A stretch of DNA of 64,000 nucleotides from positions 24,468 through 88,467 of the forward strand of contig JBGPJF010000004.1 of assembly GCA_041485285.1 (NCBI GenBank), in the 5' to 3' direction. The DNA comes from Thermoplasmata archaeon. GTDB lineage: Archaea; Thermoplasmatota; DTKX01; DATEUP01. The notes under the pieces were generated by a model that was given only the letters and a program-made list of their open reading frames with translations, had not been told where the DNA came from and made no database searches. A program made the translations under genes and the position numbers. The first letter of the stretch is position 1, and every line of letters begins with the position of its first letter. Below, one piece after another: positions 1-64,000 of this stretch.

Positions 1-17
1 TCGTCGCCGACGGCCGC

Positions 18-2300
18 GTGATCCAGGGGCAGCCGCCGGAGGCGGACAAGTTCTTCATCAACGCTGGCGACAACACCTTCTCGCAAGTGGAGGCCGAGGC
101 AGGCCTCAAAGACTGGGGGATCAACAAGGGGTCAGCAGCGGCGGATTTCAACAAGGACGGGACGATGGACCTATGGGTCGCCAATGTCGCCGAGAATTCA
201 TCCCTCTACCGCAATGAGCCCGGACCCAACCATTGGTTTGAGGTATCGCTGACGGGCGTGGCGAGCGTGCGGCAGGGCGTGGGGGCCCGCGTGCTTGTCG
301 GGGCGGGAGGGCGCACCTTCGCGCACCAAGTGATCTTGGGTTCGTCGTACCTCTCACAGGACTCGCTCATCCAGCACTTCGGCATCGGAGGCGCGACCAC
401 GGTCGACCGGCTCACCGTGGAGTGGCCCTCGGGCGCGCGGCAGGAGTTCACCAACCTGAGCGCAGACCAGCTCGTCCACATCACGGAGTACGAGGGGAAC
501 GCTCCCGTGGCGCGGCCCGCGAATGTGACGGGAGACGCGGGCGTGCCGGTCACGCTTGATGGCACCAACTCCACCGATGACACGCGGATCGTTGCGTGGA
601 ATTGGACGTTCTCGGCGCCTTACCCGAACCTTACGCTGAACGGCTCGTCCCCCAAGATCACCTTCTACGACGGCCTCAATTTCACGGGGACGCTGAAGGT
701 GACGGACGCCTTTGGCAATTGGAACGCGGCAAATTTCTCGATCCGAATCCAGCCGGCGGGCCACCCGCTGGTTGACCTAGGGCCCGATCTGGCCGTCAAC
801 CAGAACGACACCGTGACGCTGTCGGCGACGCTGAAGGGGCCCGTGCAGCAGCCCGACTACGCGAACACCACTTTCGAGTGGGTCATCACGGGGCCGGGCG
901 GCCCTTGGGCCCTGTCGGGCCGCAATGTCACGCACACCTTCGTGCTGCCCGGGGTCTACACCGTGCAGGTGAACGCCACCGACCAGTTCGGGCTGTGGGG
1001 CCTCGACGAACTCTTCGTCACGACCGGCGACCCTGAGCCTCCGGTGATCGTGTTCAACCCGCCGGCATCGGTCCCCGAAGACACGCTGTTCACCCTCGAT
1101 GCGTCGCTCACCACCGACAATGACCCGTCGTTCCCGGGGTCCGGGCTCTTCTATTGGCGATTGAACGGCGCGCAGGGGCAATTCGAGATCAACACGGGGG
1201 CGGTGGCGGACTTTACCCTTCGCGACCCCGGCGCCGCGCACTTCGATCTGGAGGTGACGGACGCGTCGGGAAACCTCGCCTCGCGTTCGTTCATCATCGA
1301 GGCCATTGACGGGACGCCGCCGCGCGCCGACGGCGGCTCCGACCGCGTCGTGAGCGCGGGGTCGACCGTGCGCCTCGATGGGACGAACTCGTCGGACAAC
1401 GACCCGTCGCTGCTCGCGCGTGGAACCTTTGAGTGGACGTTCGAAGGCCCCGACGGAGCAAGCCGCGCCTACGGGCCGGTCACGGAGTTCATCGCCCAAA
1501 GCCCCGGCGTGACGCACGTGCACCTGAATGTCCGCGACCCCAGCGGGAACACGGCCGTGCCCGACGATGAGTTCACGATCACGGCGATCGACACGACCGC
1601 GCCCACGTTGCAGCCGCTCCCGGATTACGACGTGACGCTGGGCGACCCGGTGACTTTTGCCGCCGGGAATGTCACCGACAACGACCCGTCGTTCGCGACG
1701 ACGGCGACCTACCTGTGGCAGTTCCGCGACGGGACGGCCTTGATCACCCTTGGGGGGGCGGTCGTGAACCACACGTTCGTTTCGACGGGGGCGTTCCGCG
1801 TCGACATGTCGGTGCGGGATGCCGCCAGCAACTACGCGCGCGGCAACTTCACCGTGCGGGTGAGCGACCGCACGGCGCCGGTGGCGTTGGCCTCCGTCGC
1901 GAACGCGTCGTTCGTGGGGGACAGCGTCGAACTCAACGGCTCGGCGTCCACCGACAATGTGCGCATCGTGAGCTACGTTTGGACCTTTGAGCCCGCGGTG
2001 GAGGTCGAAAAGCTGAACGGAGCGCAGGTCCGTTGGACGTTTACAGCCGCGGGCAATTACACGCTGACGCTGACGGTCGAAGATGCCGCGGGGAACGCGG
2101 CAACCGCGCACTTTGCCATCGAGATCAAGCCGTCCCCGGCGCCCCCGCCGCCGCCCCCGCCCGACCACACCGGCGGAAACCAGTCGCAAGCGCAACCGAC
2201 GGACAACACGGCGCTGTCGGTCGTGGGCGCCGCGCTCGTGCTCGCGGCTGCGGCCGCCGCCGTCATGCTGTTCCGCCGGTGGCGGCGGGAGCAGGCTTAG
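18..2300 (+). CDS. Secreted/cell-surface protein: ASPIC/UnbV-like N-terminal region, multiple PKD-like repeats, poly-Pro linker, C-terminal TM anchor plus RRWRR tail. Probably 5'-truncated by the window edge: the frame is open back to nt 3.
   Basis: Motif 'EWPSGARQEFTNL...VLVGAGGRTFAHQVILGSSYLSQDS' is typical of the UnbV/ASPIC domain. Repeated 'VTLDGTNSTD..DNDPS' PKD-like modules. PPPPPPPD linker, then hydrophobic helix 'ALSVVGAALVLAAAAAAVMLF' followed by RRWRREQA. Confidence 0.6.
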   Translation: MIQGQPPEADKFFINAGDNTFSQVEAEAGLKDWGINKGSAAADFNKDGTMDLWVANVAENSSLYRNEPGPNHWFEVSLTGVASVRQGVGARVLVGAGGRTFAHQVILGSSYLSQDSLIQHFGIGGATTVDRLTVEWPSGARQEFTNLSADQLVHITEYEGNAPVARPANVTGDAGVPVTLDGTNSTDDTRIVAWNWTFSAPYPNLTLNGSSPKITFYDGLNFTGTLKVTDAFGNWNAANFSIRIQPAGHPLVDLGPDLAVNQNDTVTLSATLKGPVQQPDYANTTFEWVITGPGGPWALSGRNVTHTFVLPGVYTVQVNATDQFGLWGLDELFVTTGDPEPPVIVFNPPASVPEDTLFTLDASLTTDNDPSFPGSGLFYWRLNGAQGQFEINTGAVADFTLRDPGAAHFDLEVTDASGNLASRSFIIEAIDGTPPRADGGSDRVVSAGSTVRLDGTNSSDNDPSLLARGTFEWTFEGPDGASRAYGPVTEFIAQSPGVTHVHLNVRDPSGNTAVPDDEFTITAIDTTAPTLQPLPDYDVTLGDPVTFAAGNVTDNDPSFATTATYLWQFRDGTALITLGGAVVNHTFVSTGAFRVDMSVRDAASNYARGNFTVRVSDRTAPVALASVANASFVGDSVELNGSASTDNVRIVSYVWTFEPAVEVEKLNGAQVRWTFTAAGNYTLTLTVEDAAGNAATAHFAIEIKPSPAPPPPPPPDHTGGNQSQAQPTDNTALSVVGAALVLAAAAAAVMLFRRWRREQA

Positions 2301-3519
2301 GGGCAGGCGGCGGGGGCGGGGTGTCGCCCGGCCACAGCGCTTGGCGGCGCAAGATGAGGAAGACGGCCGCAAAGCGCGGGAGCGTATTCGGTCCAGGCGT
2401 GGGCTTGAACTCTTGGCCGCCGAGCGTGAAGGGCTTCGCGTTGGGGGCGGCGTTGACCTTGATGGGTTCATCGTCGAGCGCGACCGCATCGACAAGCGGG
2501 TCGAAGGCATCGAGCTTGTCGCGCGTGAGTGGCACGGCGCGCAGGCCGGACTTGCCGTGGAGGGAGCCGGGCGCGCGGATGAGGCGCTTCACGTCAGACG
2601 AAACGGGCTCGTCGCACCAGCCCTTCAGGCGGTTGAGGTGGTGGGCGAACAGGTGGCGGTAGGTCCCGGACCCGACGCCCACATGGATGTCGGCGACGCC
2701 TTGCGCGACCGACGCGATGCGGCTCGCAACGGACTGCGGGTTGCCTTCGAGCGCCTCGACGAGCGCCTTCGACTCCTTGGAGGCGATGCCAGTCGCTTCC
2801 GAGAGGTCCTTGGCCTTTTCGGTCGCCGGGCGCGTGTCGGCCGCGATCGCCTTGAACTGCTCCACCGTGGCGCGGGCAAGCCGCCCGCCCCAACCCCCCG
2901 CCTCGGACGACGAAATGCGCACGGACTTGATGGGGCGGCCAAACTTTCCCTCGACGGCTGCTTCGCCAACGAAGTCGTCGACCTCCGTCTTGCCCGTGAT
3001 GTAGTCGACAATCTCTCGGCGCATGGGCGAGGTCAGTTGCCGCACGCGCGGGTCGCGCACATGGCAGTGGTAGCCGCGGCTGCCCGAGAACACGAGGTGG
3101 AGATCCCGTTGCGCGTAGCCGAGATCCCCTACAAGGAACTCATCGACAAGCAGCTTGAACTTCACCTTGACCGCGGCGAGCATCTCGCCATACGACATCT
3201 TGTCGGCGCCTTCGAGGTGATCCGCATCGAGGTCGAAGATCAGGTCCGCGCCGACCCACCCCTTCTCGCCCATCGTGTGGGCGTTGGGGTGGTCGTAGTA
3301 GGCCGTCGAGTGGTAGACATGGGCCGGCGGCCGGCGCACCAGGTCGAGTTTCAGGAGGTCGGGAGAAGCGAACCCCAGGTGCCGGCGGAAGAAGGTCTCG
3401 TTGTGGTAAAGGAACCCGAATTCCCGCTGCTGGAAGCCCGCGGGCGGGGGGAGCGCGTGCTTCGCGTAATAGCCCTTGAACGATTCGTTCAGGAACGCCC
3501 AGGTCCGCTCCATCCCCAT
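2263..3519 (-). CDS. priS: DNA primase small (catalytic) subunit PriS
   Basis: Archaeo-eukaryotic primase motifs ('DLIFDLDADH', 'SGSRGYHCHV'). Its start overlaps the priL stop (ATG at 3517-3519, priL stop at 3521-3523), indicating a coupled operon. Confidence 0.85.
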   Translation of the reverse strand: MGMERTWAFLNESFKGYYAKHALPPPAGFQQREFGFLYHNETFFRRHLGFASPDLLKLDLVRRPPAHVYHSTAYYDHPNAHTMGEKGWVGADLIFDLDADHLEGADKMSYGEMLAAVKVKFKLLVDEFLVGDLGYAQRDLHLVFSGSRGYHCHVRDPRVRQLTSPMRREIVDYITGKTEVDDFVGEAAVEGKFGRPIKSVRISSSEAGGWGGRLARATVEQFKAIAADTRPATEKAKDLSEATGIASKESKALVEALEGNPQSVASRIASVAQGVADIHVGVGSGTYRHLFAHHLNRLKGWCDEPVSSDVKRLIRAPGSLHGKSGLRAVPLTRDKLDAFDPLVDAVALDDEPIKVNAAPNAKPFTLGGQEFKPTPGPNTLPRFAAVFLILRRQALWPGDTPPPPPAPKPAPAATGGTA

Positions 3520-3520
3520 C

Positions 3521-4627
3521 TCAATCGCCGTCCTTCTTTTCGCCCTTCGGCGCAGGCGGCGGCAGTTTGCCCGAGAGGCGGAGCCGCTTGCGGTAGTAGT
3601 TCAGGGGGTGGTTGATGGTCTCGCAGAGCTTGTCGGGGTTGAAGCAGATCCCGTACGTTTTCATCGTCGAGCACATCGGCGGCGTGTACTCGGTGCCCGA
3701 GATCTCCCCGATGATGTGCTGGATCTGGTACATCGACTTCGAGATGTTGAAGTCGGGCCACCTCGAGAAAAGCGAGATGAGGCCCTCCTTGTCGTAGCCG
3801 ATGGTGTGGAGGAAGGCGACCATGGTGAAGCGGCCCATGTGGGGGACGTTCTCGCTCTTGCCTGTCATCTCCATGAGGTGCTTGATGCACGGGGGGAACG
3901 ATTCTTCGTCAAGGACGCCGCCGGCCCCCTCGAACCGGGCCCGCGCCTCCTTTACGATTCCCGCAAGGCGCTCTGCGTCGACCTGCACTTTTTCGTAAAG
4001 CATCTCCGAGATTCGAAGCGGGATTTCGGAGTTCAGTTTGAAGCGGAAGGCCTCTTCGAGGATGCGGAACGCCTTGTCGCGCTCGAGGCGGACCATGCCC
4101 TTCTGCAGGTCTTGGTGGATGAGCACCCAATTCTTGTCCCCGATCATCGAGGCGATCTTGAGGTAGTCCGCGAAGTGGAGCCCGATGCGGCCGTCCTCGA
4201 TCTCGGCGAACTCGACGCCGAGGTAGTCGAGCACCTTGCGCACGCCGGGGGCGACCTCCGCTTGGTTGGCACCGCGGCGCGGGCCTTCCTGGGCGTTGAG
4301 GCGCTTGAGCCGCTTCTCGAGCATTTTGGCCTCGAACAGGCAGTACTTCTTCGTGAGGTAGGAATCGTTCACGGCGGAAACGAGGATGCGCGCGTAGAGG
4401 TAGGAAAGCACCTCTTCGAGCAGGTCGCGCTCGCGCCCGCCCGAGGAGAAGTCGGCGATCTCCTCGCCGCTTAGCGCCGCGTCGACCCGCGCCCACCCGC
4501 GCTTGCGGTCGCGCTCGAAGTTGCGGTTGGACACGAGGTCCTCGAGGGAGACTTCGTATTTCTGGGCGACTTCCCTGCCTTCCGGCAGGAACGGGAACAT
4601 CGCCCCGATTTCGAGCGCGCTTGCCAT
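3521..4627 (-). CDS. priL: DNA primase large subunit PriL
   Basis: Full-length similarity to archaeal PriL. The C-terminal Fe-S cysteine cluster region is present ('PPCIKHLM...CSTMKTYGICF...C'). Confidence 0.85.
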   Translation of the reverse strand: MASALEIGAMFPFLPEGREVAQKYEVSLEDLVSNRNFERDRKRGWARVDAALSGEEIADFSSGGRERDLLEEVLSYLYARILVSAVNDSYLTKKYCLFEAKMLEKRLKRLNAQEGPRRGANQAEVAPGVRKVLDYLGVEFAEIEDGRIGLHFADYLKIASMIGDKNWVLIHQDLQKGMVRLERDKAFRILEEAFRFKLNSEIPLRISEMLYEKVQVDAERLAGIVKEARARFEGAGGVLDEESFPPCIKHLMEMTGKSENVPHMGRFTMVAFLHTIGYDKEGLISLFSRWPDFNISKSMYQIQHIIGEISGTEYTPPMCSTMKTYGICFNPDKLCETINHPLNYYRKRLRLSGKLPPPAPKGEKKDGD

Positions 4628-4774
4628 CTCGCGCTCATCGAGCGGGAGCCGAAATAAGCCTTCGCTGGGGGGGAGTGAAAGCGTCCTGAACGGCCGGGGA
4701 GAGCGCCGCCCTTATCTCCTTTCCGGGCGTGTTGGCATCGGCGGCGGCATGGAAGTGCGATCGGGGGATGGGGA

Positions 4775-5473
4775 GTGAGCGGAACCAGGCAGCCCCCCTT
4801 GGCGGAGGGGCCACCCGACGACGAGGGAATCTCGGCCACTTTGTTGGTCGCGGTGGTTGTGGCCTCAGCTGTGGAGTTTTCGATCTCCTTCGCTTACTGC
4901 TTCGATCCAACGTTCCCGCGAATGGACCTATGGGTTCTTTCCATTTGGTTCCCCGCGGGCGCGGGTGTGGCGATCTTTCGGCCAAGGATGGTCCGAGAGC
5001 CCGCCGCCGGAGCAACGGCCCCGCGCATCCGTGGCCGACCACGATGGTCGGGGATGTGGCTCGCGACCATGTGGATGGTGGGTGCGCTGCTGCTCTCGAC
5101 GCCGAAGTCGCATTTCTCGATTGGCCTGGCGCTTCTTGCAGGTGTCTTCGGATCTTGCGGGATTGCCGTGGGGTGGGCGCTGCGGCCGACCGAGGTCCTC
5201 CTCCGCGACGATGGGATCAGCCTCCTCACCAACGGCCGGCTCTCGTGGGCCTTCCCGTGGTCGGAGGTCACGACAATTCGGAAGGGCGGATCGGTGATCG
5301 TGGGCCCAAAGGGCGCACCCGTACAGCAACCTTGGATCGACATCGAGCGCGGGGACGGGAAATCGGGAAGAATCTACGGGGAGCGCCTTCCGCGCGCGAC
5401 CTTCGAAACAGTCCTGACTCTCCTGAGGGCCGAGGCCCGAAACCGCCCGCACATAAAATGGATCGAGAAGTAG
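4775..5473 (+). CDS. Hypothetical membrane protein: two or three N-terminal TM helices plus a bPH-like soluble domain
   Basis: Hydrophobic segments 'LLVAVVVASAV', 'LWVLSIWFPAGAGVAIF', 'MWMVGALLLS', 'LALLAGVFGSCGIAVGWAL'. Sits between priL and pcn on the opposite strand. No recognisable family. Confidence 0.4.
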   Translation: MSGTRQPPLAEGPPDDEGISATLLVAVVVASAVEFSISFAYCFDPTFPRMDLWVLSIWFPAGAGVAIFRPRMVREPAAGATAPRIRGRPRWSGMWLATMWMVGALLLSTPKSHFSIGLALLAGVFGSCGIAVGWALRPTEVLLRDDGISLLTNGRLSWAFPWSEVTTIRKGGSVIVGPKGAPVQQPWIDIERGDGKSGRIYGERLPRATFETVLTLLRAEARNRPHIKWIEK

Positions 5474-5547
5474 CTGGCGCGCACTTCCTAATGACAGGAC
5501 CGAGCGTATGGCGGCGGGGCCGAACCCCCGGGGGGTGCGCAACCCGC

Positions 5548-6288
5548 CTATTCGCTCTCAATCCTCGGCGCGAGCAGGTACATGACTTGCCCGTCGCCCT
5601 CGGCGATCTTGAACTCGACACGGACGGGGTAATCATTTCCGAGGTTCAGCGTGACATCCTGCCCGGGCGGGATGGCGCGGATCATGTTGGAGAAGTAATC
5701 CAGCGAAAACAGCGATCGGGCCGTCTCCTTGGCCTCGAGCGACTTGAGCAGGTCCTTCTTGAGTTTCAGCGAGACCGAGTCCGTGTCGCCTTCGCAGGCA
5801 AGCTCGAAGCCGTCGGCAGCGACCTTGAGCGAGATGTGGTCGCTCACGGACTCCGAGGCGCGGATGCCTTGGCCGAGGTCGTCGACCGCAAGGGTGACCT
5901 TGGCGGGGTAGGTGAGGTTCGGCACTTTCGGGTCGCTCATGCCGGTCGTGTCGACAAGCGACATCCGCCTTGTGATGTTGGCGATGTTGAGGACGAGCTT
6001 GTTCTGGTCTTCGTTGTGCTCCATCGAGAGGATGTCGCCGGCCTTGGCGAGCTTCAGGACGTCCTTGAGCTTCTCGATGTCGATGCCAAGCTCGCCTGAG
6101 GTGGCCTTCAGCTCCTCGAAGGCGTCCTTGGAGAGCTTCAGTTCGACCATGGCGACGTGGGCGGGGTCGACGGCCTTGAGCGAGATGCCGTCTTGGCCAA
6201 CCCCCAGCTTGACTTCGTCGACGAGGGTCGAAACGACGTTGATGATCTCTTTCAGGATGTCCGCCTTCACTTTCGCCTTAAACGCCAT
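5548..6288 (-). CDS. pcn: DNA polymerase sliding clamp PCNA. The true start is the internal ATG at 6286-6288; the track ORF is extended upstream to 6834.
   Basis: Sequence 'MAFKAKVKADILKEIINVVSTLVDEVKLGVGQDGISLKAVDPAHVAMVELKL...' is a classic archaeal PCNA of about 246 aa. TATA-like 'gaatatgaatataagg' lies 35-45 nt upstream. Confidence 0.9.
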   Translation of the reverse strand: MAFKAKVKADILKEIINVVSTLVDEVKLGVGQDGISLKAVDPAHVAMVELKLSKDAFEELKATSGELGIDIEKLKDVLKLAKAGDILSMEHNEDQNKLVLNIANITRRMSLVDTTGMSDPKVPNLTYPAKVTLAVDDLGQGIRASESVSDHISLKVAADGFELACEGDTDSVSLKLKKDLLKSLEAKETARSLFSLDYFSNMIRAIPPGQDVTLNLGNDYPVRVEFKIAEGDGQVMYLLAPRIESE

Positions 6289-6414
6289 ATCCAGACCTCG
6301 TGACTTCGCCCCGATTGGCGAATATGAATATAAGGGGTGCGGGGGGGCGAGCGAACGCTGGGTGGGGCGAGCATTTTTGGGGGCGCTCCGCGTGGCGCGG
6401 TCGCGGTGAGTGGA

Positions 6415-6873
6415 ATGGTCGATGTTGGAACCAAGGCGCCGGACTTCACGCTGAAGGACCACGCGGGCAAGTCGGTGAAGCTTTCGGACTACAAGGGCAA
6501 GAAAGTGGTGCTGTATTTTTACCCGAAGGACTTCACGAGCGGCTGCACGAAGGAGTCGTGCGACTTCCGCGACCGGTCGGGCGAGTTCAAGAACACAGTG
6601 ATCCTCGGCGTGTCGAGCGACAGCGTGGACAGCCACGAAGACTTCCGCCACAAGTACAACCTGCCGTTCCAGCTGCTGTCGGACCCGGAGCAGGAAGTGC
6701 AGAAGAAGTATGGAGTGTGGGGGGAGAAGGCGATGTACGGGCGGAAATACATGGGGACCGTCAGGACGACGTACCTGATTGGGCCGGATGGGAAGGTTGC
6801 CAAGGCGTGGGACAGGGTCAAGGTGGATGGGCACGTGGATGAGGTGCTAGAGGCCGCAAAGGCCCTTGGGTGA
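6415..6873 (+). CDS. bcp: Thiol peroxidase / peroxiredoxin Bcp (AhpC/TSA family)
   Basis: Sequence 'APDFTLKDHAGKSVKLSDYKGKKVVLYFYPKDFTSGCTKESCDFRD' carries the peroxidatic Cys in an FTxGCT context. Start taken at the internal Met of 'MVDVGTKAPDF'. Confidence 0.85.
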   Translation: MVDVGTKAPDFTLKDHAGKSVKLSDYKGKKVVLYFYPKDFTSGCTKESCDFRDRSGEFKNTVILGVSSDSVDSHEDFRHKYNLPFQLLSDPEQEVQKKYGVWGEKAMYGRKYMGTVRTTYLIGPDGKVAKAWDRVKVDGHVDEVLEAAKALG

Positions 6874-7169
6874 GCGGGTGGGGTGAGCCCCAATTGAACG
6901 CCCCCCTCCAAATGCTCCCAAGGCCGGGACAATTGCGCGAACGCCGCGCCGTGACAGGGGCTATCCTGATCGCGACGGGCACGGGGTTCCTCTTTCTTGC
7001 CGCGTTTTTCTTCGTGGTGAGCTTCGGCACCATGTTCGACAGGTCGCAGGTTTCACAGATCTCGGGCGGGCTGATGTTCGTCGCCGGAACCGCAGGCTTC
7101 GGATTCCTCATCACGGGCATTGTTCACACCCTGAAGGGCGCCGTAACACGGAGGGACGCCGACCTTTAG
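6870..7169 (+). CDS. Small membrane protein (paralog A)
   Basis: Two TM helices. The C-terminal motif '...SQVSQISGGLMFVAGTAGFGFLITGIVHTLKGAVTRR' is shared with the ORF at 7375-7578. Confidence 0.4.
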   Translation: MSGWGEPQLNAPLQMLPRPGQLRERRAVTGAILIATGTGFLFLAAFFFVVSFGTMFDRSQVSQISGGLMFVAGTAGFGFLITGIVHTLKGAVTRRDADL

Positions 7170-7374
7170 GCCCGCCCGCGTTTGGTACCCGACGGAATTG
7201 TGCAGGGTCCGCGCCGCTGGCCGCAAGAACCATCATCAAGGCCGTTCAAGGCCACCAATCGTGGCGCCGCTTGTCGAACGAAGTGCACAGCGCCCCTTGA
7301 AGGGAGCGGGCGTTCGTGGCCCATCGCGGGGAAGGGTTTTACGCCGGGATCGGATACAGGTCGGCTGCTACATC

Positions 7375-7578
7375 ATGAGCCTATCGCTTCTCACTTGGCT
7401 CACCGGATTCGAGTTGCTGGATGCTTCGATCGATTGGTCATTCGCGCCACCCACGCCGTCTCAAGTGCTTCAAGGACAGGCGGGAGTTGCGCTCCTCTTC
7501 ATCGGCTTGATCTTGTTGCCCGTGGGGCTGGTGCACTTCTTGAGGGGAGTTGCCACACGCGCGGGCGGGGCGACTTAA
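7375..7578 (+). CDS. Small membrane protein (paralog B of 6870-7169)
   Basis: Sequence 'MSLSLLTWL...PSQVLQGQAGVALLFIGLILLPVGLVHFLRGVATRAG' aligns with the tail of paralog A (SQV.Q..G......G...GIVH.LKG..TR). Confidence 0.4.
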   Translation: MSLSLLTWLTGFELLDASIDWSFAPPTPSQVLQGQAGVALLFIGLILLPVGLVHFLRGVATRAGGAT

Positions 7579-7599
7579 ACGGTGCGAATCAACTTGAGC

Positions 7600-7700
7600 T
7601 CGGCCAATAAAGTGGGCACTAGTCCTACTCTCCCCACCGGTGCTCGCATCACACGCAGCTGGAGAGCCTGGTCTCCGGCTCATGCGGGCCCCGCGGTTGC
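7600..7700 (-). pseudogene. Degenerate third copy of the tfs 3' end (zinc-ribbon coding fragment), interrupted by in-frame stops
   Basis: Minus-strand translation gives '...PETRLSSCV*CEHRWGE*', compared with intact TFS '...PETRFYICVKCEHRWRENQ*'. The nucleotide motif 'ctc(t/c)ccaccggtgctcgca' is shared with 8075-8135 and 9222-9280. Confidence 0.45.
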
Positions 7701-7718
7701 ACGATCAGCCCTTACGGC

Positions 7719-8045
7719 TCATCGACGCCCTACTTCGGCCGCGTCGTCTTGCCCTTGGGGAGGGCCCTCGGCGCTTTTTTTTGCCGACGAGGAAACGTTT
7801 GTTCGGGGCGCTCGGCGCCGTTTCTCGGTCGGCCCTGCCCCCTCGGCCGCCCGACGGGCGTCGAGTGATGCGCGGAATTCGTTGAGCTGTTCCCAAAGCG
7901 AATCTTGGTCCGGCATGAAAGGAACCCCGTGGGCTTTCATTTCGTCGAGGAACTCCCACAAGCTGAGGCCCGCGGCGTGTGCGCACCATTGTGCGCTCGC
8001 CTCGCGGAGCTGGTACGTGCGCAGGGCGGCCTTAAGCGACATCAT
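7719..8045 (-). CDS. UPF0175-family (antitoxin-like) protein. This is an orphan and divergent copy: only the C-terminal core is present, with no cognate PIN partner.
   Basis: Sequence 'MMSLKAALRTYQLREASAQWCAHAAGLSLWEFLDEMKAHGVPFMPDQDSLWEQLNEFRASL' is about 55% identical to the core of the 8788-9136 product. The track ORF (7719-8240) extends upstream through the tfs fragment in another frame. Start taken at the tandem Met at 8045. Confidence 0.45.
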   Translation of the reverse strand: MMSLKAALRTYQLREASAQWCAHAAGLSLWEFLDEMKAHGVPFMPDQDSLWEQLNEFRASLDARRAAEGAGPTEKRRRAPRTNVSSSAKKSAEGPPQGQDDAAEVGRR

Positions 8046-8074
8046 TGGTTCAGCCTCGGCCGGCCCCGTCACGA

Positions 8075-8200
8075 TTACTGATTCTCTCTCCACCGGTGCT
8101 CGCACTTCACGCAGATGTAGAACCTCGTCTCCGGCCCGTCCGCGCCGCGCGTCTGCTGCATCATCCAGTGGGCCTCGTTGATGGAGCACTTCGTACCCAC
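8075..8200 (-). pseudogene. Second, well-preserved but start-less copy of the tfs 3' end (TFS C-terminal zinc-ribbon fragment)
   Basis: Minus-strand frame reads '(TAG)NLPPSHKVGTKCSINEAHWMMQQTRGADGPETRFYICVKCEHRWRENQ*', compared with TFS '...KTMCPKCSFNEAYWMMQQTRGADEPETRFYICVKCEHRWRENQ*'. The first Cys of the ribbon is lost and a stop sits directly upstream. About 85-90% nt identity to 9218-9345 over about 120 bp. Confidence 0.6.
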
Positions 8201-8303
8201 TTTGTGCGACGGAGGCAGATTCTACGGACGCCGCTGGCAACGCCTCTTTGCGCCCCCCATCGACAAGCGTCCATCCAAAGAGCGCACCGGCCGGCCGGAG
8301 CGT

Positions 8304-8810
8304 TCACCTGCGCGCCGCCTTCTCGCCCATCGCGACCAGGTCAAGGAAAAGCGCCGTGCTGATATGATAATCGAGTGCGAGGAGCTTGTCGAGCAGCGCC
8401 CGGAATTGGCCAAGTTCAATTCGGCCCAAAGCCACGTTGTCAAGGAGCACGAAGGGCGTCGATCGGATGGGCAAGCCGAGGTGCTTCGCCGCGCGGATTG
8501 CGTCGCCGTCGTCGATCACAGCGGTCGCGCCGGAGACCGCCCCGGCAAGGGCGATGACGCTGAGTTCGCCAGGGCCCAACACCGGCGGGGGGAGGCGGAG
8601 AGGAGGGGGTTCTCGGACCTCGATGGTGCGGGCGTCGATGAGCCGGCGAACGGCCAATGCTTCGCGGTAGCCCTTGCCCATCCCCGCTTCCACTTCGGCC
8701 AGCACCTGCGGCGTCGTGAGGATGGGGCGGAAGATACCGAGCGCGTCTAGGGTGCCGAGCTTGGCCATGAAGATCAGCGGCGACGCGTTAACGACGGCGG
8801 CGGCCATGGG
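8304..8810 (-). CDS. PIN-like nuclease domain protein (COG2405/DUF3368-type), probable toxin of a UPF0175 toxin-antitoxin pair
   Basis: Sequence 'MAAAVVNASPLIFMAKLGTLDAL...GELSVIALA...AVIDDGDAIRAAKHLGLPIRSTPFVLLD' has the DUF3368/PIN-like organisation. Its start (8810) overlaps the 3' end of the upstream UPF0175 gene (8788) by about 22 nt. Confidence 0.6.
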   Translation of the reverse strand, partial: PMAAAVVNASPLIFMAKLGTLDALGIFRPILTTPQVLAEVEAGMGKGYREALAVRRLIDARTIEVREPPPLRLPPPVLGPGELSVIALAGAVSGATAVIDDGDAIRAAKHLGLPIRSTPFVLLDNVALGRIELGQFRALLDKLLALDYHISTALFLDLVAMGEKAARR

Positions 8811-9136
8811 TGTGCTCCTTTTCCAATTTCTCGCGGAACTCGGCGAGCTGCTCGCGCATAAGGTCTTCGTCCGTCCGGAAGGGGACGCCACGCGCTTTCA
8901 ATTCGTCGAGAAACTCCCAGAGGCTGATGCCCGCCTGGTGGGCGGCTCCCCCGAAGCTGGCCTCCCCACGCTGGTACTGGAGCACTGCCTCGTCCGTGAG
9001 CACCTCGCGCACGCCCTTGTCGAGAGCCCGCCGTATCAGCGAGGACCGCTCCACCTTGAGGCGCTTGGCCGCCTCGGTGAGACGGTCCAGATCCTCGGCG
9101 GGGATCCGGATGGTCGTTATGCGCGCGGCTGCCACG
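8788..9136 (-). CDS. UPF0175-family antitoxin-like protein (ribbon-helix-helix-like N-terminus plus UPF0175 core)
   Basis: Sequence 'ITTIRIPAEDLDRLTEAAKRLKVERSSLIRRALDKGVREVLTDEAVLQYQRGEASFGGAAHQAGISLWEFLDELKARGVPF' matches the family. Putative GTG start at 9134-9136 lies about 24 nt downstream of an AT-rich TATA-like box ('gaattaata', plus strand 9157-9166). The track ORF is extended to 9282, into tfs. Confidence 0.6.
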
Positions 9137-9156
9137 GCGAATACGTACCTGTCTAC

Positions 9157-9166
9157 CGTATTAATT
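9157..9166 (-). promoter_or_regulatory. TATA-box-like element for the UPF0175/PIN operon, probably driving a leaderless transcript
   Basis: AT-rich 'AATTAATA' (minus-strand sense) in otherwise GC-rich DNA, about 24 nt upstream of the GTG start. Confidence 0.35.
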
Positions 9167-9217
9167 CTATCCTCGACTGCTCCGCCCGCAGGGGGCGCGC
9201 AACGATCGGGAGGTCGC

Positions 9218-9550
9218 CTATTGATTCTCTCTCCACCGGTGCTCGCACTTGACGCAGATGTAGAACCTCGTCTCCGGCTCATCGGCGCCCCGCGTCTGCT
9301 GCATCATCCAGTAGGCCTCGTTGAAGCTGCACTTGGGGCACATCGTCTTCGTTTTGGGAAGGATCCCCGGCGCATTCTTGTCGACGACGAGGCGCGCCTT
9401 CTCATTTTTCAGCGAGCGGGTCTTGTTCAGGTCGACCTCGGCCTTCGTGCCGGCCGTCTGGTGGCCGCACTTGCGGCAGACCATATGGCCGGCCTGGGGG
9501 AACATCAGCGATTTGCAGTTTGGACAAAACAGCTGAAGCGGCCTCCCCAT
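9218..9550 (-). CDS. tfs: Transcription factor S (TFS; RpoM-like transcript cleavage factor)
   Basis: N-terminal Zn ribbon 'CPNCKSLM...CRKCGH'. C-terminal TFIIS-type Zn ribbon 'CPKCSFNEAYWMMQQTRGADEPETRFYICVKCEHRW' with the acidic DE loop. Size 110 aa. Confidence 0.85.
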   Translation of the reverse strand: MGRPLQLFCPNCKSLMFPQAGHMVCRKCGHQTAGTKAEVDLNKTRSLKNEKARLVVDKNAPGILPKTKTMCPKCSFNEAYWMMQQTRGADEPETRFYICVKCEHRWRENQ

Positions 9551-9611
9551 TCGCGCTCACGCTGACGCGCGCACTTAAAGATTCGGTGCGTGGTGAGCGC
9601 GCGGCGCGCGC

Positions 9612-12224
9612 TCACTTCGGCGCATCGTCGCTCTTGTCGGCCCCGTCGTCGCCGCCCGCATCGCCCTCGCCCTCGGGCTCGTCGTCGCCTTCGCCCTCTT
9701 CGCCGGGCGGCGGGGCCGTCTCTTCGACCGCGCGGTATTCGCCGATCTCGGCCTCCGTTTCAAGGAGGCGCGCCACGCCGATCACACGGTCGCCTTCGTC
9801 GATGCGGATGACGCGGACGCCCTGCGTCGCGCGCCCGAGCACCGAGATTTCGGCGACCTTCGTGCGGATCATGATGCCTGACTTGGTGGTCACGAGGATC
9901 TGGTCGGCCTCCTCGATGCGGCGGATGGCAACGACGGGTCCGCCCTTGTCGGTGACCTTCATGTTCTTCACGCCGCCGGCGCCGCGGTTGGTCTTGCGGT
10001 ACGCCGCCACGGGCGAGCGCTTCCCGTAGCCCTGCTCGGTGATCGAGAGCAGCGTGTCGGCTTCCTTGAGCACGGCCGTGCCGATGACCTCGTCCCCCGC
10101 CTTGAGCCGAATCCCGCGGACGCCGTGGGCGTTGCGCCCCATCGCGCGCGCCTTCCTGGCTTCGAAGCGCGCGGCCTGCCCGAGCTTGGTGGCGATCATG
10201 ATCTCGTCGTCCTCCATGCACAGCCGCACATCGACGATGCGCTCGCCCTCGTCAAGGACCGTCGCGATAATCCCCGTGACCCGGGGGTTCGAAAACTCAT
10301 TGAGCGCCGTGCGCTTGATGGTGCCGCGGTTCGTGGTGAAAATGAGGAACTTGCCCTCCTCGAACTTCTCTACGGGGATGTGGGCCGCAATGGCCTCGCC
10401 CTGCTCCAGGCGCGGCAGGAGGTTGATGATGGGGAGACCCTTGGCTTGCCGCGTCCCTTCGGGAATCTGGAACGCCTTCAACCAATAGGCCCGGCCCTTC
10501 GAGGTGAAGAACATCAGGAAGTTGTGGTTCTTCACCGTGACAATCGACTCGATGAAATCGAGTTCCTTCGTCGTGGCCGCGATGCGGCCCTTCCCGCCGC
10601 GCTTCTGCGAGCGGTAGGCGTCGGGCGTCTGCCGCTTGATGTACCCCTCGTGCGAGATGGTCACGACGACCTCGACATTGGGCACGAGGTCTTCGAGCGA
10701 GACCTCCGCCAGGTCGTCGACGATCTGCGTGCGCCTTTCGTCGCCGAAGCGGTCCTTCAGCTCGGCGAGGTCGGCCTTGATGATTGCGAGCACCTCCTTG
10801 CGGTCCGAGAGGATCTTCTCGAGCCGCTGGATGAGCTTCTGGACGTCCGAGAGCTCCTGCTTGAGTTCCGTGATTTCGAGGTTCGTAAGCTTGCGCAGCG
10901 GCAGCTTGAGGATCTCGCGCGATTGGATCTCCGTGAAGAAGAAGTGGGAGATGAGGCTCTTCTCGGCCGCGTCGGCGTCCTTGCTCGCGCGGATGACCTT
11001 GATGACCGCATCGATCTGCTCGACGGCCTTGACGAGGCCCTCGAGGACATGCGCGCGGTCGCGGGCCTTGTTGAGGTCGAACTGCGTGCGCTTGGTGATG
11101 ACTACCTCGCGGAACTCGAGGAAGCGCGCCATCATCTGGCGCAGGGGCAGCACCTGCGGCTGGCCCTCGACGAGCGCCAGGTTGATCGCGCCGAAGGTGG
11201 CCTGCAGCTCCGTGTGCTTGTAGAGCTGGTTGAGGATGATCTCCGGGAAGACATCGCGGCGCAGTTCGATGACGATGCGCATGCCTTCCTTGTCGGACTC
11301 GTCGCGCAGGTCGGTGATCCCTTCGATCTTGCGGGCCTTTACGAGCTCCGCGATCTGCTCGAGGATCTTCGACTTGAGGACGGCGTAGGGGATCTCGTCG
11401 ACGACGATGCGGTTCTTGTCCTTCTCCATCGGCTCGATGTGCGTCTTGGCACGGACACGCATCTGGCCGCGGCCGGTGGTGTAGGCCTCGGCGATGCCGG
11501 CCCGCCCGTAGATGATGCCGCCGGTGGGGAAGTCGGGCCCGGGGATGATCTTGAAGAGCTCGTGGTCGGGCAGTTCCGGGTTGTCGATGAGCGCGGTGAA
11601 GCCATCGCAGAGCTCGGACATGTTGTGGGGAGGGATGTTCGTGGCCATCCCCACGGCGATGCCCTGCGAGCCGTTGAGGAGCAGGTTGGGCGCCTTGGCC
11701 GGGAGCACATCGGGCTCCTTCAGCGTCCCGTCGAAGTTGTCGCGCATCGGGACGGTGTCTTTGTCGATGTCCGCGAGCAGTTCGTCGGCCAGCTTGGTGA
11801 GCCGGGCCTCCGTGTAACGCATCGCCGCAGCGCTGTCCCCGTCGATGGAGCCGAAGTTGCCCTGGCCGTCGACGAGCGGGTAGCGCAGCGCGAAGGCCTG
11901 CGCCATGCGCACGAGCGCGTCGTAGACGGAGAGGTCGCCGTGCGGGTGGTATTTGCCGAGGACCTCTCCGACGATCCTCGCGCACTTCTTGTACGACCGG
12001 CTGGAGCCGAGCGAAAGCTCGTTCATGGCGTGCATGATGCGGCGGTGGACGGGCTTCAGGCCATCGCGGACATCGGGCAACGCTCGCCCGACGATGACGG
12101 ACATGGAGTAGTCGATGTACGACTCCTTCATCTCGGCCGTGAGCACGCGCGGGCGCACGATGAGGGCAAAGGGCGGGAGCGTCGCCTCGGGGCGCTTCTC
12201 GGGCGGAGGCGTTTCGTCAGCCAC
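9612..12224 (-). CDS. gyrA: DNA gyrase subunit A
   Basis: 870 aa. Motifs '[22 protein letters not shown]', active-site 'AMRYTEARL', and the GyrA-box region; C-terminal beta-pinwheel repeats; acidic tail. Confidence 0.95.
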
Positions 12225-12235
12225 GGCGGTCCCCC

Positions 12236-14224
<1,989 letters not shown>

Positions 14225-14265
14225 TTATTGCATGCTTGATTGGGCCATGATTTCAGGCCGAATTT

Positions 14266-14291
14266 AGTGCCATTTGCTTATAAAGGAGAAT
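14266..14291. promoter_or_regulatory. AT-rich divergent promoter region (TATA-like boxes) between gyrB and nob1
   Basis: Sequence 'gcttataaaggagaatataaataaac' lies within a roughly 280-bp locally AT-rich intergenic island in GC-rich DNA. Confidence 0.3.
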
Positions 14292-14455
14292 ATAAATAAA
14301 CTCTCCGGTTCCAATCCTTGATTTTGCGCCTGTTGCGATTGCCCTTTTCAGCTGCCTGGCCACGAGAAGTTTGGCCCTATTAAAAGGGTCAACGGGGTAG
14401 GCCGGACACGCCGAAACCGGGGTTTAAGGGGCAGGAAACCCGGTCTGGCGCGATC

Positions 14456-15034
14456 ATGGGCGGAAATCCGGGCGGGGACAAGGGCGCGCAGATTCCGCGC
14501 AGGCTGGTGTGCGACACATCCGTGCTGCTCGCAGGAGGCGACCCGCGCGGGACGCCCGACGACGAGGTGTACGTTACGCCCTCGGTGATGAATGAAGTGA
14601 AGCGGCCCGATGACCGGGAGCGGCTGGAGACGCTGCGGGAAATCGGGCTGAAGTTGCAGTCACCGGGCGCGCCATCGCTTGCAGCGGTGGACAAGGCCGC
14701 CGCCGCAACGGGCGACGGCCAGCGCCTCTCGCTTCCCGACAAGGAGCTGCTCGCGCTGGCGCTGGAGTTGAAGGCGGAGCTGCTCACCGACGACCGCTCG
14801 ATGCAGAACCTTGCGGCAACGATGGGGGTGCCCTACAAGGGCTACGCGCAGTCCGAGATCAAGGGCATCTGGCACTGGGAGAGTCAACTGAAGTGCATCG
14901 GCTGCGGGCGCATCTACGAGAACGAGATGCCGAGAAACGAGTGCATCGTGTGCGGTCACGAGATCCGCAAGAAGCACTGGCGCGTGCCGAAGGGCGAAGC
15001 GGCCGGCCCGCGGCGGCGCAACCCCTCACGGTGA
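14456..15034 (+). CDS. nob1: Nob1-like endonuclease (PIN domain plus C-terminal zinc ribbon). Probable 16S rRNA 3'-end (D-site) maturation nuclease.
   Basis: N-terminal PIN ('LVCDTSVLLAGG', 'LTDD') and C-terminal 'CIGCGRIY...CIVCGHEI' Zn ribbon. Size about 190 aa. Confidence 0.75.
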   Translation: MGGNPGGDKGAQIPRRLVCDTSVLLAGGDPRGTPDDEVYVTPSVMNEVKRPDDRERLETLREIGLKLQSPGAPSLAAVDKAAAATGDGQRLSLPDKELLALALELKAELLTDDRSMQNLAATMGVPYKGYAQSEIKGIWHWESQLKCIGCGRIYENEMPRNECIVCGHEIRKKHWRVPKGEAAGPRRRNPSR

Positions 15035-15087
15035 GCCGCCCCAAGGCTTTTGGGGGGTCGGCGGCCTTCGAGGCCGAAGGTGCTCGC

Positions 15088-16218
15088 GTGCCCGACGAAG
15101 CGTTCAAGGTCACTCCGTGGGAGGTCGAGGGCACCGTTGACTACGCGCGGCTGATCAAACAGTTCGGAGTCGACCCGCTGAACGCCGCGATGCTGGAGCG
15201 CCTGAGGAAGGCCGCGGGGGGCGAACTCCACCACCTCCTTCGCCGCGAGTACTTCATTTCGCACCGCGAGCTCGGGTGGGTCCTCGATGAGTACGCAAAA
15301 AAGAATCCGTTCTTCCTGTACACGGGGCGTGGTCCGTCGGGCCCGATCCACCTCGGGCACCTGATCCCGTGGATCGCGACCCAGTGGCTTCAGGAGAAGT
15401 TCAACGTCGATGTGTACTTCCAGCTCACCGACGACGAGAAGTTCCTGTTCAGCGACAAGCTCACGCTCGAAGACACGGCCAAGTGGACGGTCGAAAACGC
15501 GCTCGACTTCCTGGCGCTCGGCTACAAGCCCGGCAAGACGCACCTGATCTGGGACACGCGCCACGCGGGCATCATGTACCCGCAGGCGATCCGCGTGGCG
15601 AAGAAGCTCACCTACTCGACGGCCAAGGCCGTGTTTGGGTTCGAGCCGTCGTCGAATGTCGGGGAGATTTTCTACACGAGCATGCAGTCGGTGCCGGCGT
15701 TCTTGCCCTCCGTGCTCGCGGGGAAGAATATCCCGTGCCTCGTGCCGATGGGGATTGACCAGGACCCGCACTTCCGCATCGCGCGTGACATCCTGCCGAA
15801 GCTCGGCTACCTGAAGCCGGCGGCGCTCCACAGCAAGCTGCTGCCCGGCCTCACATCCCCGGGGACGAGCAAGATGAGCGCGTCGGACCCGAACAGCGCA
15901 ATCTATACGAACGAAACGCCGAAGCAGGTGCGCAACAAGGTCATGAAGTACGCGTTCTCGGGCGGGCAAGCTACGACGGAGGAGCACCGCAAGAAGGGCG
16001 GCGACACGAATGTGGACGCGTCGTACCGGTGGCTATCGCTGTTCGAGCCCGACGACCGCAAGATCGAGAAGATCGGCGAGGAGTACCGCAGCGGCAAGCT
16101 CCTGTCGGGCGAGATGAAGCAGCTGTTCGTCGACCACATCAACGCGTTCCTGCAGAAGCACCAGGAGCGGCGCGAGGCGCTGCGGCCGAAGTTGGAAGAC
16201 TTCATGCTGAAAGTGTAA
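15088..16218 (+). CDS. trpS: Tryptophan--tRNA ligase (archaeal/eukaryotic type). The track ORF starts at 14893 and overlaps nob1; the start is probably the GTG at 15088.
   Basis: Sequence 'VTPWEVEGTVDYARLIKQFG', the HIGH-like motif 'GRGPSGPIHLGHL', and 'KMSAS' (KMSKS variant). Confidence 0.85.
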   Translation: MPDEAFKVTPWEVEGTVDYARLIKQFGVDPLNAAMLERLRKAAGGELHHLLRREYFISHRELGWVLDEYAKKNPFFLYTGRGPSGPIHLGHLIPWIATQWLQEKFNVDVYFQLTDDEKFLFSDKLTLEDTAKWTVENALDFLALGYKPGKTHLIWDTRHAGIMYPQAIRVAKKLTYSTAKAVFGFEPSSNVGEIFYTSMQSVPAFLPSVLAGKNIPCLVPMGIDQDPHFRIARDILPKLGYLKPAALHSKLLPGLTSPGTSKMSASDPNSAIYTNETPKQVRNKVMKYAFSGGQATTEEHRKKGGDTNVDASYRWLSLFEPDDRKIEKIGEEYRSGKLLSGEMKQLFVDHINAFLQKHQERREALRPKLEDFMLKV

Positions 16219-16233
16219 AGCCTCCGGGCCGGA

Positions 16234-17136
16234 ATGCGCGCCGCTATGGCGCTCCGACGGCCTTTCGTGAAAGAGGAATCCGCAATTGCCTACGGCCGCC
16301 GCGAGGTGGCGGCCTGCGCGCGGCGACTCATCGAGTGGGCAAGGCGCGCGCCCAAAGGCCGCCCGGATGAGGAGTACATCCACGAGTTGCGCGTGCGCCT
16401 GCGGCGCGCGCGCGCTGCGATGCGCGCGTTCCGGCGGTTCTACGACAGCCCCGCGGTCTTCGAGCGGCGAGTGGCACCGCTGCGCCGCCTTTCGCGGGCA
16501 CTTGGCCCGATGCGGGACGCCGACGTGACAGCCGCCCTTTTCGATGAGGTGCTTCGGACCGTGCCCTATGCCCCCCGGTCGGTTTCGCGGGCGCTCGTCG
16601 CGCACCACCGCGCCCAGGAAGCGCGCTGGGGGCGCGTCAAGAGCGCGCTGGCCGGCGTCTGCCACCTCACGCCGACCGTGCTTTCGCCGCCCATCGCCGA
16701 AGCGGGCGAAGAGGGCTGGCGCGGATTGGCCAAGCACGCGCGCAAGACGCTTCGCCGCAAGCTGAACGACGTGGGCGCGCTCGCCCCCGCGGTCATCACG
16801 GGCAACCCCCCGGACCTCCACGCGCTGCGCATCGAGATCAAGCGCCTGCGCTACACGGTCGAGACCTTCGACGCGCTGCTCGGCGCCGACGGCCGGCTGT
16901 GGGGGGCGAAACTGCGCGAAATGCAGTCGACGCTGGGGCTTGTGCAGGACCATACGGTCGCCTTGGTGCAGGTGGAGGGCTTTCTCGCGAAAGCTCGCGA
17001 GCCCCTCGAGCGCGCATCGCTCGAGCTCGTCGGGCGCATCATTGAAGGCCGGCGCGCGGCGCACATCGAGCGGTTCCGCTGGCAGTGGCGAACGATCGAC
17101 CCGCGCCGCTTCGAGGCGGTGCTTTCGCGAAAGTAA
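16234..17136 (+). CDS. CHAD domain-containing protein
   Basis: Arg/His-rich helical protein with 'IHELRVRLRRARAAMRAFRRF' and 'LHALRIEIKRLRYTVETF', typical of CHAD. Confidence 0.45.
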   Translation: MRAAMALRRPFVKEESAIAYGRREVAACARRLIEWARRAPKGRPDEEYIHELRVRLRRARAAMRAFRRFYDSPAVFERRVAPLRRLSRALGPMRDADVTAALFDEVLRTVPYAPRSVSRALVAHHRAQEARWGRVKSALAGVCHLTPTVLSPPIAEAGEEGWRGLAKHARKTLRRKLNDVGALAPAVITGNPPDLHALRIEIKRLRYTVETFDALLGADGRLWGAKLREMQSTLGLVQDHTVALVQVEGFLAKAREPLERASLELVGRIIEGRRAAHIERFRWQWRTIDPRRFEAVLSRK

Positions 17137-17153
17137 CGGGTGGCACGGCGTGC

Positions 17154-17381
17154 CTACAGCCGGCCGGTCACAGCGAGCCACGCGAGGGCGCCCATGAGGA
17201 AACCGGCGGTGGTGAGCGCCAGCCCGACTACCAACCCGGTGAGCGTGCCGGAAGGCCCGGCGGCTTTAGAGGTCCACACGACACCTACAATGACGATGGC
17301 GCCGCTTACGACCAACCACCCCCCCGCGCATCCGGGTGTGGGTGTCACCGCTTTGCCACCGGCTGAGGGCATCGGAGCCAA
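17154..17381 (-). CDS. Small membrane protein (2 TM), directly abutting the uppS stop
   Basis: Hydrophobic 75-aa ORF. Its start at 17381 is adjacent to the uppS stop at 17382. Confidence 0.3.
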   Translation of the reverse strand: MAPMPSAGGKAVTPTPGCAGGWLVVSGAIVIVGVVWTSKAAGPSGTLTGLVVGLALTTAGFLMGALAWLAVTGRL

Positions 17382-18170
17382 TCATGTCCCCCGCCTTCGG
17401 TGCCGCGCCTGGTAGCTGCGGATCGCGCGCAGGAAGTCGATCTTGCGCATCCCGGGCCAGTTCACATCTGCGAAGTAGAGCTCGCTGTAGGCGTTTTGCC
17501 ACAGCAGGAAGTTCGAGATTCGCTCCTCGCCGCTCGTGCGCAGGATGAGGTCGGGGTCGGGGATCCCGTTCGTGTAGAGGTGCTTGGCGAAGATCTCCTC
17601 GGTGACATCCTCCGGCTTGAGTGAGCCGTCCTTGGCCGCGGCGGCAATCTTGCGAACCGCGTGCATGATCTCGTCGCGGCCGCCGTAGGCGACGGCGAGG
17701 TTGAGGAGGTAGTTCGAGTTGTCCTTGGTCTTCTCGGTCGCGTAGGCGATGGCCTCTTGGACCTTGGGCTCAAGGAGTGTGGTCTGCCCAATGACTTTGA
17801 CGCGGATGCCGTGCTGCTTCACGCGCGGGTCGTCGGCGAGCTTGCGGAAGTTCTCCTCGAACATGCGCATGAGGAGCTGGACCTCTTCGGGCCGGCGGCG
17901 CAGGTTCTCGGTGGAAAACGCGTACACGGTGAGGATCTTGATGTCGAGTTCGAGGCACCAGTTGAGGAGCTCTTCGAGTTTCTCGCGGCCGTAGGTGTGG
18001 CCGTCAAGGGGGTTGAGGCCGAGCGATTCGGCAAAACGGCGGTTGCCGTCCATGATGACGGCGACGTGGCGGGGGATGTCGCTAAGCTGGATCTCGGAGA
18101 GCAGGCGCTTCTCATATTGGCGGTAGGCCAGGCCCGAGACAGGGCCGTGGGTGTCTTGGGGCGGAGGCAA
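17382..18170 (-). CDS. uppS: Di-trans,poly-cis-decaprenyl/undecaprenyl diphosphate synthase (UppS, cis-prenyltransferase)
   Basis: Sequence 'PRHVAVIMDGNRRFAESLGL...LTVYAFSTENLRR...YGGRDEI...RTSGEERISNFLLWQNAYSELYF'. Confidence 0.8.
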   Translation of the reverse strand: MPPPQDTHGPVSGLAYRQYEKRLLSEIQLSDIPRHVAVIMDGNRRFAESLGLNPLDGHTYGREKLEELLNWCLELDIKILTVYAFSTENLRRRPEEVQLLMRMFEENFRKLADDPRVKQHGIRVKVIGQTTLLEPKVQEAIAYATEKTKDNSNYLLNLAVAYGGRDEIMHAVRKIAAAAKDGSLKPEDVTEEIFAKHLYTNGIPDPDLILRTSGEERISNFLLWQNAYSELYFADVNWPGMRKIDFLRAIRSYQARHRRRGT

Positions 18171-18290
18171 CGGGTCGCGCCACCCCCTCGCCCTTCTAAA
18201 AGGTTTGCCGGGAGGATCGGCGATGGACGATGCGGGCGGCTTGGAATGGAGGCCGGCTTCCGCGGGGTGGATGGGCTCTTTTCAGGTTGA

Positions 18291-18509
18291 TCATACAACC
18301 CTGGCGGCTTTCGCCGCCCGAATGTGACGGACCGCGTACGCCGAAGCGATGACCACGGCTGCGATGGCCAGTCCAACTCCGACGGCAAGGATGTCGAGCG
18401 ATCCGCTCGCGATCAACCCGAGGCCGTTGCCCGCGATCCCCACGATGATGAAGAACTTCGCAATGGCGGCCGCATCGCCAGCTTTGCCATCTTCAGGTTC
18501 GGCGCTCAT
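18291..18509 (-). CDS. Small membrane protein; 4-nt overlap with the upstream ORF
   Basis: Sequence 'IAKFFIIVGIAGNGLGLIASGSLDILAVGVGLAIAAVVIASAYAV'. Confidence 0.3.
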   Translation of the reverse strand: MSAEPEDGKAGDAAAIAKFFIIVGIAGNGLGLIASGSLDILAVGVGLAIAAVVIASAYAVRHIRAAKAARVV

Positions 18510-19486
18510 CGTGCCACGTCTGCCGCGTCGGGCCCCATCAGCGCCGCGCCGAGCGCCGCCACCGCTCCAATGAGGCCGCGTCCCTCGAGCGGCGTCTCGG
18601 CACCAATCGCGCGCGCAGTGGCGTCCGCGTGCTCGCGCGTCACAATCCCGGACCGCGCCCGCTCGCAGAAGGCCTCGGCCTCATGGTAGTTGTGGATGAG
18701 GAGGCCCTCGACCATGGCAAGGCCGGCCTCTTTCGACTTCGACATGGATTCGACGCGGTCGCGCAACTCGATCTTCACGGCCTCTTCCATCCACGGAGCG
18801 ACGGCGCCTTCGACGAGCGAAGCCACGCAGTTGGTGGTCTTCTCGGGGACGCCGGGGAAGAGTTGGACGACGCGCTGCCGCAGGACGGCCATGTCTTCGA
18901 TGCCCGCCGTGGCGTCGCGCGCAAGGGCCCAAGTGGCTCCGCCTTGCGGCGTGTCGGTGTCATCGATTCCAATCAAGATGTGGTGGAGGCCCGGCGTCAC
19001 GACTTCCATGTAAACGGGCTTGCTGCCGCCGGCCTCCTCGAGCCCCTGCGCGCGGAACTCGAGCGTCCCTGCCGCCATCCCGAGCGCCGCGGCGAGCCCG
19101 AGCCCCGCGCCCGCAAGCCCGCGCCAGCGCGTCACGACGTCCTTGCCGCGCATGAAACACTCTTCGAGCACCTCGCCGCCTTTGCCCGCATCGGCGGGGC
19201 CAAAGTGGGGCGATTCGCTCGTGCCCGGCTTCTCCGCGAGCGCGGCGTCAGTGATCAGCGTGTGGCCGTCGACGCGGGCGTCGATGACGGGGCCCCTGCC
19301 ACGGCGCCGGTTCGCCGCCGCCCATTCGGCCGCTCCTTGGACCGCGCGCTCCTCGACGATGCGCACGCGCTTGTGCGCGGCGTCCACCATCGTCACGACG
19401 CGCGTGGCGGCGCGCGGGCCGAGCAGTTTCGCGAGCTCATCGGGCGTGTAGGCGCGCCCCTCAAAGGCCGCGGCGCGGTCGGGCAC
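18506..19486 (-). CDS. TiaS-like Thr18-Cyt34 kinase domain (DUF1743-type) protein lacking the TiaS C-terminal tRNA-binding modules. The start is uncertain; it may be the internal Met of 'MEVVTPGLHHILIGIDDTDT'.
   Basis: Sequences 'HILIGIDDTDTPQGGATWALA' and 'EGRGLIGAVAALGAAL' match the TiaS N-terminal kinase-domain motifs (GIDDTDS...; KGRGLIGALAAVGA). No KH/OB/Zn-ribbon follows. Confidence 0.45.
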   Translation of the reverse strand: MPDRAAAFEGRAYTPDELAKLLGPRAATRVVTMVDAAHKRVRIVEERAVQGAAEWAAANRRRGRGPVIDARVDGHTLITDAALAEKPGTSESPHFGPADAGKGGEVLEECFMRGKDVVTRWRGLAGAGLGLAAALGMAAGTLEFRAQGLEEAGGSKPVYMEVVTPGLHHILIGIDDTDTPQGGATWALARDATAGIEDMAVLRQRVVQLFPGVPEKTTNCVASLVEGAVAPWMEEAVKIELRDRVESMSKSKEAGLAMVEGLLIHNYHEAEAFCERARSGIVTREHADATARAIGAETPLEGRGLIGAVAALGAALMGPDAADVAR

Positions 19487-19526
19487 ACGACCCCATCCCC
19501 GCGGGCGGATAAAAGCCCCGGCGGCC

Positions 19527-21026
19527 TCAGGGCGGCGGCGGGCCGGTCGAGTACGTTAACGTCGTGGGGGGCGGCAAGGACGGCGCCGACCACCCGATCG
19601 CCTGCCGCATCGCCGCGTCCGGGTCCGAAAGGCCGGTCTTCACGATGTTGCGCGCGCTTTGCTCAGCGTCCGAGGCCATCCGCAGGAATAGGAACAGCGC
19701 GAGCATGGTGAGGAAATTCCCCACGGCGGGCACGACCGCGAGCCACCACATCGCGCGCAAGATCCCGGCGAGGGCCGCTTGGAGTTCCGCCTGGCTTGAC
19801 CCGTTATGGAGGTTGACCGGCCCGACGATCGCGGGCAGCGCGAACGCGACGGCGATGTTGAGCACCGGCCCGGCCATCGAGAGCACGAGGAAAAGTTTCG
19901 TGACTTTCCGGCCGCGCTCGGTCATGAGCTCCTGCGCGAACGAGAAAAGCGCGAGTCCGGCAAGCAGGGCGCAGAGCAACGCGACGAACGAAGTGATTAC
20001 GGCCGAGCTGTACATCATGGAGAGCGCGGTGTTGAAGTCCGCGAGGTCGAGGGACGCGAGCTGGGCCTCGATGCCCGAGTTGGACGCGAGGTTCAGCAGG
20101 CCGAGGAAAACGTAGGCAAGCGAACTGCCCGCGGCGAGCCCCACGCCGCGGCCGACCGCGAGCTTGTGGCGCGCTCCAAAGGTCGAGCGGCCGCTGCTTA
20201 GCTTGACCATCCCGCCGTACCCGACGAGCACCGACGCCAGCCCGATGAGGAGGGCGATGACGAACAGCGCGTCGGAGGCTGCGATCGTCCGGTCAACTGC
20301 AGTGAGTTGGGAAAGGCTCCCCGAGCGGAGCGCGGCATCCATCTGGCCGACTGCGCTGACCAGGACAAGGTTGGAGAAAAGGCTGAGGAGGTTGAAGAAG
20401 AGGACTCCGTAGCAGGCGTAGCGCAAGAAGCGCAGGCCATCGAAGGTGTCGACGCCGGGCTGCTTGGGAATGAAGGGGAAGCCGACGGCGGGGACGTACC
20501 CGTAGTTCGTCGCCGCGTAGCCGTAGGGTGCGTACGCGCCCGGCATTCCGTAGGCGGGTGCTCCGTAGGGGGCGCCGTATGCGGGGGGCGCGCCGTAGGG
20601 GGAGCCGTAGGGGGAGGCATAGGGCGAACCATAGGGGTAGGGCGGGAGGATGGCGTAGGGCATGGCTGGCGCGCCGTACGCGGGGGGCTGCGGCGGGTAG
20701 GCCGGCGCAGCGGGGGGAGGCGGCGGGGTCCAAGGGGCCGCGGGCGCATCGCGCTGGGGCTGGGGGCCGCGTGCCGGGGCCGGTGAATAGGGCGTCGCAG
20801 GCCGCGTCGGGACCCCGGGAAGGGTCGCCGGCGGCCGCGGGGGAGGCGCCGCGGCGGGAGGCGGCGCGGGGCGCGGTGCGGAGGGCGAGGGCGGCATGTG
20901 ACTCGGCACGGGCGGGCGCGGAGGCACGGCGGGGGACGCCACGACGACCCGCGCCTTCACGGTAGGCGGCGGAGGCGCAGGCTCGGGCGGGGGCGTTACC
21001 CTGGGCTTCGCAGGAGGAGGGGACAA
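19527..21026 (-). CDS. Polytopic membrane protein with a long Pro/Tyr/Gly/Ala-rich low-complexity N-terminal region
   Basis: N-terminal approx. 190 aa is P-rich with YGAPAYG-type repeats. The C-terminal approx. 300 aa has about six hydrophobic helices. No family recognised. Confidence 0.5.
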   Translation of the reverse strand: MSPPPAKPRVTPPPEPAPPPPTVKARVVVASPAVPPRPPVPSHMPPSPSAPRPAPPPAAAPPPRPPATLPGVPTRPATPYSPAPARGPQPQRDAPAAPWTPPPPPAAPAYPPQPPAYGAPAMPYAILPPYPYGSPYASPYGSPYGAPPAYGAPYGAPAYGMPGAYAPYGYAATNYGYVPAVGFPFIPKQPGVDTFDGLRFLRYACYGVLFFNLLSLFSNLVLVSAVGQMDAALRSGSLSQLTAVDRTIAASDALFVIALLIGLASVLVGYGGMVKLSSGRSTFGARHKLAVGRGVGLAAGSSLAYVFLGLLNLASNSGIEAQLASLDLADFNTALSMMYSSAVITSFVALLCALLAGLALFSFAQELMTERGRKVTKLFLVLSMAGPVLNIAVAFALPAIVGPVNLHNGSSQAELQAALAGILRAMWWLAVVPAVGNFLTMLALFLFLRMASDAEQSARNIVKTGLSDPDAAMRQAIGWSAPSLPPPTTLTYSTGPPPP

Positions 21027-21154
21027 CGGACGTCGGCCTCAGGGCGGCGGGTTCCGCCGGGTGTCGATGGAGGGAGCTTCGCTTCAATGTTTTGGGCGAA
21101 GGAGGGGACAACAGGGGGACTGCGCGACGACCCCGAAGAGCGCCTGCATGCTGG

Positions 21155-24100
21155 CTACGGGTTGGGGCGCTGCCGTCGCGACCGAACGACCACGTAGGCG
21201 ACGCCGACAACCGCAGCGATCAGAAGGACCCAAACGACCGTTCCGCCGAGCGGGGATTCGGTGGGTCCCGCGGCGTAAACGGCCTCGAGCGTGGCCGGCC
21301 CGGTCGCAACGAACGTGCGGTTGAGCGGGGCTTCGCCATCGGACCACCTAAGGAACGCGTAGGAGTTCCCGAACAAGGCGCCCGTTGACCGCGCGTCGAT
21401 GGTATGGTTGGAATTCTCCAGCCACCAAAAGGTTGCGGACCGGGGCACGAGGACCCCGTCGACCCGGATGCCGATTCCGTCGGGGGAGGTGGTGATCAGC
21501 ACCCTGTGGGCCGTCTCAAAGGTCGCCACCAGGTCGAGCGGCCCATTCACGTTGAACAGCCGGTCCTTTGAGCCGCCGTCGGACCACGAGAGGAATCTGC
21601 GCGTGGTCGAATTGCTCCCCTGTGGGTCGGGAACGTAGAGGGAATAAGTCTTGAACGCGTCCCACCACAGCTGCAACGGGCTCTCCAATTCCTCGCCATC
21701 TACGGCGATGCGCAAGTTCGACGGGTGGGTGGCGATCGTCACCTCGAATTGGCGAGTGAAGAGGGCGGAGAGGGAAACGGGGCCATCGATCGAGAGGTGC
21801 AGGTCTGCCTGCGACCCGCCGGCCCACGACTTGAAGATGAAGCGCTCGCGGCCGACGGTCGTTGACGCGTCGGCCGACAGGTCATGGGACGACCCGGCCG
21901 ACCACCAGAACGACGTGGAGCCATTCCGGGCGACCCCATCGACCCGCACCACGGCGCCCTCCGCCGAAAGGGAGAGCGTGACGAGGTGCTCGACGCGGTA
22001 GGTCGCGGAGAAAGTGACGGGGCCCCGCGCAACGACCACGTGCGATGCGGCCAAACCGTCCGACCACGACTCGAAACGGTACCGGGTCCCGGGGGGGCCA
22101 TCAGCGTCGGAGGCTTCCAGCGTGTGACTCGACCCATTCTCCCACCAATCCTCATGCTGCGCGACGGCCGTCACGCCGTCCACCATGATCGAGACGTTGG
22201 CGGGCGCCGAGAGAATCGCGGTTCGGTAGAACGTGGCAAAGCGCGCCACGAACGTGGATGGCCCTGACGCAACCGCCAAGTGCGAGGCTGAGCCGCCATC
22301 CGACCACGCTAAGAATCGGTATTCCACGTCCCCGACCGCTTGCGGGGACTGCGCCGAAAGGGTGTGGAGCCATCCGCCTCTCCACCAAGAAGTGTTGGCA
22401 CTTCCGGTCTGAACGCCGTCGACCGCGAGCGCGCGGCCGGGCGGCTCGGTTGTCACCGTGACGAGATACTCCGGGTCGAACGATGCAAGGAGCATTGTGG
22501 GGGCGAGGGCGGTAACGCTGTGGTTCTGCGTGAGGCGGTCCGACCAGCCGGCGAAGGCGTAGCGAATGCCGCCGCTCTCGGCCTGCGTGGAATCCGCGCC
22601 CACGAGGTGGGAACTCCCCGCGGCCCACCAAAGGGACAACGGGGAAGGCTGGGCGGCCCCGTCCACCGTGATGTCCAGGCAGCACGGATCCGTGTAAATC
22701 TCGACGAGGAATGCCCGCGCAAAGCTCGCCGTCAGATTCGAGGGCGCTCCGCACACCACGCCGTGTGAGGCCGCACCGCCGTCGCTCCAATTTGCCAAAG
22801 CGAATTGTGTTGACCCCACAATCTGAGGCGACAGGGCGTCGAGGAGCGCCACGGCCCCCGCAAGGCACCAGACGTGCGTCGGCGTTTGGAACACGACCCC
22901 GTCGACGGAGAGGTCGAGCCCTGGGGGATCGGTGCGGAGGGTCAGGTTGTACCTGGTCTCGTACCGCGCAGTGATGTTCTTCGAGCCATCACACAAAACC
23001 GTGTGGTTCCGCGCGCCCCCGTCCGTCCAATTGGAGAACACGTAGCGGACGCTGTCATTTCCCTGGACGGCGGGAGCGTCGACGGCGAAGGAGTCGTTCA
23101 GGGAGCACCACACGGTTTTCGATGCCGCCTGGGGGAGCGAATCGACCGAAAGGGTGAGGTTGGGGGGGTTGGAATCGATCCGGACTTGGAGGGCTGAGAA
23201 ATTGAACTTCCAAAGGAAGGCGTCGTAGGAGCCCCCGAGGCTACGGTCGACCCCCGCCCCGCGCACGGGAAGGTCGGTCGAGTTGGTCCAACCGACGGCA
23301 TGAACGATTCCGGCGCGGTCCACGGCCAGGTCGATCACTTCATCAAGGCCGTCGCCCCCCAGCAGGCTCGAATAGAGGATCCCGCCACCAGCGGTGTCGA
23401 TCCGCGCAATGAACGCCTCGTCACTCCCATTGAAGGTCGTGTCCACCGCGTCGGCCGTGAAAAGGAAGGAGTCGGTGTAGCCGCTGAATCCCGAGACGGC
23501 GAGCCGATTGTCGGGGAGGGTGGCGACCCAGTTGCGGTAGTACCCGGGGCCGGCTCCGCCGAAGAACATGCAAAACTCGGCACCGGCCCCATCGCCCGTG
23601 AGCAGTGCAACAAACGAGGCGCGCGCGGGGCCGGGCTTTGGGCCGCTGCAATTGGTGGCGCCCCCGAGGAGGTCGTCGGACGTGCTGCCGCCGGACACGA
23701 CAATCTTCCCGTCCGAACGCAGGTCCATCGAGAGCACCCCGTCGTCCCCGCTTCCACCGATGAGGGTGGAAAAGACGAGCGCAGACCCGTTGGCGGCGAC
23801 GCGCGCCACGAAGCCGTCGACCGGGGCGCCGGTCGTGTTTAGGGCTCCCACGGTGGTAGGGAAGCCGTAGCCCTGCGTGCTTCCCGCGACGTACGCGGTC
23901 CCATCGCCGCCCACGACCACGGCGTTGGCGCGGTCGTATTCCGAGCTTCCCAAATACGTCGCGTAGTCGATGGAGGCCCCGCTTGCGTTGACCTTGAGAA
24001 CAAAAGCGTCGTCCTGCCCGTTTTCGGTGTTGTCGAAGGCGTTTGGGTCAAACGGGATTTCCCCCGAGCCGGCAGCGCCCACGAGGTAGGCGCCGCCTTG

Positions 24101-25402
24101 TCGATCGATCGCGAGCGTATTGGCGCCGGGAATGAAGGCGCCGCCGAGGAACGTCGAAAAAACCAACGCGTCCCCCGCGGCGTTCAGCTTGGTAAGGAAG
24201 ACCGAGGGGGTGGCCCCGTAGGTCGTGGAGTAGGCACCGGGCGTCGTTGGGAAATCAAACGAGTTGGTCTCCCCCACAACAAACGCCTGTCCGGCGGCGT
24301 CGACGGCAATCGCGTATCCGCCCTCATCATAACGACCTCCGAGCAGGGTCACCCAATCAGGCGCGCTGGCAGTAGCGTTGAACTTAGCGACCCATGCGTC
24401 GGTCGTTCCTTGGAAGCCGGAGTCGAAGCTGCCGGGGGTGACGGGGAAGTCGCTCGAATAGGTGATCCCGGAAGCATAGGTGTTGCCGGCGGGGTCGACG
24501 GCCACGGACCAAGCCTCGTCGCGGGCGCTGCCGCCGAAGTAGGTCCCGAACACAAGGGGGTCGATCGTTAGCGGCAGGGCCCGATCCACGCCGTCGCACG
24601 CGAACGAGAGCGTGTCGAGGCCCGCCAGTTCGAACGCACAGGCTAAATTCGGCCTGCCGTTCTGGAGGGCGACAGGCGGCGAGTCGCGCAGTTCTTGCGT
24701 CCCCACCGCCACAACAAGCGCTCCCTCATCATCGATGCGCAAGGACAGGGCGCCTTCGTACGCAACGCGGACCTTGGCCGGGTCAACACCGGCTTGCAGA
24801 TGGAATTCGTACTTCAACCCCGCGAGCCCAAGCGAATAGACCAGGTCGACCCCATCGAAGATGCCCGTGAAGCGGACGTGTTCGAAGGAAGCGAGGTCCC
24901 TTTGCCATTTGGCGGGGTCGTTTCCCCGAAAAACGTTCGTCGTTGCGCCGAGCTTGCCGGCCCCCTCCGGGTCGACCATGTTGCCGCCGGGGAAACGCAC
25001 CGTGACCGCGCGGTCAGAGCCGGACTGCACAAAGACGACCGTGCCGCGTCCAAAATGGACCGTCAACGAACCGCTGCGCGCCGTAAACGCATACTTTTCT
25101 CCCTGCCATTCACCGGGCGCCTGGAGGAAGCCCGGAGCGCGGCCTGCGATGGAGGGAGGCGCGCCCCCAGCCGCAAGAGGCCGCGGAGCAATTTCGGAAG
25201 GCGGCGACGCCATGGGTGCGTGCGCCGCGTGGTCGCTCGGCCTCACGGGGGGTTCGAGGGGTTCCGGCCCTGTCCAGAGCTGGCCGCCTGCGGCGGCGAG
25301 GACCATCCCGAGGACGACACCGCTTGCAAGCGCCGTTGATGATCTCGTTGAGAAGGCGCGTTTCGTCAAGATCGTCGAATACAGCCAGCCCTCGCCCGGC
25401 AT
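21155..25402 (-). CDS. Giant cell-surface protein. N-terminal signal, then SBBP (beta-propeller) repeats, then about 10 tandem Ig-like repeats of approx. 90 aa, then a C-terminal TM anchor.
   Basis: SBBP signatures 'FGGSARDEAWSVAVDPAGNTYASGITYSSDFPVT' repeated. Repeated '...Y.F..WSDG....H.V.......A.F' modules. C-terminus 'VVWVLLIAAVVGVAYVVVRSRRQRPNP'. Confidence 0.7.
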   Translation of the reverse strand: MPGEGWLYSTILTKRAFSTRSSTALASGVVLGMVLAAAGGQLWTGPEPLEPPVRPSDHAAHAPMASPPSEIAPRPLAAGGAPPSIAGRAPGFLQAPGEWQGEKYAFTARSGSLTVHFGRGTVVFVQSGSDRAVTVRFPGGNMVDPEGAGKLGATTNVFRGNDPAKWQRDLASFEHVRFTGIFDGVDLVYSLGLAGLKYEFHLQAGVDPAKVRVAYEGALSLRIDDEGALVVAVGTQELRDSPPVALQNGRPNLACAFELAGLDTLSFACDGVDRALPLTIDPLVFGTYFGGSARDEAWSVAVDPAGNTYASGITYSSDFPVTPGSFDSGFQGTTDAWVAKFNATASAPDWVTLLGGRYDEGGYAIAVDAAGQAFVVGETNSFDFPTTPGAYSTTYGATPSVFLTKLNAAGDALVFSTFLGGAFIPGANTLAIDRQGGAYLVGAAGSGEIPFDPNAFDNTENGQDDAFVLKVNASGASIDYATYLGSSEYDRANAVVVGGDGTAYVAGSTQGYGFPTTVGALNTTGAPVDGFVARVAANGSALVFSTLIGGSGDDGVLSMDLRSDGKIVVSGGSTSDDLLGGATNCSGPKPGPARASFVALLTGDGAGAEFCMFFGGAGPGYYRNWVATLPDNRLAVSGFSGYTDSFLFTADAVDTTFNGSDEAFIARIDTAGGGILYSSLLGGDGLDEVIDLAVDRAGIVHAVGWTNSTDLPVRGAGVDRSLGGSYDAFLWKFNFSALQVRIDSNPPNLTLSVDSLPQAASKTVWCSLNDSFAVDAPAVQGNDSVRYVFSNWTDGGARNHTVLCDGSKNITARYETRYNLTLRTDPPGLDLSVDGVVFQTPTHVWCLAGAVALLDALSPQIVGSTQFALANWSDGGAASHGVVCGAPSNLTASFARAFLVEIYTDPCCLDITVDGAAQPSPLSLWWAAGSSHLVGADSTQAESGGIRYAFAGWSDRLTQNHSVTALAPTMLLASFDPEYLVTVTTEPPGRALAVDGVQTGSANTSWWRGGWLHTLSAQSPQAVGDVEYRFLAWSDGGSASHLAVASGPSTFVARFATFYRTAILSAPANVSIMVDGVTAVAQHEDWWENGSSHTLEASDADGPPGTRYRFESWSDGLAASHVVVARGPVTFSATYRVEHLVTLSLSAEGAVVRVDGVARNGSTSFWWSAGSSHDLSADASTTVGRERFIFKSWAGGSQADLHLSIDGPVSLSALFTRQFEVTIATHPSNLRIAVDGEELESPLQLWWDAFKTYSLYVPDPQGSNSTTRRFLSWSDGGSKDRLFNVNGPLDLVATFETAHRVLITTSPDGIGIRVDGVLVPRSATFWWLENSNHTIDARSTGALFGNSYAFLRWSDGEAPLNRTFVATGPATLEAVYAAGPTESPLGGTVVWVLLIAAVVGVAYVVVRSRRQRPNP

Positions 25403-25459
25403 TATCTAGATTTGCCATCAGTCAGGTAGCGAGCGCGTGAGTGGGCGAGTGCAACGCCC

Positions 25460-26113
25460 TCACAGCTTCAGGTTCTCGCCGGGATTAAGGATCGTGACCT
25501 CGCCCCTGTACCCCCGCTTCTTCGCGTGCTCTTCGAACTCGAAGGGGTCGGCCTCGATCGCGGGCCACGTGCTGTAGTGCATCGGCACGGTCATCGGCGC
25601 CTCGACGAACGCGGCGGCCCACGCCGCCTCGCGAACGCCCATCGTGTAGCGGTCGCCGATCGGCAGGAGCGCGAGGTCGGGCTTGTACAGCTGGCCGATG
25701 AGCTTCATGTCGGAGAAGAGCGCCGTGTCGCCCGCGTGGTACACGGTCTTGCCCGATTCGATCACGGCACCGCAGGCGCCGCCGCCCCCGACGGTCGAAC
25801 CCGTGGGGGGCATGTAGTCGCCCGAGTGCACGGCTTCCACGAGGCGGATGCGCGAATTCTTGACCTTCACCGACCCCCCCTTGTTCATCTGCTCCGTCTT
25901 CACGCCCTGCGCGGCGAGGTACTCCCCGATTTCGTAGATCGCGCAGACCGTCGCATTGTTTTTCTTTGCAATCTCGACGGTGTCGCCGAGGTGGTCGGCG
26001 TGACCATGCGTCACCACGATGATGTCGCAACGGATTGAGTCGGCCTTGCGCTGCGTCTTCGGGTTGCCCGTGATGAACGGGTCGATCGCGATGCGGTCCT
26101 TCCCCTCAATCAA
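25460..26113 (-). CDS. Metal-dependent hydrolase, metallo-beta-lactamase fold (UPF0173 family)
   Basis: Motifs 'IVVTHGHADH', 'HAGDTALF', 'PIGDRYTMG'. Confidence 0.8.
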   Translation of the reverse strand: MIEGKDRIAIDPFITGNPKTQRKADSIRCDIIVVTHGHADHLGDTVEIAKKNNATVCAIYEIGEYLAAQGVKTEQMNKGGSVKVKNSRIRLVEAVHSGDYMPPTGSTVGGGGACGAVIESGKTVYHAGDTALFSDMKLIGQLYKPDLALLPIGDRYTMGVREAAWAAAFVEAPMTVPMHYSTWPAIEADPFEFEEHAKKRGYRGEVTILNPGENLKL

Positions 26114-26230
26114 CCAAGCCGCGTGTCCGATCCACTCCGCCTGCAGAACGATCCCCGCGCCGGGTGCGGCGGGAGGCCGGATAACCCTTTGGTGCGCCTT
26201 CCCCCGGTCGGGATTGAGGCTCAGAGCGTG

Positions 26231-28963
26231 CTAGCGCGCAGCCCGGTGGCGCCGCCAGACGTAGAGGCCGACCCCCAGCACCGCTATTGAGACAATTCCG
26301 AGGAACGCGAGGCTCAGGCCCGTTAGTTCGTCCCGGGTTACAATGAGCGGGTCGGGCCCGCTCATGTCATACGCTACTAGGAGGCGAATGGCGGCTTCGC
26401 GGTGAAGTCCCTCGGCCTCCGCTTCGATGCGAAGGTCGTAGTGGCCCCCTGGAAGAAAATTCGCGCCCTCGATGACGAAATTGCACGACCCGCCTACTGG
26501 GAGCGCCGCCGGGGTGCACGTCCCGACGAGGCCACGCGGCGCCCCGAGAAGGCGCACGGTGAGCGGGCCTCCGGCAAAGCCGTGCAAGCCGACCGCGTCG
26601 AGGGTGACGTTTGCTTGCCCATGTTCAAAAAACTGGGCGTAGCCCTGCCGCGGCGAGAGGACAAAGTCCGGGCCCGTGACGGGGCGGTAGATGGGCACCA
26701 AGGACACCGGACCTTCCACGTCTTCGAACCGGTCGCGTGGCCCGGGGGGCGTCCACCCAACAAATGCCAACTCGCCTGCGGCGTTTGATGTAACGAGGGG
26801 CGCTTGGATGTGGTGCAGCCCGACCCCGACCCACTCGGAGTAACTGCCCCCGTAGACCGTCCCATCGATCAAGATCCCTGGGTCAAACTGCGCGGAGGTA
26901 ACCGTGAGCAGGGCTTCGAGGCGCCATGCGGGTCGGTACGCTGTCCCGGGCCCGCAGGTTACGTTGATGTCCGTGCCGAGGTCGGCCGGCCACCCGAGGA
27001 ACGTCCACCGAAGGCCCTGGGGGGCCGCCGTCGGCGGCTGCGCGTGCAGGTGGAGGGTGCTACCGGCCGTGCACGCGTGGGTGGTATCGCGAAGAGCGGG
27101 GACGCCGTCAATGGTCGCGGAAGCCCCGTCGTACAAACCCCCCATTGAGATGAAGGACGTCGGCGCTAGCGTCAATTTGGCAACCCCGATTGTCTGGGGT
27201 GCACCGGGGGCTCCATCAAACACCGGGAGCCGCTGCAAGGCCGGGCCGGCGAACACCGACGAGGCAAAGTTCCCTGCAACGGCCACGGCCCCGTCCGGCA
27301 TGAGCGCGACCGCCTCGACCGTGTCTAACCCGTCGCCACCGAGGTAGGTCGATTCGTCGAGGTGGGTGCCGTCGGCGGACACACGCATTACAAACCCGTC
27401 GAAGGGGTCCAACTCGGAATCGTAGGCGCCCGGTGAGATGGGAATGAACCCGCGCGCGGTGCCGGCGATGTAAGCGGTCCCGTTGTTATCCAGCGCGAGG
27501 CCCGAGGCCGACGATCCCTCGCCGCCGAAGGTCGCGGCAAACTCGAGGCGGTCGCCTTCGGGGGCGAGCTTTGCAAGGAACAGGCCGGCGACGAGGTCCC
27601 CACCGGCAAAGGCGCCCGCGGTCTCGGGGAACGGCGCAAGGCCCGTGACTGAAATCGCACCCGCGGCGACCGCGGCGGGGATCCTTGCGGGGCTGTTCCC
27701 CGCGACGTACGCGGCTCCCGCCGCGTCGAGGGCGATTGCGCCCGCCTCCCCGCCCGCGCCACTTCCAAGCCCGGTCGAAAAGATCGCGCGAGTGCCATCG
27801 GCCGCGAGCTTGACGATGAAGATGCCCTCTCCATCTCCGCTCTGGGAGTTCGGTCCCACCGTCCAACGGAATCCGGCGAGTGAGGAGCCCGTCGCGAATG
27901 CGTTGCCGTTTGAGTCCACGGCAACGGCGGTGGCGGTGCTCAGGGGGCGCTCGAAGGCGGGTTCTTGCCAACTGGCGTTGCCGTCGAGGTACGTGGAAAA
28001 GGCGACGGAGCCACCATCCGCCGCGACCTTCATCATGAACGCGCGCTCCCCCGCGCGCCTCTCGACATCGTAGGCTCCCGGCGTTAGGGGAAACGGCTCC
28101 GCGTTCGGGAGCCCTTCTGGGTAGGTGCGCCCCACGAGGAATGCATGACCCTGGGCGTCCACCGCCAGGTCCTCCACCTCGCAGCCCGGGATCCGCGTGC
28201 TGAAGACCAGCGATGTGCCGTTGGGCGTCAACTTCGCAAGGTAGCTTCCGCCGCCGTCGTGCGAGAACGCGTTGGCGGTCGTGGGGAAGTGCGAATCCCT
28301 CGACCACCCCCCGATGTAGATGAAACCGTCGCGGTCGACGGCCGCCGAGGGTTGCCCGTCGTACCAGGAGCCGCCAATGCGGGCGACGAAATCGTAGGAG
28401 GCGCCCGAGCCGTTGATCTTGGCCACAAAAATCTGGCCGCCGCTGGTGTTGAGCGCGCCCGCGGTGGCCGAGAACGCCTCCGACAAGGTTACGCCAACAA
28501 TGATCACCGCCCCATCGGGGGCCACAACCATGTCCATAAGGCGGTCGGGGGCGTTGCCTCCGGCAAAAGCGATGTAGTGGACGGTCGCGGCCTCGGCAGG
28601 CGCGGGGACACCGACCGCGAGCAACAGGAACACCGCGGTTGAAGCGGCGGCGCGGGCGCCTCTCGAACGTCTCTGGGTCATGACCGTCCAGCCCCGCCTC
28701 GCCCTACGATGGAGAACCTCTTGTGGGGCCACGTATTGGAATTTTCGGTATGCCCGGCTCGGCAGCGACTTCGTTTTCAATCGGGGCGCCCCCACTTTTG
28801 GCGCCCGGGGGCGTTTCGGGCGGCCTCTGCGGAGGGCCTTTTCGGGGCCCGTCCCGCAGCCACCCCCAGGGGCACCGGAAAGCGGCCGCAAAAGGGGCGG
28901 GCGGGAACACGGAATTCGAAGCGAAATTCCTCCCAAAATGGCTGGAATCTGGCCAATGATCAC
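26231..28963 (-). CDS. Cell-surface protein with SBBP beta-propeller repeats and a C-terminal TM anchor
   Basis: Signal-like 'AAASTAVFLLLAVGVPAPAEA'. Repeated 'GG...D.G..IAVD..G..Y..G.T.S..FP' units. C-terminus 'LSLAFLGIVSIAVLGVGLYVWRRHRAAR'. Confidence 0.65.
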   Translation of the reverse strand: MIIGQIPAILGGISLRIPCSRPPLLRPLSGAPGGGCGTGPEKALRRGRPKRPRAPKVGAPRLKTKSLPSRAYRKFQYVAPQEVLHRRARRGWTVMTQRRSRGARAAASTAVFLLLAVGVPAPAEAATVHYIAFAGGNAPDRLMDMVVAPDGAVIIVGVTLSEAFSATAGALNTSGGQIFVAKINGSGASYDFVARIGGSWYDGQPSAAVDRDGFIYIGGWSRDSHFPTTANAFSHDGGGSYLAKLTPNGTSLVFSTRIPGCEVEDLAVDAQGHAFLVGRTYPEGLPNAEPFPLTPGAYDVERRAGERAFMMKVAADGGSVAFSTYLDGNASWQEPAFERPLSTATAVAVDSNGNAFATGSSLAGFRWTVGPNSQSGDGEGIFIVKLAADGTRAIFSTGLGSGAGGEAGAIALDAAGAAYVAGNSPARIPAAVAAGAISVTGLAPFPETAGAFAGGDLVAGLFLAKLAPEGDRLEFAATFGGEGSSASGLALDNNGTAYIAGTARGFIPISPGAYDSELDPFDGFVMRVSADGTHLDESTYLGGDGLDTVEAVALMPDGAVAVAGNFASSVFAGPALQRLPVFDGAPGAPQTIGVAKLTLAPTSFISMGGLYDGASATIDGVPALRDTTHACTAGSTLHLHAQPPTAAPQGLRWTFLGWPADLGTDINVTCGPGTAYRPAWRLEALLTVTSAQFDPGILIDGTVYGGSYSEWVGVGLHHIQAPLVTSNAAGELAFVGWTPPGPRDRFEDVEGPVSLVPIYRPVTGPDFVLSPRQGYAQFFEHGQANVTLDAVGLHGFAGGPLTVRLLGAPRGLVGTCTPAALPVGGSCNFVIEGANFLPGGHYDLRIEAEAEGLHREAAIRLLVAYDMSGPDPLIVTRDELTGLSLAFLGIVSIAVLGVGLYVWRRHRAAR

Positions 28964-28998
28964 CTTTTTATCCAGCCCCTTTCCATCAGAAACGCGGG

Positions 28999-29499
28999 AT
29001 GCACACTATGCCGGGGATTCTCGAAGCGGAACTGCCAGGGATCGGCCGGCGGTTCACGCTGCCCCTCGAATCGGGCGGTGAACTTGCCGTCGTCGTCCAC
29101 AAGAGCGGGGACAAAGACCTCTACTTCCGCGAGCCGGGCGGCGACGACCCGATCGCCGTGGAACTCGGGGACGGCGAGGCCAAACGCCTCGCCGCGGTGC
29201 TCACGGGCGGCTTCTGGCAACCCTCCCCGATTGACATGTTCCGCGCGGCACTCGCCAAAAAAGCGGGCCTCGAAACCGTCACGGTGCTCGGCGCGTCGCC
29301 GATTGTCGGCCGGAAGATCACCGACCTCGAAATCCGCCGCCGCACGGGCTGCTCGATCGTCGCGATCCTGCGCGAGGACGGCTCGTCTTTGCCGAACCCC
29401 GCCCCCGAAACCGCGGTCGAGGCCAACGACATCCTGGTCGTCATCGCCGACGCCGAAGGCGTCGCGAAGCTTGAGGACCTCGTCCACGCGGGCGCATGA
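28999..29499 (+). CDS. TrkA-C (RCK_C) domain regulatory protein
   Basis: Two RCK_C-like segments ('LEAELPGIGRRFTLPL...', 'VLGASPIVGRKITDLEIRRRTGCSIVAILREDG'). Directly upstream of a CPA2 antiporter gene. Confidence 0.7.
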   Translation: MHTMPGILEAELPGIGRRFTLPLESGGELAVVVHKSGDKDLYFREPGGDDPIAVELGDGEAKRLAAVLTGGFWQPSPIDMFRAALAKKAGLETVTVLGASPIVGRKITDLEIRRRTGCSIVAILREDGSSLPNPAPETAVEANDILVVIADAEGVAKLEDLVHAGA

Positions 29500-29608
29500 C
29501 CCCCGGCGGCACGCCCGCCCTCGCGCGCCCTTCGCGCGCGGAGCGCGGCTTAGCCCCTTCAACCCCCAACACCAACACGAAACAATCGGCGGCCCGGAGG
29601 TGAAGTAA

Positions 29609-31402
29609 GTGGCGTTCGACTTTCTCTCGCTCGCGGTCGTTACGATCGCCGCGTTCGTGGGCGCCGTCGTGGCGTCCAAGCTCGGCCAATCGGTGATCCT
29701 GGGCTACCTCGTCATCGGGATTGCCCTTGGCAACCTGAACACATGGTTTTTCCAGCCGCAGACGGGCGTGAACCTCGTCGAGTCGCCCACCGTCATCGCG
29801 CTCTCCGACCTCGGCATCGCATTCCTCCTGTTCTTCGTCGGGCTCGAGTTCTCCGTGCGGAAACTGCGCACCGCCGGCAAGCCCTCGACGATCCTCGCGT
29901 TCGTGGATTACGGCGTCCTGATCTTCTCCGGGTTCCTGGTCGGGGCCGCCTTCGGCTGGGGCCCGGTCGAGTCCCTGTTCCTCGGCGGCATCATGGCGAT
30001 GTCGTCGCTCGGGATCGCGGCCAAGAGCCTCATCGACCTCAAGCGGCTCGACGGCGCGCACCCGGAGACTGAGGTGCTCCTCGGGTCGATGGTCGTCGAG
30101 AACTTCCTGTCGATGATCCTGCTCACGATCTCCGTGGGGTGGGTCGCCGGCCAAGGCACCACCGTCGCCATCCTCCACTCCGTCCAGGGCGCCGCTATCA
30201 TCTACGGCGGGTTCCTCGCGGCCGCCGTCTTCCTCACGCCGCGGCTTGCCGCGGCCCTGTCGCGGATCAAGAACGAGGAGGTGTTCGTCCTCCTCGCCCT
30301 AACGTTGATCTTCGCCTCCGCCGGCCTTGCCGTCGGCTTCGGCACGCCGTTCATCCTCGGGACGTTCTTCATCGGCATGGCCTTTTCGGAGACGAAACTC
30401 ACCGACCGCCTCCAACTCAAGCTCTCCACCTTCCGCGACGCGTTCGTGGCCGTGTTCTTCGTCCACTTCGGCATGAACATCGCCGTCGACCTCATCCCTG
30501 GCGTGTTCCCGCTCCTCATGGTCTGCGTGGTCGTCGTGCTCATCGACGAGGTGCTCATCCTCTCGGCGTTCTCCGTGCTCCTCGGCTTTGGCAAGCGCGC
30601 GGCGGTCGCCATCGGCACCGCGGCCTGCGGCCGCAGCGAGGACGCGATCATCTACGCGTCGCTCGGCTCGAACCTCAGCCGCACCGAGGGGGGCGTCACG
30701 GTGCCGGCGCTTGCCCACTCGCGCGAGTTCTTCCCGCTTGCCGGCGGGCTTGCGCTCATCACTTCGGCCATCACCCCCGTGCTCATGCGGCGCAGCGAAT
30801 CGATCGCCTACGGCCTCGCGCGCTTCACGCCGCGCTCGATGCGCTTTGGCGGCCGCGTCATCGGCGCGATCTTCGGGGAATCGATCGGACCTCGCGCGCG
30901 CTCCCACCCGGCAACGCACGGCGACCCTGTCCTGCTCGCCCTCTGCGGAGCGTACCTGGTCCTCCTCGTCCCGCTCGCGTTCTCCTCGGGGCCCGGCCAC
31001 ACCGTCCTTGCGCCCTTTGTCCTGCTCATCTCCCTGTTCATCTGGCGCGAGGTGCGCATCGATGTCGAAGAGGCCGTCCCCAAGGTCGACTTCGCGCGCC
31101 TGCGCTTCCTTGTCCACGATGTCGCGTCGATCGCGCGCTACACGGCCTTCGTGGTGCTCATCCTGCTCCTGTTTGTCGACGCGGCCGCGTTCACCTTTGT
31201 CTACTCCTGGAAGTGGGCGGCCCTTGCGGGCGTCCTATGCCTGGCGGCCATTGGCCTCGCCTCCACCCGGATGATGCGCGCCATCACGCGGCCCCCGGCC
31301 CGGATGCTCGCCGACGACCTGCTCTCACGCGCCGAACTCGAGCGCCGCCACCGCCGCCGCAGCAGGGGGGAAAGCCGATCGAGCGCCCCAAAGAATTTAT
31401 GA
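29609..31402 (+). CDS. Monovalent cation:proton antiporter, CPA2 / Kef-type Na+(K+)/H+ exchanger
   Basis: GTG start. About 12 TM helices. N-terminal 'SKLGQSVILGYLVIGIALGNL' is typical of Kef/NapA-type exchangers. Confidence 0.8.
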   Translation: MAFDFLSLAVVTIAAFVGAVVASKLGQSVILGYLVIGIALGNLNTWFFQPQTGVNLVESPTVIALSDLGIAFLLFFVGLEFSVRKLRTAGKPSTILAFVDYGVLIFSGFLVGAAFGWGPVESLFLGGIMAMSSLGIAAKSLIDLKRLDGAHPETEVLLGSMVVENFLSMILLTISVGWVAGQGTTVAILHSVQGAAIIYGGFLAAAVFLTPRLAAALSRIKNEEVFVLLALTLIFASAGLAVGFGTPFILGTFFIGMAFSETKLTDRLQLKLSTFRDAFVAVFFVHFGMNIAVDLIPGVFPLLMVCVVVVLIDEVLILSAFSVLLGFGKRAAVAIGTAACGRSEDAIIYASLGSNLSRTEGGVTVPALAHSREFFPLAGGLALITSAITPVLMRRSESIAYGLARFTPRSMRFGGRVIGAIFGESIGPRARSHPATHGDPVLLALCGAYLVLLVPLAFSSGPGHTVLAPFVLLISLFIWREVRIDVEEAVPKVDFARLRFLVHDVASIARYTAFVVLILLLFVDAAAFTFVYSWKWAALAGVLCLAAIGLASTRMMRAITRPPARMLADDLLSRAELERRHRRRSRGESRSSAPKNL

Positions 31403-31456
31403 GACGATTCCCGTTGCGCGGCTCCGCCTCCACGAGGCGGCCTGGCTCAATTCCGT

Positions 31457-31528
31457 GCGGCTATAGTCTAGCGGTCAGGACTGGAGCTTCCCAAGCTCTA
31501 AACCCGGGTTCAAATCCCGGTGGCCGCA
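31457..31528 (+). tRNA. tRNA-Gly (anticodon CCC), no encoded CCA
   Basis: Cloverleaf by hand. Acceptor GCGGCTA/TGGCCGC plus discriminator A. D-stem AGTC/GACT. Anticodon stem GGAGC/GCTCT with loop TTCCCAA. T-arm CCGGG-TTCAAAT-CCCGG. Confidence 0.8.
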
Positions 31529-31602
31529 TTCCCTCTCCCCACGCGCACCGCGCGCCTCGCGAAAACGGAAACTATTTGGGCGGATGCCCGCCTGGCATTC
31601 GC

Positions 31603-34170
31603 GTGGCAGCCACCCCCCCGAAGCGGCGAGCGCTGGCGCTTGCTGTGGCGGCGCTGGTGGCCGTGAACATTCCGTTTGCCGGCGTGCTTGCGGCCCCCGC
31701 CCCCCTTGCCGTCACGCAGGTCCCCGTCAGCCTGTGGATCCACAGCGACTACACGCTCTCGATGGCGGGCAACGCGCAGGATAACCCCGCGGCCGACAGT
31801 CTAACGACCCTTCGTACTTGGACGATGTCCGACGGGTTCCAGAAGGACGAGTGCATCGAGGGCGTCGACATCGGCGGCGGGCACGTCGGTTTCCAGGTCG
31901 AACTCCAGCTCGCATGGGCCACGGGAATAAGTGCAACGCAAGAGCTCTCGTTCAAGGTCAAGGACGGGACGGTCGTGCTGGCAAACGGCACCTTCGGGGC
32001 CCCGCGGCCGGCGGGCTCCAACACGATTTGGAACCTCAACTTCACGGGCGAACGCAGCGGGTGCACCGTGCTGAGGGGCCACGCACTGGCCCTCGAAGTG
32101 CTTTCGACCGTCACGGCCGGGACGGCTTCCGCGACGGTTGCCAACATCCGCAACGCGCACATCGCGTTTGCCATTAGCGACCCGATCGCGCCGCTTGCCC
32201 ACACGGAAAGCCCCAAGGGCCCCGCGACCGCGTTTTACCCGAACGACATCGACGGCAACCGCGAGATCATCGTGAACGGGACGCTTGGAAACGCGTTCAC
32301 CGACGCGTTCGTGTCCGCCGTGCGCCTCACCTTCAAGGACCCCTCGGGCAACGCGGTCAACAACGCGACGGGCGTTGTCTCGAAGGACAACTGGACGTAC
32401 ACCTGGAGCTACCCGCGCAGCCCCGCTGGTGACTACAGCATCGCGGTCCAAGTCGAGGACACGCAGGGCCACCTGTACAACACCTCGACCGCGTTCACCT
32501 TCGTCGGCTACGGCCTGCAGATCAACGCGCAGGGGGCGGCCGGCGGGCAGGTGACCCGCTACACGACGCAAGGCGCGTGCGCCGCCTACGACCTCACCGT
32601 CACGAACATCGGGGGCGCCGCCACGAGCGTGAGCATGTTCAAGGAGACTGGCGACCCCCCGAGCTGGCACACGAACTTCACGAAGGCGACGCTCTCGCTT
32701 GACCCCGGTGAGTCGGACACCACGACGTTCAATGCGTGCCCCGACGCCCAACTTGGCCCCGGCACCTCGACCCAGATCACGGTCGTCGCGCGGGCCAACG
32801 ACGACCCCCTGCAGCTGGCCAAGGACAGCCTGGAGACCACGACGATCATCGAGCGCGAGATCGAGCTCGAGATCGCTCCCCCTTCGACGACCGCCAATGT
32901 TAAGCTCGCCGGGTTTGCCACCTACGACTTCACGATCACGAACCACGGCGGGCTCTCCACGGATGTCACCCTCAACGCCACCGCCGCGCCCTCGGGCTGG
33001 GACCGCGCGCTGAACGGCTCGGGGCTCGTCGAGGAGGCCGGCGGGTATCGCCTGCCGGGCCTTGCCGCCGGCGCTTCGGTGGTGCTCACCCTTTCCGTGC
33101 AGGCCCCGAGCGCGGCCACGCCCGACACGACGTTCGTGTGCACCGTCACGGCAAGGTCGGTCGAGAACGCCTCGGCCGTGTCCACCTTCGTGGCGACGAC
33201 CTTCCTCGTGCTCGGCATCGAAATCATCCAGACCTCGCTGCCCGTCCAGCCCGAGTCCGACCCAAACCGCGACGTGGACTATCAGTTCGAGCTCACGAAC
33301 ACCGACCCGCTGGCTAAGCACCTGGTCAACAACTCGGACATCTCGGTGTCCGAGCTGGGCACGCCGCAGACCATCAAGGGCGTCGACGGCGGCGACATCA
33401 CCATTTCCCCGCCCATCGACTGCTGCGACCCGGCCACCTCGCAGGTGGTCGGCATCACCGTCACGCTGCCGGCGCACGCGCGGTCGGGCAAGTACCAATT
33501 CACGCTCTCCGTCCAGTTCGACAACGACCCCACCCACGTCGCCACGCTGAACTTCACGCTGCTCGTGAAGCGGGTCGTCGACTACTTCCTCGTCATCGAC
33601 GGCAAGCCCTCGCAGATCATCCTTAACGGCACCGGCGCGACCGTCATCCATGCGGCGATCGTGAGCCAAGGCAACGCGCCGGTCTCCGTCGAGGTCACAG
33701 GCAAGATCATGAAAGGCGATACCGAGGACTCGTCGTGGACGCTGCGCCTGCTTGACGCCACGGGGTCGGAGCTTTCGTCCACCATCGTGCTGCAGCCGGG
33801 GGCCGAAATGCGCATCGGCATTTCGATCATGGCCTCGAGCGCATCGCTGAACGGCGAGCACCGCGACTTCACCTTCCACATGAACGAGGCGCTGTCGTCG
33901 CGCACGCCGTGGGACCTGGCCCCGCCCGTCGACCTTGTCGTCGACCTCGACCCGGCGACCGTGTTCACCCGGATGTGGCAGCAAAACGTGCTGCTCGTCG
34001 TCATGTTTGTGCTGCTCGCGTCGGTGGCCGCCTGGATGGCCAAGCGCGCGTTGGCCGGGGGGGCCCCTGCCAAGCCCGCGCCGCCGCCAGCCCCCAAGGT
34101 CCCCGAAAAGAAGCCCGCCGCCGAGAAGGGGACGGGGACTACGTCAGCAGCTGGGCCCCCGAAGGCGTGA
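31603..34170 (+). CDS. Cell-surface protein with CARDB/DUF11-like beta-sandwich repeats, a C-terminal TM helix and a Lys/Pro-rich tail. The track ORF (30139-34170) is artificially extended upstream through the tRNA and the antiporter gene.
   Basis: Proposed GTG start gives signal peptide 'VAATPPKRRALALAVAALVAVNIPFAGVLAAPAP'. Repeats 'LTVTNIGGAATSV', 'FTITNHGGLSTDV'. C-terminus 'VLLVVMFVLLASVAAWMAKRAL...KPAPPPAPKVPEKK'. Confidence 0.6.
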   Translation: MAATPPKRRALALAVAALVAVNIPFAGVLAAPAPLAVTQVPVSLWIHSDYTLSMAGNAQDNPAADSLTTLRTWTMSDGFQKDECIEGVDIGGGHVGFQVELQLAWATGISATQELSFKVKDGTVVLANGTFGAPRPAGSNTIWNLNFTGERSGCTVLRGHALALEVLSTVTAGTASATVANIRNAHIAFAISDPIAPLAHTESPKGPATAFYPNDIDGNREIIVNGTLGNAFTDAFVSAVRLTFKDPSGNAVNNATGVVSKDNWTYTWSYPRSPAGDYSIAVQVEDTQGHLYNTSTAFTFVGYGLQINAQGAAGGQVTRYTTQGACAAYDLTVTNIGGAATSVSMFKETGDPPSWHTNFTKATLSLDPGESDTTTFNACPDAQLGPGTSTQITVVARANDDPLQLAKDSLETTTIIEREIELEIAPPSTTANVKLAGFATYDFTITNHGGLSTDVTLNATAAPSGWDRALNGSGLVEEAGGYRLPGLAAGASVVLTLSVQAPSAATPDTTFVCTVTARSVENASAVSTFVATTFLVLGIEIIQTSLPVQPESDPNRDVDYQFELTNTDPLAKHLVNNSDISVSELGTPQTIKGVDGGDITISPPIDCCDPATSQVVGITVTLPAHARSGKYQFTLSVQFDNDPTHVATLNFTLLVKRVVDYFLVIDGKPSQIILNGTGATVIHAAIVSQGNAPVSVEVTGKIMKGDTEDSSWTLRLLDATGSELSSTIVLQPGAEMRIGISIMASSASLNGEHRDFTFHMNEALSSRTPWDLAPPVDLVVDLDPATVFTRMWQQNVLLVVMFVLLASVAAWMAKRALAGGAPAKPAPPPAPKVPEKKPAAEKGTGTTSAAGPPKA

Positions 34171-35047
34171 TCAGCACCGTGTGCTCGTGCTGGGACACGA
34201 AGCCGCTCCCCTTCTCGACGAGCACCGGGTACGCGTAGATCACGCCCGCGCTCTTCAGCAGCTTCACGCTCTTCTTGGGGTCTTTGCAGAGGTCCTTGCA
34301 CCACCGCGCCGCAAACGGCAGGAAGGGGTGCGCGCGCTCGATGGCGTCCATCAGCACGGCGGCGTCGGGGTCCTTGACCTTGCGCCGCCCCTGGAACCGG
34401 TAGATGTTGCCCGGCGGGCCGTTCAGCACCTCCCCGTCGCCGCTGGTGGCGAAGGGCTCGATGGCGAAGACCTCGTAGGCCCTTGCGACCTCCTTGCTCG
34501 TCGTCTTCACATTGGGCACCGACTTGCCCGCGTGGAGGAGGTTGCGGGCGATGAGGTGGCCCGTGAGGTTGGAGATCGGCTTGAACCCGAAGGCGCCGAT
34601 CGTCTGCTCGATCGCCTCGCCCACCTTGGCAAGCTGCATGTCGGGGCCGATGGTCTCGACGCCGGCGGCAAGGGCATCGCGCGAAGCGCGGACAAGTTGG
34701 GAAAAGCGCCGGCCTCCGCCGACCTCGACGGTGGCCGCCGAGTCCGCGGGGTACCCGTCGACGTGGGCGCCGATGTCGACCTTGTACACTTGGCCCGCCT
34801 CGAACACGCGCGCGTCGCCGATGTCCGGGGTGTAGTGGGCCGCCCAGAAGTCCGCCGACAGGTTGAGCGGGAAGGCGGGGGCGGCGCCCTCGGCTCGGAT
34901 GTACCCCTCGACCTTTTCGGCCACCTCTTCCAACTTCGACCCTGGCACGCAGAGGGAGATGGCCATGTCGCGTGCGCGCGCGGTGATCTTGCCGGCCTTG
35001 CGCCACTTTTCAATGGCGTCGTCCGAGAGGGGGCCGTCCTTGGCCAT
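34139..35047 (-). CDS. map: Methionine aminopeptidase, type 2 (archaeal). Start at the internal Met 'MAKDGPLSDD'; the track ORF is extended to 35629.
   Basis: Sequence 'WRKAGKITARARDMAISLCVPG...AAHYTPDIGDARVFEAGQVYKVDIGAHVDGYPADSA...HEHTVLIT'. Confidence 0.85.
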   Translation of the reverse strand: MAKDGPLSDDAIEKWRKAGKITARARDMAISLCVPGSKLEEVAEKVEGYIRAEGAAPAFPLNLSADFWAAHYTPDIGDARVFEAGQVYKVDIGAHVDGYPADSAATVEVGGGRRFSQLVRASRDALAAGVETIGPDMQLAKVGEAIEQTIGAFGFKPISNLTGHLIARNLLHAGKSVPNVKTTSKEVARAYEVFAIEPFATSGDGEVLNGPPGNIYRFQGRRKVKDPDAAVLMDAIERAHPFLPFAARWCKDLCKDPKKSVKLLKSAGVIYAYPVLVEKGSGFVSQHEHTVLITPSGAQLLT

Positions 35048-35121
35048 TGGAGTCCGGCGAGCACGAGCGTGGGGAAAAGCCCTTTGGGTCGCTTGCGCCG
35101 GCCGGTCGGGCCCCGCGCGGC

Positions 35122-35778
35122 TCACCGCAGCACTTCGAAGGCGCGCAGCGCCGAGCGAAGTTCGGCCTCGTTCAACTGCCCCGGCCTTCGCACCGTGACA
35201 GGGCGCACGGAGAAGTCCACGATCGCGCTCGGGATCCCCGCCGAAGGCAGCGGCGTGCGCACCTCGATGTCCGCCGCCTCGCGCGCGGCCGTGGACACAT
35301 CGCGCAGGTTCTCGGGGGGCGGGGAGCCGTGCTTGTTCGCGCTTGTCGAGGCGATCGGGTGGCAGGAGCGAAGGACCGCCCGCAGGAACGGGTGCGTGAT
35401 GACGCGCACCGCGACCGAGGTGTTCCCGTCCTCGTCGTGGCTCGGGAAGATGAGCGTCATCGGCACGCGCACCGCGTCCATGAGGCGGCCGAGGCCCCGT
35501 AGGCTCACGGCTTCGAGGTCTGCGAGCATCTCGACCGACGGCAGGTCGGGGAAGAGGTAGATGAACTGCTCCCGCGGGCGCTCCTTGAACGCGCACAGGC
35601 GGTTCATCGCGGCGTCGGCGTCGAACCACGCGTGCAGCCCGGGCACCGTGTCGGTGTCCGATAGGACAATGAGGCCAAGCTTCAGCGCCTGCTCGTACTG
35701 GGCCGCCGCGCCGCAGTGGCAGCCCGAGGCGGCGACCTCAGCCCTGGCTTCTTGGCAGGTGACGATCTTCCGGGCCAT
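35122..35778 (-). CDS. YrdC/Sua5-family protein (threonylcarbamoyl-AMP synthase-like, short form)
   Basis: Sequences 'LIVLSDTDTVPGLHAW' (TDTVYGL motif) and 'STSANKHGSPP' (SANxSG motif). Confidence 0.75.
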   Translation of the reverse strand: MARKIVTCQEARAEVAASGCHCGAAAQYEQALKLGLIVLSDTDTVPGLHAWFDADAAMNRLCAFKERPREQFIYLFPDLPSVEMLADLEAVSLRGLGRLMDAVRVPMTLIFPSHDEDGNTSVAVRVITHPFLRAVLRSCHPIASTSANKHGSPPPENLRDVSTAAREAADIEVRTPLPSAGIPSAIVDFSVRPVTVRRPGQLNEAELRSALRAFEVLR

Positions 35779-35825
35779 CTGGGGAAATTACGGCAATATT
35801 GCACTTGATCCTTTGCCCCCGAGGT

Positions 35826-36548
35826 TCAGGGCCGGATTTCATCCCACGTGGCGGCCCACGCGTCGAGCAGGTCGTCCCCGAACGACTTCTTGTGGGCGAG
35901 CAGCACCTTGGCCACTTCGCGCTCGTTGAGGACGGTGAAGTAGGTCTCGCGGCCCTCGCGCCTGCGGGAGAGGATCCCGCGCTTCTCGAGTTTCTTGAGG
36001 TGGTAGTGGAGGGTGGAGCCGGAGATCGAGAAGGCTTCGCGCACCTGCCCGAAGTTCAACCCCGGGTTGAGCAGCAGGTGCATAACGATGCGCCGCGGGA
36101 TTTCCTGGCGCAGCGCGCCGATGAGCTCGCGGTCCAAGCCCCCCATTTGGCCCGCGACGTAGTAGCGGCGGTAGATCCCGTCCTCGCGCTCGGTCACAAG
36201 CTCGAGGCGGACGAGTTCGCGCAGGTGGTACTCGACGGTGCCAAGCGGCAGCTGCAGGGCCTGCTGCACCCCGCGCAGGTGGGTGCCCGGGAAGTCGCGG
36301 ACGAACTCGAAGATGATCTGGCGCGTGGATCGCGGGGGCGTGCGGTCGCGGCGCGAGCGCAGCGGGGTCGGCGTCCCTCCCGGCGCCGGCCCCGGCGGCG
36401 GGGCGGGCGGCCCTGAAGGCGGAGGCGGGGGAGGCGGCGGGGCAGGCGGCGCAGGCGGGGGAGGCGGCGGGGCAGGCGGAGGCGCAGCGGCGGCCGCGGG
36501 CCCCGGCGTGGGCGTCGCTCTTCGCTCCGGGGCCCCGTCGTCTGCCAT
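35826..36548 (-). CDS. Transcriptional regulator with two tandem winged-helix (ArsR/TrmB-like) domains and an about 60-aa poly-proline N-terminal tail
   Basis: wHTH1 'FEFVRDFPGTHLRGVQQALQLPLGTVEYHLRELVRLELVTER'. wHTH2 'IVMHLLLNPGLNFGQVREAFSISGSTLHYHLKKLEKRGILSRR'. N-terminus 'PPPAPPPPPPAPPAPPPPPPPPSGPPAPPPGPAPG'. Confidence 0.65.
   Translation of the reverse strand: MADDGAPERRATPTPGPAAAAAPPPAPPPPPPAPPAPPPPPPPPSGPPAPPPGPAPGGTPTPLRSRRDRTPPRSTRQIIFEFVRDFPGTHLRGVQQALQLPLGTVEYHLRELVRLELVTEREDGIYRRYYVAGQMGGLDRELIGALRQEIPRRIVMHLLLNPGLNFGQVREAFSISGSTLHYHLKKLEKRGILSRRREGRETYFTVLNEREVAKVLLAHKKSFGDDLLDAWAATWDEIRP
36415..36500. repeat. Imperfect tandem repeat of about 30 nt (x2-3) inside the poly-Pro coding region of the regulator gene
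   Basis: Sequence 'aggcgggggaggcggcggggcaggcggcgc / aggcgggggaggcggcggggcaggcggaggcgc'. Codes PPPPAPPAPPPP on the minus strand. Likely length-polymorphic. Confidence 0.6.
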
Positions 36549-36647
36549 TTTTCCACCTCCTTTTCTGTTACGTTCTCAACCGGTCGCTTGCAGCCCTCCC
36601 CGCACGCGACCACCGTTTACTGCCGTTTCCTCACCTCCCCCCGGTCT

Positions 36648-36974
36648 TCACTTCATGATGAGCGACAGGTACAGCAGCAGCAGGATCACGAGGTCCACCA
36701 GCAGCAGCACCGTGTCGACGGGCACGATCGCCACGGCCGCGAAAATCGACAGGGCCGTGAGTAAGCCTTTGAGCGCGAAGGCGGCGAAGGCGGCGGTCAC
36801 CCAGATGAGGCGGCGGTTCCCGGTGCGGTGCAGCGACAGCCACGTTGTCCCGGCAAGCCCGATGGACAGCACGATCACGCCTGCAGCCAGCACCACGTCG
36901 ATTACACTCGTCACGCTCTCGTCCTCCGCGACCTTGCTTCCCTTGCCCGGTGCACGCGCGCGAAGCGCAAGCAA
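36648..36974 (-). CDS. Small membrane protein (3 TM)
   Basis: Sequence 'VIDVVLAAGVIVLSIGLAGTTWLSL...LIWVTAAFAAFALKGLLTALSIFAAVAIV...LLLVDLVILLLLYLSLIMK'. Confidence 0.4.
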   Translation of the reverse strand: MLALRARAPGKGSKVAEDESVTSVIDVVLAAGVIVLSIGLAGTTWLSLHRTGNRRLIWVTAAFAAFALKGLLTALSIFAAVAIVPVDTVLLLVDLVILLLLYLSLIMK

Positions 36975-36995
36975 GAGGGCCGCCTGCGGCGGACC

Positions 36996-38429
36996 TCAGT
37001 ACTTCTTCGCGCGCGCGTACACCGAGAAGAAGAACATCGCCGAAACGGCGGCAAGCGCCGCGGCAAACACCAGGGCCGACGGGCGGGGGGGCGCAGGCGG
37101 GGCAGGCGGGACGCCAAGCGGCGGCGGGGCCGGGTTCACCACGACGCCGGCAAGCGGGTCGAGGCCGACGGAGGCAAGCGTCGGCCCGGCGGGGGCCGCA
37201 AGGTAAAGCGTGAGCGTTTGGTTGTTGAGCGCGCGCGAGGCCGACACCTGCGCGAAGCGCTGCTGGCCGGAGGCGAGCGCCTGGTCGGCGAGCGTGAGCC
37301 ACGCGAAGTATCCGATGACCGCTCCCGTCGCGTTCACGGCGGTGACGCGCTCCAGGTCGGCGGGGGTGCTCGACGCGATCGGCGCATTCGAGAGGTTTCC
37401 GGCCGCGGGGTCCAGCCGTTCATAGCCGCCCGGGCCGGCCACGAGGTAGGTGGCGCCCGCGGCCTGCGCCTTCAGGTCGACCTGGAACGCGAGGTCGCTG
37501 CCGGGCAGCGTGCCGTTGAGGCGCATGCGCAGGTCGACCTTGAGCTCGAAGCCGCCGAGCACGGGCACCGGCAGCGGCCCCGGCGCGGTGCCGTTGCGCT
37601 GTGTGATGAGGAAGGAAAGCGAAGCTTCCGCACCCACGGGCGTTGGGCACCAAGTGCCCGTGAACTGAACGGGGGCCGACAGCGTGAAGCGAACGAAGCT
37701 GCCGAAGTCGGGCGAGGGGCCGACATCGAGCGACACAAGCGCCCACGGGGCCCCGCCAAGGTCGGCCGCGCACAGCGCTTCGGAGCCGTTGAACGCGCCG
37801 TTGCCGTCGGTGTCGGCAAACGCCACGGCCCGCTCAAAGGTCGCCTCGATGCCCGTGAGGGACCCGCCTGACGGCGCGAAGCGCAGTTGCGGTCGCGTCA
37901 AGTTCACGGTCGCGTTCATCCACGGGGAGGCAAGCTGCACTTGGCCTGGCCCCACCTGCAGGCGCGGCCGGTCGCCAAGCGGCGTCGGCTCGAAGTCCGA
38001 CGCAAGGTACGGCGGCGAGGTGAACGATGCGTTCTCGTCGAACGCCCCCGAAGGCGCCGAGGTGAGCCGCACCGTCAGCGTGTACGGCCCGTCAAGCTGC
38101 TTCTCGCTGATCGTGGGACCTTCAATGCGCACCGTCAGCACCGCAGCGCCGGCCTGCAGGTTGGCCTGCGATGAGGTGGATGCAACGACCGTGCCGCCCG
38201 CCGGCCAGATCAGGGTCGCATTGGCGAGGTAATTGCCCGTCGCCGGCGGCGAGAGCGCCAGCGTGATGTTGAGGTAGTCGTCGAGCCCGTTGCCGCTTGT
38301 GTCCACCGCGTCGAAGTCCGCGCGCACGATCGAGGCGGAGGGGTCTGCGTGCCCCGCGGGGACGAATGACGCGAGGAGCGCCAGCGCCGCAATGAAAATG
38401 GCGCGCGCCCGGGCCCGTCCATCCCCCAC
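36996..38429 (-). CDS. Secreted/surface protein with a C-terminal TM anchor (PAPPAPP linker, hydrophobic helix, KKY)
   Basis: Signal-like 'ARAIFIAALALLASFVPAGHADPSAS'. C-terminus 'PPAPPAPPRPSALVFAAALAAVSAMFFFSVYARAKKY'. Beta-rich and Asn-X-Thr rich. Confidence 0.5.
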   Translation of the reverse strand: MGDGRARARAIFIAALALLASFVPAGHADPSASIVRADFDAVDTSGNGLDDYLNITLALSPPATGNYLANATLIWPAGGTVVASTSSQANLQAGAAVLTVRIEGPTISEKQLDGPYTLTVRLTSAPSGAFDENASFTSPPYLASDFEPTPLGDRPRLQVGPGQVQLASPWMNATVNLTRPQLRFAPSGGSLTGIEATFERAVAFADTDGNGAFNGSEALCAADLGGAPWALVSLDVGPSPDFGSFVRFTLSAPVQFTGTWCPTPVGAEASLSFLITQRNGTAPGPLPVPVLGGFELKVDLRMRLNGTLPGSDLAFQVDLKAQAAGATYLVAGPGGYERLDPAAGNLSNAPIASSTPADLERVTAVNATGAVIGYFAWLTLADQALASGQQRFAQVSASRALNNQTLTLYLAAPAGPTLASVGLDPLAGVVVNPAPPPLGVPPAPPAPPRPSALVFAAALAAVSAMFFFSVYARAKKY

Positions 38430-38535
38430 GCAAGCGGCCTCCCCACACCAGGGCCGCCTCGAAAAGCCCCTGGCTCGCTACTAAAGCGTTGTCCTACAGG
38501 GGTCGAAAGCACCGCGTACGAGTCGCAATCGCGCA

Positions 38536-41500
38536 CTAGCACGGCGGCGGCGGGCTGTTCGGGTCGGCAAGGAACTCGCGCGGCACATTGCACCACTCGG
38601 GGTGGCTCGCCGGGTCGCGCGGGTTGAACCAGGGCGACGAGCGCGCCTCGATGACCGTCTTCCAGCCGTCGAGGTCGGGGTCGGCCTCGCGGCCGTTCAC
38701 GCCGGTGCGGTCGGCGTCGTCGAAGCCGAACATGGCCTCGTACCACCGAGGCAGCTGGTCGAAGTCCCGGTCCTTGAAGTACTGCACGAACCCGTCGACC
38801 GGGCCCTGGCAGTTCTGCGCCGCGGCGGTGATCTTCTTGCCCGGGTGCGTCGTGACTTCGTTGATCCCGTCGCCGTCGATATCGTCGCCGAACCAATACT
38901 CCTCGATGTTCGTGAACTGCTCGTTGTCGAGGTAGTCGTCGACCACGCCGTCGCCGTTGAAGTCCCGGCGCGTGATGACCGCGGGGTAGCTGCCGGAGCA
39001 GATGTCAATCGGCTGGCTCGAGTCGACCACGCGGCTGTAGTTCCAGCCGTCGTTGTCGGGGTCCTGGTTCGCGTCGCCCGGGTAGAGGGGGTCGAGGATC
39101 GGCTTGCCGGTCGTTGCGTTGCCAATCGCGTACTGGACTTCCCAGCCGTCCGGCATCCCGTCGCCGTCGGTGTCGGGGTCGAACGCGCTCGTCTTCTTCA
39201 CGGCCTCCACGGTGTTGTTGATCCCGTCGCGGTCGATGTCGCCCGTCGAGTCGCCGCGGCGGACCGGGTTCAGCGCGGTGGCATTGACCGATGGGTTTGT
39301 GGGACGCTTGGAGTGCCACAGGATCACCGGGTCGAGGTCCTTGTCGTCCGTGTAGAACTTCTGGTAATCGACGCGCGTCTGCGTGAAGTTGAAGCTGCCG
39401 TCCACGCGGATGACCGGGTGTCCGGGGTTGTCCCACGCGTCATAGTCCGAGTCGCCCATGCGCGGGTTCGTCGAGATGTGGTTGTAGGGGTCGCGGGCGT
39501 ACACGTACTCCTCCCAGTTCGTCCAGTTGTCCGCGAGGATGACGATGCCCGTGTCAGGGTCAACCTCGTGGGTCGCGTTGAGCTCCTTGTCGAGGTTCGT
39601 GCTGTAATCGGCGGGGTCCGCGGGGTTGAGCCCGTAATAGGACTCCCACCAGTCGGCCATCCCGTCGTGGTCGCCGTCGCAGGAGAGTGGGTTGGCGATG
39701 AACACGTGGTTGTACTTGTCGGGGACCGCTTCGTCGAGGTGCCCGCGGGGCGGGGTGTTGTAGAGGTACTCGTCGAGGTCGAAGAACCCGTCGTTGTCCG
39801 CGTCGGCAGAGCAGCCGTTCGAGGGGACATAGGGGTCGAACAGGTTGGCCTTCTCCCACCAGTCGGGCATCAGGTCGCCGTCGGTGTCCGCGTAGACCGG
39901 GAGCCGCGGGATGTAGAACTTGCCCGGCTGCTCGTTGGTGTCGATGACGCCGTCGCCGTCGGTGTCAAGGTCGATGGGGTTGAGGCGCAGGATGTACTCC
40001 TGCATGTTCGTGAGGCCGTCTCCGTCGAAGTCGTCGTTGACGTCGTCGATGAGGTTCCCGTTGGCGTCGGTCTCCTTGTAGGCGAGCGGGTAGATTCCAA
40101 GGAAGTCGAGCTCCCATTTGGTCGGCAGCCCGTCCCCGTCGATGTCGCTGTTGTCGAATTCGAAGCCGTCCGTGAGCCCGTCGCCGTCGGTGTCGGGGAT
40201 GGTGGGGTCGGTCGAGTCCACCTGCTCCTTGGCCGTGCCCGCGATGAAGTTGCCCGGAATCCAGTCCGTGTTGACCTCGAAGCCGTCTTGGAGTCCGTCG
40301 TTATCCGTATCTGGGTTTAATGGATCCGTACAGCGCGTCACGTTGTCCGTGAACCCAGGCAGGTAGAGCCGCATGCACTCTTCGAGGCCGCCCTCCACCA
40401 CGTGGGGCACCTCGTTGAAGTCGTCGAGCTTGTCGCCGTCGGAGTCCTTCAGGTTCGGGTTCGTCCCCTGGATGCCGGGCTTGCTCTCGTTGCGGTCGGT
40501 GAAGAGTTCGACCCAGTCGGAGAGGCCCTCGAGGTCGGTGTCGGCGTTGGTCGCGTTGGTCTTGTAGATCGTGACCTCGTTCCAGTCGCACAGGTCGTGC
40601 TCCTCGTCGACGCCCTCCGGCAGCCAGGACGAGGGCTCGGTGCCCGCCGGGCCGGCGGTCGGGACCTTGCCAAACGGCCCGTCGTCGATGACGCTGTCGC
40701 CGTCGTTGTCGATGTTGTCGTTCTGCTGGAACTTGGCGTCGCCGTCGTTGTCCACGCCGTCGAGGATCTCCTCGCAGGGCGCCGAGTTGCCATCGCCGTC
40801 TTCGTCATCGGGGTGGTCGTCGATGTCGGTGTCGGCCGTGGTGGCGTCGGTGCGGTAGGAGTAGGTCTTGCCCTCGACGCTGACCGTCCAGGTCTTGGTC
40901 ACTTCGTCGAAGTCGGAGAGGAAATCACCGTCGGTGTCGATGCGCCGCGGGTTGGTGTGGGCGTAGAACTCCTGGAGGTTCGTGAGCCCGTCGGGGGTGA
41001 CCACGCCGCGGGTCAGGTCAACGTCCTGCAGCGCGTCGTTGTGGCACGTGTCAAGGGTGTACTGCGCCTCCCAGCCGTCGGGCATCAGGTCTTGGTCCGT
41101 GTCGTTGTTGCGCGGGTTGAGGCGGCAGCCCGGGTTGTTGTACTCGTTGATGTTCGGAAGGCTGTCGTTGTCGGGGTCCTGGAATTTGTCCGAGCCGTTC
41201 AGCGGCAGCAGGCTGTAGAACACTTCCCAGCCGTCGTCCATCCCGTCGCCGTCGGTGTCGGGGCTGATCGGGTTGGTGCCGAGGATGAGGACTTCCTGCA
41301 TGTCGGCGGTGTTCCAGTCGGTGATCGGGACGCCTTCCTCGGGCACCGGGTAGGTGTCGTTGTCCGAGTCGGCCTGGTCGGGCCGCGTGTGGAGGTAGAA
41401 CTCGTCGATGTTGGTGCCGGCCAGCACGAAGTCGCTCGGCGACACATCGGGGGGGACTTCGCGCAGGCACGTGCCGTTGACGGGGTCGCGCGGCAGGCAC

Positions 41501-42732
41501 TGGCGGTTGGTGAGGGGGCTGTAGTACTCCTGGTAGCTGATCATGATCCCGTCGTTGTCGGGGTCGAGGTGGGCGTCGGTCGTGTTGACGGGGGAGAGGA
41601 AGAAGTCCCAGACCCACTGGAGCACGGTCGAGCCGTTGGTGGCAAGCGCGTGGCCCTTGCCGTAGTGGGCTTCGAACCCGTCCCACATGCCGTCGCCGTC
41701 GGTGTCGCGCAGGAGGGGGTTGGAGCCCGTGAGGCGCCCGCTTCCATCATAGTCGTGCCAGGTCTGGTATTCCTGGATGTTCGGGAACGTCTCGCCGCCG
41801 CGGACTTCGAGCCACCAGTTCTGCGCGTTGTCCGGGTCGACGTGGAAGAGCCCTTCGAGGTTGATGAGGTCGCCTTCGATCCAGCCGCCGGTGCGCTGCT
41901 GCCACGCGGCAAGCTGGGCGGGGCGGCTCGAGCCCGAGGTGAGTTCGACGCGCAGGTCGCACTCGTCGCGCGGGGTGTAGAGGGTCGCCAGCCCTTCCGA
42001 GCGGGTGGTGGTGTCGGTGACATGGACGTTGAGGGCGGAGGAGGGGTTGGTGTCGGGGTCGCCGTAGGTGCCGTTGTCCATCACGGCGGTGCGGTCGAAC
42101 CGCACGAGGAGGCCGTCGTAGGCGAGCTGGTTCTGCGAGAGGGCGCACACACCGAGGGTGGTGTACTGCGACTTCGGGGGGATCGAGAGGTTCGAGCGCA
42201 GGACCGAGTCCTGGTAGGAGTCGACGCGGTTGTTGTTGTTGAAGTCGTAGCCGTCGTTGTCGGGGTCTTCGTAGGCGTCGGTGGGGTCGACGGGGTCGAT
42301 GACCAGTTCGCGGGTCTCGCTGTTGCGGGTGTCCTTGTACTGGACTTCCCAGGGGTCGGGCATCCCGTCGCCGTCGGTGTCGACCTTGTTGACGTCGGTG
42401 CCGTAGATGTAGTTCTCATCGATGTCGAAGAGGCCGTCGTTGTCGCTGTCGATGCCGGGGATGTGGGGGGTGGGCTGGAGGGCCGAGAGAGGCTCCTGGC
42501 CGACGGGCTTGTACACGCCCGCGGTTTGCGAGGACAGGAACGCGGCCACGACAATCATGAGGAGGGAGGCGGCGATGAGTACCGCGACCACGAGGATTTC
42601 GAGGTTGAGCGTGGGGAGCCACGAGCCTTTCTCCTCGGTGGCAGGGGCCTCGGGGCCCAGCGTGGTTGCTCTCGAACCAACGGCCGGGGTCGCCACGATA
42701 TTTCCCTTCCCGCACCATCTTGTTGCATTCAA
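38536..42732 (-). CDS. Giant (1398 aa) surface protein built of calcium-binding thrombospondin-type-3-like Asp-rich repeats, with an N-terminal signal anchor
   Basis: More than 25 copies of 'DxDxDGxxDxxE'-type motifs ('DTDGDGMPDPWE', 'DTDGDGMDDGWEVFY', 'DSDNDTY', 'DPDNDG'). N-terminal TM 'LEILVVAVLIAASLLMIVVAAFL'. Confidence 0.7.
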   Translation of the reverse strand: MNATRWCGKGNIVATPAVGSRATTLGPEAPATEEKGSWLPTLNLEILVVAVLIAASLLMIVVAAFLSSQTAGVYKPVGQEPLSALQPTPHIPGIDSDNDGLFDIDENYIYGTDVNKVDTDGDGMPDPWEVQYKDTRNSETRELVIDPVDPTDAYEDPDNDGYDFNNNNRVDSYQDSVLRSNLSIPPKSQYTTLGVCALSQNQLAYDGLLVRFDRTAVMDNGTYGDPDTNPSSALNVHVTDTTTRSEGLATLYTPRDECDLRVELTSGSSRPAQLAAWQQRTGGWIEGDLINLEGLFHVDPDNAQNWWLEVRGGETFPNIQEYQTWHDYDGSGRLTGSNPLLRDTDGDGMWDGFEAHYGKGHALATNGSTVLQWVWDFFLSPVNTTDAHLDPDNDGIMISYQEYYSPLTNRQCLPRDPVNGTCLREVPPDVSPSDFVLAGTNIDEFYLHTRPDQADSDNDTYPVPEEGVPITDWNTADMQEVLILGTNPISPDTDGDGMDDGWEVFYSLLPLNGSDKFQDPDNDSLPNINEYNNPGCRLNPRNNDTDQDLMPDGWEAQYTLDTCHNDALQDVDLTRGVVTPDGLTNLQEFYAHTNPRRIDTDGDFLSDFDEVTKTWTVSVEGKTYSYRTDATTADTDIDDHPDDEDGDGNSAPCEEILDGVDNDGDAKFQQNDNIDNDGDSVIDDGPFGKVPTAGPAGTEPSSWLPEGVDEEHDLCDWNEVTIYKTNATNADTDLEGLSDWVELFTDRNESKPGIQGTNPNLKDSDGDKLDDFNEVPHVVEGGLEECMRLYLPGFTDNVTRCTDPLNPDTDNDGLQDGFEVNTDWIPGNFIAGTAKEQVDSTDPTIPDTDGDGLTDGFEFDNSDIDGDGLPTKWELDFLGIYPLAYKETDANGNLIDDVNDDFDGDGLTNMQEYILRLNPIDLDTDGDGVIDTNEQPGKFYIPRLPVYADTDGDLMPDWWEKANLFDPYVPSNGCSADADNDGFFDLDEYLYNTPPRGHLDEAVPDKYNHVFIANPLSCDGDHDGMADWWESYYGLNPADPADYSTNLDKELNATHEVDPDTGIVILADNWTNWEEYVYARDPYNHISTNPRMGDSDYDAWDNPGHPVIRVDGSFNFTQTRVDYQKFYTDDKDLDPVILWHSKRPTNPSVNATALNPVRRGDSTGDIDRDGINNTVEAVKKTSAFDPDTDGDGMPDGWEVQYAIGNATTGKPILDPLYPGDANQDPDNDGWNYSRVVDSSQPIDICSGSYPAVITRRDFNGDGVVDDYLDNEQFTNIEEYWFGDDIDGDGINEVTTHPGKKITAAAQNCQGPVDGFVQYFKDRDFDQLPRWYEAMFGFDDADRTGVNGREADPDLDGWKTVIEARSSPWFNPRDPASHPEWCNVPREFLADPNSPPPPC

Positions 42733-42988
42733 TCGCGATGGGTGCGATAGTTACACCGCCAGCGTGTGGGCGGAGTATCCGGGGATCAAAGCGTCCATAT
42801 ATGAAGGCTTCGAGCGGCGGCACCTTGGACTCAACAACGTGTAATCGCCGAAGAATTTCGGGCGTGCAGTTGGAATTTCCTCCGGGGCGGCGCGCGTCTA
42901 CTTCGGCGCGGCCGGTGGCGCTGCTGGATCTTGCGCTAGTGCCGTGATTCGAAACAGACTTCGGCATTTCACGGCGAAAGATTCGAAT

Positions 42989-43014
42989 CCATGGAGGGGG
43001 ATACCCCTCCATGG
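42989..43014 (+). promoter_or_regulatory. Perfect 11-bp-stem hairpin overlapping the transposase start codon (probable translational attenuation of transposase)
   Basis: Sequence 'CCATGGAGGGG-GATA-CCCCTCCATGG'. The 3' arm contains the ATG at 43011. Confidence 0.5.
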
Positions 43015-44111
43015 TCCTACACGTCCGTGAGATCTCGAACGACGAGGGCAACCGCCTCTCCCGCCTCGTGAAGCGAACGAACAACGTTGTCACGATGCGT
43101 CGCGCACAGGTTCTCCTTCATTCCGCCCAAGGATTCACTCCACCGAAGATCGGCGAGATGCTCTGGATCTCGACAGACTGGGTCCGGCACATCATCAAGG
43201 AGTTCAACGAGCAGGGGTTCGATTCCCTGCGCCCGAAGCCGCGCGGGGGCGGGCGCCCCCGCGTGTTCGACGACGAGATTCGACTGGAGATGGTCAACCT
43301 CGCCCTCACGCCACCCCGAACGCTCGGGTACCCTTTCGAGAAGTGGTCGCTGCGCAAGCTGCGCGAGGCGATCATCGAACAGGGAATCGTTGCGGACATC
43401 AGCGTCTCGAACGTCCAGAAGATCATGACGGAGGAGATGCTCGGCTACCAAGTCGTGAAGACCTGGAAGGAGAGCAAGGACCCCGACTTCCACGAGAAGA
43501 AGAGTCGGGTCGACCGCCTCACGCGCAAGCGCCACAACCCTCCCGTCGTGATCGCGTACGACGAGTTGGGGCCGCTCGAATTGCGGCCCATCAAGGGCGG
43601 GCACTGGGCGCGGTCGGGGCACCCCGACCGCGTGCCGGCCACGTACAAGCGGAAGGGCGGGACGAGGCAGTTCCTTGTGGCGTTCAATTTCTACAAAGGG
43701 ACTTTCTTCGGGCGCCTTCGAAAGCGCAAGCGCTCGAAGGAGATCTTCGCCTTTTTCCGGCTCGTCCGTCGGCACTACCCAGCGGACCAACGGATCTACC
43801 TGATCATGGACAACCTGTCGGCGCACCTCACGCCCGAAATCCGCGTGTGGGCCAAGGCCCACAAGGTTACGCTCGTCCAGACCCCGACGAACGCCTCGTG
43901 GTGCAACCCGATCGAGGCGCACTTTGCAAGCGTGCGGACGCTCGCCTTTTCGGGGACCAACCACCAAGATTGGAGCGCTGCGGGCCGCGCGCTCCACAAG
44001 GCGCTTCGATGGAAGAACTCGCACCGCAAGGAGATGCTGCAGGCGCGCGAGGACCGCCGGCGGAGGCGCCGGCGGCAGCTCTGGCGAGTACGGGCAAATG
44101 TAGGAGCCTAG
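43011..44111 (+). CDS. IS630-family transposase (HTH plus DDE domain)
   Basis: N-terminal HTH, 'DELGPLELRP', 'LIMDNLSAHLT', 'NASWCNPIEAHF' (DD(34)E-type). Confidence 0.85.
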   Translation: MVLHVREISNDEGNRLSRLVKRTNNVVTMRRAQVLLHSAQGFTPPKIGEMLWISTDWVRHIIKEFNEQGFDSLRPKPRGGGRPRVFDDEIRLEMVNLALTPPRTLGYPFEKWSLRKLREAIIEQGIVADISVSNVQKIMTEEMLGYQVVKTWKESKDPDFHEKKSRVDRLTRKRHNPPVVIAYDELGPLELRPIKGGHWARSGHPDRVPATYKRKGGTRQFLVAFNFYKGTFFGRLRKRKRSKEIFAFFRLVRRHYPADQRIYLIMDNLSAHLTPEIRVWAKAHKVTLVQTPTNASWCNPIEAHFASVRTLAFSGTNHQDWSAAGRALHKALRWKNSHRKEMLQAREDRRRRRRRQLWRVRANVGA

Positions 44112-44118
44112 TTATCGA

Positions 44119-44814
44119 TCACGGCACTAGTTCGCCGGGCTTGCCGTCGCGCCGAAGGAGCGCGCGGCGCGACCGGACGAAGCGTTGCACGGCGGTGGCG
44201 TGGCCGAGGACGGCGAAGGCAAGGAGGAGCGCGGTGATGGGCGTGATGATTTGGGGAGCCGAATAGGGCGGCCTCCACGGGACGTTCACGGCGAATGTGA
44301 CGGAGAGACCGGCGACGACCAGCACGCCTTGGAGGAGGGGGACGGCGGTAAGGAGCACGAGCCGGTCGACGCGACCGAGCACCCCGCGGTAGTCGCGCTT
44401 GAGGCCGACGGCCGAGGCTTGGGTCGCGATGTAGCTTGTGAGGAACACGCCGGTGAGGGCGAAGAAGCCCCAGCGCAGGTTGCCGAAGGCGGAGAACGCG
44501 AGGCCGCCGATGATGAAGAGGTCGCCGTAGCGGTCGAGGGCGTGGTCGAGGAAGTCGCCGGCCTTTGATGCCGTCCCCGCGCGACGCGCGACGAGGCCGT
44601 CGAGGCCGTCGAACACGCCGGAGACAAAGACGAGGAGCCCCCCTAGAATGAGCAGCCATGCGCTCGCGGCCGACGCGAGCGCGAAGCTCACGCCGGCTGC
44701 GCCCGCCAGGCCAACGGAGATCCAGCTGATGCGGTCGGCGCCGAGCGGGGCGAGGCGGTCAGCGAGCGGCCCGAGCACGGCCTCGCCGCGCGCGCGCTGC
44801 TTGTCTAGCACCAT
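44119..44814 (-). CDS. CDP-alcohol phosphatidyltransferase family protein (archaeal phospholipid synthase). Start at the internal Met 'MVLDKQ'. The last 3 codons plus stop lie inside the IS630 right inverted repeat.
   Basis: Sequence 'FDGLDGLVARRAGTASKAGDFLDHALDRYGD' is the D-G-x2-A-R-x8-G-x3-D-x3-D motif. About 6 TM helices. Confidence 0.75.
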   Translation of the reverse strand: MVLDKQRARGEAVLGPLADRLAPLGADRISWISVGLAGAAGVSFALASAASAWLLILGGLLVFVSGVFDGLDGLVARRAGTASKAGDFLDHALDRYGDLFIIGGLAFSAFGNLRWGFFALTGVFLTSYIATQASAVGLKRDYRGVLGRVDRLVLLTAVPLLQGVLVVAGLSVTFAVNVPWRPPYSAPQIITPITALLLAFAVLGHATAVQRFVRSRRALLRRDGKPGELVP

Positions 44815-45359
44815 GCGGGGGCCTCCTCGAGGTAGTCGATGCGGCCGGCGCGCAGCGAGGTGGCTTTCCCGGCGGCAACGCGCATGACCGCCCCGGCAGC
44901 ATGGGGCGCTCGCGCCCCGCCTGTCGAAAACTCGAACACGCGGCGCACCCCGAGCCGTTCGACGGCCTCGGTGGCGATCACGCCAACCGCCTCGGCGCAG
45001 ACATTCTCGCGGACCTTGGGCTCCGCCCACCCGCGCCGCCGCAGCCGCCGCGCCAAAAGCGGCGGCGGGCAGCGCAGTACGAGCGCGCAGTCGACCGACA
45101 GGAAGTGGGCGAGGTGCCCTTCGAGCACAAGGGGCGCCGCTTGGGGGAACGCCTTGGCGCGCTTCGACACCGCGCGGTCGAGCGCGTGCACATCGACCTC
45201 GAACGACCCGCGCCGTTGGTCGCGGGCGCCGAGCAGCCCCGCGCGCGCGGCCTCCGCGTTCAGCGAGAGCACCGGAACCCCGCGGCGAGAAAGCGCGGCG
45301 CCAACGGCGCTCTTGCCCGTGCCCGGCGTGCCGGTGAGTGCGACCCTCACAGGCCGCAA
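44805..45359 (-). CDS. P-loop nucleotide kinase, Fap7/adenylate-kinase-6-like
   Basis: Walker A 'LTGTPGTGKSAV' and a size of about 180 aa. Fap7 is the usual partner of Nob1 in small-subunit rRNA maturation. Confidence 0.55.
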   Translation of the reverse strand: MRPVRVALTGTPGTGKSAVGAALSRRGVPVLSLNAEAARAGLLGARDQRRGSFEVDVHALDRAVSKRAKAFPQAAPLVLEGHLAHFLSVDCALVLRCPPPLLARRLRRRGWAEPKVRENVCAEAVGVIATEAVERLGVRRVFEFSTGGARAPHAAGAVMRVAAGKATSLRAGRIDYLEEAPAWC

Positions 45360-45413
45360 TCAGCCGGGTCAAAGGCTTTAACTTTCGCCAGGGCGCTTGC
45401 AAGAATCGGTTCC

Positions 45414-46604
45414 ATGGCGAAACCGGCTTCGATCGACGAAATGACGGTGGGCGACGCGCTGGAACCCATCAAGGCGACGGTCGGCCAAGATGCCACGCTT
45501 GCCCAAGCCCTGGGCGCGATGAAGAAAAACGGGCTCCACGACCTCGCGGTGATGGGCCCGAAGGGCGAGCTGCTCGGAATCCTCTCCGACGAGACGCTGC
45601 TCAAGCGGCGGCGCCTCCCCCTCGGGTCGCACGTGTCGAACCTGCTGGTGGTCCCTCCGCGGATCACCACCGACGAGCCGCTGGCGAAGGGCGCGGAGGC
45701 GCTGCTCTCCAACGGCCTGCGGGAGCTGCCCGTCTTCCAGCCCGGGGGCAAGACCGTTGCCGGCCAGATCTCGCGGTGGGGGCTTCTCGAGATCCTGCGC
45801 CGCGACCCTGAAATCGCAAAGCTGCCGGCCCATGCGGTCATGACGCCCGACCCGGTCGTGGTGAAGGAGAGCGACACCATCGACCACGCCATCGACGAGA
45901 TGCGCAGGCTCGACGAGCCCACGATCCCAGTCGTGGACAAGGGCGGCGACTTGGTGGGCGTCGTGAGCGCGCGCGACATCCTGCGGTTGTACGCCGGTTG
46001 GGCGGCCCAGCCGCGGGTGCCGAAGGGCTCGGTCAAGGGCAAATCGGCCTCGAGGGCAACGGTCGAGGGCGTCATGACCTCGCCGGTGGTCGAGGCCAAC
46101 CGGGACGCAACCGTCGAAGAGCTTTCCTCGCTCATGCTCGAATCGAAGGCCTCCTCGGTCGTGATCACGGACAACGAGAAGCCGAAGGGCATCGTGACGA
46201 AGGGCGACTTGCTCGAACTTCTGGCGTCGGTTGCCCCGCGCGAGGGCTGCTTCCTGCAGGTCACGGGGCTCGAAGGCCACGACCCCTTTTTGCTCGAGGA
46301 CGTGTTCAGCGTGATCGAGCCGGGGATTCAGCGGATCGCCGTGCACGCGAAGCCCATGACGTTCAACGCGCATGTGATGGAGCACCACCGGACCTACGGA
46401 CACCGCGGCGAGGTGCGCGCGCGCCTGCAGACGGACCGCGGCCTGTTCACGGCCACGGCGGAAGACGAAGACGTGCTGCGGGCGGTCGACTCCGTGCTCC
46501 AGCGGCTGGAGAGCCAGGTGCGCCGCGACAAGGAGAAGCACCGCCCGAGCCCGAACAAGGCGCGCGCCGGCGCGATGCCGCGCGGGCGCGCGAAGCTGCA
46601 GTAG
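45414..46604 (+). CDS. Four-CBS-domain (two Bateman modules) protein fused to a C-terminal HPF/RaiA (ribosome hibernation factor, S30AE) domain
   Basis: CBS signatures four times ('LHDLAVMGPKGELLGILSDETLL', 'LPVFQPGGKTVAGQISRWGLL', 'IPVVDKGGDLVGVVSARDIL', 'VVITDNEKPKGIVTKGDLL'). The C-terminus 'FLQVTGLEG...GEVRARLQTDRGLFTATAEDEDVLRAVDSVLQRLESQVRRDKEKHR' aligns with E. coli HPF '...[34 protein letters not shown]'. Confidence 0.7.
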   Translation: MAKPASIDEMTVGDALEPIKATVGQDATLAQALGAMKKNGLHDLAVMGPKGELLGILSDETLLKRRRLPLGSHVSNLLVVPPRITTDEPLAKGAEALLSNGLRELPVFQPGGKTVAGQISRWGLLEILRRDPEIAKLPAHAVMTPDPVVVKESDTIDHAIDEMRRLDEPTIPVVDKGGDLVGVVSARDILRLYAGWAAQPRVPKGSVKGKSASRATVEGVMTSPVVEANRDATVEELSSLMLESKASSVVITDNEKPKGIVTKGDLLELLASVAPREGCFLQVTGLEGHDPFLLEDVFSVIEPGIQRIAVHAKPMTFNAHVMEHHRTYGHRGEVRARLQTDRGLFTATAEDEDVLRAVDSVLQRLESQVRRDKEKHRPSPNKARAGAMPRGRAKLQ

Positions 46605-46625
46605 GCGCGGTCGGGAGGGGCTCCC

Positions 46626-46943
46626 TTGGAGCGGGCCCCCGCCGAAAGCCGTCCGGACGCCACGCCCCACAAGGGCTCTTCGAAGAGAGCCTATGCGGCC
46701 GTCGGCGCGGGCCTCTCGGTGTGCGCCGCGGCCCTCACTTTCGTGGTCGCGAACATGACCTCGTGGATTCTATTCCACGACCCTGGCGCCTTTCCTGCCT
46801 CGAACTATGGGCGAATTGATGCGGTCGGCCTCATCCTGTTCTGGGCGATCGACGGGACAGTCATCGCGATCACCGCACTGATCTGGGTTCGCGGTGTGTT
46901 TGCGCCCGACCCTCTGTCTCCGCTCGCGCTCCGCGACCCCTAG
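46626..46943 (+). CDS. Small membrane protein
   Basis: Sequences 'LSVCAAALTFVVANMTSWILF' and 'AVGLILFWAIDGTVIAITALIWV'. Confidence 0.35.
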   Translation: MERAPAESRPDATPHKGSSKRAYAAVGAGLSVCAAALTFVVANMTSWILFHDPGAFPASNYGRIDAVGLILFWAIDGTVIAITALIWVRGVFAPDPLSPLALRDP

Positions 46944-47965
46944 CGCGGCTCCGGCAATCCCCACTGCTTGGCCTGCACCGCCTGCGCGCGTTCGACCGCC
47001 ACGGTGCCGACGGCCCGGTAGTCCTTGACCTCGTTCAGCGACGTCGAAAACGGCTTGCCTTCCACGGATGCCGCGATACCCGCAACCGTCTCCGCGAGCG
47101 CCAAGAGGTTGTACCCGCCCTCGAGCACGAACACCGCGGGCATCTTGGCGTTCTGGCGCGCGAACTTCGCCACGCGCGTGCACAGGTCGATGTACGCCCC
47201 CGAGGTGAGCGTGAGCCCCGCGAGCGGGTCCTCGTAGTGCGCGTCGAGGCCGAGCGACACGATCACGGCTTTCGGCTTGGACTGCTCGAGGACGGGGAGC
47301 AGCACGCGGTCCCACGCGAGGCGGAAGGTGGCGTCGCCCGACCCCTCGGGGAGCGGGATGTTCACGATGCGGCCCACGCCCGCGCCTTCGCCGACTTCCT
47401 CGACGCTCCCGGAGTTGGGGTAGATCCCTTCTTGGTGGGTCGAGAGGTACACAATGTCCTTGCGCGACTGGAAGATCTCCTGCGTCCCGTTGCCGTGGTG
47501 CACATCGAGGTCGACGATGGCCACGGGGGAAAGGCCCTCCTCCTTCGAGAGGTGGTGCGCGGTGACAGCGGCGTTGTTGAAGTAGCAGAACCCGCCGGCA
47601 AAGGCGGTGCCCGCGTGGTGCCCGGGGGGACGCGTGAGCGCGAAGGCCTCCTCGTTCTTTGACATCGCGTGGCGCGCGGCGGCAAGGGCGGCCCCCGCCG
47701 CGATGAGCGCCAGCTGGTAGGTGCCTGGCCGAATGAACGTGTCCGCGTCGTAGGCGCCTTCCTTCGTGTGCATGATCTTCTCGACGAAGGCCTCGTCGTG
47801 CACGTGGCACACATCGCGCTTGCCTGCAGGGGCGGGTTTGATGAACCCGTCCAGGCGCCCTTCCGTCTCCAGCCGATCGACAATTGCCTGGAGCCGCTCC
47901 GGCCGTTCGGGGTGGCCGGCCCACTGGACATGCTCCAGCGACCGAGGGTGATAGACGAACTTCAC
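46940..47965 (-). CDS. Histone deacetylase / acetoin-utilisation AcuC-family deacetylase
   Basis: Motifs 'RPPGHHAG', 'GFCYFNNAA', 'VDLDVHHGNGTQ', 'SLGLDAHYEDPLAGL'. Confidence 0.8.
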   Translation of the reverse strand: MKFVYHPRSLEHVQWAGHPERPERLQAIVDRLETEGRLDGFIKPAPAGKRDVCHVHDEAFVEKIMHTKEGAYDADTFIRPGTYQLALIAAGAALAAARHAMSKNEEAFALTRPPGHHAGTAFAGGFCYFNNAAVTAHHLSKEEGLSPVAIVDLDVHHGNGTQEIFQSRKDIVYLSTHQEGIYPNSGSVEEVGEGAGVGRIVNIPLPEGSGDATFRLAWDRVLLPVLEQSKPKAVIVSLGLDAHYEDPLAGLTLTSGAYIDLCTRVAKFARQNAKMPAVFVLEGGYNLLALAETVAGIAASVEGKPFSTSLNEVKDYRAVGTVAVERAQAVQAKQWGLPEPR

Positions 47966-48058
47966 GGCCTCTTTCCCACCGAACTTGAACGGTTTTATCT
48001 AACTGGACGCATATACCCTTAAGGGAAGGCTGGCCTTCGGGATTCAGGCCTTCAAGTA

Positions 48059-48502
48059 GTGACCCCGGGGGGGTTCGGAACGGTCGGAGATGAGATCCTA
48101 AAGCGGGCCCGCCGACCCGGCGGGGCCCCCGCGAAACCCCGCATTATCCCCAACCTGGCTGCCCCCCCAGCGGCGCCAAGGCCCCCCCCGGCGCCTCCGC
48201 CCCCGGTCCTCACCGTCAACCCCAACGCCGTAGTCACGCGCCGCGACCTAGAGGTCGTGGCCTCAGTCTGGAACCTCTCGGAGGAGCTCTTCGGCCGTCT
48301 GGAGGGGATGAAGCTCTCCGACCTGCAGGTCGCCACCTCGATCTCGAAGGACTTCAAGCGTGACCTGATCGCGGTCGTCGAGCGCCGGCTGTCCCCGCGC
48401 AAGGTGCGCCCAGGCGGCACCAGCGACAGCGGGATGGACGACGGCGGCGGGCCCGCTCCAACGGGCGGCGGCGGCGGGGCCGTCGGCGGCGGCGACATGT
48501 AA
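48059..48502 (+). CDS. Hypothetical protein (Pro-rich N-terminus, Gly-rich C-terminus); coding status uncertain
   Basis: Only ORF in the 600-bp gap between the HDAC and rps6e genes. No recognisable domain. Confidence 0.3.
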   Translation: MTPGGFGTVGDEILKRARRPGGAPAKPRIIPNLAAPPAAPRPPPAPPPPVLTVNPNAVVTRRDLEVVASVWNLSEELFGRLEGMKLSDLQVATSISKDFKRDLIAVVERRLSPRKVRPGGTSDSGMDDGGGPAPTGGGGGAVGGGDM

Positions 48503-48600
48503 GGCCAGCGCGCCAATTGCAGCGTCGCTGGAACCCCCCAACGCTTATATCGAAAGGCAGGATTGCCCGCACCTTGCAGCCTTGCTTTCAGGTGTAGCCG

Positions 48601-49056
48601 ATGGTCGAATTCGTCGCCGTGGTGTCGGACCCCAAGGGTGGGAAGTCCTTCCAGTCGAAGGTCGTCGGGCACCTTGCCAATTCGCTCGTCGGCAAGAAGA
48701 TCGGCGACGAGATCGACGGCATCTTCGTCCAGCTCCCCGGCTACAAGCTGAAGATTACGGGCGGCTCCGACCGCGCCGGGTTCCCGATGATCGCCGCGCT
48801 GCCGGGAACGCGCTACCGCCGGCTGCTTGCCACCAAGGGCCCTGGGTTCCGCTCGACCACGCGCCACAAGAAGAAGCGCGACAAGCCGACGCACGAGGCG
48901 GGCCTGCGCAAGAAGAAGCCCGTGCGCGGCAACACAATTTCCCCGGAGACCTCGCAGGTCAACCTGAAGATCACGACCCGCGGCGCCAAGCCGATTGAGG
49001 ACCTCCTCAAGGCCGAGGCGAAGAAGGCGGACGAGAAGGGCCCGGAGAAGAAGTAG
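48601..49056 (+). CDS. rps6e: 30S ribosomal protein S6e
   Basis: Sequence 'VGKKIGDEIDGIFVQLPGYKLKITGGSDRAGFPM...KKKRDKPTHEAGLRKKKPVRGNTISPETSQVNLKI'. TATA-like 'cttatatc' about 45 nt upstream. Confidence 0.9.
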   Translation: MVEFVAVVSDPKGGKSFQSKVVGHLANSLVGKKIGDEIDGIFVQLPGYKLKITGGSDRAGFPMIAALPGTRYRRLLATKGPGFRSTTRHKKKRDKPTHEAGLRKKKPVRGNTISPETSQVNLKITTRGAKPIEDLLKAEAKKADEKGPEKK

Positions 49057-49891
49057 CGCGGGTGCCGCGGGACGCGATGGCGTCGCGGTCGAACCCCCGC
49101 ACCACGCGCAGCAGGTCGAGGGCGCTTTCCACATCGAGGTCGACCAGGCGCGAGGCGACCGGCGACCAGAACTTCTCGATGTGCCCCTCGGTGGCCTCGA
49201 GCACGACGAAGGGCTGCTCGGGGCCGAACAGCCACCGTTCCGCCCCCACTTCTTCGAGGGCGCGGCGCGCGTGCGCGCCGGCCGGCGCGCCCCACTCGGG
49301 CGTCCCGTCGTCCTGCCCGCTGCGCCGGAGCAGGCTGCGCAGCGCCGCCTCTTCCTGCGAGGGGAGCCCGAGCGACTCGGGGGTCGCCCCCCCGAGGAAG
49401 CGGGAACGCTTGGGCGCAAGCAGGAGCACACCGCTCTCCTTGCACGTCCACGCGCAGCGGACGCCGACCACCTGCACCGCCCAGAGCACGTTCACATTCA
49501 CGTAGACCGCAAGCTCGAGGGGGTAGCGCTCGTCGGAGGAGCGCGCGCGCACTTCCATCCCGGCGCCGAGCGCCCCGGAATGGGGCGCACGGATCCAGTA
49601 GATCCGCACGCCGGTGGCTTCGAGGCTGCCGGCCGACGCAAGCGCCCGCCGCACGACGCCGACGGCGCGCGCGTAGGCCGCGCAGTACGCGGAAAACCAG
49701 AACGCGGCGAGCGCGAGCCACAGGAGCGGGCTCTGAATGGCCGCAAGCCCGCGGGCCGCGCTCCACCCGAGCACGACGAGGGCAAACACGCCGAACCCGA
49801 CGGCGGCGATTGCAAGCTGCGCGCGGCGCGCGCCCGGCAGCGACTGGAGGCGCGGGACTTCGGCGTCGACATCGCCGTCCAGTGTTGACAT
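49007..49891 (-). CDS. Hypothetical membrane-associated protein (convergent with rps6e; start uncertain)
   Basis: Two N-terminal TM helices ('LAIAAVGFGVFALVVLGW', 'LLWLALAAFWFSAYCAAYA'), then a soluble domain. No family. Confidence 0.3.
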   Translation of the reverse strand: MSTLDGDVDAEVPRLQSLPGARRAQLAIAAVGFGVFALVVLGWSAARGLAAIQSPLLWLALAAFWFSAYCAAYARAVGVVRRALASAGSLEATGVRIYWIRAPHSGALGAGMEVRARSSDERYPLELAVYVNVNVLWAVQVVGVRCAWTCKESGVLLLAPKRSRFLGGATPESLGLPSQEEAALRSLLRRSGQDDGTPEWGAPAGAHARRALEEVGAERWLFGPEQPFVVLEATEGHIEKFWSPVASRLVDLDVESALDLLRVVRGFDRDAIASRGTRATSSPGPSRPPSSPRP

Positions 49892-50055
49892 GGCCGCCTC
49901 CTGCTCCGCGCCCGACCCTTGCCAAAGCGGCCCGGGGGGAAAACGGTTTGCTCGTCCGCGCGCCGCCCCGCATCCAGCGCGAGAAATCCGCGGGGGTGCG
50001 GGAAAACCGGGAAATACCCCTTGCCCCTTCCGCCACCTCCCAAGGAAGGCGCCGC

Positions 50056-51291
50056 GTGAAGGTTCCCCAAGCCCCTGAGATCAACATTGGCGTCGTGGGC
50101 CACGTCGACCACGGCAAGACGACGCTCACCAAGGCGCTCACGGGCGAATGGACGGACCGGCACAGCGAGGAAGTCAAGCGCGGCATCTCGATCAAGCTCG
50201 GCTACGCCGACGCGGCGTTCTACAGGTGCGAGAACGAGGAGGGCGCGAAGGCCTACTCGGTGAAGAGCGAGTGCCCGCACTGCGGCAAGCCCACGAAGCT
50301 CATCCGGACCGTCTCCTTCGTCGACGCGCCGGGCCACGAGACGCTGATGGCGACCATGCTCACCGGCGCGTCGCTGATGGACGGCGCGCTCCTGCTGGTG
50401 GCGGCCAACGAAAAGTGCCCCCAGCCCCAGACCAAGGAGCACCTCGTCGCCCTGCAGATCGCGGGCATCGAGAAGATCGTCGTCGTGCAGAACAAAGTCG
50501 ACCTCGTCACCATCGAGCGGGCGAAGGAATCGTACAAGGAAATCCAGGCGTTCCTCAAGGGCACCGGCGCCGAGAAGGCGCCGATCATCCCCGTCTCGGC
50601 GCACCACGACGTGAACATCGACGCGCTGCTCGAAGCGATCGACAAGACGATCCCGTCGCGCGAAAACGACCCGAAGCAGGCGGCGAGGATGTATGTCTCG
50701 CGCTCTTTTGACGTGAACCGCCCCGGCACGCGCCCGAGCGACCTGCGCGGCGGCGTGTTCGGCGGATCGCTGATCCAAGGGTCGCTCAAGGTCGGCGACG
50801 AGGTGGAGATCGTCCCGGGCCGCAAGGTCGAGGAAGAGGGCCGCACGCGCTGGGAAAACTTGCAGACAAAGATCGTCTCGCTCATGGTCGGCGGCCAGTC
50901 GGTCGCCGAGACCCACTCGGGCGGCCTCATCGCGGTCGGCACGGCCATCGACCCGGCGTTCACGAAGGCCGACTCGCTGGTCGGACGCATGCTCGGGCGT
51001 CCCGGCTCGCTGCCGAAGCAGATTCAGAAGACGACGATCGAGGCCCACCTGCTCGACTACGTGGTGGGCGCGGGCGAGGACATCAAGGTCGAGAAAATCC
51101 GGACCGCGGAGTTGCTGATGCTCTCGATTGGCGCGGCGACCGATGTCGGGACGGTCAAGGGGATGTCCGGCACGAAGATCGACCTCGACCTCAAGATGCC
51201 CGTGTGCGCCGAGCTGGGCGACCGGGTGGCAATCTCGCGGCGGTTCGGCGCCAGGTGGCGGCTGATCGGCCACGGCCTGATCCTCAAGTGA
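50056..51291 (+). CDS. eif2g: Translation initiation factor 2 subunit gamma (aIF2-gamma)
   Basis: GTG start. G1 motif 'GVVGHVDHGKTTL'. The zinc knuckle 'CPHCGKPTK' is typical of a/eIF2-gamma. 'DAPGHE', 'NKVD'. Confidence 0.9.
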   Translation: MKVPQAPEINIGVVGHVDHGKTTLTKALTGEWTDRHSEEVKRGISIKLGYADAAFYRCENEEGAKAYSVKSECPHCGKPTKLIRTVSFVDAPGHETLMATMLTGASLMDGALLLVAANEKCPQPQTKEHLVALQIAGIEKIVVVQNKVDLVTIERAKESYKEIQAFLKGTGAEKAPIIPVSAHHDVNIDALLEAIDKTIPSRENDPKQAARMYVSRSFDVNRPGTRPSDLRGGVFGGSLIQGSLKVGDEVEIVPGRKVEEEGRTRWENLQTKIVSLMVGGQSVAETHSGGLIAVGTAIDPAFTKADSLVGRMLGRPGSLPKQIQKTTIEAHLLDYVVGAGEDIKVEKIRTAELLMLSIGAATDVGTVKGMSGTKIDLDLKMPVCAELGDRVAISRRFGARWRLIGHGLILK

Positions 51292-51303
51292 GGGGGCGCG
51301 GCG

Positions 51304-51690
51304 GTGGGGGGAGCCGCGCCGCGCGAGCGCATCGTGCTTGTCGATGCAAACGGCCTCTTTACGGCCGCGAGGCTGCGGCTGGACATCATGAAGAAGTTGC
51401 AGAAGGCGGCGCCGGGGTGGACGGCGGTCGTCCCCGAGAGCGTGGTGCGCGAGCTCGAGGTCGTGGGGCACCGGAAGTTCGCAGGCGAAGCGCGTGCGCT
51501 CGCAGAGCGACTGCCACTACTCGCGAACGAAGGTCGGGGGGACGCCGCTATCCTCGCGGCAGCGGTCGCGGGCCCCAAGCGCGCGGTGCTTACGAACGAC
51601 CGGGCGCTGCGCGTGGCGTTGCGCGCCAAAGGCGTGCCGGTCTTGTTCGTCCGCGGAAGCGCGACGATCGAAGTGGACGGCGCCCTATAG
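51304..51690 (+). CDS. PIN domain protein (the conserved PIN ORF that follows eIF2-gamma in archaea)
   Basis: Sequence 'IVLVDANGLF...LTNDRAL' with PIN acidic residues. Conserved synteny with eif2g. Confidence 0.7.
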   Translation: MGGAAPRERIVLVDANGLFTAARLRLDIMKKLQKAAPGWTAVVPESVVRELEVVGHRKFAGEARALAERLPLLANEGRGDAAILAAAVAGPKRAVLTNDRALRVALRAKGVPVLFVRGSATIEVDGAL

Positions 51691-51722
51691 TTGCGTGCGC
51701 GACCCGCGGCCGCGCTCGATGA

Positions 51723-52232
51723 TTAGGCGGGTGGCGGCCCCAAGCGCTCCGAGATCTTGTGGTGGGCGAAGCGCATCAGCTGCCTAAGTTCGTGCACGTA
51801 TTCCCGCTCGGAAATGACCTTGCCAAGCGTCGGGCCATCGACGATTGCGCTGAGTTCGGGTCCCGCATCGAGGTACCAATGGAAGTCGGCAACGGACGGG
51901 TGCTTACGGTTGGCGCCCTCCGACCAATGACTGCGGGTGACCTGCGCGAAATGGATGCGGGCGCCAAGAGTTTCCCGACGGGAATAGTGCGTGGCGATCA
52001 CCCAGGTGGGTCCGAGTTCGAAGAAAGGAGAGGGGCGCGCCCGGTTTACCCAAGAGAGGAAGGGCAAACCGTTTGCCGCGTTTAGGGTCCCGAACAAGAA
52101 CAACCCCGCGATGGCGAGGTCCACAGCGGCGTCGAGTTCGTTCTCGGGCTCGCGGATTTCGACGCGGCGGATGCGACCGGCCGTGGGCGCGCCAGGGGGT
52201 GCGGATGCAGACGAATCGTTGCCAACTTCCAT
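51723..52232 (-). CDS. Hypothetical protein
   Basis: ORF with typical codon usage. No recognisable domain. Confidence 0.3.
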   Translation of the reverse strand: MEVGNDSSASAPPGAPTAGRIRRVEIREPENELDAAVDLAIAGLFLFGTLNAANGLPFLSWVNRARPSPFFELGPTWVIATHYSRRETLGARIHFAQVTRSHWSEGANRKHPSVADFHWYLDAGPELSAIVDGPTLGKVISEREYVHELRQLMRFAHHKISERLGPPPA

Positions 52233-52370
52233 GGGGGGCCCCGTCGCTGATGACTACGTGCCCGGCCTGATGAAGATTCGCGCGCGGTGAACCGCCGTCA
52301 TCCTCCTCAGCATTGAATAGCGAAGGCCCCGATGGCCGCCGGGCAAGCGCGCGCGGGAAGGTAGACGGAA

Positions 52371-52727
52371 GTGAGCGTGGCGGTGGCGGCGGTAAGTGAC
52401 ATGTTCTTCGCGTCAAAGCTGAAGGAAGCCGCCAAGGCGTCGGGCACCGAGCTTGTCTTCAGCAAGTCGCTTTCGGACACCGTCGAGAAGGCCGCCACCT
52501 CGAAGGCCAAGGTCATCCTCCTCGACCTGAACGGCGACGACTACTCGCGTCTCGATGCCGTCCGCGCCCTCAAGGCCGACCCGCGCACGCGTGGCGCGAC
52601 AACGATTGGCTACCTCTCCCATGTCATGACTGAGCTCAAGCTCGAGGCCGAGGCCGCCGGCTGCGACCGAATCCTCGCCCGTTCGGCCTTCGTGAAGCTC
52701 CTGCCGAGCCTGCTTGCCGAGGCGTGA
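52371..52727 (+). CDS. Stand-alone response-regulator receiver (CheY-like) domain protein
   Basis: Sequence 'KVILLDLNGDDYSRLDAVRALK...TTIGYLSH...AFVKLL' fits the REC topology, with Asp in the phospho-acceptor position, Thr/Ser, and Lys. The N-terminal acidic pair is degenerate (SD). Confidence 0.45.
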   Translation: MSVAVAAVSDMFFASKLKEAAKASGTELVFSKSLSDTVEKAATSKAKVILLDLNGDDYSRLDAVRALKADPRTRGATTIGYLSHVMTELKLEAEAAGCDRILARSAFVKLLPSLLAEA

Positions 52728-52792
52728 CCGCGCGGCTCAGTCAATTAGTTCCACCAATTTGATATAATAACGAACGGCGAGAAGAGAGCACG

Positions 52793-54199
52793 ATGGCCCC
52801 CCGCGCGGCGCGCCTCTGGATCGCGGCGCTTTTGGTTTGCCTGCTTGCGCCATCGCTTGCGGCCGCCGACGACCAGGGCAGCGTCGGCGCGACGGTGAAG
52901 CTCGACCAAAGCGCGCTGACCGCGAGCATGTATCACGTGACGGCGGATTTGCGGGTTCCATTCACCGGCACCGTCCACATCACGACGGACCGCGGACACC
53001 GCGTTGCCCTCACCCTGACGGTGGTCGGCGGCAGCTGGGTTTCCGACATCGCCCCCTCGCCGTTCCCGCCCTCGCAGACGACGACCGATGTCCGCGTCAC
53101 GGGGTGGGTCGAGGTGCCGCGCCAAGTCGCCGAAGGCGTCTACTCCCTAGCGCTGCGCGCCAGGGACAATGATACCATCTTCCCGATCGACACGCAGGCC
53201 CCGTTCACGGTCTCGGTCTTCCGCGGCCCGCTTGCGATCTTCCCCGCGGCCGAGGGGAAAACGCTCTTGCCGGGCGGCGCCGCCCGCTGGAACCTGACGC
53301 TGCGGAACCTTGGCTCGTTCGACTTCGACTTCGATGAGGCGTTCACGGTCCCGACCGGCTTCACCTATTCGGTCGTGAACCCGGGCATCCAGATCCTCAA
53401 CGCGGGCGACGAGGCGTACGTGCTCGTGACGGTCCGCGCGGGCGCGACGGTGATTGCGGGGGACTACACCTGGTCGGTCGCGGTCTCCTCCAGCTCGAAC
53501 CCCGAGGTCTCCACCTCCACCACCATCCCCTACTCGGTCGACCGCATTGTCGCGACGCCCCCCACGGGCACGCCTGACTTCCTCGGACAGTACTGGGTGG
53601 CGATCAGCATCGGCATGTTCGCGGTCGGAATCGTCGCGTACTTCTCGCTCACCGAAGTCGGGTACCTCGCCCTCTCGTTCTCCGTCCTCGTCCCCCTATT
53701 CACCCGCATCCGCCACGAGAAAGTCCTCGACAACTTCACGCGCGGGCAGATCTTCGGCTACATCCAGGCCAACCCCGGCGCGCACTACTCCGCGATCCAG
53801 CAGGTGCTCGACATCGAAAACGGGGTGCTGGCGTACCACCTGCGCGTCCTGCTGCGCGAGGAGTTCGTGGTGGCGCGCAACGAAGGCGTGTTCAAACGCT
53901 TCTATCCGCGCGACTACAAGATCCCGAAGGGCCGCACGCTGCTCACGCGCCTCCAAGTCGACATCCTCGAAGCGGTCGAGAAGTCGCCGGGCATCTCGCA
54001 GCGCGATGTCGCGTACGCGCTTGGCGAGTCGAAGCAGGTGATTTCGTACAATGTGGGCGTCCTGCGCGAGGCCGGCATCCTCAGCGGGGAGCGGCGCGGC
54101 CGCGAGGTGCTCCTGCGCGCCGTTGGCCCCACGAGCGGCAAGCGCGACCCCGAAGACGTCGCAGGCGCGACCGCCCCGTCCGACCTCACTTCGCTCTGA
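52793..54199 (+). CDS. Membrane-anchored transcription regulator: signal peptide, extracellular CARDB-like beta-sandwich domains, 2 TM helices, then a cytoplasmic tandem winged-helix (ArsR/MarR-like) pair
   Basis: Signal 'LWIAALLVCLLAPSLAAA'. 'NLTLRNLGSFDFDFDEAFTVPTGFTYSV'. TM helices 'YWVAISIGMFAVGIVAYFSL' and 'GYLALSFSVLVPLF'. wHTH1 'IFGYIQANPGAHYSAIQQVLDIENGVLAYHLRVLLREEFV'. wHTH2 'ILEAVEKSPGISQRDVAYALGESKQVISYNVGVLREAGIL'. Confidence 0.6.
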   Translation: MAPRAARLWIAALLVCLLAPSLAAADDQGSVGATVKLDQSALTASMYHVTADLRVPFTGTVHITTDRGHRVALTLTVVGGSWVSDIAPSPFPPSQTTTDVRVTGWVEVPRQVAEGVYSLALRARDNDTIFPIDTQAPFTVSVFRGPLAIFPAAEGKTLLPGGAARWNLTLRNLGSFDFDFDEAFTVPTGFTYSVVNPGIQILNAGDEAYVLVTVRAGATVIAGDYTWSVAVSSSSNPEVSTSTTIPYSVDRIVATPPTGTPDFLGQYWVAISIGMFAVGIVAYFSLTEVGYLALSFSVLVPLFTRIRHEKVLDNFTRGQIFGYIQANPGAHYSAIQQVLDIENGVLAYHLRVLLREEFVVARNEGVFKRFYPRDYKIPKGRTLLTRLQVDILEAVEKSPGISQRDVAYALGESKQVISYNVGVLREAGILSGERRGREVLLRAVGPTSGKRDPEDVAGATAPSDLTSL

Positions 54200-54392
54200 G
54201 ATCGCGGCCCGTCCAAGTGGGCCACCACTTTTCTTAATATAGCAGGCGCCCACGGCAGCGGTGCAGGAGCTTGAGCGCGTGCGAAATTTGACGCCTGGGT
54301 GGGACGGAAAAACGGCTGGAGTGCCTGGCCGACCGCCCCTCAAGGGTTAAATATCGTACGCACGATCGAGCGACCGCCAGGAGCCAATCCGT

Positions 54393-55301
54393 ATGCAAGC
54401 CAGCAAGAGAATTGCACAGACATCGATCGCGTTCATGGTTGTCGTCTCGGCCTTCCTGGCCCTCGTGCCTGCCGCATCGGCTCAGAACCCGGTTCCCGTC
54501 ATCGCCCTTACCCTGACGCCCGGCGAGCGCGTTGCTGAAATCACAGCGTCGTCCCCCAAGGCCGTTCAGTTCAACGGGAACGCAACGTTCGACAAGCTCA
54601 GCTTCGAGCGCGGGCAGGTCTCGATCTTGGCGACCGTGTCGACCGGGTGGGTTACGACCGTTTCGCCGGCCTCCATCACGGTCACGAACCAGCGCTCCAT
54701 CATCTACACGGTCACGGTCGTAGTCCCGGCGGGCGCGCTCGCGACCGAGATCGGGCAGCTGTTGGTCACCGGCCGCATCAGCGCGGGCGGGCTGCAGTCC
54801 CAAGCCCAGGCGCAGGCGATTGTCTCGCCGGCCGCCTACTTCCGCACGATCGCGTCCTCGACCACGCCGTTCATGGAGAGCGGGTACTCGACGCAGGTCG
54901 TCGCCGTGTTCAAGATCTACAATGAAGGCAACGTGCGCGACCAAGTCAAAGTCAACATCAAGAACCTCGAGGACCTCTCGGCGGCTCAATGGGTCGTCCA
55001 GATGTCGCGCACCTCGTTCACAATCGAACCCACCCTGTTCCAGGACATCCAGGTGACCATCGCGCTGCCGAAGGTGTGGCAGTTCACCTCGGACAACAAG
55101 GTCACCGTGATCGACCTCCAGGTCTCGTCGGGCGGCGCCGTGGAAGCTGGCGGCTCGTTCACCGACTCGCTCCCGATCTTCATCCGCACCGTCGGGTTCT
55201 CGGTGCCGGGCTTCGACGCGACCTTTGCCGTACTCGGCGTGTGCGCGGCGGCGCTGGGCGCGGGGATGGCAAGCGGAAAGCGCCGGCGGATCATCAAGTG
55301 A
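54393..55301 (+). CDS. Secreted surface protein with a PGF-CTERM archaeosortase (ArtA) sorting signal
   Basis: Signal peptide 'IAFMVVVSAFLALVPAASAQ'. C-terminus 'FSVPGFDATFAVLGVCAAALGAGMASGKRRRIIK' is PGF, then a TM helix, then a basic tail. Confidence 0.65.
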   Translation: MQASKRIAQTSIAFMVVVSAFLALVPAASAQNPVPVIALTLTPGERVAEITASSPKAVQFNGNATFDKLSFERGQVSILATVSTGWVTTVSPASITVTNQRSIIYTVTVVVPAGALATEIGQLLVTGRISAGGLQSQAQAQAIVSPAAYFRTIASSTTPFMESGYSTQVVAVFKIYNEGNVRDQVKVNIKNLEDLSAAQWVVQMSRTSFTIEPTLFQDIQVTIALPKVWQFTSDNKVTVIDLQVSSGGAVEAGGSFTDSLPIFIRTVGFSVPGFDATFAVLGVCAAALGAGMASGKRRRIIK

Positions 55302-55363
55302 GGGCGCGCTCCTCCTTGAAGGGCCAAACCACGAGCGGACGCTTTGGGAGTTGAACCGGACGG

Positions 55364-56494
55364 ATGTCGCGCAGCATCCACGACGAGGAAATCCTGCACG
55401 ATGACGAGCGTGCAAGCGACGCCGACGCCGCCATCGGCGCGTTCTCGAAGAAGACGATGACGATGCTCATCGTGGTGCTCGTCGTGGTCGGCGCGGTCGC
55501 GGGCGTCATCGTGCTCTTCTCGGTCGACGAGGGCGCCGCCCAGAGCGTCGTGCTGACCGGCCCCAGCCGCACCGACGACCTGCTTACCTTCGCGTACACG
55601 ATCAAGACGGACCGGGCCCCCGCGACGGGCGCGACGGCGCTCACCATCACCCACGACGGCGCCACCGTGCATTCGCGCAGCTTCGCGGCCGGGGGCGGCG
55701 GCGGGCGGATCGACGTCCACCTTGCGGAATTCACAGTGGCCAACGGCGACTACCTGTTCAAGCTCCAATACAAGGACAGGACGGGCACCGCCACGTACAC
55801 GATCGGGACGCCCGAGACCACGAACTTCATCGTGACGGCCATCGGCGCCCCGAGCGTGCCTCCAGGCGCTGAGGCGGCCACGACGGTCTACGGCGCCGGA
55901 GGCGGCGACGCGCACATCGGAGCGATCGCCTACTCCGTGTACTTCTTCAGCGACATCTCGGCAAACCTCCAGACAAAGGCCCCCCCGGGTTCGATGCTCG
56001 CGATGCAGGTGAGCAAGAATGGGATCGCCATTGACGTGCCCCTGAATGTGTCGGTCGAGGGCAAGACCTTCTACACGCACAATTTCACCGTGGGAGCAGC
56101 CGAGCCGGGCAATTTCACCGTGGATGCCACATTCACCAACCAGTGGGTCAAGCCCGACTCCCCCATCAAGACGCTCACGCTCTCGAACAGGACCTTCGTG
56201 CAAAACCGCCCCTACGCGTGCGTGGTGGGCTCGCCGTACCACGGCAACAACGCCAACAGTTACACGATAACCGCGGACGCAAGCTGCTCGCATGACGACA
56301 TTGCCATCGTCCAATTCACCTGGTATTTCGGCGACAACACCCAGCCGGTGACCAACGGCGCGATCCCCACCGAGACGCACACGTATCCGTCGAGCACGAT
56401 TTCGCGCAGCTACACCGGGTCCGTCTGCGCCTATGACACGCACTCCGGGGAGCCCGACTGCGTGGACTTCACGGTCACGACTTCGCAGACGTGA
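55364..56494 (+). CDS. Secreted protein with an N-terminal signal-anchor and a C-terminal PKD domain
   Basis: TM 'MLIVVLVVVGAVAGVIVLF'. C-terminal 'IVQFTWYFGDNTQPVTNGAIPTETHTYPSSTISRSYTGSVCAYD' is PKD-like. Confidence 0.55.
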   Translation: MSRSIHDEEILHDDERASDADAAIGAFSKKTMTMLIVVLVVVGAVAGVIVLFSVDEGAAQSVVLTGPSRTDDLLTFAYTIKTDRAPATGATALTITHDGATVHSRSFAAGGGGGRIDVHLAEFTVANGDYLFKLQYKDRTGTATYTIGTPETTNFIVTAIGAPSVPPGAEAATTVYGAGGGDAHIGAIAYSVYFFSDISANLQTKAPPGSMLAMQVSKNGIAIDVPLNVSVEGKTFYTHNFTVGAAEPGNFTVDATFTNQWVKPDSPIKTLTLSNRTFVQNRPYACVVGSPYHGNNANSYTITADASCSHDDIAIVQFTWYFGDNTQPVTNGAIPTETHTYPSSTISRSYTGSVCAYDTHSGEPDCVDFTVTTSQT

Positions 56495-56497
56495 CCA

Positions 56498-57247
56498 TCA
56501 GTCCGAAGGTGTAGCCGCTGCCGCAGCGGCCGCGTACAGGTCGCCCCTGCTCCCTTTTGCGCGGCCGAAGCGCTTGGCGAAGAGGAACGTGAGGTTCTTC
56601 CGCCCGTCGCGCCAGCTCGAGAGCACGGCCTCGCCGATGCGCACGCGGTAGTCGATTTGGACTTCGAGGGCCTTGCCCTTGCGCGCGCGGAACGCTTCGA
56701 TCTTGAGTTCCTCCGAGAAGGGCATCCCGTCGGCGGTGAGGGTGAGGTCCTTCAGCAGTTCGCGGCGGAACACCCACATGCCGCTCTGCGAGTCCTTGAT
56801 GGGCACGCGGAAGAGCACGCGCGTGGTGACGGAGAGCACGAAATTGCCGAACCGGTGCCCGCCGCTCATCGCTTCCTTGCGCAGGTTCGATAGCCGGTCG
56901 CACGTGATGAAGTCGAGGCCCGCGGAAACGAGGCGGTCTGCAAGTTCGCCGATGCGCTCCGCGGGGTAGGTGAGGTCGCCGTCGAGGGTGGCGATGAAGT
57001 CGCCTTTGGCCTCGAGGAAGCCGGTCTTGTAGGCGCGGCCGTAGCCTTTGCGGGGCTCGACGATGACGCGGGCGCCTTTGGCGCGGGCGATGTCCTGCGT
57101 GTTGTCGGCGGAGTTGCCGTCGACGATGATCACTTCGAGCACGCCTTCGGGGATCTCGTCGAGGACGCCGCCGATGGATTTGCCCTCATTCAGGGTGGGG
57201 ATGACCACGCTCGTGCGCGAGAGGGGGGTGCGCGCTGCGTCGGCCAT
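56498..57247 (-). CDS. Family-2 glycosyltransferase (dolichyl-phosphate hexosyltransferase-like, Dpm1 type)
   Basis: Sequence 'VVIPTLNEGKSIGGVL...VIIVDGNSADNT...LDGDLTYP...QSGMWVFRRELL'. Confidence 0.8.
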   Translation of the reverse strand: MADAARTPLSRTSVVIPTLNEGKSIGGVLDEIPEGVLEVIIVDGNSADNTQDIARAKGARVIVEPRKGYGRAYKTGFLEAKGDFIATLDGDLTYPAERIGELADRLVSAGLDFITCDRLSNLRKEAMSGGHRFGNFVLSVTTRVLFRVPIKDSQSGMWVFRRELLKDLTLTADGMPFSEELKIEAFRARKGKALEVQIDYRVRIGEAVLSSWRDGRKNLTFLFAKRFGRAKGSRGDLYAAAAAAATPSD

Positions 57248-57457
57248 CGCGCCCCGAGCGGCGGGCCGACTTTAAGGTTTAGGGGGCCGATGCGCGAAAG
57301 CGCAACCGCAGGACGGAATTCGGTAGCGAGAAGTCTGACCCGGTTGTCGTTTTGAAACGCACCAAAATGGGCACCCTTCTCCGTTTGCCCATCCCCACCG
57401 GTAGTGAGGGGCCTTGAACGACATCCTTAACACCTATGGGTTCTACATAGTCCCTAT

Positions 57458-57658
57458 ATGGCGACACCCAAGGTAACCACAATCCAGCTCCCCCCAAAGG
57501 TGCGCGACCGCCTGAAGGGCTACGGGTTGAAGGGTCAGTCGTACGCCGACGTCGTCGTCCAGCTGATGAACCGCGTTGACTACGAGGAATTCATGGAACG
57601 GCAGTACCGGCGGCTGGCCAAGCGGAAGGACTTCACGCCGCTCGACGAGATCGCATGA
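57458..57658 (+). CDS. Small antitoxin-like protein partnered with a RelE/ParE toxin
   Basis: 66 aa. The stop overlaps the toxin start by 4 nt (ATGA). 'TIQLPPKVRDRLKGYGLKGQSYADVVVQLM'. Confidence 0.55.
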   Translation: MATPKVTTIQLPPKVRDRLKGYGLKGQSYADVVVQLMNRVDYEEFMERQYRRLAKRKDFTPLDEIA

Positions 57659-57930
57659 CGTTCCAGGTCTCCCTCCACCGGGAGGCGCGCAAATTTCTGG
57701 AGCGAGTTCAGCGGACGCAAGGGCAGCGAATCAAAGCCGGGCTCCGGGCGGTGGAGGTCGACCCCTTCACGCCGCGCTCGGGCGCAGACATCAAACGGCT
57801 CGACGGGACGCGCGGGCGCGACGACCTGTATCGGCTACGCGTCGGGAAATTTCGCGCGGTTTACCAGGTTGACGGCAGCGACGTCCTCGTCCCCGAGATC
57901 TGGGAGCGCGGCCACGGCTACGACATTTAG
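57655..57930 (+). CDS. RelE/ParE-family toxin
   Basis: Sequence 'FQVSLHREARKFLERV...RIKAGLRAVEVDPF...GADIKRLDGTRGRDDLYRLRVGKFRAVYQVDGSDVLVPEIWERGHGYDI' is the canonical RelE/ParE signature. Confidence 0.75.
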   Translation: MTFQVSLHREARKFLERVQRTQGQRIKAGLRAVEVDPFTPRSGADIKRLDGTRGRDDLYRLRVGKFRAVYQVDGSDVLVPEIWERGHGYDI

Positions 57931-57956
57931 CCACAGTGAGGGGGAGCGCACAGGAG

Positions 57957-59075
57957 CTAGTCCGTCCCAGGGGCGCCAGGGGCAGCGCCCGCGTCCCATG
58001 GGGGCGAGATCGCCGATGCCTTGGGGGCCTTGCCGACCAGCATCGCCGCGATCGCCGCCATGATCTCCTTGCGCACCCCATCGGCCCACGGCGAGAGCCC
58101 GCTGCCGCCGGACCCGCCGTTGGCGCTCCCCTCCGCGCGTTCAGCCGTGAACCCCGCGGCCGCGGCGTGGCCCCCGCCGTCCCACGCAACCCCGTGCGCC
58201 TTCGTCTTGAAGTCGCGGTAGAGCGCGCCGAGGTTTACGCCCGCCTCGGCCGCGCCGCGCGTGGCGCGCGAAGAGCCGCGCACCTTGCGGCCGTGCTCGG
58301 AGAAGGCGACGGCGATGTCCGCGCCGGCGGAGAGCAAAAGGACGGAGCAGTTCGATTCGAAAGCGGACACCACGGTCCAGGCCACGAACCACTCGCCGAC
58401 CTTTTCCCACTGGGTGCGCTGGAGCCCTTTGAGCTGCGCGGTAATCTCCGAGGGGTCGCGGTCGGCTTCCTCGACGAGCGCTCGGGCGAATTGGTAGGTG
58501 CCCGCCTTCGGCACGCTCGGCGCGCGGAAGAGTTCGGCGACCGACGCGAACACCTCCTCGTCGTTGTACTTGAACCGCCCCGTGTCGGTGAGGATGCCGG
58601 CAAGGAGCGCGACCTCCGCACGCTCGGTGACATGCGCGCCCGCGCGCCGCACGAGGAACAGGGCCATCTCGCAGGTCGCCTTGTACCGCGCGTCCGACCA
58701 GTAATAGGGCGTCCCCGCGAAGTTCGAGGGCTGGTGGTGGTCCATGAAGATCGCCGTGGCAAATTGCTGCGGGTCCTTGCAGTTGAGCTGCGACGCCGAG
58801 GTCGCGTCGCAGACCACGACGGTCTCGTACTCCTCGACGCGCGGGTTGATCGTGACCTTGATTCCGAGGGCGTCGACCACGCGTTGCGCAGACCTGTTGA
58901 GGCCTTCGAACGCGCCCACCGTCACGTGAGGGAACGCTTCTGCGAGCGCGACGGCCGCGCCGATTGCATCGGGGTCCGCGTTGACGTGGCCGACCGCGAG
59001 CGTCTTCTTCGAGGCGCGCAGGCGCGTGATGATGTGGTCGACGAGCGCCAGGTCTTCGTGCTTCGGTTCGCGCAA
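57957..59075 (-). CDS. DHH-family phosphoesterase (NrnA/RecJ-like core, DHH plus DHHA1) with a Gly/Ala-rich C-terminal tail
   Basis: Motifs 'VGHVNADPDAIGAA', 'VVVCDATS', 'IFMDHHQP', DHHA1 'GGGHAAAAGF'. Confidence 0.75.
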   Translation of the reverse strand: MREPKHEDLALVDHIITRLRASKKTLAVGHVNADPDAIGAAVALAEAFPHVTVGAFEGLNRSAQRVVDALGIKVTINPRVEEYETVVVCDATSASQLNCKDPQQFATAIFMDHHQPSNFAGTPYYWSDARYKATCEMALFLVRRAGAHVTERAEVALLAGILTDTGRFKYNDEEVFASVAELFRAPSVPKAGTYQFARALVEEADRDPSEITAQLKGLQRTQWEKVGEWFVAWTVVSAFESNCSVLLLSAGADIAVAFSEHGRKVRGSSRATRGAAEAGVNLGALYRDFKTKAHGVAWDGGGHAAAAGFTAERAEGSANGGSGGSGLSPWADGVRKEIMAAIAAMLVGKAPKASAISPPWDAGAAPGAPGTD

Positions 59076-59191
59076 GGGAGGGTCGCTTCCTGATTAGGGG
59101 CCGCGCCTTGGGCGGCTTTGTTTCGCCTTCCATCGGCGGGGGGCCAATATGTAGTTTCGGCTGGATCGCCGGGTTGCGGAGGATGCCCATT

Positions 59192-59698
59192 TCAGGCGAC
59201 GTGGATGAACACACCATTTGCCCTTGACGCCGCCGCCTCGTAGAAATCGTGGAGCTGTCTTAGGTCGGCAAGGCAAATTGCATAGCTCTCTTCCTTGAGC
59301 TTCTGCCAGCGCACCTCTCCCGCCTGATCGTCGCGCGCAACATCCGTCGCGAAGACGATTCGGTGCACGGCCTTCTCCAGCGCGACGACCCGGTCCCTCC
59401 GTAGGCCCGCTGCGGCTTCGCGCACCTCGGCAGGCTCGAGGTGGCAGAGGCCGTCATCACGAGGGCGGGCCCTCGGCCCGGCGATGGCCAACCGCGCGCC
59501 GGCCAGCTCGTCGCCTGGTTGCTCGCACACATAGTCGTAAAGGAAACCGAATACCTTGTCAAAAGAGACGGATGGAAGGGGCTTTCCGCCGCTCCGCTCG
59601 AAGGCGGAGTAGTCCTCGTGCCGGGATGTCTCGATCCACCGGCGCAGGAGGGGCATTCGCGAAGCCTCGATCTCTTCGAAGTTGTAATTGATCCCCAT
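59192..59698 (-). CDS. Hypothetical protein, YfbM/DUF1877-like
   Basis: About 168 aa with 'MGINYNF...' N-terminus and an overall profile reminiscent of DUF1877. Weak. Confidence 0.35.
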   Translation of the reverse strand: MGINYNFEEIEASRMPLLRRWIETSRHEDYSAFERSGGKPLPSVSFDKVFGFLYDYVCEQPGDELAGARLAIAGPRARPRDDGLCHLEPAEVREAAAGLRRDRVVALEKAVHRIVFATDVARDDQAGEVRWQKLKEESYAICLADLRQLHDFYEAAASRANGVFIHVA

Positions 59699-59737
59699 CG
59701 CAAGCCCCCCGAAGTCGGGCCTTGGCGCGCCGGCCCG

Positions 59738-60082
59738 TTACCCCGACTGCACGGCCTCATTCAATTCGTTGCGCAGCCGCTCGTAGAGCCCCTGCAGCTG
59801 CTTCTCCTGCTTCTCGACGCCCTTGACCTTGATCTCGAGTTCCTCTTTGCGCTCGCCGAGCGCGGCCTTGATCCCGGCGACGTCGTCGGTCTTGATGAGC
59901 AGGGCTCCCGCGGCCTTGTACAGGGTCGACCCTTGCGGCAGCCCGTCGATCTCTTCCAGCGCGAACTCGATCTCGTTGACGGCCGACTGGTACTGCTGCC
60001 GCTGCTGGGCCATCATCTGCAGCTGCTGGTAGAGCTGCTGGTACTTCGCAAGCTTCTCCTGGATTTCACGAGGAACGGCCAT
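59738..60082 (-). CDS. pfdB: Prefoldin subunit beta. Start at the internal Met 'MAVPREIQEK'.
   Basis: Sequence 'IQEKLAKYQQLYQQLQMMAQQRQQYQSAVNEIEFALEEI...LYKAAGALLIKTDDVAGIKAALGERKEELEIKVKGVEKQEKQLQ' has the coiled-coil, beta-hairpin, coiled-coil layout. Confidence 0.8.
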   Translation of the reverse strand: MAVPREIQEKLAKYQQLYQQLQMMAQQRQQYQSAVNEIEFALEEIDGLPQGSTLYKAAGALLIKTDDVAGIKAALGERKEELEIKVKGVEKQEKQLQGLYERLRNELNEAVQSG

Positions 60083-60154
60083 GAGTATCGCTCCGGTTCT
60101 TGAGCCAGCCTGGGTAAGAGGGCGGCCCACTTGAAACCATCGGGGGGCGCTCGG

Positions 60155-60436
60155 TCAATCCTCGCCGGCGGCCGCGGCCACATCGAGGGCCAGCGCGGCG
60201 GCCCGCAGGTACGAGTTTACGGCAGCGCGCAGGGACGTCACCGTGTCGGCTTCGATGCGGATTTCGACGGCGCCACCCTTTCCACGGCGCACGAAAATGC
60301 GCGCGCCCGGGAGCGCCCCGCCCTGCTCCGGCGACAGCGACTGGTGAAGCGCTCGCAGGTTCGCCTCGCCCGCCTTCCCGCGCGGCGCCGTCGCGGTGAA
60401 CACCGCGACGTGGCGAGCCTCTTTCTTGGCGCCCAT
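60155..60436 (-). CDS. pcc1: KEOPS complex subunit Pcc1-like
   Basis: Sequence 'AEANLRALHQSLSPE...RIFVRRGKGGAVEIRIEADTVTSLRAAVNSYLRAAALALDV' compares with Pyrococcus Pcc1 '...ALRGTVNSYLRWIKAAIDV'. Adjacent to pfdB, as in many archaea. Confidence 0.6.
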   Translation of the reverse strand: MGAKKEARHVAVFTATAPRGKAGEANLRALHQSLSPEQGGALPGARIFVRRGKGGAVEIRIEADTVTSLRAAVNSYLRAAALALDVAAAAGED

Positions 60437-60538
60437 GGTCAGCCCCCCTGCTATCCCTTCCTTTACTCTTATCTACTAGCATGCAAGAATATCCAGTCGA
60501 GGCGACGGCCAATTTCCGACCTGAAGGGCAAAGTGAAA

Positions 60539-60754
60539 ATGACGCTGTCGGAACCCGAGGTAACCCTCCCGCACGCGGACCTTTTCTGCCCCGCGTGCCA
60601 AACCGTCCGCCGCCACGATTTCCTCAACCCCGAAGACCCCACGCGCGTCCGCTGCGAGAAGTGCGGGGGCACGCGCGACCTGAACGCCTGGGAGCCCGAG
60701 GAGAGCGAGATCAGCCTTGCCGGCTATTCGCCCAGCGACGACGACGAGAGCTGA
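60539..60754 (+). CDS. Small zinc-ribbon protein with an acidic C-terminal tail
   Basis: Sequence 'CPACQTVRRHDF...RCEKCGGTRDLNAWEPEESEISLAGYSPSDDDES'. Start at the internal ATG 60539. Confidence 0.45.
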   Translation: MTLSEPEVTLPHADLFCPACQTVRRHDFLNPEDPTRVRCEKCGGTRDLNAWEPEESEISLAGYSPSDDDES

Positions 60755-60787
60755 CGCTGCCAGCGTGAGCGGGATGGGGGCGGCCCT

Positions 60788-61426
60788 TTGAGCGAAGAAT
60801 CCACCGACGGCTCGTCGCCGCTGGACGCGGTCTTCGAGAAGGCCGTGCGGCCGTACCTCACCACCGACGCCCTGCGGAAAGATTTCGCCGCCGACACGCC
60901 CGTCATCGTCATGGGCAAGGGCGACGACCTGCCGACCGAGACGCGCAAACTCCAAGGCGGCGGAACGCTCACGGTCCCCGTGCTTGCCGCCCTCAAAGAC
61001 TCGAAATTCGCCTCGAAGAGTACCGTCGGGGCGTTCGATTTCTCATCGATGGACGCCGACGCCGTCGCGCTCATGCTCCCCAAGGGCGGCACGGGCACGA
61101 GCGACATCCGCGTGGTTACGAAAGCCGGAAGCGGCGCCCTGCTGGTCGCCGACCTCGACGGGATGCTCGAAGGCGTCGTGGCGCTTGCCGACAACCCCGC
61201 GATGTCCGCGTTCCCCGGCGGCTCGTTCCTCATGGACGCCTTGCGCACCGGCATCAGCCAGGCCAAAGAGGAACTGCGCGGCGCGCTCACGACGCCCGAC
61301 GCCACCGGCAAGAGCCTGCTGGACCAGCTCCACGATGCGGCGCCCGAAGCGCAGCCTTCCCAGGCCAAAGGAAGCCGCTCCGCGAAAGCCCCCAAGGTCG
61401 CGGGCACCGGGGGTAAGCACCGGTAG
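60788..61426 (+). CDS. Hypothetical protein
   Basis: 212-aa ORF with a Lys/Ala-rich C-terminus. No recognisable domain. Confidence 0.35.
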   Translation: MSEESTDGSSPLDAVFEKAVRPYLTTDALRKDFAADTPVIVMGKGDDLPTETRKLQGGGTLTVPVLAALKDSKFASKSTVGAFDFSSMDADAVALMLPKGGTGTSDIRVVTKAGSGALLVADLDGMLEGVVALADNPAMSAFPGGSFLMDALRTGISQAKEELRGALTTPDATGKSLLDQLHDAAPEAQPSQAKGSRSAKAPKVAGTGGKHR

Positions 61427-61466
61427 GGTTTATCCGCCTCCCCGTTGTGCCTGAAAATGGCAGGCA

Positions 61467-64000
61467 ATGGCTGATCGGTCGAAGTCGGTAGAGGTTGCTG
61501 GCATCAGGGTGACCGCCGACACGGTGGTCACGGACATCCAGCGCCTGCACACCCTCGGCCTGTTCAACTACGAGGCATTCCGCGACATCATCCTCCCCCT
61601 GGAGTGCATCAATAACGCCCTCGAGGGCGTCCGCCGGCGCTATTATTCGGGCGCATGGACGGGGGACAAGGCGGTTTACACGGCCGACCAAGCCGCCCTC
61701 GTCTTGGATTTCACCGTGCGCCTGCACGAAGAAGAGATCTTTCCCAATTTCGAAGCCCATTACCAGATACTGAGCCCCGTCCCGATGTTTGCCTATGAAG
61801 GGTTTGGGCGCCTCGTTGCGGCGCTCGAGGTGGCGGCGAGCCAACGCCTATTCGATGGGAACAGCGCGTGGCTCTTCAGGTCGCTCGTCGCGCGGCTCGG
61901 CCCCGCCCCCGCAACGCCCCGCGACTTCGAGAGCCTCGCAGCCTCGCCCAACCAGCTGCGCCCGCTGTTCGAGGATTTCCACGGGAAGAAAGAATGGAAA
62001 AGCGCCAGCATCCGGACGCCTTCGCTCGACGAGGTCCAACGGATCCAGACGTACCCACGCGAGGCCGCCATCCTCCTTTGGATCTGGGCGCCCCGATGGC
62101 GGGCCGTCCTCGACGAGGCCCTGGGCGTCCCGGGCCTATCGGCGCGCGTCCGCGAGGACGGAGCGTACGAGGAACATGCAGTGGAGCCTGAGCGTGCCCT
62201 GTTCGAGGCGGGCCTTTTCCCCTACGCCACATTTGCCTACGTCGCGCGCCGCTCGATGACCTCGCACGGGGTGCTGCAGGAGCTTTCCGAATTTGAAACC
62301 CGGGTGCTGCGGAGCCCCCGTTCATCGCGCGGCAGCGAGGAGGCGCACGTCGAGCCGGACGCGGGCGCAAGGCGCGCGGAGTTTGCGCTTGGCATTCAGG
62401 CCTACGTGAACAAATTCGTGCACGAACTTGCGGGGACCGCCCCTGAGGCGTGCGCGGAGGCTGTACAAGTCATCACGCCGGGGGCGGTGGAGGGCTCCGC
62501 CCTCGTGCTGCTGGCGCTCGAGCGGATCAAGGAGGCCGGCGCAACGAGCCTCGGCGTCGGCCCCCAGGGCGCGGGAAAAACACCGAAGGGGGCGGTCGGC
62601 ATGCTCCTGAAAACGCGGCCCTCGTTCGAAGAGCCTCGGGCGTCGGTTGTGGAATCGCTCAAGAAAACCTCGGCGCAGACGCTCCTCGTCGCGGGGTGTG
62701 TCGCGTACCCGTGGAGGCAATTCTTCGAAGAGGCCCTGGCGATGCCGGGTTTTGCGCTGTTCATAGAGGCGGTGTACGGGCTCGGGAAGCGTGCGCCCGC
62801 GGAGGAGGGCGAAGACCCCGACAACTTCGAGAAGATCTCGGATTGGGGCGTCCTCCTCAAGGTCCCCGACTGCAACGACCCGACATGCGGCGTGGTGGAC
62901 CGCACCGCCGTCGAATCGGCGGCCACAGCGCTGGGGAACGGGGGGGTCCGCAAAGTCATCGAGACCTTCGAGCGGCGCGTGAAGCTCGGGCGCCCCGACG
63001 CCATCTTCCTCGTCCAGGCGGCGCTCGGCCTCAACCGCAAGGAAGTGGAAGCTCGAGTGGCAAAGCGCTCGCAGCTTGGAATCAAAGCCCTCGGCGGCCT
63101 GCCGGGGACGGCCGATGTGGAGGCCCGCCATGGGCAGATTCTGACGTTCGCGCGCGGAGCAGCCAAGGGGGGCAAGATCAAACGCGAGAGCGAAGAGGCG
63201 GCGGCCGCCGTCGCTCTTCAGAACCTCGCGGCGGTGGCCGGCCTCAGCTCGCCGGCCCGCCTCGAATGGCGCTTCGAGATCCGCCCCGCGGCAGTGAAGG
63301 CCCTCGGCGACGGGACCTTCAAGGTCGCCGACACGGAGTGCCGGATCAGCGTGCTCGGGCGGCGCCCAGAACTCATCATCTCGAAGGGCGACAAACGGGT
63401 CGCGCGTCCGCCGCCGATGATCACGAGCGCGAAGTGGTTCCTCGAATTCAAGGCCCAACAGAAAGAGCTCGGGGAAGTCGCGGACCGCTACAAGAGCGCG
63501 TTCGAACTCCTCATGTGCGACGGCTCGATGCTCTCGGAGGCGGAACTGCGCTTCCTCGACGGCGACTTCGCCGCGCGCGAGATTCTTCCGACGCTCGTGC
63601 TGTGGGACGGGAAGCGGAAGCTCCACCTTGGCCCGCCGAAAGACGCGCCGGCCCCGGCGAAGATCGCCCACCCCGCCGCGCTTGCGGTCGCGGGCCTGCT
63701 CAAGCAAGCCCAGACGCTCGTCGAGGAGAGCGGCATTGAACAGGCCTTCGAGCAGGTGGAGCGCAAGTACTTCGTACCTGGCGAGGGCGAGGGCGGCCGC
63801 CTGTCCACGCGCTTCGCGGGGGAGACGGGCGGCTGGATGCAATTACCCGCACGCCTGCGCAAGCGGGGCTGGAAGTGGGTCGATGAAAGTGATTCGTATC
63901 GCAGACTCTGGGGGGGGTACTCGGTCTTCATCGAGCGCCCCGCGCCCGCCTACCCGCAGTACCGCATGCGCGGGCTGTACTTCGAAAGGTCCGACGCGAA
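61467..64000 (+). CDS. Large uncharacterised, predominantly alpha-helical protein (over 844 aa, 3'-truncated by the window end). Not listed in the ORF track because no stop codon occurs before nt 64000.
   Basis: Manual translation from ATG 61467 in frame 3 (start position divisible by 3) is open to the window end: 'MADRSKSVEVAGIRVTADTVVTDIQRLHTLGLFNYEAFRDIILPLE...WDGKRKLHLGPPKD...RLWGGYSVFIERPAPAYPQYRMRGLYFERSDA'. An in-frame TGA lies at 61452-61454 just upstream. Antisense frames across the region are abnormally open, which is typical of a GC-rich coding region. Confidence 0.65.
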   Translation, partial: MADRSKSVEVAGIRVTADTVVTDIQRLHTLGLFNYEAFRDIILPLECINNALEGVRRRYYSGAWTGDKAVYTADQAALVLDFTVRLHEEEIFPNFEAHYQILSPVPMFAYEGFGRLVAALEVAASQRLFDGNSAWLFRSLVARLGPAPATPRDFESLAASPNQLRPLFEDFHGKKEWKSASIRTPSLDEVQRIQTYPREAAILLWIWAPRWRAVLDEALGVPGLSARVREDGAYEEHAVEPERALFEAGLFPYATFAYVARRSMTSHGVLQELSEFETRVLRSPRSSRGSEEAHVEPDAGARRAEFALGIQAYVNKFVHELAGTAPEACAEAVQVITPGAVEGSALVLLALERIKEAGATSLGVGPQGAGKTPKGAVGMLLKTRPSFEEPRASVVESLKKTSAQTLLVAGCVAYPWRQFFEEALAMPGFALFIEAVYGLGKRAPAEEGEDPDNFEKISDWGVLLKVPDCNDPTCGVVDRTAVESAATALGNGGVRKVIETFERRVKLGRPDAIFLVQAALGLNRKEVEARVAKRSQLGIKALGGLPGTADVEARHGQILTFARGAAKGGKIKRESEEAAAAVALQNLAAVAGLSSPARLEWRFEIRPAAVKALGDGTFKVADTECRISVLGRRPELIISKGDKRVARPPPMITSAKWFLEFKAQQKELGEVADRYKSAFELLMCDGSMLSEAELRFLDGDFAAREILPTLVLWDGKRKLHLGPPKDAPAPAKIAHPAALAVAGLLKQAQTLVEESGIEQAFEQVERKYFVPGEGEGGRLSTRFAGETGGWMQLPARLRKRGWKWVDESDSYRRLWGGYSVFIERPAPAYPQYRMRGLYFERSDA

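Follow-up and report, generated by a model that had tools for sequence, protein, structure and literature searches.

To our knowledge, none of the DUF4132 proteins has been given a biochemical function, and YehI and MolR/YehH of E. coli are the only named proteins of this kind that we know of. YehI (161.8 bits against the Pfam model) carries DUF4132 alone, without DUF5724 or DUF7737, and the E. coli yeh cluster also encodes a WGR protein (YehF), a MoxR ATPase (YehL), a DUF5682 protein (YehM), a VWA protein (YehP) and a SWIM protein (YehQ). In Deinococcus radiodurans the DUF4132 protein DRA0166 is paired with a small protein, DR_A0165, which was reportedly studied earlier as a supposedly species-specific small peptide. 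The drA0165-drA0166 operon is controlled by DdrO and induced by mitomycin C (PMC8533742).

Here we describe a gene at the end of a 64,000-nucleotide stretch of archaeal DNA (the window) whose product, P0001, belongs to this family. The DUF4132 family was already known, as an uncharacterised one; what is new is an archaeal form without DUF7737 and without the Gly-Gly partner protein of its relatives. P0001 shares the end of the solenoid, the DUF4132 module and the linker motif FSExxRD with DRA0166 and with the archaeal metagenomic homologs of the P0165/P0002 type. However, it has neither DUF7737 nor an upstream Gly-Gly partner, its version of the motif QPFKQVFRELY is altered, and its N-terminal 340 amino acids are unrelated to those proteins. 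The genes of the relatives lie beside metabolic genes, whereas the P0001 gene is inserted in an exosome/ribosomal cluster. With YehI it shares the Pfam domain, but in a direct BLASTP comparison only 84 residues align (E=0.011), and the yeh region likewise contains no Gly-Gly partner. WGR, MoxR AAA+, VWA and SWIM domains were not found in the 39 window genes scanned or in L001, one of the assemblies that carry the gene, and DUF5682 was not found in the window.

A protein-coding gene at the end of the window

The first-pass annotation had noted a long frame without a stop that is absent from the ORF track. Translation of the window bears this out, with 844 codons running uninterrupted on the forward strand from ATG 61467 to 64000. 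An in-frame TGA lies upstream at 61452, with no start codon between it and ATG 61467. The ORF is missing from the track because the frame runs off the end of the window. The features are as follows:

61467 to 64000, + strand: DUF4132-family gene (P0001), first 844 of 898 codons (open frame, GC3, identical copies on L001-L003)
62322 to 63842, - strand: antisense shadow ORF of 506 aa, within the large ORF

The full gene was found by going beyond the window, as had been proposed. The complete protein of 898 amino acids is encoded identically on three independent assemblies (L001-L003; window coordinate = L001 coordinate + 51466), which places the end of the gene at the window-equivalent position 64163, 54 codons beyond the window.

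The DNA of the window is 64-68% GC and contains many stop-free runs of more than 500 codons on both strands, so that an open frame by itself is weak evidence of coding. The GC content at the three codon positions of the large ORF is 0.695/0.477/0.836 (GC1/GC2/GC3), evenly along the frame and including the orphan N-terminus, and the difference between GC3 (0.84) and GC2 (0.48) is consistent with coding. An exhaustive HMMER search identified 654 homologs at E<=1e-3. Comparison with the ortholog in a second archaeal lineage (L086) gives a dN/dS of ~0.22, as expected under purifying selection, from only 108 C-terminal codons and with dS near saturation. Together with the Pfam DUF4132 match described below, the GC periodicity, the homologs and the dN/dS confirm that the large open frame is a genuine protein-coding gene, and 2.5 kb of the window that was invisible in the ORF track is now annotated. 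The codon usage of the gene is typical of the host. A haloarchaeal host, which the high GC and the HVO-type domains had brought to mind, was rejected: the local proteome is not acidic, and the relatives that carry a name, in clusters at >=90% identity, are Candidatus Thermoplasmatota archaeon.

Word-indexed homolog searches, whether started from the 844-aa fragment or from a profile of 31 sequences, returned P0001 itself as the sole match. These searches are blind to the relatives, as Ala-rich words probably swamp the candidate stage.

Domain architecture and predicted structure

The encoded protein can be divided into four regions within the window:

61467 to 62486, + strand: orphan N-terminal region (aa 1-340; no detectable homolog, low-confidence helical model)
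62487 to 63410, + strand: conserved alpha-solenoid region (aa 341-648; homolog alignment from ~aa 341, AF2 model)
63411 to 63872, + strand: DUF4132 domain, a mixed alpha/beta module (aa 649-802; PF13569 match)
63873 to 64000, + strand: start of the conserved post-DUF4132 linker (aa 803-844 in the window; homolog alignment)

The likeness to DUF4132-type proteins that had tentatively been suggested was correct. P0001 matches Pfam DUF4132 (PF13569) at residues 649-802 (E=4e-13; score 50.1 bits, cutoff 27), and the match spans profile positions 8-179 of 179. Judged from its sequence, P0001 is a very divergent member of the family. It keeps 62 of the 107 columns that are at least 85% conserved in 30 homologs. 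With the region of the absent DUF7737 set aside, 85 conserved columns are left, and P0001 differs at 23 of them. Residues that are invariant in the family and retained within the domain are P649, A734, H735, Q749, Q759, Q763, R766, R782 and W802; S861, E862, R865 and D866 are retained after it. The core motif QPFKQVFRELY is replaced by QAFEQVERKYF, a change at six of eleven positions.

On the N-terminal side of the domain there is a marginal match to DUF5724 (25.9 bits against a cutoff of 25, aa 538-602), which corresponds to the C-terminal tip of that profile (positions 1145-1213 of 1214). On the C-terminal side the linker extends to ~aa 874 and is followed by a 24-aa tail that is conserved in L086. 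The protein ends at residue 898, and ~100 residues (DUF7737) are absent relative to the homolog alignment; a search for DUF7737 (PF24879) gave no match in P0001 at E<=1.

The relatives are 23-35% identical over P0001 residues ~341-871 and are mostly bacterial, though the closest one is archaeal. All nine homologs tested contain the C-terminal part of DUF5724 followed by DUF4132 and DUF7737, the latter (~103 aa) coming after the linker, and the top matches P0002-P0017 all have the DUF5724 C-terminal segment ahead of DUF4132. P0165, which at 35% identity is the closest of the full-length homologs, is archaeal, with PriL and LonB on the same contig type, and only P0001 residues 341-871 align with it in BLASTP. 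None of the matches listed in an exhaustive phmmer search starts before P0001 residue ~264, the best ones starting at 341-390, and a Pfam scan of aa 1-340 gave no match. Searching metagenome contigs with ETGGWMQ and GWKWV[DE]E, two patterns conserved between the two archaeal copies, gave 254 matches and no relatives. A scan of genome contigs with QPF[KE]Q[VA]FRE, a pattern that P0001 itself lacks, identified only bacterial relatives.

The AF2 model of P0001 is mostly helical, as the first-pass annotation had anticipated, with the addition of an alpha/beta C-terminal module. Residues 341-648 are mostly modelled with pLDDT of 80-97, and values fall below 50 at residues 37-190 and in several further stretches up to ~296. 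Where the model is confident it shows a helical solenoid, like the HEAT/ARM scaffolds (karyopherins, CAND1, PP2A-A-like proteins). However, there is no sequence relationship between these proteins and P0001, and the Foldseek matches to HEAT/ARM-type solenoids in the PDB are weak and not significant (best E=4e-3, TM <0.25). Searches of PDB sequences with P0001 and with the family profile returned nothing meaningful, and PDB sequence and Foldseek searches found no solved structural counterpart of the DUF4132 alpha/beta module. The product had been described as unrecognisable, with no motif assignable with confidence, and the sequence and structure searches (PDB, Foldseek, family profile) assign no function.

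An optional insert in a housekeeping cluster

The gene is flanked by archaeal exosome/ribosomal housekeeping genes. Its neighbours are as previously described, with a zinc-ribbon gene and a gene for a 212-aa hypothetical protein directly upstream, and pcc1/pfdB upstream on the - strand:

60539 to 60754, + strand: native zinc-ribbon gene, 71 aa, CxxC...CxxC (present in relatives without the large ORF)
60788 to 61426, + strand: native gene for the 212-aa hypothetical protein (in L083, L088 and L092 its homologs, 193-204 aa long, adjoin rpoP)
61357 to 64000 in the window, no strand assigned: window part of the insert, defined by comparison with L088, where the site is empty (blastn, L088 versus L001)
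61427 to 61466, + strand: spacer of 40 nt separating the large ORF from the 212-aa gene, within the insert, with a TTTAT motif ~35 nt before the ATG

When L088 is compared with L001 by blastn, homology on the left stops at L001 position 9890 and restarts on the right at 12712. The whole insert is L001 9891-12711 (2,821 nt; window 61357-64177), and 48 nt are present at the corresponding site in L088. Comparisons with L083 and L092 give the same breakpoint picture. In these three related Thermoplasmatota the zinc-ribbon and ~200-aa genes adjoin rpoP and there is no large ORF, so the small genes belong to the native locus and the large ORF was inserted separately. The idea that the three genes form a co-occurring unit therefore does not hold, as L083, L088 and L092 keep the small genes alone. 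At the empty site of L088, L37ae and RpoP are 100% identical to the versions at the occupied site.

The zinc-ribbon protein is 80-99% identical in relatives without the large ORF, and its Pfam matches are to zinc-ribbon families, all below threshold. No family match was found for the 212-aa protein. The last ~23 codons of its gene lie in the insert, and the C-terminal tails differ from those of the relatives. The TTTAT motif in the spacer might be a promoter element.

The distribution of the large ORF is patchy, and L086 represents a second occupied lineage. It has the same 24-nt spacing between the stop codon and rpoP and 71% amino acid identity for the large ORF, with L37ae at 70% identity. 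Both occupied lineages have the derived motif IRDV[HN]WAVLEA as well as the short tail, which argues that the truncated form is old and maintained. The synonymous divergence dS is 0.38-0.56 to the left of the insert compared with 0.11-0.18 to the right. This approximately three-fold step is a recombination-like signal, which could in part reflect stronger codon bias of the ribosomal and RNA polymerase genes on the right side. It is unlikely that the gene came recently and directly from a bacterium, given the host-like codon usage, the second diverged archaeal lineage with the gene at the same site, and the archaeal origin of the nearest homolog with the full architecture. Close relatives with and without one inserted gene in a highly conserved archaeal cluster constitute a natural experiment, and the locus is useful for examining the gain and loss of accessory genes in core regions through recombination.

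The Gly-Gly partner of the relatives

An ORF of ~140 aa lies directly upstream of the DUF4132 gene in 68 of 79 related loci (51 identified by clustering and 17 by HMM). The genes of three near homologs, P0003, P0004 and P0165, are likewise preceded by the partner gene, which encodes 136 aa in the P0165/P0002 type. Most members end in a free ...LxGG; those of Bacteroidota and Firmicutes have the tail G(S/R)x(W/Y), not GG.

The AF2 model of the partner has a pLDDT of 70, and its top 50 Foldseek matches are almost all beta-grasp ubiquitin-like proteins. The matches are individually weak, with none at E<=1e-3. The lead one is MOCS2A/MoaD (probability 0.99, TM 0.65 on target length, E=0.019), and ubiquitin, SUMO, ISG15 and ThiS are also among the best. 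The partner of the relatives differs from these beta-grasp proteins by an insert of ~45 residues. On the basis of the model its fold appears to resemble that of MoaD and ubiquitin. A ThiS/MoaD protein recognisable from sequence was rejected, as hhalign gives a probability of 1% against true ThiS and there is no PDB profile match. Across the 79 related loci, no E1, E2 or JAB genes recur near the pair.

When the window, L001 and L083 were translated in six frames and searched with the partner HMM, nothing significant came up; the best match (E=0.019) was antisense to gyrA. The 212-aa gene, the zinc-ribbon gene and the orphan N-terminus were each considered as a disguised partner and rejected, since they have no HMM similarity to it. 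The search covered 64 kb and short contigs, and a partner gene could sit elsewhere in the host genome. The co-loss of DUF7737 and the partner in an archaeal form that keeps DUF4132 suggests that those two work together and that DUF4132 can be useful alone. This co-loss provides a concrete handle on a large uncharacterised family. That the partner of this branch is nearly obligate and has a predicted fold like that of MoaD and ubiquitin may matter more widely than the ORF does.

Possible functions of P0001

The explanation that we consider probable is that the P0001 gene is a functional, derived single-gene form of the DUF4132 family, carried as an optional ~2.8 kb insert in an archaeal housekeeping cluster. 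Its product would be a functional cytoplasmic protein of ~100 kDa in a high-GC Thermoplasmatota archaeon. It belongs to a branch of the family whose normal form is a two-gene module, consisting of the ~140-aa protein, which usually ends in Gly-Gly, and then a giant protein that begins with a variable helical solenoid and continues through the C-terminal part of DUF5724, DUF4132 and DUF7737. The P0001 lineage would have lost the partner gene and the whole of DUF7737 and rewritten the most conserved motif of the family, keeping the conserved solenoid and the DUF4132 module with most of its invariant polar residues and carrying a 340-aa N-terminus unrelated to the family. The insert, between the native 212-aa gene and rpoP, is under purifying selection in two diverged lineages and absent from closer relatives, and probably spreads or is lost via homologous recombination through the conserved flanks. 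With the partner and DUF7737 lost and 23 of 85 conserved columns changed, the ancestral activity could be gone.

A more specific proposal, our leading one on function but put forward tentatively, is that P0001 is a stand-alone, non-enzymatic scaffold in which DUF4132 binds the family ligand without the Gly-Gly partner, possibly linked to stress as in Deinococcus. What points to such a role is the fold class only, a predicted helical solenoid with no recognisable catalytic domain.

It is unlikely that P0001 instead forms part of a mobile system for conflict or defence, its gene being exchanged among related archaea and intermittently selected, for example against viruses, as with many large solenoid proteins that are patchily distributed and evolve fast. 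Presence/absence polymorphism among close relatives and the recombination-like dS step at the insert are consistent with such a role, as is the lineage-specific N-terminus, and the bacterial relatives belong to DNA-damage regulons like many prophage and defence genes. However, PADLOC-DB 2.0 gave no match for P0001 or the products of the two genes upstream of it, nor for typical family members and the partner; there is no relation to any PHROG and no match to phage records, and the plasmid matches are to Deinococcus megaplasmids only. Nuclease, ATPase or other effector domains were not found, no defence genes adjoin the ORF, and the flanks are ribosomal/exosome housekeeping genes.

We give slightly less credit to the idea that the two-gene module of bacteria and archaea is a hitherto unrecognised, DNA-damage-induced system for handling ubiquitin-like proteins, with P0001 as an offshoot rewired to archaeal SAMP/MoaD/ThiS-type proteins or their conjugates. 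Processing or attachment of the Gly-Gly tail would fall to DUF7737, a domain with conserved His and Cys residues. Binding of the beta-grasp protein would be the part of DUF4132, and P0001 would retain the binding module only.

There is about the same small chance that P0001 is a decaying remnant of the two-gene module, drifting to loss with no function of its own. DUF7737 and the partner are lost, QPFKQVFRELY is altered at six of eleven positions, and the ORF is missing in three closer relatives, one of them with identical L37ae and RpoP. However, the frame of 898 codons is unbroken in three assemblies, coding-type GC3 is even throughout, orphan N-terminus included, and dN/dS is 0.22 against an ortholog from a lineage so diverged that L37ae is 70% identical. 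IRDV[HN]WAVLEA and the short tail, being common to both lineages, also argue against decay and for the functional single-gene form.

It is very improbable that the large ORF works with the upstream zinc-ribbon and 212-aa genes as a three-gene operon. The genes are on the same strand with gaps of 33 and 40 nt, which makes co-transcription plausible. However, L083, L088 and L092 have the two small genes at the site without the large ORF, neither small gene resembles the actual partner of the DUF4132 relatives, and among the 79 related loci no zinc-ribbon or 212-aa homolog recurs as a neighbour. A chance open frame in GC-rich DNA, with no gene at all, is scarcely credible: high GC does yield many long spurious frames in the window, including the 506-aa antisense overlap, but this one exceeds the curated Pfam cutoff, has homologs by the hundred and a strong GC periodicity at the third position, and is under purifying selection.

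A DUF4132-family gene at the window edge

We identified a genuine protein-coding gene in the large ORF that runs off the window:

61467-64000, complete end at window-equivalent 64163, + strand: DUF4132-family gene, 844 of its 898 codons in the window

The first-pass annotation had described an open frame here that is missing from the ORF track. Translation of 61467-64000 (+) indeed gives 844 codons with no stops, and the frame is missing from the track because it continues beyond the window end. The nearest upstream in-frame stop is TGA 61452, from which the first start codon reached is ATG 61467. An open frame alone is weak evidence of a gene in this region, as its GC content is 64–68% and stop-free runs of more than 500 codons are numerous on both strands of the window. 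An antisense open frame of 506 aa (62322-63842, -) that lies wholly within the DUF4132 gene is not itself a gene but a shadow ORF of the GC-rich sequence. The case for the large ORF comes from its composition by codon position (GC1/2/3 of 0.695/0.477/0.836, the same in all 300-nt blocks), a match to Pfam DUF4132 (50.1 bits, where the curated cutoff is 27) that bears out a likeness previously offered only tentatively, 654 homologs at E<=1e-3 when 1.84 billion representatives were searched exhaustively with HMMER, and purifying selection relative to an ortholog. Its codon usage is typical of the genome: when 21 long genes are ranked by their distance from pooled usage, it comes 7th.

Extension beyond the window, which the annotation had proposed, yielded a protein of 898 aa (P0001) that is encoded identically in three further assemblies (one JGI, two Logan). 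Positions in one of these, L001, convert as window = L001 + 51466, which places the end of the complete gene at 64163.

Genomic setting and boundaries of the insert

The gene lies in an archaeal exosome/ribosomal gene cluster with the order pfdB(-), pcc1(-), zinc-ribbon (71 aa, +), 212-aa gene (+), DUF4132 gene (898 aa, +), rpoP(-), L37ae(-) and RNase PH (Rrp42/41, -). The zinc-ribbon gene, the 212-aa gene and the large ORF had been suggested as a possible unit, which the related contigs L083, L088 and L092 contradict: in all three the zinc-ribbon gene and a 193–204-aa homolog of the 212-aa gene abut rpoP with spacers of 6–12 nt, and the large ORF is absent. L088 is a very close relative (L37ae 100%, RpoP 100%, zinc-ribbon 99%, PfdB 97%); L37ae is 96% identical in L092 and 80% in L083. 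Between L088 and L001, homology on the left ends at L001 9890 (window 61356), which falls within the 212-aa gene some 70 nt short of its 3' end, and restarts on the right at L001 12712, 14 nt past the large ORF stop. The interval is 2,821 nt in L001 versus 48 nt in L088. The large ORF is thus a single-gene insert, separate from the pair of small genes.

Given where the left homology ends, the final ~23 codons of the 212-aa gene (window 61357-61426) are part of the insert. They are unlike those of the relatives, the native C-terminal codons having been replaced by the insert. The tail reads …AKGSRSAKAPKVAGTGGKHR, compared with a Lys-rich …KKKKPAA in relatives. The 212-aa protein evolves fast (52–79% identity, versus 80–99% for the adjoining zinc-ribbon). 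In L083 the RNase PH gene beside rrp42 (3151-4632) has a called length of 493 aa, roughly double that of a typical Rrp41, which could reflect either a gene fusion or faulty gene calling.

A second occupied site is found in L086, the most distant lineage compared (L37ae 70% identity), where the ORF is incomplete, being still open at the start of the contig. It is 71% identical to P0001 residues 791-898, shares its C-terminus, and likewise lies 24 nt from rpoP. Over these 108 codons dN is 0.215 and dS 0.99 (dN/dS ~0.22), showing that the gene is under purifying selection. Given its patchy distribution, the gene must have been either lost several times or exchanged by recombination, and the data do not distinguish between the two. 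Between the window lineage and L088, dS is 0.38–0.56 in four genes left of the insert and 0.11–0.18 in three genes to the right. A step of this kind at the insert would be expected if related archaea had exchanged the gene, or the empty allele, by homologous recombination across the conserved flanks. A stronger codon bias on the right-hand side may contribute.

Architecture of P0001

Relatives detected with HMMER cover only residues ~341-871; no listed match reaches further towards the N-terminus than about residue 264, and the strongest begin at 341-390. The nearest homologs are P0002/P0165 (35% identity), P0003 and P0004 (33% each). P0002 is truncated at its N-terminus on the ENA contig L093, whose end (positions 1-200) translates to 'FPTRRSSDL / TLFPYTTLFRS', a sequence typical of sequencing-adapter read-through that explains the truncation. 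All homologs tested, as distinct from P0001, consist of a variable helical N-terminus followed by the C-terminal part of DUF5724, DUF4132 and DUF7737, and those of 1,600–1,700 aa contain a full DUF5724 with HEAT repeats. In P0001 the DUF5724 tip is marginal (25.9 bits, cutoff 25), a Pfam scan does not find DUF7737, and the protein ends 24 residues beyond the conserved FSExxRD linker.

P0001 retains 62 of the 107 columns that are at least 85% conserved across 30 homologs, and about 22 of the 45 losses reflect the missing DUF7737. The family signature QPFKQVFRELY is replaced by QAFEQVERKYF, and MRDxDLxVSVA by IRDVHWAVLEA. Because L086 shares the short tail and reads IRDVNWAVLEA at the second of these motifs, the truncated and derived form is older than the divergence of the two lineages. 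An AF2 model from a 31-sequence alignment (mean pLDDT 70.9, pTM 0.70) confidently predicts a helical solenoid followed by an alpha/beta module across residues ~300-877; residues 37-240 are mostly below pLDDT 50.

A predicted ubiquitin-like partner in relatives

We surveyed 79 related loci from species-representative genomes, all bacterial, at 23–32% identity. In 68 of these (51 by clustering and 17 by HMM) a gene of ~140 aa (ORFs of 130–170 aa) lies directly upstream of the large gene on the same strand, often overlapping it by 1–20 nt. The loci lacking this partner are mostly contigs that end at the start of the large gene. It also precedes the genes for P0003, P0004 and P0165.

Loci with copies of the partner gene
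L004-L082: bacterial loci, 68 of 79
L084: 7543-7953
L094: 4427-4837
L100: 75-485
L087: 1612-2016

Contigs sharing the neighbor genes of P0002/P0165 carry PriL and a LonB-type protease, which indicates an archaeal host. Since P0165 has the partner, the two-gene module is present in archaea too. The partner HMM has no match in the window, L001 or L083.

The partner family matches no Pfam model, and its 139 homologs in a large protein database are all annotated 'hypothetical'. Its members share an invariant penultimate glycine, and most have the C-terminus ...RLxxLxGG; those of Bacteroidota and Firmicutes end in G(S/R)x(W/Y). AF2 (pLDDT 70.2) predicts a beta-beta-alpha-[insert]-alpha-beta-beta-beta order. 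Foldseek returned no PDB match at E<=1e-3 (best E=0.019). Of the top 50, nearly all belong to the beta-grasp ubiquitin-like class, led by MOCS2A/MoaD (rank 1, probability 0.99, TM 0.65 on target length) and then MoaD proteins, ubiquitin, SUMO, ISG15 and ThiS. A sequence-level comparison with real ThiS was negative.

Comparison with known systems and possible function

In Deinococcus radiodurans the partner and large protein correspond to DRA0165-DRA0166. This operon has a DdrO operator, and DRA0166 protein increases after mitomycin C in an IrrE-dependent manner (PMC8533742). Another study characterised DR_A0165, a small 'sORF-encoded peptide', as influencing tolerance of oxidative stress and binding thioredoxin, and its authors considered it to be Deinococcus-specific (PMC9650054). 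DR_A0165 is a member of the widespread partner family. E. coli YehI differs in having DUF4132 alone and no partner. YehI has WGR (YehF), a yehH/molR pseudogene, MoxR (YehL), DUF5682 (YehM), VWA (YehP) and SWIM (YehQ) as neighbors, and aligns with P0001 over only 84 residues (E=0.011). P0001 therefore derives from the partner-bearing branch rather than that of YehI. Ubl, E1, JAB, MoxR, VWA, SWIM and WGR genes are absent among 39 scanned window genes, and we found no relationship of P0001 to defence systems or phage.

P0001 is cytoplasmic, is not a membrane protein and has been maintained. The conserved end of the solenoid is retained, as is the DUF4132 module with most of its invariant polar residues. 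The Gly-Gly partner and DUF7737 have both gone, and their joint loss suggests that these two cooperate in canonical systems; the DUF7737 consensus contains conserved His and Cys residues. The DUF4132 module would then have a separable role, most simply putative ligand or protein binding, for which in P0001 a solenoid with a new N-terminal arm might serve as the scaffold. The gene may be co-transcribed from the zinc-ribbon promoter, or transcribed from a TTTAT element within the 40-nt spacer in front of it. By analogy with Deinococcus a role in the stress response would be a guess, and it is improbable that the two-gene module is a hidden ubiquitin-like handling system of which P0001 is an archaeal binding-only offshoot.

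DUF4132 is a known family of uncharacterised function, with few mentions in the literature searched, where DUF5724 and DUF7737 do not appear. P0001 is new as an archaeal form without the partner and DUF7737, as well as in its orphan N-terminus and its occurrence as an optional insertion within a cluster of core genes. It overturns nothing and is of moderate interest. The more interesting lead is the near-obligate, predicted MoaD/ubiquitin-like partner of this DUF4132 branch.

Other features of the window

The window encodes gyrase A/B, primase PriS/PriL, eIF2-gamma, TFS, S6e, Sua5 and a TrpRS/TyrRS-class synthetase, in addition to large PKD/SBBP surface proteins, an IS630-type transposase and a ParE-type toxin pair. 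The proteome of this locality has no acidic character, and RpoP and PfdB relatives within 90% identity carry the name 'Candidatus Thermoplasmatota archaeon'. Four very large proteins of 760–1,415 aa, predicted to be surface or secreted, occupy about one fifth of the window and contain PKD, FG-GAP/UnbV_ASPIC, SBBP beta-propeller, DUF7948 and bacterial TSP3 repeats:

18-2300
21155-25402
26231-28963
38536-42732

The IS630-type transposase (43011-44111, +; DDE_3 with HTH domains) has seven members at least 90% identical on other contigs and so looks like an active insertion sequence in the population. A small gene pair at 57458-57930 (+), between a glycosyltransferase and a DHH/RecJ-like gene, has weak DUF7557 and ParE-toxin matches and is likely a toxin-antitoxin module. 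At 44901-46604 (+) and 46940-47965 (-), two CBS domains fused to a ribosomal S30AE/hibernation-factor-like domain adjoin a histone-deacetylase-family gene. This pair recurs (L093/L097) on the distant archaeal contig bearing the closest DUF4132 homolog.
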